Source: Chloroflexota bacterium (GTDB lineage Bacteria > Chloroflexota > Limnocylindria > Limnocylindrales > CSP1-4). Taken from it: 31,435 nucleotides of DNA. Positions within the stretch are counted from its first letter, which is position 1. The number at the start of each line of letters is the position of its first letter. Position numbers and translations under genes: made by a program. The notes beneath the pieces are model-generated. The model saw nothing but the letters and a program-made list of their open reading frames with translations. It searched no databases and had not been told where the DNA came from. The stretch is from the NCBI GenBank assembly GCA_031416295.1, contig JANOTJ010000277.1, positions 1-31,435 on the forward strand. Direction: 5' to 3'. Shown in pieces: positions 1 to 31,435 of the stretch.

Positions 1-1193
1 CCCGCCTCCTCGGCCTGGGCCACGAGCGAGCCCACGACGTGGTGAGCGACACGGAACGGGATGCCGCGACGGACCAGGGCATCGGCCACCGCGGTCGCCG
101 TGGTGTAGCCCTCGTCGGTGGCGGCACGCATCCGCTCGCGATCCACGGTCATCGTCTGGAGCATCCCGGCGAGCACGCCCAGCGACGCCTCGAACACGGC
201 CACGCCATCGAACAGCGGCGCCTTGTCCTCCTGGAGGTCGCGCTGGTAGGCCAGCGGCAGCCCCTTGAGCAGCGCCAACGCCCCGGTGAGCTGCCCGATG
301 ACGCGGGCGGCGCGGCCACGCACGAGCTCGGCCGGGTCCGGGTTCTTCTTGTTGGGCATGATCGAGGAACCCGTGGAGAAGGCGTCGGACGCGCGCACGA
401 ACCCGAACGCCGGGTTCGACCACCACGTGATCTCCTCGGCCAGCCGGCTGAGGTGGACCATCCCGAGGGCGATGGCCGCGAGCGTCTCCACGACGAAATC
501 CCGGTCGCTGACTGCATCGAGCGAATTCGCCGTGACGCCGTCGAACCCGAGTTCGCGCGCCGTCGCCTCGCGATCAAGCGGGTACCCGGCGCCCGCGAGG
601 GCGCCAGAGCCCAGCGGCGAGACGTTGGCCCGTCTCCCGGCATCGGCCAGACGCCCGCGATCGCGCTCGGCCATCTCGACGTAGGCCAGCAGGTGATGGG
701 CGAAGAGCACCGGCTGGGCCGGCTGGTTATGCGTCGTGCCGGGCAGCACCGCGGTGCCCTCGCGCTCCGCGAGCTCCACCAGGGCGCGCTCGAAGTCGAG
801 GAGCGCCGCATCCGATCGATCGATCGCCCGGCGCAGCCACAGGCGCAGGTCCGTGGCGACCTGGTCGTTGCGCGAGCGGCCGGTGTGCAGCTTGCCCGCC
901 ACCGGCCCGATGCGCTCGGCCAGCGCCGCCTCGAGGTTGAGGTGGACGTCCTCAAGGGCCGGATCCCACACGATCTCGTCAGCCGCCACGGCCTCGGCCA
1001 GGGTGGTCAGGCCGCCGATCAGCTGCGCGACCTCGTCGTCCGTCAGGAGGCCGGCCCTCGCCAGGCCGCGCACGTGCGCCATCGAGCCCGCGAGATCGTC
1101 AGCGGCCAGTGCCCGGTCGAGCTCCACGGAGCGCGTGAAATCGGCGACGCGCTGGTCGTTGTCCTCGCTGAAGCGTCCGCCCCAGAGCCGCAT
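1..1193 (-). CDS. argH: Argininosuccinate lyase (3' end truncated by the window edge)
   Basis: Translated by hand; absent from the ORF track because the frame runs off the window. Contains RLWGGRF, EDVHLNLE, GKLHTGRSRNDQVATD, the fumarase/ASL signature GSSIMPNKKNPD, and GIPFRVAHHVVG. Start placed at ATG 1193 (GGAGG 4 nt upstream); in-frame ATG 1220 is an alternative. Confidence 0.96.
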   Translation of the reverse strand, partial: MRLWGGRFSEDNDQRVADFTRSVELDRALAADDLAGSMAHVRGLARAGLLTDDEVAQLIGGLTTLAEAVAADEIVWDPALEDVHLNLEAALAERIGPVAGKLHTGRSRNDQVATDLRLWLRRAIDRSDAALLDFERALVELAEREGTAVLPGTTHNQPAQPVLFAHHLLAYVEMAERDRGRLADAGRRANVSPLGSGALAGAGYPLDREATARELGFDGVTANSLDAVSDRDFVVETLAAIALGMVHLSRLAEEITWWSNPAFGFVRASDAFSTGSSIMPNKKNPDPAELVRGRAARVIGQLTGALALLKGLPLAYQRDLQEDKAPLFDGVAVFEASLGVLAGMLQTMTVDRERMRAATDEGYTTATAVADALVRRGIPFRVAHHVVGSLVAQAEEA

Positions 1194-1218
1194 GGTGCCT
1201 CCGTCCTTGTTGGCGGCC

Positions 1219-1224
1219 ATGGTA
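1219..1224 (-). promoter_or_regulatory. Candidate -10 hexamer (TACCAT) for argH
   Basis: TANNNT-type hexamer followed by a short leader carrying GGAGG before ATG 1193. Confidence 0.4.
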
Positions 1225-1251
1225 GCCGCGCGATGAGGGTCGCCGGCCTGC

Positions 1252-1257
1252 CACACT
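1252..1257 (+). promoter_or_regulatory. Candidate -10 hexamer (CACACT), leaderless start of the GH5 gene
   Basis: 7 nt upstream of ATG 1265 with no Shine-Dalgarno in between. Confidence 0.4.
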
Positions 1258-1264
1258 CGCGGCC

Positions 1265-3169
1265 ATGGAACGCCTGTCGCTCGATGGACCGTGGTTCGCC
1301 GACGCGGCCGGTCGTCGCGTGCTCCTTCGTGGCGTGAACCTCGGCGGCAACTCCAAGACGCCGGGGTCACCGCCCGGTGCCACGCACCTCGCGCAGGACC
1401 CGGCGACCCACCGCGAGGCGTCGTTCGTCGGCCGGCCGCTGGCGCTCGACGAGATCGACATCCACCTTGCCCGCTACCGGCGCTGGGGCTTCCGCGTCCT
1501 GCGCCTGCTGGTGACCTGGGAGGCCGTGGAACACGCCAGGCCGGGCATCCACGACGAGTCGTACCTCGCCTACATCGCCGCGGTCGCGCGTCGCGCCGGC
1601 GACCACGGTCTGCACGTGTTCATCGATCCGCACCAGGACGCCTGGAGCCGTTGGTCTGGCGGCGATGGGGCGCCGGGTTGGACGCTGGAGGCCGTCGGCT
1701 TCGATCTTTCGAGGCTGGACGCCTCCGAGGCGGCCATCACCCAGCACGGCCGATCGCCTGATCGACACGGGCCGATGATCTGGCCAAACAACTGGACGCG
1801 CCTTGCGAGCGCGACGATGTTCGGGCTGTTCCTGGCCGGCGACCGCATCGCGCCACGAACCACGATCGAGGGCGAGCCTGCCCAACGCTACCTGCAACGC
1901 CACTTCCTGGGCTCGATGCGGGCGATCGCGGAGCGCCTTGCGGGCCTGCCCAACGTCCTCGGCTGGGAGCCGATGAACGAGCCGTCACCGGGCTACCTGA
2001 ACGTCGCCGACCTCAGCGCGCCGCTCCCGGTCTACGGCTCGGCGCCACAGCTGACCGGGCTCCAGTCGATGGCGGTCCCGGCCGGAGTCAGCGCCCGGGT
2101 CCCGCTCGTGGAACTGCGCGGTCTTGACCCGGTCGTCGTCGGCGAGACGATCCTCAATCCGAACGGTGTCAACGCGTGGCGCGACGACTCGTTCGACCCC
2201 TGGCGCCGGGAGGGCATCTGGGACCTCGATGATGGCGGGCGACCGCGCTTGCTTCGGCCCGACCACTTCGCGCTTGTCGACGTCTGGTCCGATGCGCTGC
2301 GACCGTTCATCCGCGCATTCGCCGCGATGGTCCGGGAGGTGGATCCGACCTGGCTCATCTTCGTGGAAGGCGAGCCAGGCGCCGAGGCGTCCCTGGCCTG
2401 GGACGCCATGACCGGCGACCCGGAGCGAGTCGTCCACGCCCCGCACTGGTATGACCTGGCCACGCTCATCACCAAACGATGGGATCCCGCCCGGGCGCTC
2501 GTCTGGGGCGAGCCTGGGACGGTCGTGGCTGGCGAGGCGGCCGTTCGCGCGTCCTTCACCGAGCAGCTCCTGAGCCACGTGGCGACGACGGAGCGCGTCT
2601 TCGGCGGCGGTCCCACCCTGATCGGCGAGGTCGGCGTGCCATTCGACCTCGACGATGGCGCGGCGACCAACGCAGTCGGCGGTCATGTGGCCGCGACCGA
2701 GGCCCTTGCCGCCTCGTACGCGGCACTGGACGCGGCCCTCGTCCACGGCACGCTGTGGAACGTCACACCCGACAACACGCACGCCCATGGGGACGGCTGG
2801 AACGGCGAGGACCTGTCCATCTGGAGCGGCGACGATGCGGCCCTGGCCCCGGACCCGAGGCACCCGGACGCGGGCACACGCGGCCTCAGCGCGTTCGCCC
2901 GCCCCTACGTGTACGCGTGCGCGGGCACGCTCGTCGAGCAGTGCTACGACCCGGTCGGTGGCGTCTTCGAGGCCGTGATCGAGGCCGGCGAGGCGGCCGC
3001 CAGCGCCCCGACAGAGGTCGTCTGCCCGATCCCTGCCTACCCGGATGGTCCGGCCATCGCGGTCAGCGCGGGGACGGCGGCCGTGGACGGCGACGCAGGC
3101 CGGATCCAGTGGCAGCACCCGACGACCGGCCGCCTGACCATCCGGCTGGCACGACAGTCCGCTACTTGA
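1265..3169 (+). CDS. Glycoside hydrolase family 5, endoglycoceramidase-related (EGCrP / GH5_12-like), probably cytoplasmic
   Basis: Motifs LLRGVNLGGNSKTP, TWEAVEH, DPHQDAWSRWSGGDGAPGW, acid/base MNEP, FIRAF, nucleophile region IGEVGVPF, WNVTPDN and DGWNGEDLSIWS, plus a C-terminal beta-rich domain. No signal peptide seen. Confidence 0.85.
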   Translation: MERLSLDGPWFADAAGRRVLLRGVNLGGNSKTPGSPPGATHLAQDPATHREASFVGRPLALDEIDIHLARYRRWGFRVLRLLVTWEAVEHARPGIHDESYLAYIAAVARRAGDHGLHVFIDPHQDAWSRWSGGDGAPGWTLEAVGFDLSRLDASEAAITQHGRSPDRHGPMIWPNNWTRLASATMFGLFLAGDRIAPRTTIEGEPAQRYLQRHFLGSMRAIAERLAGLPNVLGWEPMNEPSPGYLNVADLSAPLPVYGSAPQLTGLQSMAVPAGVSARVPLVELRGLDPVVVGETILNPNGVNAWRDDSFDPWRREGIWDLDDGGRPRLLRPDHFALVDVWSDALRPFIRAFAAMVREVDPTWLIFVEGEPGAEASLAWDAMTGDPERVVHAPHWYDLATLITKRWDPARALVWGEPGTVVAGEAAVRASFTEQLLSHVATTERVFGGGPTLIGEVGVPFDLDDGAATNAVGGHVAATEALAASYAALDAALVHGTLWNVTPDNTHAHGDGWNGEDLSIWSGDDAALAPDPRHPDAGTRGLSAFARPYVYACAGTLVEQCYDPVGGVFEAVIEAGEAAASAPTEVVCPIPAYPDGPAIAVSAGTAAVDGDAGRIQWQHPTTGRLTIRLARQSAT

Positions 3170-4427
3170 TCCCGCTCGTCGACACGTTCTCGACGTAGTA
3201 GCGCTGGACAAGCAGGAACGCGATGACCGGCACAGCGACCGCGATGGTCACGCCGGCGAAGATGAGCTGGGGCGCGTCCTGTGCCCGGCCCCCGAACTGC
3301 TGGAGCGCCACGGTCAGGACCTGCGCCTCGGTATTGCCCGTGCTGATGACGATGAACGGCCAGACGAAGCTGTTCCAGGAGTACAGGAACGAAAACGTGG
3401 TCAGGGTCGCCACCGCCGGCAGCGAAAGCGGCACAAAAATGCGCCACAGGATCGTCCAGCGACTCGCCCCGTCAACGATCGCCGCCTCCTCCAGCTCGCG
3501 CGGGACGGAGATGAAGAACTGGCGCATCAGGAACGTGCCGTACGCGGTGATCAGCCACGGGAACACCAGCGAGGCCACCGAGTCCACCCAGCCGATGGCG
3601 ACCATGAGCTGGTAGAGCGGGATGATCAGGACCACGAACGGGACCATGATGGAGCCGAGATACAGCAGGAAGAGCTGCTCGCGGCCCGGGAAGCGGATGC
3701 GCGCGAAGGCATAGCCCCCAAGGATGCTGGTCAGGAGCTGTCCGAGCACCGTCACGATCGTCACGAGGAGGGTGTTGGTCAGGTTCCGATCGAAACCGGC
3801 GCGATCCAGCACGTCCGAGAAGTTGCCCGGATTCGCCGTGGGTGAGCCGATCGCCACGGCCGTCCGCAGGACCCCGTAGCCAACGATGGCTGGGTCGCTC
3901 GGATCGACGAACCTCGCGACCGACGTCTCCCGCTCCAGGGCCAGCTGCCTGACCGTCCCCGCCACATCGACTGAGTAGAGCGGCAGGGTCGTCCCGTCCA
4001 CGACCGCCGTGGTCGGCGTGCCGTCGGCGGCAGTCAGCGCTGTCGCGGCCTCGATCGGCCACGCGAGCGGCGCGGCGTCTGGCGCGGTCGGATCGCGGAA
4101 GACGCCGGCATCCACGCCGCGCTCGGCTGGGTACATCTCGCGGACGACCCCATTCGTTTCGATGGCATACAGCGGCTGGGGCTCGTCGAGACCCGGCACG
4201 ATGACGGTCTTGGGCGCCTGGGGCAGGAGTGTCGGCGGAAAGACGTAGACCTCTTCACTGCGCTTCAGCGACGTCGTGACCATGAACACGAACGGGAACA
4301 CGACGATCAAGCCGACCAGGAGCAGCAGCACGTAGACCAGCACGGCGCCGGCGGTCCGCCGGATGCGTCGGCCGAGGCCAGGGCGGCGGGAGGCAGTCCT
4401 CACGCTCGGAGCGGTGATCGATGTCAT
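3162..4427 (-). CDS. Carbohydrate ABC transporter permease (MalG-like, CUT1) with a large extracytoplasmic insertion
   Basis: EAA motif ELEEAAIVDGASRWTILWRIFVPLS, GYAFARIRFPGR, FLMRQFF. Start at ATG 4427 (GAGGGA RBS upstream), not the 4460 given in the track. Confidence 0.93.
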   Translation of the reverse strand: MTSITAPSVRTASRRPGLGRRIRRTAGAVLVYVLLLLVGLIVVFPFVFMVTTSLKRSEEVYVFPPTLLPQAPKTVIVPGLDEPQPLYAIETNGVVREMYPAERGVDAGVFRDPTAPDAAPLAWPIEAATALTAADGTPTTAVVDGTTLPLYSVDVAGTVRQLALERETSVARFVDPSDPAIVGYGVLRTAVAIGSPTANPGNFSDVLDRAGFDRNLTNTLLVTIVTVLGQLLTSILGGYAFARIRFPGREQLFLLYLGSIMVPFVVLIIPLYQLMVAIGWVDSVASLVFPWLITAYGTFLMRQFFISVPRELEEAAIVDGASRWTILWRIFVPLSLPAVATLTTFSFLYSWNSFVWPFIVISTGNTEAQVLTVALQQFGGRAQDAPQLIFAGVTIAVAVPVIAFLLVQRYYVENVSTSGIK

Positions 4428-4437
4428 CAGTCGTCCC

Positions 4438-6144
4438 TCATCCGCCGAAGGCCGCGGCATCCCGCCGCTGTCGCCGGTACTGGATCACCGTGAACGCGAA
4501 GATGAGCGCGAAGAGCACCCACGCGACCGCCGATGCATAGCCGAACTCGAACTGCTGGTAGCCCGTGTTGTACAGGTACATGACCGGCGTCAGGGTCGCG
4601 TTGCTCGGCCCGCCGGGGTTGGGGCTGGTCAGGACGTAGGGTTCCGTGAACAGCTGCAGGCTCAGGATCGTGGTGGTGGCCACCACGAAGAAGGTGGTCG
4701 GCGCGACCATCGGGACGGTCACGTTGCGGAACCGCTGCCAGCGCCCGGCGCCGTCGATCTTGGCGGCCTCGTAGAGGTCGGCGGGGATGCCCTGGAGTCC
4801 GGCCAGGAACAGCACCGCGTTGAAGCCGACGAGCGTCCAGGCGAACACGATGGCGATGGCCGGCAGGGCCGTGGAGGGATCTGACAGCCAACCGATCTTC
4901 GGATCCGCGACGGACAGCCCGAAGGTGTCGTTGAGAAACGTCACCACCAGGCTGACCAGGTAGTTGACCCAGCCGACGCTCTGGTCGAGCAGGGACTTCC
5001 AGATGATGGCGACGCCGACCACGCCGGCCACGCTCGGGATGAAGTACAGGGCGCGAAAGAACCGCACCCCGCGCACATTCGAGTTGAGCAGCGTGGCAAG
5101 GAACAGGGACGGGATCACCGCCAACGGGATGGCGATGACCGAGAACAACAGGATGTTGCGCAACGAGATCCAGAACAGGTTGTCGCCCGCAGCGAGGACC
5201 AGCGGGCCGATGCGCAGGATCTCCGTGAAGCCCGGGTTGAGCCCGGGCGGCAGCGCCACGGTCGGATCCGACAGGGTGATGATCTGGATACTCAGGATGT
5301 CGATGTAGTTCTTCAACCCGACGAAGACCGGCGAACTGAACGCGTCCCAGTCGCTGAACGAGACGTACAGGCTGAACAGCAGCGGCCCGGCGAAGAAGGC
5401 CAGGAAGCCAAGGACGTTCGGCGACGCGAAGATCACGCCGTTGATGGTCTCGGAATCGCGCAGGGTCGCGCCGTACCGGCGGTGGCCGGCCGGTCCCCAG
5501 AGGGCCAGCAACACGGCACCGACGACGAGCAGGACGGCGCTGATCGCTGCGGCCTCAGGGCGCAGCAGACCCAGGGCGAAGTCGATGACGCCCCTCGGCG
5601 CCCCCATGGCCACGAGCCAGCCGACAACCGCGACGGCCAGCAGACCGAGCCGAAGCCGGCGCAGCGGCCGCTCGAACACCGACCGGTCGGCGGCGTCAAC
5701 GAGGTAGCTGAGCAGGAACGCGACCAGTCCCAGGGCCAGCCAGGGCAGGCCGGCAGCGAAGGAATCGGCGAGGGCGTCGATCCCCAGGAACGTGCCCTGG
5801 ATCACGAACAGGGCGACCAGCGCAGCGAGCACCACGAGATAGTCGACGATGATGGCCATGACCCGGCCGGTCGAGCGTTGCCCGAACGTCCACCAGGCGC
5901 TGACGCCGGCGGCGATCGTGAACAGGATGGGCACGGTCAACAGGACCAGGAAGACCGGCAGCGGGAGGTCGCGCGGCCCGGCCACGACGAGGGCCAGGGT
6001 GCCGATCGCACCGGCCACGGTCAGGATGAGCTGGAGGAGCGGCGTGAGCGCCGCGAGCAGATCGCGCGCACGGTCGAGCGGACCGCCCGGCCCGGGTGGG
6101 GGCACGGTGCGCTCGAGCGAGCGGGAGTCAGGCGTGGCAGTCAC
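4438..6144 (-). CDS. Carbohydrate ABC transporter permease (MalF-like, CUT1) with a long N-terminal membrane extension
   Basis: EAA motif LQGIPADLYEAAKIDGAGRWQRFRNVTVPM, FVGLKNY, and FEFGYASAVAWVLF. Confidence 0.93.
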   Translation of the reverse strand: MTATPDSRSLERTVPPPGPGGPLDRARDLLAALTPLLQLILTVAGAIGTLALVVAGPRDLPLPVFLVLLTVPILFTIAAGVSAWWTFGQRSTGRVMAIIVDYLVVLAALVALFVIQGTFLGIDALADSFAAGLPWLALGLVAFLLSYLVDAADRSVFERPLRRLRLGLLAVAVVGWLVAMGAPRGVIDFALGLLRPEAAAISAVLLVVGAVLLALWGPAGHRRYGATLRDSETINGVIFASPNVLGFLAFFAGPLLFSLYVSFSDWDAFSSPVFVGLKNYIDILSIQIITLSDPTVALPPGLNPGFTEILRIGPLVLAAGDNLFWISLRNILLFSVIAIPLAVIPSLFLATLLNSNVRGVRFFRALYFIPSVAGVVGVAIIWKSLLDQSVGWVNYLVSLVVTFLNDTFGLSVADPKIGWLSDPSTALPAIAIVFAWTLVGFNAVLFLAGLQGIPADLYEAAKIDGAGRWQRFRNVTVPMVAPTTFFVVATTTILSLQLFTEPYVLTSPNPGGPSNATLTPVMYLYNTGYQQFEFGYASAVAWVLFALIFAFTVIQYRRQRRDAAAFGG

Positions 6145-6180
6145 GGGAGGTCCTTCTCGGAGACTGGGCGAACCGGGTCG

Positions 6181-6204
6181 GGGCCGACCCTCGCGGGTCG
6201 GCCC
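6181..6204 (-). terminator. Perfect GC-rich stem-loop downstream of the SBP gene (mRNA stabiliser or attenuator)
   Basis: GGGCCGACCC-GCGA-GGGTCGGCCC on the minus strand: 10-bp stem with a GNRA tetraloop and no U-tract. Confidence 0.6.
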
Positions 6205-6219
6205 TCCCGGGGCGATGAC

Positions 6220-7605
6220 CTAGTTGCCGAACGCTTCCGCGTTGGCACTGGTGCAGATCGTGGCCTTGAACTCGTCCACGGTCGTCTCGCCATTCACGAC
6301 GGACGTGACGGCGGCGCCCATCACGGTGTCGAACTTGGGCCAGCTTCCGGCCCACAGCGGGCCCTCGGTGGCAGGGTTGGTGGTCAGGCCATCGATGAAG
6401 GCCTGGTTGTTGGCGGGCGGGCTGAAGGTCAGGAAGTCGGCGATCGCCGCATCTCCGACCCGGCTCGGGATATTGGCGCCGAGCTCGGAGACCATCTTCT
6501 GGACCTCCGGGTCGGTCAGGGCGTAGGCGACTTTCCAGGCGGCTTCCGCATCGGCGGCCTTGGCATTGACCGCGTAGGCGCCCCAGAACAGCCAGTTGCC
6601 ACCCGGCTTCGGGCCGTCGGGCAGACGCACGACGTCCCAATCGAACTTGGCATTGGTCCGGATGTTCGGAGTGGCCCAGCGGCCGTTCTGGAACATCGCG
6701 ACGTTGCCGGCGATGAACGGTCCTTCGGGATCCTCGCCGTACTTGATGGCGAAGTTGTCGAGCTCGTAGATCTTCTTCAGCTGCTCGAGTCCGGCGATCG
6801 ATTCGGGGGTGTCGAGACCACATGCGCTGCGATCGGCGTTGAAGAACCCGCCGCCGGCGCCATTCATCCAGACGCCGTACGGGCCCCACCACGACGAGGC
6901 ACCGTACGCCTTGACGTCAGCGCTCAGGGCAGCGACCTTCTTGCCGACTTCCTCGAACTTGGCCCACGTCCAGTCGCCGGCTGCGGCGAGCTCCCGCGGA
7001 TCCTCGGCCCCGGCCTCGGCGATGAGGTCGAGGTTGAGATAGAGGCCGAATGTGGACACGTCGCGGGGCAGGCCCCAGAGCTTGTCGCCGGGCTGGCCGG
7101 TGGCCGGGTCCGTCGTCAGCTGGGCCATCGGGCCCGGGTAGTACAGGTCGTCGCTGTAGCCGTCGGTCGCGCTCGCGTAGGAGCGCAGGTCAAGGGTGAT
7201 CCCCTTGGTCGCGAAGTCGGCCGTGTCCGTGCCTGGAAGCCAGAAGACGTCCGGGGCGGTGCCCGCGGCGGCCTCGGTCTTGAGCTGGTCCTGGTAGCTG
7301 GACGTCTCCGAGCCACCCTTCTGGTAGACGACCGTCACACCGGTCATCTGGCTGACCTTGGCCGCGACCTGCTCGTAGACGGCCGCCTCCGCGTCGTTGT
7401 CCGGGCGCGTACGGAATGTGACGGTCACATCCGAGGCCGGCTCTGACGGGGCGACGGTCGGCTCCGCCGAGGGCGCGCTGGACGGCGCCGTCGAGGGCGC
7501 CGATGAGGGAGCGGTCGATGCCGTATTCCCGGTACAGGCCGCGGCCAGGATGGCCGAGGCGGACGCTAGCGCAAGCCAGCGCAGTCGCTTGTCCACGATG
7601 TACAT
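6220..7605 (-). CDS. Sugar ABC transporter substrate-binding lipoprotein (SBP family 1)
   Basis: Lipobox LAAAC, Ser/Ala/Pro-rich linker (TAPSSAPSTAPSSAPS), AAGTAPDVFW, LWGLPRD, FIAGNVAMFQNG, FDWDVVRLP. AGGAGGAG RBS; the start may instead be GTG 7596. Confidence 0.93.
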   Translation of the reverse strand: MYIVDKRLRWLALASASAILAAACTGNTASTAPSSAPSTAPSSAPSAEPTVAPSEPASDVTVTFRTRPDNDAEAAVYEQVAAKVSQMTGVTVVYQKGGSETSSYQDQLKTEAAAGTAPDVFWLPGTDTADFATKGITLDLRSYASATDGYSDDLYYPGPMAQLTTDPATGQPGDKLWGLPRDVSTFGLYLNLDLIAEAGAEDPRELAAAGDWTWAKFEEVGKKVAALSADVKAYGASSWWGPYGVWMNGAGGGFFNADRSACGLDTPESIAGLEQLKKIYELDNFAIKYGEDPEGPFIAGNVAMFQNGRWATPNIRTNAKFDWDVVRLPDGPKPGGNWLFWGAYAVNAKAADAEAAWKVAYALTDPEVQKMVSELGANIPSRVGDAAIADFLTFSPPANNQAFIDGLTTNPATEGPLWAGSWPKFDTVMGAAVTSVVNGETTVDEFKATICTSANAEAFGN

Positions 7606-7624
7606 CTCCTCCTGTGTGCCCGCG

Positions 7625-8761
7625 TCAGCGAGCGCTACGAACCGCCACGTCGACGGTCGTCGGAACCACCTGCTCGGAGCGGTGGGTCACCTGGACCGCC
7701 GCCAGACGGGCGGCGGACTGCTCGGGCAGGGTGTCGTTGATGAACTGCCCTGCGGCAGTCTCGACACTCGCCCGGATCTTGGTGAGTTCGGCGGAGCGAT
7801 GGGGCGGAAGGAACTCCACGGACAGGTGCCAGTCCGGCACGTCCGTGGGACCCTCGTTGACCACCATCATGTACGGCAGTTCGAACCCGAAGAGTCCGTC
7901 GTACCGCGACACCACCTCCCTCAGCAGGGACGCGAGCTCGACCTGTTCGGCCGGCTCGAGGTCCGCCAGCCGGCGCAGCTCGTGACGTCGAGCCCGGATC
8001 CGGACTTCGAACGGCCAGCGAGCGGCGAACGGGACGGCCACCATGAAATGTTCTCCGCGGACGACCTCGCGCCCTGGCGCGGCAGTGTCCTCCGCCACCA
8101 CCGCGCAGGTAAGGCACGCAGCGGTCCGCTCACGGTGACGGGCCAGCACGGCCGCCCGGGCGGCGACGAACGGGGGCAGGCGATCGAAGGCGTAGATCTG
8201 CCCGTGCGGGTGGGAGATCGTCGCGCCGACTGCCTCGCCACGGTTCTCGAAGACCATCACGAAGCGGTGGACAGCTTCGGCCCACAACGCCGTCGAGCGA
8301 TCGCGCCAGATCGCGACGACGGTGGCCAGGGCCTCAGGCGACAGGGTTGCCAGCGAACCGACGTGCGCGTCGGTGTACAGGACGACTTCGCAGCGGCCCA
8401 CTGATCGAGCCATGCGCGGGTCGTCGCCGACGGGTGGCGGGGACGCCACGTATGACGGCCATCGATTCTCGAAGACCGCGGCGTCGTACCCGAAGGGCAC
8501 CTCTGGACCACCCGGGCACAGTGGACACGCGGTCCCCGCGGCTGTGCGCGCATCGAGCGCTGAGTTCGGGCGCCTGTTGCGGGCCGGGGAGATGGCGACC
8601 CAGGTGTCGGACAACGCGTCATACCGCTGGTGCAGCGCCGGCAACTCGACTGGTCCCAGGCTGTCGCCGGCGAGATCACCGCGGAGCTGGCCGTAGACGA
8701 ACAGGCGTCGGCCATCGGCCCGGCACAGGTCGTGGCGGGCCACGACGACGGCCGCTCTCAT
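7625..8761 (-). CDS. galT: Galactose-1-phosphate uridylyltransferase (HIT-like GalT)
   Basis: CPLCP Zn motif, VFENRWP, GRCEVVLYT, FENRGEAVGATISHPHGQIYA (catalytic HPH), N-terminal ADGRRLFVY. ATG 8761 overlaps the DeoR stop (ATGA). Confidence 0.95.
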   Translation of the reverse strand: MRAAVVVARHDLCRADGRRLFVYGQLRGDLAGDSLGPVELPALHQRYDALSDTWVAISPARNRRPNSALDARTAAGTACPLCPGGPEVPFGYDAAVFENRWPSYVASPPPVGDDPRMARSVGRCEVVLYTDAHVGSLATLSPEALATVVAIWRDRSTALWAEAVHRFVMVFENRGEAVGATISHPHGQIYAFDRLPPFVAARAAVLARHRERTAACLTCAVVAEDTAAPGREVVRGEHFMVAVPFAARWPFEVRIRARRHELRRLADLEPAEQVELASLLREVVSRYDGLFGFELPYMMVVNEGPTDVPDWHLSVEFLPPHRSAELTKIRASVETAAGQFINDTLPEQSAARLAAVQVTHRSEQVVPTTVDVAVRSAR

Positions 8762-9564
8762 GTGTCCACGACCTCGACCCGCATGCCCCGCTCGACGAGC
8801 GCCGAGAGGATCGTGGCGTCGCCCGAGGGCCCGGTCATCAACAGATCGACGGCATCGACCGAGCACAGCCGGGCGAGTTCGACCTGCCCGATCTTCGAGC
8901 CGTCGGCGACCACGATGCGGCGCCGCGCCGCGCCCATCATCCGCCGCTTCATCTCGGCTTCGGGCAGGTTGATGTTGGTGATCCCCGCTACCGGATCGAC
9001 CCCGTTGCAGCCGATGAAGGCCATGTCCGCCCGGATGCGTTCCAGGACCCCGTCGCCCAACGGGTCGACGAGGGAGTGCTGGAGCGGACGCAAGGTGCCA
9101 CCGGTCAGGACCACGGTGAAGCGCGGGATGACCGGCTCCAGCTGCATCGCCGTCGTCAAGCTGTTGGTGAAAACCACGACGTCGCGGAGTTCGGCGCGAG
9201 CGGCCATCGCCCGAGCCACGGCCGCGGTCGTCGTCCCGACGTCCAGGATGACGGTGTCGCCGTCCCTGACGAGGTCGGCGGCGGCGCGCCCGATCGCGAT
9301 CTTCTCGACCGCGAACTCCGACTCCGACTCCTCGAAGGGGCGCTCCCGACGGGGTAGATTCGTGGCGATCGCGCCACCGCGGATTCGTCGCACATCGCCC
9401 CTCACCGCGAGTGACTCGAGGTCACTGCGCACCGTGACTTCCGAGATCGCGAACTGCTCGGCCAGTTCGGCGACGGTGGCGAAGTCCCGGACCCGCACGA
9501 CCGCGAGCATCCGGTCTCGTCGGACATCGGCGGGGATGGGACTTTCGGTTTCGATGGTAGTCAC
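8758..9564 (-). CDS. DeoR/GlpR-family transcriptional regulator (probable galactose-locus repressor)
   Basis: HTH RRDRML...VAELAEQFAISEVTVRSDL; sensor domain AADLVRDGDTVILDVGTTT, VVLTGG, ADGSKIG. Start GTG 9564, inside track ORF 8758..10068. Confidence 0.93.
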   Translation of the reverse strand: MTTIETESPIPADVRRDRMLAVVRVRDFATVAELAEQFAISEVTVRSDLESLAVRGDVRRIRGGAIATNLPRRERPFEESESEFAVEKIAIGRAAADLVRDGDTVILDVGTTTAAVARAMAARAELRDVVVFTNSLTTAMQLEPVIPRFTVVLTGGTLRPLQHSLVDPLGDGVLERIRADMAFIGCNGVDPVAGITNINLPEAEMKRRMMGAARRRIVVADGSKIGQVELARLCSVDAVDLLMTGPSGDATILSALVERGMRVEVVDT

Positions 9565-9698
9565 GCACTGGAGAGTGTCTGAAACCTTACGGAACTTGTC
9601 AATAGCGAAAGTGATACCTTCGATATGGCAACTAGCGAGGTGAACGTGACCGTGGACCAGGAAGTCGCTTCTGACCGATTCGAAACCGTCGCCGAAAT
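9541..9698. promoter_or_regulatory. Candidate DeoR operator half-sites (NTTTCR repeats)
   Basis: CTTTCG 9542-47 (+), GTTTCG 9548-53 (+), GTTTCA 9580-85 (-), CTTTCG 9606-11 (-), GTTTCG 9681-86 (-), ATTTCG 9693-98 (-). Confidence 0.5.
9574..9602 (-). promoter_or_regulatory. Sigma70-type promoter of the deoR-galT-ABC operon
   Basis: Perfect -35 TTGACA (9602-9597), 17-nt spacer, -10 GACACT (9579-9574), ending 9 nt before GTG 9564. The region is AT-rich (9571-9630 about 43% GC by hand count). Confidence 0.75.
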
Positions 9699-11064
9699 CC
9701 GCCTCGACGACCCGACTCGGGCGCGCGTCTACGAACACGGCTGGCAATCGTGGAGCCCTTCCGGCGCCTATCCCGCCGATCTGCCGGCCTCGCCACGACC
9801 GCGACGGGCCGTTTGGCAGACGATGGCCTTTCGACCCGAGCGCTCCGCGCCGAGCATCGGGTTCGCGAGCGAAGGGCTCCTGGCCGTCGCCGAGGCCGGC
9901 GTGGACGGCCCGACCCGCCTGTGGCTCGCCGTGGATCCATCTCGTGCGGTCGCGACCATCCGGGTCCGCCTGGTCGAGGACCGTCTCGTGGTCTCGTCGG
10001 ACGGTCCGGTCACGGAACAGCCCGTCGCCACATCCCTCGATGCCGCCCTGGCTGGTGCCGGCGATCACCTCGCCGCGACGATGTCGCCGCGTCCGATCCG
10101 GGCCCTTGGTCCGGGCTGGTGCTCATGGTACGGCTACTGGCACGATGTGACCGACGCGGCCGTCGCCGAGAACCTGGTCATCATCGAGCGCGAGCGCCTC
10201 GACGTGCGACTCGTCCAGATCGACGATGGCTACCAGGCGACCATCGGGGACTGGCTGGAGCCCTCGGGCCGGATCACGTCCATGGCCGACCTTGCCGGGC
10301 GGATCCGCGCGGGGGGTCGCGAGGCGGGCGTCTGGACGGCTCCGTTCCTGGTCGGCGAGTCGAGTCGTGTTGCTCGAGAACATCCGGACTGGCTGGTCCG
10401 GGAGACGCTCGCTGCGGAGCATCACTGGGGCCAGCGCATCCGGGTCCTGGACGTGACCCACCCCGATGCCGCCGAGCACCTCACGCACGTCTACCGCACC
10501 CTGGGCCAATGGGGCTTCGCGTTCCACAAGCTCGATTTCCTGTACGCCGGCGCGATGGTCGGCGGGCGTCACGGCGACGCCGACCCGATCGCCGCGTACC
10601 GCGAGGGGCTGCGCATCATCCGCGCTGCCGTCGGCGACAACGCCACGATCCTCGGCTGCGGCGCCCCGCTGCTGTCCTCGATCGGCCTTGTCGACGCGAT
10701 GCGCGTGAGTCCCGACACGGATCACAAGGTGGAGCCGCCCGACGGCGACATCAGCCAGCCGTCGCTGCGCGGCGCCCTGGCCGCCGGACGGGCGCGCGCG
10801 TGGATGCATGGACGGCTATGGGTCAACGATCCGGACTGCCTGATCGCGACCCCGCGCTCCGAGGACCGCGAGACGTGGGCGGCCCATCTGGCAGCGTACG
10901 GCGGCCTCGCGCTCTCGGGCGATCGCCTCGGCCAACTCGACGCACGCGGGCTCGCCTTGACGCGTACGCTCCTCCGACCGGCAAGCGGCAGCCTGCTTCG
11001 CTGGGAACCCGAGTCTGGGCCGGACGGTGGTCAGATCTGGAAGGCAGATGAGGTGCGCGGATGA
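9625..11064 (+). CDS. Alpha-galactosidase, GH36 (Thermotoga GalA-like type)
   Basis: GWCSWY, QIDDGYQ, GVWTAPF, nucleophile KLDFLY, ILGCGAPL, acid/base MRVSPD, LWVNDPDCL. Start may instead be GTG 9646 or 9652 (GAGGT upstream). Confidence 0.88.
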   Translation: MATSEVNVTVDQEVASDRFETVAEIRLDDPTRARVYEHGWQSWSPSGAYPADLPASPRPRRAVWQTMAFRPERSAPSIGFASEGLLAVAEAGVDGPTRLWLAVDPSRAVATIRVRLVEDRLVVSSDGPVTEQPVATSLDAALAGAGDHLAATMSPRPIRALGPGWCSWYGYWHDVTDAAVAENLVIIERERLDVRLVQIDDGYQATIGDWLEPSGRITSMADLAGRIRAGGREAGVWTAPFLVGESSRVAREHPDWLVRETLAAEHHWGQRIRVLDVTHPDAAEHLTHVYRTLGQWGFAFHKLDFLYAGAMVGGRHGDADPIAAYREGLRIIRAAVGDNATILGCGAPLLSSIGLVDAMRVSPDTDHKVEPPDGDISQPSLRGALAAGRARAWMHGRLWVNDPDCLIATPRSEDRETWAAHLAAYGGLALSGDRLGQLDARGLALTRTLLRPASGSLLRWEPESGPDGGQIWKADEVRG

Positions 11065-12935
11065 AGCTGGGCGTGTGCTGGTATCCCGAACAGCACCCGG
11101 AGGCCAGCTGGGCCGACGACACGAGACGGATGGCCGATACGGGTCTCGAGCTCGTCCGACTCGGCGAGTTCGCCTGGGGCGCCCTCGAGCGGACACCCGG
11201 CGTCATCGACCTGGGCTGGCTGGCGCGGGCCGTCGACACCGCGGCGGCCGCGGATATCCGGGTCGTCCTCGGCACGCCGACCGCCGTCCCGCCTCGCTGG
11301 CTGGTGCGCGCCCAGCCGGAGATCCGCCTCATGAACATCGACGGATCAACGCGCGCAGCGGGAAGTCGCCGGGCCACGTGCCCTACGGCGCCGACCTACC
11401 GGGCCGCGGCGCAGCGGATCGTCAGCGCGCTCGTGGAGCGCTTCGGGGACCACCAGGCGGTCGTCGCCTGGCAGCTCGACAATGAGCCCGGCAATCACGA
11501 TTCGGCACGCTGCTGGTGCCCCGCCTGCGAGTCGGCCTTTCGATCCTGGATCGCCGGCCGCTACGGCACGCCTGAGCACCTGAACGACGCCTGGGGTACG
11601 ACCTTCTGGTCGGGCCAGTACGGCTCGTGGGACGAAGTGGAGCTTCCGCGTCGATCCTCCACCGTCCAGTCGCCGAGCCTGCTCCTCGCCCACCGCCGCT
11701 TCGCCAGCCACCAGGTCGTGGCCGGTCTCCAGGAGCAGCGGGCCGTGGTGGCCGCGGGATCACCGGGCCGGGATATTCTCGTCAACCTGTACTGGGATGA
11801 CACGTTCGTGGACGCCCGCGACGTCCACGAGGCGGGTGGCATCGCGGCCATCGATGCGTATCCAGACGGCGTGGATGGGCCGGAGGCCTACGCCTATCTG
11901 CTGGACCTCGCTCGCGGCTCGGCGGGTCCGTCCGGGCGGGCCTGGGTGATGGAGCAGCAGCCGGGCCCGATCAACTGGACGGCGCTCAATCCCCCGGTCC
12001 CCCCAGGCCAGGTTCGCCTGTGGGGCTGGCAGGCGGCGCTCCACGGCATGGAAGCGTCGCTGTTCTTCTCGTGGCGGCCCACCCGCTCCGGACAGGAGCA
12101 ATACCACACTGGATTGCTGCGCCATGACGGGTCCGCAGATCGAGGCCTGGACGAGGCCGTCCGCCTCGCCCTGGAGCTACGCGCGGTGCGCGAAGCGACC
12201 CCCGAGGTGCTGAAGCGTCCGCGCGCCCGCGTCGCAGTCGTACACTCCTACGAGGACGCATGGGCGATCGAGATCGACCCACATCAGGCGGGCCTGACCC
12301 ATCGAGCGCTCGTCCAGCCGGTGCATGCTGCCATCCATCGACTGGGCTTGGACGCGGACATCCTGGGTCCGCGGGACGACCTCACGGGCTACGACACGAT
12401 CGTCGCCCCAGCCCTGCACCTGATGTCGCCGGCGCGCATCGCACGCCTCCGCGAGGCCATGACGGACGGCGCACTGGTCATCCTCGGGCCTCGGTCCCTG
12501 GTCAAGGATCTCGATGACTGCTGGCTGGAGGAGCCGCTCCCGGGCGGGCTTGCAGCAAGCCTCGGGGCGCGCGTCGTGGAAAGCCTGAGCCAGACCCTGG
12601 CGGTCACCGTGGAACCCGGCGGAGCGCCCGCAGGCCCGTGGACGGACGTCCTTGCCCTCGATGACGAAGCCGACCGCTCCGTGGAGGTCCTGGCGAGGTA
12701 CGGCGGCTCTACATACCTCGCGGGGATGCCGGCGGTCGTCCGGCGCGCTGGACTCGCCTACGTCGGGTGCAGCTCGGTGGAAGCCTGGACGGACATCCTC
12801 GCTCGGATCCTGGTCGAACGTGGCCTGGCCGTGATGCCCGCTCGCGCGGGCGTCGAGCGATTCGCGCGCGGCGACCGGGTCGTCACCCTGGATCACGCGT
12901 CGCTGGCGATTTCGGGACTCAACCTGCCGGCCTGA
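11061..12935 (+). CDS. Beta-galactosidase, GH42
   Basis: LGVCWYPEQ, RLGEFAWGALE, acid/base WQLDNEPG, Zn cysteines (TCP, CWCPAC), nucleophile WVMEQQPGPINW, GQEQYHTGLL. ATGA overlap with the GH36 gene. Confidence 0.95.
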   Translation: MKLGVCWYPEQHPEASWADDTRRMADTGLELVRLGEFAWGALERTPGVIDLGWLARAVDTAAAADIRVVLGTPTAVPPRWLVRAQPEIRLMNIDGSTRAAGSRRATCPTAPTYRAAAQRIVSALVERFGDHQAVVAWQLDNEPGNHDSARCWCPACESAFRSWIAGRYGTPEHLNDAWGTTFWSGQYGSWDEVELPRRSSTVQSPSLLLAHRRFASHQVVAGLQEQRAVVAAGSPGRDILVNLYWDDTFVDARDVHEAGGIAAIDAYPDGVDGPEAYAYLLDLARGSAGPSGRAWVMEQQPGPINWTALNPPVPPGQVRLWGWQAALHGMEASLFFSWRPTRSGQEQYHTGLLRHDGSADRGLDEAVRLALELRAVREATPEVLKRPRARVAVVHSYEDAWAIEIDPHQAGLTHRALVQPVHAAIHRLGLDADILGPRDDLTGYDTIVAPALHLMSPARIARLREAMTDGALVILGPRSLVKDLDDCWLEEPLPGGLAASLGARVVESLSQTLAVTVEPGGAPAGPWTDVLALDDEADRSVEVLARYGGSTYLAGMPAVVRRAGLAYVGCSSVEAWTDILARILVERGLAVMPARAGVERFARGDRVVTLDHASLAISGLNLPA

Positions 12936-14110
12936 CCGGCGACACGTGGGCCCGACGCCCGCGGGAAGCTGATCCAGCCGACCAGCGCGGCCAGCACTGC
13001 CAGGACGGAGCCGAGGCCGAACAGGGCGACGTGCCCGCCGCCCTCGTACAGCAGCCCACCGACGACATTCGCGATGACCGCGGCGATGCCGAAGGCCGTC
13101 GTCTGGAAGAGCGCCTGGCCCGTCGCCTGGAGCTCGGCCGGCAGGAGGACCGCGATCGTGAGCACCACCGCGACGACGATGCCCGAGAAGGCCACCCCGG
13201 TCACGACCCGCGTGGCCACGATCGCCAGTGGCACGTCGAGCACGGTCCACGACGCAAGGCACACGGCGTACAGCAGGGCGCTCACCGAGAAGATGGCCCG
13301 CAACCCGACACGGGATACCAGCGCGCCCATCACCAGGATCGCCGGGACCTCGGTGCCCGCCGACACGCCCGAGGCCAGGGCGATGTCACCCGGCGAGCCG
13401 CCCAGCGACTCGATCCGCAGGGACAGGAAGGTGAAGCCACTGATGATCCCGATGTGCAGCAGTCCGCTGGCCAGGAGGACCAGGCCGAGCCGCGGCGCGA
13501 CCCGCAGCGCGACCCCGCTCGAGCCGAAGCTGAACGTTCGTCGGCCGCTCACGGCCGTGGTCCGTCGGTGCGCGTCGAGGTCCGCCCGGGCCGCATCCGG
13601 GATGGCCGATGCGGCCACGACCATGACCAGGGCAGCGGCCGCGAAGAGCACGAAGGCCCAGGCGTACCCCGTCCGGTCGTAGAGCTGCCCCGCGAGAACG
13701 GCCGCGACAGCGAAGCCGAGGCTGGTGAACAGTCTGACCTTCGCGTAGTCGCGACCGCGGAGCGCGTTCACCGTGATCGCGTCGGTCAGCGGCTGCCACG
13801 ACGACTCGAAGACCCAGAACAGCACGAACAGCGCGACGATGAGCAACGGCGTTGCGGGCAGGAGCAGGGCCGCGACCGCGGCGCCACCGCCCAGCGCGCA
13901 CAGCTGCAGGGTCCGCGGCCGTCCGAGGCGCACGTCCGCCAGGTGGCCCCAGGCGGGCACGGCGATGGTGAACCCGACCGCCCCGACCGACGAGATGAGG
14001 CCGATCTCGCCGGGCGTGAACCCGAAACCGGCGAGAATCACGGAGATGAACGGGTACAGGACCCCCAGCGCGACCCCGAGCGCCGTGACCAGGATATGCA
14101 GGGCGATCAC
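12893..14110 (-). CDS. MFS transporter (LacY / nucleoside:H+ symporter-like)
   Basis: About 12 hydrophobic segments, WGHLADVRLGR loop motif, DYAKVRLFTSLGFA. GTGA overlap with the galK stop. Confidence 0.85.
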   Translation of the reverse strand: MIALHILVTALGVALGVLYPFISVILAGFGFTPGEIGLISSVGAVGFTIAVPAWGHLADVRLGRPRTLQLCALGGGAAVAALLLPATPLLIVALFVLFWVFESSWQPLTDAITVNALRGRDYAKVRLFTSLGFAVAAVLAGQLYDRTGYAWAFVLFAAAALVMVVAASAIPDAARADLDAHRRTTAVSGRRTFSFGSSGVALRVAPRLGLVLLASGLLHIGIISGFTFLSLRIESLGGSPGDIALASGVSAGTEVPAILVMGALVSRVGLRAIFSVSALLYAVCLASWTVLDVPLAIVATRVVTGVAFSGIVVAVVLTIAVLLPAELQATGQALFQTTAFGIAAVIANVVGGLLYEGGGHVALFGLGSVLAVLAALVGWISFPRASGPRVAGQAGRLSPEIASDA

Positions 14111-15282
14111 GCGACGCGGCGAGCCCCGTCAGCAGCGCGGACCGGGATGACCTTCGGCACCAGGCCGGTCCGTGCGGAGTACGTCGCGAAGACCGCCTCG
14201 CGCAGGGCATCGACGGCCTCGTCGTGCACGAGGTTGACCGTGCAGCCGCCGAAACCGGCGCCCGTGAGCCGCGCGCCGATGACGCCCGGGACCACCGAGG
14301 CGATCTCGACCAGCGCATCGAGCGCCGGCGAGCTGACCTCGAAGCGATCGCGCAGCGAGGCATGGCTGGCGGCGAATGCCCGTCCGACGGCGTCGAGGTC
14401 CCCGGCGTGGAGCGCTTCGATGGTGGCCAGCACTCGCTCGTTCTCGTGGACGATGTGGTCGGCGCGCTTGTAGGCCTGGGCATCCAGGCGATCGGCACCG
14501 GCCGCAAGCAGCGCCTCGGTCACGTCACGCAGGGCGCGGATGCTCGGGTCCAGCGCGCGCAGGCCCGTCACCGCCCGTTCGCACTCGGCGCGACGAGTGT
14601 TGTACTCGGACGCCGCGAGCTTGCGCGGCGAGCCCGAGTGACAGATCACGAGGCTCGTCCCGGCCGGCAGCGGCACCGCCCGATGCTCCAGGCTCCGGCA
14701 GTCCAGCAGCAGCGCGTGGTCCGCGACGCCGAAGGCCACCGCGAACTGGTCCATCAGCCCGGAGTTGACGCCGACGTAGGCGTTCTCGGCGCGCTGCGCG
14801 GTCTGGGCCAGGCGCATCGTATCGATCGCCGGCCGCTCGCCGCCGGACAGGGCCCATGCCGACGCCATCTCGATCGCGGCCGACGACGACAGGCCCGCGC
14901 CGGACGGCAGGTCGGAGTTCAGCAGGCCCCGGAACCCACGCGTCGCGAGGCCGGCCTCAGCGAGCGCCCAGGCCGTGCCCGCCGCGTAGTCGATCCAGCG
15001 TCCGCGGCGCTCGCCCGTGGCGTCGAGATCGAAGCCGTCGCGCTCGCCGGTATCGCGCAAGGTCAGCTCCACGCGCCGGTCGTTACTCGGGATGAGCGCG
15101 ATGCTGATGCCCAGGTCGATGGCGGCAGGGAGGACGAAGCCCTCGTTGTAGTCGGTGTGCTCGCCGATCAGGTTGACCCGGCCGGGGGCGTGGACGACGC
15201 GTATGGCCGACGGGTTTGCCGCGGCCAGCGGCTCGAGATCGACGAGTCGCGCGGCGAGGTTTGCGGGCAGCGCTGGGTCCAT
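14107..15282 (-). CDS. galK: Galactokinase
   Basis: [28 protein letters not shown] motif [36 protein letters not shown]. Start ATG 15282, inside track ORF 14107..16401. Confidence 0.97.
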
Positions 15283-15291
15283 GCACTCGCA

Positions 15292-15297
15292 AGCGTA
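15292..15297 (-). promoter_or_regulatory. Candidate -10 hexamer (TACGCT) for galK-MFS
   Basis: 9 nt upstream of ATG 15282, no Shine-Dalgarno. Confidence 0.4.
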
Positions 15298-15360
15298 GCC
15301 GGGCGTGGCGGTGCATACCGGCTGCGCGCACGCGCAGGTTCGATTCGCGGCAGACTTCCG

Positions 15361-16377
15361 ATGCCGATGACCGATCCCACCCTCGCCCTGCGCGCCACTG
15401 GCCTCGGTCGGCGCTTCGGCGACCGCTGGGCCGTCCGGGACGTGTCCCTCGACGTGCATCGGGGCGAGGTCCTCGGGCTGCTCGGGCCCAATGGCGCGGG
15501 CAAGACGACGACGGTCCGGATGCTCACGGCGCTCATCGAGCCGACCGAAGGCACGGCCACGGTGGATGGTCTTGACGTGGTCAGCGAGGCGGACGAGGTG
15601 CGCGCACGGGTCGGCGTCCTGACCGAGACGCCGGGGCTCTACGACAAGCTGTCGGCCCGGGCGAACCTGGACTTCTTCGGGCGGCTGTACGGCCTCGAGG
15701 CGGCGGACCGCGCCGAGCGCATCGAGCGCTACCTGCGCCTCTTCGCGCTGTGGGACCGGCGCGACGATAGCGCCGGCACGTTCAGCAAGGGCATGAAGCA
15801 GAAACTGGCCATCGCCCGGGCGCTGCTCCACGACCCGGCGGTGGTGTTCCTCGACGAGCCGACGGCGGCCCTCGATCCGGAGGCCGCGTTCGTGGTCCGC
15901 GAGGCGATCGAGGAGCTGCGCCGGGCCGGTCGCACGATCGTGCTCGCGACCCACAACCTCGACGAGGCGGACCGGCTGTGCGACCGGATCGCGTTCGTTC
16001 GCGGCGGCCTGCTGCGGGTCGATTCGCCGGCGCACCTGCGGGGCAGCCACGGGGAGCGCCGGTTGACCGTGCGCCTCGGTTCCGGCATCGCCGGCGTGGC
16101 CGACGTGGCCGGCGTGGCTGCGTCCCTGGAACCGCCCATCGACCCGGCCATCTCGGCCGCCGTCGGCGCCGTGGCCGGGGTCACCTCGACCCAACTGGTC
16201 GATGGTCTCCTGCACGTCGTCGCGTCCGATCCGGCGGCCGTGGCGCCATCGGTCGTGCGCGCGCTCGTTGGCGTTGGCGCGGACGTGATCGAGGTGCGCG
16301 TCGAGCGGCTGTCCCTGGAGGCCATCTACTTCGAGATCATGGGCGTCCGGCCGGGCGCCGAGGGGGAGGCCGCCTGA
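15361..16377 (+). CDS. ABC-2-type exporter ATP-binding protein
   Basis: Walker [10 protein letters not shown], signature [15 protein letters not shown], Walker B FLDEPT, H-loop ATHNLDEA. Start ATG 15361 or 15367. Confidence 0.93.
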
Positions 16378-17165
16378 TGCGCCCCTCGATCCTGTGGACA
16401 CTGCTGCGCCGCGAGTGGATGGAGATGGTCCGCAATCGCCTGCTGGTCTCCACGATCCTCGTCCCGCCGCTGATCCTGACCGTGGCGCCGATCCTGCTCG
16501 CGGCCGCGGTCGGCGAACGGGCGTTGCCGGCGCAGCTCGCTGAGCAGGTGCTGTTGCAGCGGCCGGACTGGGCCGGCTTCTCGCAAGGCGAATTGGCCGG
16601 CGCCTTCGCGGTCCAGCAGTTCCTCGTGTTCTTCCTGCTCATGCCTGCCTACATCCCGCTGTCCATCGCCACGTTCAGCATCATCGGCGAGAAACAGGCG
16701 CGCTCCCTGGAGCCAGTCCTCGCGGCGCCGATCCGGACCGTGGAGCTGCTCGCGGGCAAGTCCATCGCGGCCCTGGTGCCTGGCGTCCTGGCGGGGCTCG
16801 TCACGTACATCGTGTTCGTGGCGCTCGCGTCGGTCGTCTACGGGCCGAACCTGTTCGGGGTCGTCACGGACCCGTCATGGCTGGCCGGTGTGTTCCTGCT
16901 CGGGCCGGCGGTCGGGCTCCTCTCGGTCGTCGCCGGGGTCATCGTCAGCGCCCGGGTCAACGATCCTCGCGTCGCCCAGCAGATCGGCGGAGTGATCATC
17001 GTGCCCATCGTGGGCGTAGTCCTGGTCCAGGCCACAGGGACCGTGCTGGTCGGTGCCGTCGGGTACGTCGTGCTGGCCTCGATCATCCTGGCCGTGGCGT
17101 TGGTCGGCCTGCGGATCGGCGTGAAGCTGTTCGATCGAGAGGCGATCCTGACCCGCTGGCGGTAG
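16377..17165 (+). CDS. ABC-2-type exporter permease
   Basis: LLRREW N-terminus, IIGEKQARSLEPVLAAPI, LAGKSIAA, about 6 TM segments. TGATG overlap with the ATPase gene. Confidence 0.9.
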   Translation: MRPSILWTLLRREWMEMVRNRLLVSTILVPPLILTVAPILLAAAVGERALPAQLAEQVLLQRPDWAGFSQGELAGAFAVQQFLVFFLLMPAYIPLSIATFSIIGEKQARSLEPVLAAPIRTVELLAGKSIAALVPGVLAGLVTYIVFVALASVVYGPNLFGVVTDPSWLAGVFLLGPAVGLLSVVAGVIVSARVNDPRVAQQIGGVIIVPIVGVVLVQATGTVLVGAVGYVVLASIILAVALVGLRIGVKLFDREAILTRWR

Positions 17166-17277
17166 GGCGGAGTGGTCGTGAACCACGCTGGCGCCGCACG
17201 CTGCAACGGACCACGCGACCACCGGGTTCTCCTGCATGTGATGACCGATCGCAACCGTATCCGCCCAGGCCGTTCAT

Positions 17278-17311
17278 TGGCCTATCGGGCTAGGCCATCC
17301 CTCGGTACACT
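17278..17311 (+). promoter_or_regulatory. Palindrome TGGCCTA-N6-TAGGCCA plus -10 TACACT upstream of EamA
   Basis: Perfect 7-bp inverted repeat at 17278-17297. TACACT at 17306-17311 lies 6 nt before ATG 17318. Confidence 0.55.
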
Positions 17312-17317
17312 GCGCCG

Positions 17318-18241
17318 ATGACGCAGCCCTCCAACCGAATCGACTGGCTGATCTTCCTGGCGCTCGGGTTCATGTGGGGATCGAGCTACCTGTTCATCAA
17401 GCTCGCGGTGGACGACTTCGGGACGTTCACGCTCGTCGCGCTGCGGCTCCTGGTCGGCGGCGTGTTCCTGTGGTCGGCCCTGCGTCTGAGCGGCACCGCG
17501 GTCCCACGAGATCGGCGGATCTACGGGCATCTCCTGGTGATGGCGATCATCAACGTGGTCATCCCGTTCGGGCTCATCACCTGGGCCGAGCAGTCGGTCG
17601 ATTCGTCGCTGGCGGCCATCCTGACCTCGCCCGTTCCGCTGTTCGCGATCGTCCTCTCAGCGCTCTTCCTGCGCGACGAACCGATGCGCGTGAACGGCGT
17701 GGCAGGGCTGTTGATCGGCTTCGTCGGTGTCGTGATCATCACCAGTCGAGGCCTTGACGGCACCGATGACTCGCCGCTTATCGGCAAGCTTGCCCTGCTT
17801 GGCGCGACGTTCAGCTACGCGGCAGGCGCCGTCTACTCGCGCCGCAACGTCCGGAAGCTGCCGACGATCATCCCGGCGGTGTTCCAGGTGACGTTCGCGG
17901 CGGCGATCACGTCGGTCCTGGCGCTCGTGCTGGAGCAGCCCTGGAACGCGCGGCCGGACCTCCAGGCCATCTTCGCCATCCTGTGGCTGGGCATCCTTGG
18001 CTCAGGACTCGCCTACCTGTTCGTCTTCCGTCTGTTCGCCCGATGGGGTGCGACGCGCACGACGCTCGTGGCCTACCTGTTGCCGATCGTGGGCATCACC
18101 CTCGGCTTCATCTTCCTGCAGGAGCCGGTGGACGCGCGACTCATCCTTGGCACCGCGCTGGTCATCGCGGGTGTCGCCCTCGTCAACGGCCGCTGGGGCC
18201 GCCGGCGGGTGTTCGGCGTCACGCCCGCGGAGCCCGCGTAG
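17318..18241 (+). CDS. EamA/DMT family transporter
   Basis: MWGSSYLFIK, LVALRL, WAEQSVDSSLAAILTS, second repeat GSGLAYL...GATRTTLVAYLLP; about 10 TM segments. Confidence 0.93.
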   Translation: MTQPSNRIDWLIFLALGFMWGSSYLFIKLAVDDFGTFTLVALRLLVGGVFLWSALRLSGTAVPRDRRIYGHLLVMAIINVVIPFGLITWAEQSVDSSLAAILTSPVPLFAIVLSALFLRDEPMRVNGVAGLLIGFVGVVIITSRGLDGTDDSPLIGKLALLGATFSYAAGAVYSRRNVRKLPTIIPAVFQVTFAAAITSVLALVLEQPWNARPDLQAIFAILWLGILGSGLAYLFVFRLFARWGATRTTLVAYLLPIVGITLGFIFLQEPVDARLILGTALVIAGVALVNGRWGRRRVFGVTPAEPA

Positions 18242-18244
18242 CCC

Positions 18245-18277
18245 GCGCCGCGGCCGCCCCCAGCACGGCCGCGGCGC
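18245..18277 (+). terminator. Perfect 12-bp-stem hairpin after the EamA stop
   Basis: GCGCCGCGGCCG-N9-CGGCCGCGGCGC starting 3 nt after the TAG; no U-tract. Confidence 0.55.
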
Positions 18278-18284
18278 AAGCCTC

Positions 18285-18385
18285 AGATGCACTTTCGCCA
18301 CAGCCGTGCACGATCGCTCGCCCAGATCGACACGGATGTCAGTGTGGGGATCGATCCACGAGGCGTTCATCGGGAATGTGCATCT
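18285..18385. repeat. 101-bp lower-GC element bounded by 12-bp imperfect inverted repeats (REP/MITE-like)
   Basis: AGATGCACTTTC ... GAATGTGCATCT match at 11/12 positions; about 58% GC by hand count; no target-site duplication seen. Confidence 0.4.
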
Positions 18386-18413
18386 ACGGCTTGCGCTCAT
18401 GTCCAGGAGCGAC

Positions 18414-18490
18414 CGCCAGCGGGGAGCGTCGCCAGCGGGGAGCGTCGCCAGCGGGGAGCGGGAGGTGGCGCGGGGAGCGTCGCCAGCGGG
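18414..18490. repeat. 16-bp tandem repeat CGCCAGCGGGGAGCGT (about 3 copies plus degenerate copies)
   Basis: Copies at 18414-29, 18430-45 and 18446-60, with partial copies at 18471-90. CGCCA/TGGCG arms allow small hairpins. Confidence 0.8.
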
Positions 18491-18576
18491 AAGTGGCGCG
18501 GGACGTGGGGGGCCGCCGAAAGCGGGACGACGGGAGCCCGCCGCGGCGGTCGTCCATGGGGCCCTGCATCCCCGAG

Positions 18577-19461
18577 TCAGCCGCCAATCGCGAGTAACAG
18601 GGCGCCCGCCACGATCAGCACCGACGCCCCGATCCGACGTGCCGTCTCGCGACCGGTGACCGCTTCCCGCAACCGGACCGAGCCCCAGGCCGCCGCGAAG
18701 ACCGTGGCGCTCTCGCGCAGGGGCGCGACCCCGGACAGTGGCGCGACGCTCAGGGCCACCAGGATCAGCACGTACGCGCCGAGCGTGAGGTAGCCACCGA
18801 TCGCGGCCCGCCGCGCCTCGTCGGCGCCGCCGCTGAACACGCGGCCGCCATCCCGAGCCACGAACCGGACCCACAGCACGAGGACGACGGACGTCGTCAC
18901 CCACAGGATGGCCGCGTAGGGCAGCGGATCGATGAGGCGCGCACCCACCCGATCGAGCGCGGTGTAGGTCGCGATCGTCACGCCAGTCGCGAGCGCGAAC
19001 GCTACCGCCGGATCGAGTCCGCGACGCCCCTGAAGTGCGCGCCACGGCCGCTGGAGCACGAGGAATCCGGCCAGCAGCGCGACCACGCCCAGCGACCCGG
19101 CCACCCCCAGGCGCTCGCCAAGCACGCCGACCCCCAGCGCGACCGCGATCAGCGGCGCCGTCCCCCGCGCGATCGGATAGACGACCGACAGGTCGCCGCG
19201 CCGGTAGGCCGCCGACAGCAGGACGAAGTACGCGCCCTCGACCACGCCCGAGACGATCCCGAGGGCGATGCCCAGGGGTGGCAGCGTCGGTGATCCCGCG
19301 ACGACCCACGCCGCGGCGCCGATCGGGACGATCCCGACCGTTGCCGCGAGCATGCCCACCGTGGCGGCCCGGAGCGGGTCGCCGGCGGTCTTGAGCCGAA
19401 CGTTCCACGCGACGTGGAGGACGGCGCTGACAGCCACCAGGCCGATGATCAGGGGGTCCAC
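18577..19461 (-). CDS. EamA/DMT family transporter
   Basis: SAVLHVAWN, AYRRGDLSVVYPIARG, ATYTALDR, VAPLRES. GTG start. Confidence 0.9.
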   Translation of the reverse strand: MDPLIIGLVAVSAVLHVAWNVRLKTAGDPLRAATVGMLAATVGIVPIGAAAWVVAGSPTLPPLGIALGIVSGVVEGAYFVLLSAAYRRGDLSVVYPIARGTAPLIAVALGVGVLGERLGVAGSLGVVALLAGFLVLQRPWRALQGRRGLDPAVAFALATGVTIATYTALDRVGARLIDPLPYAAILWVTTSVVLVLWVRFVARDGGRVFSGGADEARRAAIGGYLTLGAYVLILVALSVAPLSGVAPLRESATVFAAAWGSVRLREAVTGRETARRIGASVLIVAGALLLAIGG

Positions 19462-19467
19462 CCCCGC

Positions 19468-19473
19468 ACGGTA
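19468..19473 (-). promoter_or_regulatory. Candidate -10 hexamer (TACCGT), leaderless
   Basis: 6 nt before GTG 19461, no Shine-Dalgarno. Confidence 0.5.
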
Positions 19474-19483
19474 GCGGAGGTCA

Positions 19484-19565
19484 GCGGCCCACGTCCCGCC
19501 CGTCAGGCGGCGAGGTCACGCCCATCGGGCGGCCACGTCCCGCCCGTCAGGCTGCGAGGTCACGC
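19484..19565. repeat. Direct repeat, two 33-bp copies with period 44
   Basis: CCACGTCCCGCCCGTCAGGC(G/T)GCGAGGTCACGC at 19489-19521 and 19533-19565, one mismatch. The second copy contains the SRPBCC stop codon. Confidence 0.85.
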
Positions 19566-20072
19566 GACGGGCGACCGCTCAGCCGCCTCGGAGCGCTCCT
19601 TGAGCAGGCGCAGGTGCGCCTCCACGCGCGATGCCAGCGTTGCCCGGCCGAGTCGCACAAGGATGGTCGCCCAGCGGTCCGCGGGTTCAAGCATGCCGCT
19701 GTGACTGACCCTGGTGCCGCCCGCGACCGGCTCGAGACGCCACGCCCACTCACTCTCGAAGCCCGAGCCCGTGACGCGCATCCGGAACATCGATTCGGGC
19801 CGAGCTTCCAGGCTCTCGGCGCGAGCTCGTTCGCGAAGCAGGCCCAGCCGAGCGCGTCCGGTCCGGCTGGTCGCGGCGGCGGGCCACGACGGTCCGGCTG
19901 GTCCGAACTCGACCTCGGGAAAGATGGCGCCCAGCGCCGCCGGGTCGTGGAGGGTCGCCCAGACCACGCGGGGAGACGCCTGCATGAAGACGCGGCGCTC
20001 GATGACGCCGTCGGCGCGGCGGTGGTCACCGGGTCGCCGGTACCCGACCTCGGGATCCGGACGCAGGGCCAC
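19560..20072 (-). CDS. SRPBCC/START-fold protein (polyketide cyclase/dehydrase family)
   Basis: IERRVFMQASPRVVWATLHDP start, SEWAWRLEPVAGGTRVS, C-terminal helix LRLLKERSE. Confidence 0.75.
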   Translation of the reverse strand: MALRPDPEVGYRRPGDHRRADGVIERRVFMQASPRVVWATLHDPAALGAIFPEVEFGPAGPSWPAAATSRTGRARLGLLRERARAESLEARPESMFRMRVTGSGFESEWAWRLEPVAGGTRVSHSGMLEPADRWATILVRLGRATLASRVEAHLRLLKERSEAAERSPVA

Positions 20073-20075
20073 GGC

Positions 20076-20975
20076 TCAGACGCCGATGGGGTGCCAGACC
20101 GTCTTCATCTCCAGGAACGCGGCGATCCATTCCGGGCGTTCGCTCGCGCGATCGTCCAGCCAATCGAAGCGAGCCTCGGACACGGTCGTCGGGCGGCGCA
20201 GCACGCGCTTGATGTCGTCGGCGGCGAGCTGTTCGGTCTCGAGCCGCATCGTGTCCGGAACGCCCCAGGTGTCCAGAGCATCCACGTCCACGTGGCCCGC
20301 AAGCACGGGCACCAGCTCACGCTTGTGGCCGGTCAGGATGTTGACGACGCCGCCCGGCACGTCGGATGTGGCGAGGACCTCGCCGAGGGTCACCGCCGGC
20401 AGTGGCCGCGTCTCCGAGGTGACCAGCACGACCGTGTTGCCGCTGACCAGCGGCGGGGCCAGCCGGCTCACGAGTCCGAGCAGTGAGGACGTCTCGGGCG
20501 CCACGATGCCCACGACTCCCGTGGGCTCGGGAATGGTGAAGTTGAAGTACGGCGCCGCGACCGGATTGCTGGAGCCCAGGACCTGGGCGATCTTGTCCGC
20601 CCAGCCGGCGTACCAGACCCAGCGATCGATGGCCCGGTCGACAGCGCTTCGTGCACGCGCGTCGCTGATGCCCTCGGCGGTCGCGACCTCGGCCGTGAAC
20701 TGGTCGCGTCGGCCCTCCATGAGCTCCGCGACCCGATACAGGATCTGGCCACGGTTCATGGCGGTCTTGCGGGCCCACCCAGTCTGTGCAGCACGGGCGG
20801 CCCGGACGGCATCGCGGAGGTCCTTGCGCGAGGCCCGGCAGGCGTTGGCCAGCGGGGTCCCATCGGCACCGTGCACGAGGTACGAGCGCCCGCTCTCCGT
20901 GCGCGGGAAGGCGCCGCCGATGTACAGCTTGTAGGTCTTGCGGACCTCGATACGCGGCGCGCGGTCGGCCGGCAT
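20076..20975 (-). CDS. Short aldehyde dehydrogenase-family protein lacking the catalytic domain
   Basis: KTYKLYIGGAFPRTESGR, WVWYAGWADK, EPTGVVGIVAP, GNTVV, GVVNILTG; no catalytic Cys segment. GGAGG RBS and TGATG overlap with the upstream ALDH. Confidence 0.88.
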   Translation of the reverse strand: MPADRAPRIEVRKTYKLYIGGAFPRTESGRSYLVHGADGTPLANACRASRKDLRDAVRAARAAQTGWARKTAMNRGQILYRVAELMEGRRDQFTAEVATAEGISDARARSAVDRAIDRWVWYAGWADKIAQVLGSSNPVAAPYFNFTIPEPTGVVGIVAPETSSLLGLVSRLAPPLVSGNTVVLVTSETRPLPAVTLGEVLATSDVPGGVVNILTGHKRELVPVLAGHVDVDALDTWGVPDTMRLETEQLAADDIKRVLRRPTTVSEARFDWLDDRASERPEWIAAFLEMKTVWHPIGV

Positions 20976-22498
20976 CAGCGATCCTCCAGGCGCACGTACG
21001 CGTGCAGCCCATGCATGCCGCCCTCGCGCCCGAAGCCGGATTCCTTGAAGCCGCCGAACGGCGAGGTCGGATCGAATCGATTGAAGGTGTTGGCCCAGAC
21101 CACGCCCGCCTTCATCTTGCTGACCATGTCCAGGATGCGCGAGCCCTTGTCGGTCCAGATGCCGGCGGACAGGCCGTAGGGCGTGTTGTTGGCCTTTTCG
21201 ACGGCCTCATCCGGGGTCCGGAACGTGAGCACGGAGAGCACCGGCCCGAAGATCTCCTCGGATGCGATGCGATGGCTCATGGCCACGTTGGTGAACAGCG
21301 TCGGGCGAAAGTAGTAGCCGCGCTCGGGCAGGTCGCAGGCGGGCTGGTACAGCTCCGCGCCCTCGGCGACGCCCGACGCCACGAGCTCCGTGATGCGCTC
21401 GAGCTGGGCGCGCGAGTTGATCGCCCCGACGTCGGTGTTCTTGTCCAGGGGGTCGCCCACGCGCAGGGTGGCCAGTCGATCCTTGAGCTTCTCGATCAAC
21501 GTGTCCTGGATCGATTCCTGGACGAGCAGCCGTGAACCCGCGCAGCACACCTCGCCCTGGTTGAAGTAGATGCCATTGACGATACCCTCGATCGCCTGGT
21601 CCAGTGGTGCGTCGTCGAAGACGATGTTGGCGGCCTTGCCGCCGAGCTCCAGGGTGAGCGCCTTGTCCGTGCCGGCCACCCCCCGAAAGATCTTGCGACC
21701 GATCTCCGTCGAGCCAGTGAACGCGACCTTGTCCACGCCCGGGTGGGTGACCAGGGCCATCCCGACCTCGCCAGGGCCAGGCACGATGTTGACCGTGCCC
21801 GGGGGCAGGTCCGCCTGCACGCAGACGTCCGCGAACAGGAGCGCCGACAGGGGCGTGGTGGACGCGGGCTTGAGCACGACCGTGTTGCCGGCGGCGAGGG
21901 CCGGGGCGATCTTCCAGGCGAGCATCAGCAACGGGAAGTTCCACGGGATGATCTGCGCAGCGACCCCGAGCGGTCGGGCCACGCGCCCCGGGAACAGATA
22001 CTCGAGCTTGTCCGCCCAGCCGGCGTAGTACCAGAAGTGGCTGGCGGCGAGGGGCACGTCCACGTCGCGTGATTCCTTGATGGGCTTGCCCGAGTCCATC
22101 GATTCGAGGACGGCGAACTCGCGCGAGCGCTCCTGGAGGATTCGGCTGATCCGGAACAGGTACTTGGCCCGCTCCTTGCCGCTGAGCTGACCCCACGATC
22201 GGCGATAGGCTCGGCGCGCGGCCCGGACTGCCTTGTCCATGTCGGCCGGCGTCGCGCGGGCGACCTGCGCGAGCGGCAACTCCGTGGACGGGTCGATGGT
22301 CGTGAACGTGGCGCCGTCCGACGAACGTACCTCGCGGCCGTTGATGAACAGCCCGTAGTGCTCCTTGAGCGTGACGATGTCGCGGGCCTCGGGCGCCGGG
22401 GCGTAATCCCAGGGGATCGCCTGGCCGTCGCCGAAGCCCCAGGAGTTGGGCGCCGACGATGGCGCGGGTACGACGGTGGAGTCGGATCGGGTGACCAT
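20975..22498 (-). CDS. Aldehyde dehydrogenase (full length)
   Basis: IIPWNFPLLM, KPASTTP, FTGSTEIG, LELGGKAANIV (Glu), FNQGEVCCAGSR (Cys), EEIFGPV, PFGGFKESGFGRE. Start ATG 22498 (7 nt after CATAAT) or ATG 22507 overlapping the DGC stop. Confidence 0.95.
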   Translation of the reverse strand: MVTRSDSTVVPAPSSAPNSWGFGDGQAIPWDYAPAPEARDIVTLKEHYGLFINGREVRSSDGATFTTIDPSTELPLAQVARATPADMDKAVRAARRAYRRSWGQLSGKERAKYLFRISRILQERSREFAVLESMDSGKPIKESRDVDVPLAASHFWYYAGWADKLEYLFPGRVARPLGVAAQIIPWNFPLLMLAWKIAPALAAGNTVVLKPASTTPLSALLFADVCVQADLPPGTVNIVPGPGEVGMALVTHPGVDKVAFTGSTEIGRKIFRGVAGTDKALTLELGGKAANIVFDDAPLDQAIEGIVNGIYFNQGEVCCAGSRLLVQESIQDTLIEKLKDRLATLRVGDPLDKNTDVGAINSRAQLERITELVASGVAEGAELYQPACDLPERGYYFRPTLFTNVAMSHRIASEEIFGPVLSVLTFRTPDEAVEKANNTPYGLSAGIWTDKGSRILDMVSKMKAGVVWANTFNRFDPTSPFGGFKESGFGREGGMHGLHAYVRLEDR

Positions 22499-22505
22499 CG
22501 CGGCC

Positions 22506-22511
22506 ATTATG
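22506..22511 (-). promoter_or_regulatory. Candidate -10 hexamer (CATAAT) overlapping the DGC stop codon
   Basis: One mismatch from TATAAT, 7 nt before ATG 22498. Confidence 0.5.
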
Positions 22512-24498
22512 GCACCGGGTCCGGATGGTCCTCCGCCTGCACCGGGTCCGGATGGTCCTCCGCCTGCGCCGTGTCCGGTGGCAGCGGGCTCGGAACGGTC
22601 CGGTCCCGGCCGCCGTCCTTGGCCGCGTAGAGCGCCCTATCAGCGCGGGCGATGAGCGCCGGGATCGATTCATGGCCATCCCAGGTGGCGGTGCCGGCCG
22701 AGGCGGTCGCGTTGCCCGGCACGCCCGCGCGCAGCCGGTCCGCGACGAGGATGGCCGCGGCCGCATCGCACGCGACAAGCACGGCCAGGAATTCCTCTCC
22801 TCCATAGCGTGCAAGCGTGTCGCCGGGACGCAGCTCGCCCATCCAGGCGGCCGCGACGCCGCGCAACAGGTCGTCGCCGGCCTGGTGTCCGCGCTCATCG
22901 TTGAAACGCTTGAAGTGGTCGAGATCGAGCATCGCCACCGACACCGGCCGCCCGGACCGTCGTCCGTTCGCGATGGCCAGATCCAGGGCCTCATCGAGGG
23001 CGCGCCGGTTCGCCGCACCGGTCAGCGCATCCGTGCGGACCAGGTGCTCGAGCCTGGTCAGCAGATCGGAGCGCTCGATGACGGCCGCCACCTGGGTCGC
23101 AAACAGTCCGATGAGCGCGCTGGTGCGCTCCGGAAGCGAACGCATGGTGGTGCGCCAGTAGATGACGACGACCCCGACCGCGCGGTCGTCGCTCTCGATA
23201 GGCTGCCAGTACGCGGCGCCCGCATCCACGCGCTTCGCAACGGCCGGATCCACCCGCGGGTCCGCGGCAAGATCCCCCGAGAACACGGGCACGCCGCTCC
23301 GGAGCACCTGGCCCGCGATCGAGCGGTCGGGGTCCAGGACGATGTCCGCCCGGATGCCCGCGCCGCTCGAGGCACCGGACACGACCAGCCGGCCATCGGG
23401 ACCGTCAGCGGTGTAGAAGAGGACGAAGTCGGCATCGGCGAGTCCCCGTGCCGCATCGCAGATGACCGCCCGACCCTCACTGGAGGACTGCCCCAGCTCG
23501 CGGGCGACGGCCAGCAGCCGGGCCAGATCAGCGAGGTGGTCACGTGCCCCGCGCTCGGCATCGCGGCGAACGGTCGTGTCTCGGACGAACGCGTGGATGC
23601 GGATCCCGGTCGGCCCGTCGGTCCGAGCCACGGAGATCTCCACGGGTACCCGTGAGCCGTCGGCGCGGCGGAGGTCCGCCTCGAAGCGCACCTCGCGGTC
23701 CGTGGGACCTTGCTGGACGATGACCCGCCCGAATCCGGCGCGCAGCCGCTCGATGTGCTCGTCGGGGACCAGCGTGTCGAACACGTCCGACCCGACGAGG
23801 TCGTCGCGTCCGAACATCAAGGCAGCCGCGTCGTTGGCGGTCATGATCGTTCCCGACGCGTCGAAGGACAGGACTGCGTCCGACGCGGCCTGCACGATGG
23901 CCTGGATGACATCGCGTTGCTCGGCGAGCTCGCGACCGCGGGCCACGGCGCGTTCCGTGCTCGCCTGCGACGCGTGGACCAGGGACTGGACGATCAAGCC
24001 CATGGTCGCCCCGACCAGAGTCAGGATGATCAGCCGTCGCCACTCACCGAACGGGTATGCCGGGTCACCGACCACGATGATCGGCACGGCCAGGACGACC
24101 ATCGTCCCGATCACGCAGGCGATGAGCTGCGAGCGCTGTCCATAGAGCGCGACCCACATGACCGGGAGGAGAACGAGCGGCGCATAGCCCGAGGGGCCAC
24201 CCCCGGCTGCCTCGCGGATTGCGCCAACGGCTGCGAGGTAGACAAGAGGCGGCAGGACGTCCGCCCACATCGGCAGCCGACGCCAGGGCACGACCAGCGC
24301 CAGCCCGATGGTCAGGGCGGTCAGGATCGTGCCGATGGCAAGCCAGGTGACGTGGAGGTCGCGAGCCTCAGCGGCGCCGAGGACCACCGCGGCGACCGCG
24401 GCAGTTGCGAAAGGCGCCACCCGGCCGACCAGACCTTCCCGGTCGAAGGGACGCCGTCGGGCCTCGTCGTGCGCTCCGGTCAGTATGCCGTCGTGCAT
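22507..24498 (-). CDS. Membrane-anchored diguanylate cyclase (about 6 TM + PAS + GAF + GGDEF)
   Basis: TDALTGAANRR, DLDHFKRFNDERGHQAGDDLL, I-site RPGD, active-site ARYGGEEF, ADRALYAAKDGGRD; PAS segment AASDAVLSFDASG...RRADGSRVPVEIS. Confidence 0.92.
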   Translation of the reverse strand: MHDGILTGAHDEARRRPFDREGLVGRVAPFATAAVAAVVLGAAEARDLHVTWLAIGTILTALTIGLALVVPWRRLPMWADVLPPLVYLAAVGAIREAAGGGPSGYAPLVLLPVMWVALYGQRSQLIACVIGTMVVLAVPIIVVGDPAYPFGEWRRLIILTLVGATMGLIVQSLVHASQASTERAVARGRELAEQRDVIQAIVQAASDAVLSFDASGTIMTANDAAALMFGRDDLVGSDVFDTLVPDEHIERLRAGFGRVIVQQGPTDREVRFEADLRRADGSRVPVEISVARTDGPTGIRIHAFVRDTTVRRDAERGARDHLADLARLLAVARELGQSSSEGRAVICDAARGLADADFVLFYTADGPDGRLVVSGASSGAGIRADIVLDPDRSIAGQVLRSGVPVFSGDLAADPRVDPAVAKRVDAGAAYWQPIESDDRAVGVVVIYWRTTMRSLPERTSALIGLFATQVAAVIERSDLLTRLEHLVRTDALTGAANRRALDEALDLAIANGRRSGRPVSVAMLDLDHFKRFNDERGHQAGDDLLRGVAAAWMGELRPGDTLARYGGEEFLAVLVACDAAAAILVADRLRAGVPGNATASAGTATWDGHESIPALIARADRALYAAKDGGRDRTVPSPLPPDTAQAEDHPDPVQAEDHPDPVP
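22512..22567. repeat. Perfect 27-bp tandem duplication in the DGC C-terminal tail
   Basis: GCACCGGGTCCGGATGGTCCTCCGCCT at 22512-38 and 22539-65; encodes QAEDHPDPV twice. Confidence 0.9.
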
Positions 24499-24506
24499 GT
24501 CTCGTC

Positions 24507-25484
24507 TCAGCAGTCGTACGCCGCGACCGGGTGCACCCGTTCGCAGTAACGGACATGGACATGGTTGTCGTGGCCCGTGGACCAGGACGTGAGACCCTCG
24601 CGGACGAGCACCGGATCGTTGAAGTAGATGAGCTTGATGTGTCCCGGCGCCGTGGCCCGGATGGCCTTGATGAGATCGCGCGTGGCGGCTCGGTCATAGG
24701 TGGACCAGCGGTAGTTCACGCCCCACCTGCACTGTGCGCGGTCGGTGCGCATCGGGCGCACGTCCACGTCCAGCCCGCGCTCATGGCTGTCGTGTCCGGG
24801 GATGTCCCCACCGTGCTCGAACCCGACATCGCCAACGGCCACGCGCCCGTGGCCGAGGTTCTCCACGACGGACGCTGCGGCCTCCATCTGGCCGATGGCT
24901 GCGGCCGTGCCCCAGTCGGCGAGGCCGTTGCCGACCTGGTAGTCGCAGACCTTGCTGCCGAACGCCGGTCGCTCGAAGTGGGCGATGAGCGCCTGCCACG
25001 TGACGGCGCCGACGATGCCCGTCTCGCCGATCCGCGCGTGGCGCTGGAAGGAGCGCAACGCACCCTGCGTGAGCGCACCGTACACGCCGTCGACGGGCAC
25101 GCCGGCGGCACGCTTCTCGTTGAGTTGGCGCTGGAGGGCCCTGACCGCCTCTCCGGTGCTCCCGGGAGCCACCCGGACGAGCAGGGCCGCCCACGTGTGC
25201 TGGCCGACCTTGCCGTCCACGGTGAGGCCGCGGCTGGCCTGGAAGGTCCGGACCGCGGCCACGGTGGTCGTGCCGTACACGCCGTCCACCCGGTCCGCCA
25301 TCGAGCCATGGTGGCGGAGGAAGCCCTGGATGGCCTTCACGTCGACGCCGCGGTTGCCCAGGCTCTGGTGCGGGAACGCCAGTGCAGCCGTCGCGGTCGC
25401 GGCACCCGCCGGGCCGATCGTCGTCAGTACGGCCGCCAGGGTAAGGGCCAGGGTCGCGAGCCCCCGTCGCGTCGGCCCGCTCAT
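24507..25484 (-). CDS. Secreted peptidoglycan-binding protein with a penicillin-insensitive murein endopeptidase (MepA-like, LAS-type Zn) domain
   Basis: Signal peptide (TRRGL...AGA); two PG_binding_1-like repeats (DGVYGTTTVAAVRTFQASRGLTVDGKVG and DGVYGALTQGALRSFQ); HDSHERGLDVD and HDNHVHVR. GGAGGT RBS and ATGA overlap with the PfkB gene. Confidence 0.82.
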   Translation of the reverse strand: MSGPTRRGLATLALTLAAVLTTIGPAGAATATAALAFPHQSLGNRGVDVKAIQGFLRHHGSMADRVDGVYGTTTVAAVRTFQASRGLTVDGKVGQHTWAALLVRVAPGSTGEAVRALQRQLNEKRAAGVPVDGVYGALTQGALRSFQRHARIGETGIVGAVTWQALIAHFERPAFGSKVCDYQVGNGLADWGTAAAIGQMEAAASVVENLGHGRVAVGDVGFEHGGDIPGHDSHERGLDVDVRPMRTDRAQCRWGVNYRWSTYDRAATRDLIKAIRATAPGHIKLIYFNDPVLVREGLTSWSTGHDNHVHVRYCERVHPVAAYDC

Positions 25485-26407
25485 GCGCCGACCTCCATCT
25501 CGCGGGCGTACGGTGGCTCGGCTCCCGCCCGCCCCACGGTCAGCGCCGCGACCCGACTGCCGAAGCGCGCGGCGGCGGTCACGGCGTCGATGACGCGGAG
25601 GTCCTCGCGGGTCCGTCCGCCGCGCACCCAGGCATGCAGGAACCCAGCGCCGAACGCGTCGCCCGCGCCGACCGTGTCGACCACCTCGACAGGCGGTACG
25701 GCCAGGGTCACCCGCTGCGGGCCGACCGCCACCACGATCGGGTCGCCGCCGGCCGTGCACAGGACCGCCCTCGAACCACCCGAAGCCGGCGAGGCGATGG
25801 CCGAGAGTGCCGCCTGGAGGTCGAGGTCCGGGTACAGGAACCGCAGGTCGTCGGTACTCACCTTGATCACGTCGGCCCGGGCCAGGATCCGCTCGACCCG
25901 CGCCCGGTAGGCGACGGCGTCGGGTGTGGCCGTCGGCCGCGCATTGACATCGACCATGACCAGGGTCGTGTCCGGGACCCTGCCGACAAGGGCTTCGAGC
26001 GTCGTGGCCATGGGCTCCAGCACGAGCCCGAGCGTGCCCAGGTGGAGGGCCCCGGGGGCGCGCGCGAGCGCACCCTGGATGGACGTGTCGGCGAGGCCCG
26101 GAGCCGACGTCCCGAGCGTGTAGAACCGATACGACGCCGCACCGGATCCGTCGAGCTCGGCCACGGCGAGGGTCGTCGGATCGTCGGTCGCGACAAGCAG
26201 GTCCAGGGCGACGCCATCGAGCTCCAGATTCGCCCGGAGGCGCTGGCCGAAGCGATCCCGCGAGACCCGACCCAGAAACGCGACCGCGCCGCCCAGGCGT
26301 CCGATCGTCCGCGCCGTGTTGTACGGCCCACCACCGGGCATGGCTGCGAGGCGCCCGTCCGGCGACGCGATCAGATCGATGAGCGCCTCACCGGCGACGA
26401 TGATCAC
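25481..26407 (-). CDS. PfkB-family carbohydrate kinase (fructokinase-like)
   Basis: IVAGEALIDL, PGGGPYNTARTIGRLG, DVNARP, DVIKVS, VVDTVGAGDAF. GTG start at 26407. Confidence 0.92.
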   Translation of the reverse strand: MIIVAGEALIDLIASPDGRLAAMPGGGPYNTARTIGRLGGAVAFLGRVSRDRFGQRLRANLELDGVALDLLVATDDPTTLAVAELDGSGAASYRFYTLGTSAPGLADTSIQGALARAPGALHLGTLGLVLEPMATTLEALVGRVPDTTLVMVDVNARPTATPDAVAYRARVERILARADVIKVSTDDLRFLYPDLDLQAALSAIASPASGGSRAVLCTAGGDPIVVAVGPQRVTLAVPPVEVVDTVGAGDAFGAGFLHAWVRGGRTREDLRVIDAVTAAARFGSRVAALTVGRAGAEPPYAREMEVGA

Positions 26408-26460
26408 GGCACCTCCGCCTACCTCGCGTGGTCCCAGGGTCGCGAGTCGGGACCCGCGAC

Positions 26461-26470
26461 AGGATACCCT
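26461..26470. promoter_or_regulatory. Overlapping divergent -10 hexamers (TATCCT on minus, TACCCT on plus)
   Basis: AGGATACCCT lies in the 73-bp gap between the divergent pfkB and methyltransferase genes. Confidence 0.4.
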
Positions 26471-26480
26471 CCGAGTCCTG

Positions 26481-27242
26481 ATGCGACGCACCCCCGACGT
26501 CGAGGAACTGCTCGACGGCCCGCTCGACGATCCGGCCGCGCTGATCGGTAACCTGCGCGACCTGCGCCGGGTGAACCGCTGGCTGGGTGGAGTCAGCCTC
26601 TCCGGCGGAGCCCTCGATGCCCTGGTCGCCGACATCTGGCGCGGCCCCGACGATGACCGCATCGTGACGATGCTCGATGTCGGGACGGGGGGCGCCGACA
26701 TCCCGGCGGCGCTGGTCCGCCGGGCGCGGCTGGGCCACGAAAGACGCCGATCGGGTCGGGTTCGAGCGATCGCCCTGGACAGCCGCCCGGAGATCCTCGC
26801 CGCGGCGCTCGTCGCGGACCCGGCCCTGGAGGACCTCATCGCATCCGCGGACCTGACCATCGAACTCGGCGATGGTCGGTCGCTGCCCTACCCCGATCGC
26901 TCCATCGATGTCGTCCATTGCTCGCTCGTCGTGCACCACCTGGCGCCAGAGGAGGTCGTCACGCTGGTGCGCGAGATGGTCCGCGTCGCGCGGCTCGGGA
27001 TCATCGTCAATGACCTCATCCGGGGTCGTGCGGCGTACCTCGGCGCCTGGCTGCTCACGCGCGTCACGACACGTAATCGATACACCCGACACGATGCGCC
27101 GATGTCCGTTCGCCGTGCCTACACCCGGGCGGAGTTGCTGGCCATGCTCGCGCAGGCCGACCTTGACGTCGTCTGGCGCGGGACCGGGCTGCTCGGCCAT
27201 CGATGGGCGCTGGCGGCACGGGCGCGGCAACGGACATCGTGA
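26481..27242 (+). CDS. Class I SAM-dependent methyltransferase
   Basis: ELLDG N-terminal motif, motif I LDVGTGGAD, LPYPDRSIDVVHCSLVVHHL, NDLIR, TRHDAPMSVRRAYT. Start ATG 26481. Confidence 0.9.
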   Translation: MRRTPDVEELLDGPLDDPAALIGNLRDLRRVNRWLGGVSLSGGALDALVADIWRGPDDDRIVTMLDVGTGGADIPAALVRRARLGHERRRSGRVRAIALDSRPEILAAALVADPALEDLIASADLTIELGDGRSLPYPDRSIDVVHCSLVVHHLAPEEVVTLVREMVRVARLGIIVNDLIRGRAAYLGAWLLTRVTTRNRYTRHDAPMSVRRAYTRAELLAMLAQADLDVVWRGTGLLGHRWALAARARQRTS

Positions 27243-28468
27243 CCTCGAGGACGGTGGTCGTCGTGGGCGGTGGTCCGGCCGGTGCGGTCCTCGCCACGTA
27301 CCTCGCCCGCGCCGCACTGGAGGTCACCCTCGTGGAACGCGCTCCGGCATGGCGATGGCGGGCCTGCGGCGTATTCAGTTCGCCCGCGACGATGGCCGCC
27401 CTGCGGCGGGTCGGCCTGGCCGAGGCCGACCTTGCCCGCGTCGCGCGAGCGATCCCGGCCATGCGCCTGGAAACCACGGGCGGCGCGGTCGTGCGGCTGA
27501 CCTACGGCGCGGCCGGCGCCGAGCACCCGACCGCGGTGGGCTTTGACCGCTCCGCGCTGGACCCGCTGCTGCTCGCCACGGCGCGGGCGGCGGGTGTCGA
27601 CATTCGCACCGGCGTGACCGTCCGCAGCGTGTCGCTGGCTGCGCCCGGAGGCGGCGCCGAGTTGGACCTGGTGGGGCCCGATGGCGCCACGCGACTCACG
27701 GCCCGGATCGTCGTGGGCGCCGATGGCGCGAACTCGAGCGTGGCTCGGGCGGCCGGCGTGCACCGGGCGACCCGCCTCGGCCGGCGCGTCGGACTCAGTC
27801 ACCACCTGCCCGACCCGCGGATCGACGAGCTCGCCCTCGACGGTCGCCTGCGCGTGCTCCGCGATGGGTACGTCGGCATCGCCCCGGTGCCGGGCCGTCG
27901 GGTGAACATCGGGATCGTGCTGGGCCGGACGTGGTCGGCGGCGCTCGCGGCGCGCGGGGCGGACGCCGTGGCCGCCGAGATCGTCGCGGGCATCCCTCCG
28001 ACCGACGACGATCCGGCCCCGTGGCGGGGCTCCGACCCGTGCGAGCGGGTCGCTGGCGCCGCACCGCTCGGGGTCCGCGTCACACGGCGCGCGGGACCTG
28101 GCTGGCTGCTCGTTGGCGACGCCGCGGGGTTCCTGGACCCGTTCACCGGAGAGGGCCTGCACCGGGCACTCGTGTCGGCCGAACTCGGTGCGTCGGCCGT
28201 TCGCGCGGCGCTCGATGGGCCGCCCGGTGACGGCGATCGAGCGATGGCCGCCTATGAGCGCTCGATGCGCCGGCGGTTCGCGACCAAGGACGCCGTTTCG
28301 ACCCTGGTCCAGCTGTTCCTTGCCCGGCCGGCGCTCCTGGAATACGCCGCACGACGACTCGCCGCGCGGCCCGGCGTCCGTGCGACCATGAGCCTCGTGA
28401 TGGGCGACCTCGTCCCGGCCTCCCGCGGGCTCGATCCCCGCTTCCTTGCCGCGCTCCTCGCGCCGTGA
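27239..28468 (+). CDS. FAD-dependent oxidoreductase (geranylgeranyl reductase / aromatic hydroxylase superfamily)
   Basis: VVGGGPAG, DRSALD, VVGADGANS, LVGDAAGFLDPFTGEGLHRAL. GTGA overlap with the methyltransferase stop. Confidence 0.88.
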   Translation: MTSRTVVVVGGGPAGAVLATYLARAALEVTLVERAPAWRWRACGVFSSPATMAALRRVGLAEADLARVARAIPAMRLETTGGAVVRLTYGAAGAEHPTAVGFDRSALDPLLLATARAAGVDIRTGVTVRSVSLAAPGGGAELDLVGPDGATRLTARIVVGADGANSSVARAAGVHRATRLGRRVGLSHHLPDPRIDELALDGRLRVLRDGYVGIAPVPGRRVNIGIVLGRTWSAALAARGADAVAAEIVAGIPPTDDDPAPWRGSDPCERVAGAAPLGVRVTRRAGPGWLLVGDAAGFLDPFTGEGLHRALVSAELGASAVRAALDGPPGDGDRAMAAYERSMRRRFATKDAVSTLVQLFLARPALLEYAARRLAARPGVRATMSLVMGDLVPASRGLDPRFLAALLAP

Positions 28469-28917
28469 CGATCCGAGGCGAGGTAGCGCCAGGCCCGCCC
28501 GGCCGGACCCGCCTGGCGGCGTACACCCTGTGCCTCGACGAGCGCGGCCGTGTGCTGCTCTGCCACATCGCCCCATCCATCGGCCTCGGCGACATCTGGA
28601 CGCTGCCGGGCGGCGGCGTGGAGTTCGGAGAAGCGCCCATCGACGCGGCCCTGCGCGAACTCACCGAGGAGACCGGGCTGCGCGGCGAGATCATCGAGCT
28701 CCTCGACGTCAGCGACCGCCTCTTCAGCGCGGGCAGTGGCGCCGTGCCGCTGCATGCCATCCGCATCGTGTACCGCGTCCGGATCGTGGGCGGCGAACTG
28801 CGCGACGAGACGGATGGCTCCACGGACACGGCCGGATGGTTCGGCCCGGGCGAGACCGCGCGGATGCGCCTCGGCGAACTGTCGCGACACATGCTCGCGC
28901 GCACCTCGGGACGCTGA
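28465..28917 (+). CDS. NUDIX hydrolase
   Basis: Nudix box GGGVEFGEAPIDAALRELTEETGL. GTGA overlap with the upstream gene. Confidence 0.9.
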   Translation: MTIRGEVAPGPPGRTRLAAYTLCLDERGRVLLCHIAPSIGLGDIWTLPGGGVEFGEAPIDAALRELTEETGLRGEIIELLDVSDRLFSAGSGAVPLHAIRIVYRVRIVGGELRDETDGSTDTAGWFGPGETARMRLGELSRHMLARTSGR

Positions 28918-28922
28918 CCAGG

Positions 28923-29426
28923 ATGCACAGCGAGATCGCCATCGACATCGATGCTCCGGCGGCTGTCGTCTTCGCCCTCGCCCGCGACGTCGAGCGCTGG
29001 GCGACCTTCCTGCCCCACTACCGACGCTCAACGGCCATCGTGCGGAGCGCCGACGACAGTCTCATCGTCGACTTCATCGCCCGCCGACCGCTCATCGATG
29101 TCCTCGGCCTGGGCCTGCCGGTCACCTGGCGCTCGCGTACCTGGAGCGAGCCCGAGACGCTGCGCCTGCGCTTCGTCCACGTCGCGGGCGCGACGAAGAG
29201 CATGGACGTCACCTGGCGCATCGAGCCGCGCGACGACGGTGACGGGTGCCGGGTGACCATCGAGCACGACTTCCGGCCTCGATTGCCAGGGTTCGCGACG
29301 GTCGTGGAGCGCTGGTTCACGCGGCCCATCGCGGGCCGCACCCTGGACACGTTCAAGGCGCTCGCCGAGGCGATCGCGCCGCTCGTCCGGTCCGCACCGG
29401 CGCCCACCACGGACCATGCGACATGA
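28923..29426 (+). CDS. SRPBCC/START-fold protein, aromatase/cyclase-like
   Basis: SEIAIDIDAPAAVVFALARDVERWATFLPHY, TWRSR, MDVTWRIEP, VTIEHDF, C-terminal helix IAGRTLDTFKALAE. Start ATG 28923. Confidence 0.82.
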   Translation: MHSEIAIDIDAPAAVVFALARDVERWATFLPHYRRSTAIVRSADDSLIVDFIARRPLIDVLGLGLPVTWRSRTWSEPETLRLRFVHVAGATKSMDVTWRIEPRDDGDGCRVTIEHDFRPRLPGFATVVERWFTRPIAGRTLDTFKALAEAIAPLVRSAPAPTTDHAT

Positions 29427-30700
29427 GCACGCCGCGCCGCCGGATCTGGATCACCGGGATCGGGGTCATCACGGCAATCGGCACGGGCGTAAACGCGTTC
29501 CGGGCGGGTCTTCGGGCCGGACGCTCGCCGGTCAAGCGCATCGACCGCTTCGATCCAGCGCCGTTCCGCTCGCAGGTCGCGGCCCAGGTGGACGACTTCG
29601 ACCCGCTGACGTGGATGGACGCGAAGACGGCCCGCCAGCTCGATCGGTTCAGCCAGTTCGGGCTGGTCGTGGGGCGCCTGGCGCTCGAGGACGCCCGGTT
29701 CGTGCCGGGCGCCCATGGCGCGGCCGCGCCGGAGCGGATCGGGATCTACCTCGGCTCGGCGCTGGGGGGCATCGCCTATGCCGAGGCCCAGCACGAGCGG
29801 TTCCTGGACAAGGGGATCCGCCAGGTCGCCCCGAACCTCGCCCTGGCGGTCTTCGGCGGCGCGGCCCCGGCCAACCTCGGTATCGCGCTCGGTGTCCGCG
29901 GCCCGATCCTGTCCACGGCCAACTCGTGCGCATCGGGAGCGGTGGCGCTGGGCGAAGCCCTCGGCGACCTGCGCGAGGGCCGGGTGGATGCGGCCATCGC
30001 CGGTGGCTGCGAGATCCCGCTCTCGCCCCTCGCCTTCGGGGCCTTCGACATCATCCGGGCGCTGTCGGCCGGTCGCAACGACGATCCGGGCTCGGCGGCC
30101 CGGCCATTCGACGCGGACCGCGACGGGTTCGTGATGGGCGAGGGCGCCGCGCTCCTGGTCCTGGAGGAGGCCGAGGCCGCAGAACGGCGCGGAGCCACGC
30201 CCTACGCGGAGGTCCTCGGCTACGGCGCGAGCTCCGACGCCCACCACATGGTCCAGCCCCGCGCCGACGGTCGGGAAGCGGCCCGCGCGGCCTCCATCGC
30301 GCTGGCCGACGCCCGGGTAGAGCCCGCCCGGATCGACTACGTGAATGCCCACGCGTCGTCGACCCCGCTCGGGGACGTGGCCGAGGCCCGGGCGATCGCT
30401 TTGGCCCTCGGGCCACGGGCACGTGACGTGCCGGTCAGCGGGACCAAGGCACTGTACGGGCACCCGCTCGGTGCCTCGGGGGCCATCGAGGCGGCCATCT
30501 GCGCGCTGGCCATCCGCGATGGCTGGGCACCCGCGTCTGCGAACCTGCGATCGCCCGACCCGGACGTCGCGGCGCTCCTGCCAGGACTGCTGCGCTACGG
30601 GCGCCCGGGCGACTACCGGCGGGTGCTCAGCACCTCGTTCGGCTTCGGCGGGCTGAACGCGGCCCTCGTGTTCGGGACGCCGGACTCCACCGCCGGCTGA
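29423..30700 (+). CDS. Beta-ketoacyl-ACP synthase, KAS II / FabF-like (possibly a dedicated paralogue)
   Basis: WITGIGVITAIG, DRFSQFG, catalytic Cys ANSCASG, PFDADRDGFVMGEGA, His NAHASST, His KALYGHPLGASG, STSFGFGG. ATGA overlap with the SRPBCC gene. Confidence 0.92.
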   Translation: MSTPRRRIWITGIGVITAIGTGVNAFRAGLRAGRSPVKRIDRFDPAPFRSQVAAQVDDFDPLTWMDAKTARQLDRFSQFGLVVGRLALEDARFVPGAHGAAAPERIGIYLGSALGGIAYAEAQHERFLDKGIRQVAPNLALAVFGGAAPANLGIALGVRGPILSTANSCASGAVALGEALGDLREGRVDAAIAGGCEIPLSPLAFGAFDIIRALSAGRNDDPGSAARPFDADRDGFVMGEGAALLVLEEAEAAERRGATPYAEVLGYGASSDAHHMVQPRADGREAARAASIALADARVEPARIDYVNAHASSTPLGDVAEARAIALALGPRARDVPVSGTKALYGHPLGASGAIEAAICALAIRDGWAPASANLRSPDPDVAALLPGLLRYGRPGDYRRVLSTSFGFGGLNAALVFGTPDSTAG

Positions 30701-31435
30701 GGCAGCACGGGTGTCGGCTGCGAGCGCGCGGCGCCGGGCTGCGAGCGCGCGGTCGCGGTCTGGATGCGCCGCCACCACACGAGCGCGCCGAGGCCGGTCG
30801 CCAGCGAGAGCGCGCCACCGACCGCGACCGTCTCCAGGATTCCGATGGTCGAGGCCAGGGCACCCGCGGCCAGACCTCCGATCGGGATCGAGGCTGCGAA
30901 GACCGTTGTGTAGACGCTCATCACCCGGCCGCGCAGGCCATCGGGCACATTGAGCTGGATGGTGGCGTTGGCGGTCGCCGCCATCGCGATCCCGCCGGCC
31001 CCCACGGGCACCATGAGCAGCAGGGACAGCGGGAAGGACGTGGACAGGGCGAGGGCCAGCGAGGCCACCCCGAGCACGATCGCGCCGCCGGCGATCTGTC
31101 CGGGTCGCGGCTTGCCGGCCACCACGAGGCCGATCGCTGCCGCCAGGGCACCGAGCCCTGACGCGGTCATGAGGAACCCGTAGCCCGACGCGTCGCTGCG
31201 CAGGATGTCCGCGGCCAACGGCGGGATGATGACCATGAAGTTCATGCCGAAGGTGGCCACGAGGCCCACGACGGTCACCGCCATCAGCACGATCGGCGTC
31301 CGGCGCACGAACCGCAGGCCCTCGACAAGGTTCTCCCAGACCTCCCGGGGCGAGCCCGGACGCGGGATGAGTCGGGCTCGATGGAGGTCGTCGTCGCGCA
31401 TCAGCGCGAGGGCCAGGATCACCGCCAGGAAGCTC
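30613..31435 (-). CDS. MFS transporter (DHA3/EntS-like), 5' part outside the window
   Basis: Frame is open to the window edge (SFLAVILAL). LVEGLRFVRRTP, ASGYGFLMTASGLGA, IQLNVPDGLRGRVMSVY. Confidence 0.88.
   Translation of the reverse strand, partial: SFLAVILALALMRDDDLHRARLIPRPGSPREVWENLVEGLRFVRRTPIVLMAVTVVGLVATFGMNFMVIIPPLAADILRSDASGYGFLMTASGLGALAAAIGLVVAGKPRPGQIAGGAIVLGVASLALALSTSFPLSLLLMVPVGAGGIAMAATANATIQLNVPDGLRGRVMSVYTTVFAASIPIGGLAAGALASTIGILETVAVGGALSLATGLGALVWWRRIQTATARSQPGAARSQPTPVLPQPAVESGVPNTRAAFSPPKPNEVLSTRR
30716..30752. repeat. 16-bp direct repeat with period 21 in the MFS C-terminal tail
   Basis: GGCTGCGAGCGCGCGG at 30716-31 and 30737-52; encodes ARSQP twice. Confidence 0.75.

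Follow-up and report, generated by a model that had tools for sequence, protein, structure and literature searches.

[quoted passage not shown] Polyketide quinones come from operons of the same make-up, and srsABC of Streptomyces griseus and pkqABC of Mycobacterium smegmatis and Streptomyces belong to this kind (PMC9927152). Here we describe a gene cassette in a 31,435-nt stretch of DNA (the window) from an uncultured sediment Chloroflexota, the source genome being 88% complete. The cassette opens with the same family pair in the same order as these operons, a PRK06202-like methyltransferase (MT) and then a flavoprotein (FAD) of the geranylgeranyl-reductase (GGR) superfamily, and its core synthase occupies the position of hidC. 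In contrast to these operons, it has no type III PKS, and instead contains a ketosynthase (KS) of the FabF clade and an SRPBCC protein. We found no paper in the literature that describes this cassette.

Gene frames obtained from GC3 frame analysis and the junction sequences give five genes between 26481 and 30700, all on the same strand (Table 1), and Pfam and NCBIfam confirmed the domain calls of all five. From MT to KS the junctions are a GTGA overlap, a second GTGA overlap, a 5-nt gap and an ATGA overlap, consistent with the single operon claimed in an earlier note on this DNA. The intergenic region upstream, judged by its position alone, is presumed to be the promoter; a sigma-70 consensus scan of this region returned no promoter match, but such a scan is uninformative at 71% GC. 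At its 3' end, the KS gene shares 88 nt with a convergent MFS gene.

Table 1. Features of the cassette and its upstream neighbour (positions in the window)
Feature	Position	Strand	Remarks
PfkB kinase gene (upstream neighbour)	25481..26407	-	divergent
Presumed promoter region	26408..26480	none	73 bp between divergent PfkB kinase gene and cassette
SAM-dependent methyltransferase (MT), 253 aa, PRK06202/NF004851-like	26481..27242	+	Pfam Methyltransf_11/25
FAD-dependent oxidoreductase (FAD), 409 aa, geranylgeranyl-reductase superfamily	27239..28468	+	PF01494, TIGR02032
NUDIX hydrolase, 150 aa	28465..28917	+	PF00293, 68 bits
SRPBCC / helix-grip protein, 167 aa, aromatase/cyclase-like	28923..29426	+	PF10604, PF03364
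FabF-like beta-ketoacyl synthase (KS), 425 aa	29423..30700	+	PF00109, PF02801

The earlier note described an orphan unit of five genes, and neither part of that description holds: the cassette is widespread, and the conserved unit consists of the four genes MT-FAD-SRPBCC-KS. A synteny survey, which the note had proposed, found this order retained in ~25 loci spread over many families of Chloroflexota, and also in a Vulcanimicrobiaceae genome; the cassette is also found in Eremiobacterota. Among close relatives, the cassette is complete in all 60 loci whose downstream sequence is long enough to tell. One genome carries the shuffled order MT-SRPBCC-KS-FAD, indicating that the four genes travel together regardless of order. 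A natural FAD-SRPBCC fusion adjoins a KS, and a fusion of an ICMT/PEMT-type methyltransferase with SRPBCC was also found. Gain or loss of the operon concerns the whole block: in a same-genus genome, the MFS-PfkB-M74 peptidase-Aldh synteny is kept while the cassette is gone, leaving ~173 bp between MFS and PfkB. The NUDIX gene, on the other hand, is a lineage-specific insertion outside the conserved core. Its Nudix box (GX5EX7REUXEEXGU, residues 49-71) is intact, but the gene is present in only 28 of the 60 complete close-relative loci and is absent from the close relative L008 and from all distant cassettes. Each cassette has one KS, and no ACP, chain-length factor, ketoreductase or thioesterase occurs in any cassette locus; the lack of an ACP and a chain-length factor, claimed earlier for this operon, thus extends to the ~25 related loci. 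A tblastn search with the ACP of the source genome gave no match at E<=1 in ~40 loci.

Of the cassette proteins, the KS is the best conserved, with a median identity of 80% among close-relative loci, versus 52-62% for the others. It shares with FabF (KAS II) its length, the two-domain thiolase fold (PF00109 and PF02801), the catalytic residues Cys169, His310, Lys342 and His347, and a C-terminal GFGG motif (SFGFGG in this KS). The four catalytic residues are invariant across all 38 aligned KSs, in agreement with the Cys-His-His triad reported earlier. Its top PDB match is Thermus FabF 1j3n (329 bits), and it passes the cut-off of subfamily PRK07314 (422 vs 387 bits). Taken by themselves, this subfamily score and the catalytic residues would allow the KS to be a housekeeping or redundant FabF whose neighbours are functionally unrelated. 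This reading is highly improbable, and the synteny and tree results already contradict it. On the FabF/KAS II equivalog TIGR03150 the KS scores 434 bits, under the 494-bit cut-off, whereas three other full fabF-like genes in the source genome reach 514, 510 and 478 bits. In the tree, the cassette KSs group together with 100/100 support, apart from the 15 FabF-like paralogues found in these genomes; identity of the KS is 48-86% with cassette KSs and does not exceed 42.6% with the paralogues. The linkage of the four genes across phyla, even in shuffled order, the accessory nature of the cassette, and the fusion protein adjoining a KS also argue against unrelated neighbours.

From the three further full fabF-like genes in the genome and the separate clade of the KS, we conclude that the KS is a dedicated paralogue and not the housekeeping FabF. 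This had been proposed in the earlier note, together with a search for a separate fabF. The clade also carries its own pocket-loop signatures (GSALGG, NANSCASG and LALxVFGGAxxxN). The segment PNLALAVFGGAAPAN (KS residues 137-151), singled out earlier as departing from housekeeping FabF, is part of this clade-wide signature and does differ from the 15 FabF-like paralogues. Neither the window nor the related loci contain ACP or fab genes beside the KS, and only one ACP gene was detected in the source genome at its 88% completeness.

The SRPBCC protein is aromatase/cyclase-like. The family profile matches BexL (3.7e-24), WhiE-ORFVI (2e-14), TcmN (1.9e-12) and ZhuI (6.9e-10), and its closest characterised relatives are the type II PKS aromatase/cyclases (ARO/CYCs). 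An AF2 model of the protein (pLDDT 95) gave TTHA0849 and, at TM ~0.7, ARO/CYCs among the top matches in Foldseek, with the TcmN R69A mutant structure 2res among the entries listed. The TcmN pocket positions W28, Y35, W65, M91 and W95 are kept in the family, which has its own invariant residues W26, L30-P31-H32-Y33-R34, W69, H86, M94, W98 and H115; H86 aligns with TcmN R82, and H115 with TcmN Q110. However, the position of the catalytic Arg69 of TcmN is not conserved, reading T73 in the window protein and Gln in the family consensus. The earlier proposal of a START-fold cyclase stands as to its relation to TcmN-type ARO/CYCs; the family differs from these enzymes in the catalytic arginine and in its own invariant H32, R34, H86 and H115.

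A helix-grip protein could also belong to respiratory quinone metabolism. The cassette would then tailor or chaperone an isoprenoid quinone, using a side-chain reductase resembling MenJ, a methyltransferase of UbiE/MenG type and a Coq10/RatA-like START protein that binds quinones, while the KS would be an unrelated passenger or a supplier of a lipid anchor. SRPBCC homologues are indeed annotated 'RatA' in source records, PF03364 also covers Coq10-like proteins, and there are weak matches to MenJ (73 bits) and MenG/UbiE (18-56 bits). We nonetheless consider this very unlikely. These scores lie far below the cut-offs and below those for PRK06202 and the geranylgeranyl-reductase superfamily, the Coq10-like 1t17 matches the SRPBCC profile much more weakly (1.6e-4) than the ARO/CYCs do, and no men or ubi genes occur near the cassette. 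Moreover, a passenger role fits poorly with a KS that is better conserved than the other cassette proteins and never lost from complete loci.

The MT and the flavoprotein connect the cassette to type III PKS operons. Against NF004851 the MT scores 130 bits, under the 243-bit cut-off, with the next family at 27 bits; on the same model, MTs linked to type III PKSs in other Chloroflexota score 151-158 bits, and in the MT tree these interleave with the cassette MTs. The flavoprotein has the motifs GxGxxG, GADG..S and GDAAGF.DPFTGEG, and scores 82 bits on PF01494 and 124 bits on TIGR02032 (cut-off 159 bits). NF004851 and TIGR02032 are the top families for KS-linked and type III PKS-linked MT/FAD alike, with all scores below the curated cut-offs, and this sharing bears out the earlier claim that such a pair often accompanies type III PKSs. 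Operons of type III PKS, MT and FAD exist in other Chloroflexota, and their proteins are 31-39% (MT) and 27-32% (FAD) identical to those of the window. It is through these in-phylum operons and the family models that we link the cassette to HidA/B, SrsB/C and PkqB/C.

The PDB sequences nearest the flavoprotein are CmlS, CndH and archaeal GGR. A flavin-dependent halogenase of the CmlS/CndH type was considered and rejected, as the WxWxIP motif is missing (GYVGIAPV, compared with GWVWMIPI in CmlS and GWFWYIPL in CndH). The position of the GGR motif YxWxFP reads DGYVGIAPV. C43 aligns with the catalytic Cys of the GGR structure 3oz2, but L008 and L009, which are close relatives, have Leu or Gly there; most cassette flavoprotein homologues retain the GGR-like motif PRxKxC[GA]E. 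In two loci (L040 and L123) a ferredoxin gene directly precedes the cassette. The GGR-like sequence together with this ferredoxin gene would suit a reductase over a hydroxylase.

The earlier note suggested that a type III PKS is replaced in this operon. PF02797 gave no match in either the window or the 88%-complete genome. Among 301 Chloroflexota genomes, the cassette SRPBCC is present in 37 and a type III PKS in 38, with an overlap of 0 versus 4.7 expected (naive hypergeometric p = 0.005, which ignores phylogenetic non-independence); none of the 37 sampled cassette genomes has a type III PKS.

These data bear on a further explanation, in which the cassette modifies an aliphatic lipid. The KS would carry out a specialised acyl-ACP elongation, the MT and GGR-like flavoprotein would methylate and reduce the chain, similar to the MT-plus-flavin-reductase route to 10-methyl fatty acids, and the SRPBCC protein would be a lipid-binding or dehydratase-like helper. 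A KS closest to FabF by both HMM score and PDB sequence would fit such a pathway, as would the best family and retained motif of the flavoprotein, the adjoining ferredoxin gene, the loss of the Arg69 position, and the lack of a chain-length factor, an ACP or other PKS parts. However, the MT belongs with the type III PKS-associated PRK06202 family and not with the cyclopropane/mycolic-acid-synthase type, and the same MT and FAD pair adjoins type III PKSs that make aromatic lipids. In addition, the SRPBCC profile matches ARO/CYCs better than lipid carriers such as the Coq10-like 1t17, and the cassette and type III PKSs do not co-occur in our sample. On balance, we judge modification of an aliphatic lipid possible but unlikely.

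We put at about even the chance that the cassette is a KS-plus-cyclase variant of the hidABC/srsABC/pkqABC phenolic-lipid/polyketide-quinone operon; its substrate, number of condensations, cyclisation and product are what we infer. More tentatively, the FabF-clade KS and the ARO/CYC-like protein may form a two-protein polyketide core that works on the housekeeping ACP and makes an alkyl-resorcinol or quinone head group. With KS and SRPBCC standing in for the type III PKS, one would expect ACP-bound and not CoA-bound substrates. The KS would take a fatty acyl-ACP from primary metabolism and condense it decarboxylatively with malonyl-ACP at least once, without reduction, with the cell's own ACP as carrier. 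The SRPBCC protein would then bind the beta-keto chain and steer how it cyclises or is released, giving a head group of resorcinol or pyrone type. The flavoprotein and MT would tailor the ring, as reported for homologues downstream of type III PKSs, to give a methylated phenolic or quinone lipid. The NUDIX hydrolase would be a later, lineage-specific addition.

Such a core can be compared with a minimal type II PKS, since it too places a separate KS from the KAS I/II superfamily beside a helix-grip protein with the profile of TcmN, WhiE-ORFVI, ZhuI and BexL. Unlike a minimal type II PKS, the cassette has no chain-length factor, dedicated ACP or ketoreductase, and its KS scores as FabF and not as KS-alpha, reaching 231 bits on the polyketide KS model NF005490 (cut-off 445 bits), far below its fabF score. 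We know of no FabF-type KS homodimer that builds poly-beta-keto chains without a chain-length factor. We also count against a polyketide product the absence of a thioesterase, the lost Arg69 position, and the GGR-like flavoprotein with its ferredoxin gene in the two loci. A precedent for splitting chain building from resorcinol cyclisation by a small cyclase is provided by the plant tetraketide synthase and olivetolic acid cyclase, although these are a type III PKS and a DABB-fold protein, not homologous to the cassette.

If the polyketide reading is true, a fatty-acid-type KS and a cyclase-like helper alone can take over the job of a type III PKS, and the borders separating type II FAS, type II PKS and type III PKS systems become less sharp. 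The small (~3.8 kb without NUDIX) and self-contained cassette is directly testable by heterologous expression. Genome-mining tools may miss it, because the features that they could flag, a type III PKS, a chain-length factor or an ACP, are absent. A function would be assigned to a cassette that is carried by hundreds of genomes of uncultured Chloroflexota, Eremiobacterota and Armatimonadota. The two-protein core would then be one more route, evolved independently, by which bacteria make phenolic or quinone membrane lipids, spread over several mostly uncultured soil and sediment phyla. In actinobacteria, polyketide quinones serve as alternative electron carriers when oxygen is limited (PMC9927152). 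A comparable lipid in sediment Chloroflexota would be ecologically interesting.

Because the window has a GC content of 71%, raw lists of its open reading frames are noisy. The operon genes given here were called by third-position GC analysis, which selects a single coding frame for each stretch, and by the sequences at their junctions. From first to last, the five genes meet at GTGA, GTGA, a 5-nt gap and ATGA, in full agreement with the earlier note. A divergent PfkB kinase gene lies 73 bp upstream of the cassette; a promoter and terminator consensus scan of this divergent region, uninformative at such a GC content, returned no match. Downstream, a convergent MFS transporter gene shares 88 nt at its 3' end with the ketosynthase (KS) gene (30613-30700). 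An overlap of this kind is also seen in the relative's locus L009 (76 nt), and in relatives a MerR regulator gene follows the MFS gene. The rest of the window contains no further lipid or polyketide synthesis genes. Within the cassette there is no acyl carrier protein (ACP) or chain-length factor, as previously stated, and also no ketoreductase or thioesterase.

Genes of the operon, with the basis of each call
Gene	Position	Strand	Basis and features
MT (methyltransferase)	26481-27242	+	third-position GC frame, junctions, Pfam and NCBIfam
FAD (flavoprotein)	27239-28468	+	third-position GC frame, junctions, Pfam and NCBIfam
NUDIX	28465-28917	+	third-position GC frame, junctions, Pfam and NCBIfam; Nudix box complete
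SRPBCC	28923-29426	+	third-position GC frame, junctions, Pfam and NCBIfam
KS	29423-30700	+	third-position GC frame, junctions, Pfam and NCBIfam; Cys169, His310, His347 (triad) and Lys342

Elsewhere in the window, a second SRPBCC gene (171 aa, PF10604), unrelated to the cassette one, lies directly downstream of two aldehyde-dehydrogenase genes (19560-22447, minus strand). One of these two encodes a short protein of 300 aa whose match to the Aldedh profile is confined to the N-terminal half. All three genes are kept together in the relatives' loci L008 and L009 and in G124, a genome of the same genus. A gene for a PAS-GAF-GGDEF diguanylate cyclase (22507-24498, minus strand) separates the M74 peptidase gene from the aldehyde-dehydrogenase genes; it has no match at the equivalent place in G124 (locus L126). 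At 14089-16638, long open frames run on both strands (minus, 14107-16368; plus, 14089-16377), each with a coding-like third-position GC signal.

The KS of the operon belongs to a distinct clade. Cassette KSs are 48-86% identical to that of the window, and other KS paralogues, taken from its own genome and from five other cassette-bearing genomes, reach at most 42.6%. In a maximum-likelihood tree, a single 100/100 branch splits the 23 cassette KSs from the 15 paralogues. Clade-specific columns include Ala113 in GSALGG, which is Gly in the paralogues, and Ala166 and Ser168 in NANSCASG, which are Val and Ala. In place of the paralogues' xPFxxxxxxxxxxG(Q) segment, the cassette KSs carry a loop, LALxVFGGAxxxN, and the segment that had been flagged as unlike housekeeping FabF turns out to be part of it. 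By NCBIfam score, used as a proxy for a tree with KS-alpha/CLF, aryl-polyene and ladderane KSs, the enzyme lies much closer to FabF (434 bits) than to the KS-alpha of polyketide synthases (231 bits) or AmcF (194 bits). Among proteins of solved structure, Thermus FabF matches best, with actinorhodin KS-alpha lower in the list. A housekeeping FabF role fits poorly. Three further full-length fabF-like genes are present in the genome and outscore the cassette KS with the fabF model (514, 510 and 478 bits against 434), so that the KS cannot be the sole fabF, and the view that it is a dedicated paralogue is upheld. The catalytic triad read earlier from the KS is present in full, together with the lysine. 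Since all condensation residues are intact, we predict an active, decarboxylating ketosynthase. In the cassette-bearing genome G287 (contig C1), the cassette KS (21649-22869) has a high-scoring FabF (574 bits; 13459-14679) only ~7 kb away.

The SRPBCC family is small, with 398 representatives at E ≤ 1e-3 among 1.84 billion. A profile of 42 members matches the type II PKS aromatase/cyclases (ARO/CYCs) BexL (3.7e-24), WhiE-ORFVI (~2e-14), TcmN (1.9e-12) and ZhuI (6.9e-10). The same profile matches the Coq10-like protein 1t17 at only 1.6e-4, and a quinone-tailoring role fits poorly. The AlphaFold model has high confidence (pLDDT 95), and a Foldseek search with it ranks TTHA0849 and the ARO/CYCs just named highest, at a TM of ~0.7; the fold by itself is not specific, because plant START proteins score similarly. 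Upon HMM alignment, TcmN W28, F32, Y35, W65, M91 and W95 correspond to conserved W26, L30, Y33, W69, M94 and W98. The polar set is partly different: R69, the key catalytic residue of TcmN, falls on Thr73 here and on Gln in the family consensus, R82 aligns with the invariant His86, and Q110 with the invariant His115. The residue mapping makes the protein ARO/CYC-like but does not establish it as a member of the TcmN type. A prediction of the KS-SRPBCC complex, run without controls, scored 0.00 and counts neither for nor against an interaction.

Two natural fusions tie the SRPBCC family functionally to tailoring enzymes: a FAD-SRPBCC fusion followed by a KS (representative P0182) and an ICMT/PEMT-methyltransferase-SRPBCC fusion (P0232). 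These were the only fusions accepted. Apparent SRPBCC-KS fusions (P0127, P0229, P0196, P0168 and others) consist of fragmentary domain matches and are probable frameshift or gene-call artefacts. A RatA-toxin or Rv0910-toxin reading of the SRPBCC protein was also rejected, the match being weak (22 bits) and the antitoxin context absent.

SRPBCC homologues (E ≤ 1e-10) were found in 37 of 301 Chloroflexota genomes sampled, from at least a dozen families. Loci were fetched for 30 of the 37, with the MT scored where the flank reaches far enough, and in nearly all of them KS, FAD and MT adjoin SRPBCC in the same order. There are three exceptions: L078, whose FAD gene is encoded on the other strand; L012/L073 (L073 at G243:C71, 7754-8215), where the SRPBCC homologue stands alone; and L035/L088 (L088 at G129:C14, 8349-9581), with an MT-SRPBCC pair and no KS or FAD nearby. 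A Vulcanimicrobiaceae (Eremiobacterota) genome has the identical order. Gene order, whose lack of conservation in relatives would have told against the reading of the earlier note, is kept across Chloroflexota families and in Eremiobacterota. One further genome has MT-SRPBCC-KS-FAD, and therefore the four genes remain linked even if shuffled. Source names of further SRPBCC homologues include Armatimonadota, Baltobacteraceae, Thermomicrobiales and Herpetosiphonaceae. Ahead of the Eremiobacterota-type cassettes in L040 (7768-8019) and L123 (7741-7992) is a small 2x[4Fe-4S] ferredoxin gene, and in L040 genes for an ABC ATPase, an FtsX-type permease and an AttH-like protein come after the KS (11697-16338); these neighbours hint at a ferredoxin-dependent flavoprotein and product export.

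Among close relatives, two long contigs carry MT-FAD-SRPBCC-KS, one with NUDIX and the other without. For a set of 80 species genomes with the nearest MTs, in which the best 80 loci all come from close Chloroflexota relatives, the cassette was complete in 60 of 60 loci with enough downstream DNA, and 28 of these 60 contain NUDIX. Of the cassette proteins in these loci, the KS is the most strongly conserved (median identity 80% versus 52-62% for the others). Beyond the local synteny of close relatives, no extra gene family recurs beside the cassette, and no ACP-like gene was found in any cassette locus searched. A same-genus genome keeps the order MFS-PfkB-M74 peptidase-Aldh-Aldh-SRPBCC2-EamA with ~173 bp at the cassette's place, and an SRPBCC match is absent from 14 of 15 sampled genomes of the host family. 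Given the locus survey, the NUDIX counts and the same-genus absence, we conclude that the cassette is a discrete accessory four-gene module and that NUDIX is a lineage-specific insertion.

The host genome is metagenome-assembled (592 contigs, 3.1 Mb, 88% completeness; the window is its contig C277). A single ACP gene was detected in it, on contig C376, and a search for a type III PKS found none. Close homologues carry the labels Candidatus Limnocylindrales or Chloroflexota. A sequencing-run search placed operon DNA in freshwater-sediment, sediment and soil metagenomes; no RNA run was among those listed, whether for the whole operon or just for the KS gene.

Conserved methyltransferase-FAD oxidoreductase-type III PKS operons produce alkylresorcinols (hidABC and planctomycete clusters; PMC10896814) or alkyl-quinones acting as electron carriers (srsABC/pkqABC; PMC9927152). 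Type III PKSs occur in 38 of the 301 Chloroflexota genomes, in several cases within type III PKS-MT-FAD operons. Cassette MTs and type III PKS-linked MTs have the same top family, NF004851 (PRK06202), at 130-163 bits with the next below 60, and they interleave in the MT tree, where one group (99/97) unites an MT adjoining an SRPBCC gene with two MTs linked to type III PKSs. Flavoproteins of both kinds match TIGR02032 first, with an identical secondary pattern, and share PRxKxC[GA]E and GYCG(L/I)AP motifs. A halogenase reading of the flavoprotein was rejected, the WxWxIP motif being absent. In the lineage of the window, the first motif has changed: at FAD residues 38-48 (27350-27380), the usual FPRxKxC[GA]E is now PAWRWRACGVF (L008, L009 and L072 compared), and two close relatives have Leu or Gly in place of the motif Cys. 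Limnocylindrales flavoproteins may have undergone a change of chemistry at this site. Cassette and type III PKS were found together in 0 of 301 genomes versus 4.7 expected (naive p = 0.005, a figure inflated by relatedness among genomes), and just one family has both, in different genomes.

On the simplest account, the same tailoring pair works with either of two core synthases, a type III PKS or a FabF-clade KS with an ARO/CYC-like protein; in the cassette, the latter two would take the place of the type III PKS beside the same pair. The main rival is a non-aromatic lipid-modification role. The flavoprotein is reductase-like by family, the cassettes of L040 and L123 have a ferredoxin gene ahead of them, ACP, chain-length factor, ketoreductase and thioesterase genes are all absent, and no FabF-type homodimer is known to make a poly-beta-keto chain; set beside these are the MT and FAD families common to cassettes and type III PKS operons. 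The operon observation of the earlier note is thus confirmed and its interpretation partly supported: the replacement of a type III PKS by KS and cyclase gains an operon-level link from the same MT and FAD families and the lack of co-occurrence, while the chemistry is only what we infer. Our literature search on a KS-plus-SRPBCC cassette or on 'PRK06202' found nothing relevant and no description of the cassette. The cassette is small, at ~3.8 kb of DNA, and recurrent in uncultured lineages. As the tailoring pair is common to both types of core synthase, the product of the cassette would, in agreement with what the earlier note inferred, be of a related class, a long-chain phenolic, pyrone or quinone lipid.
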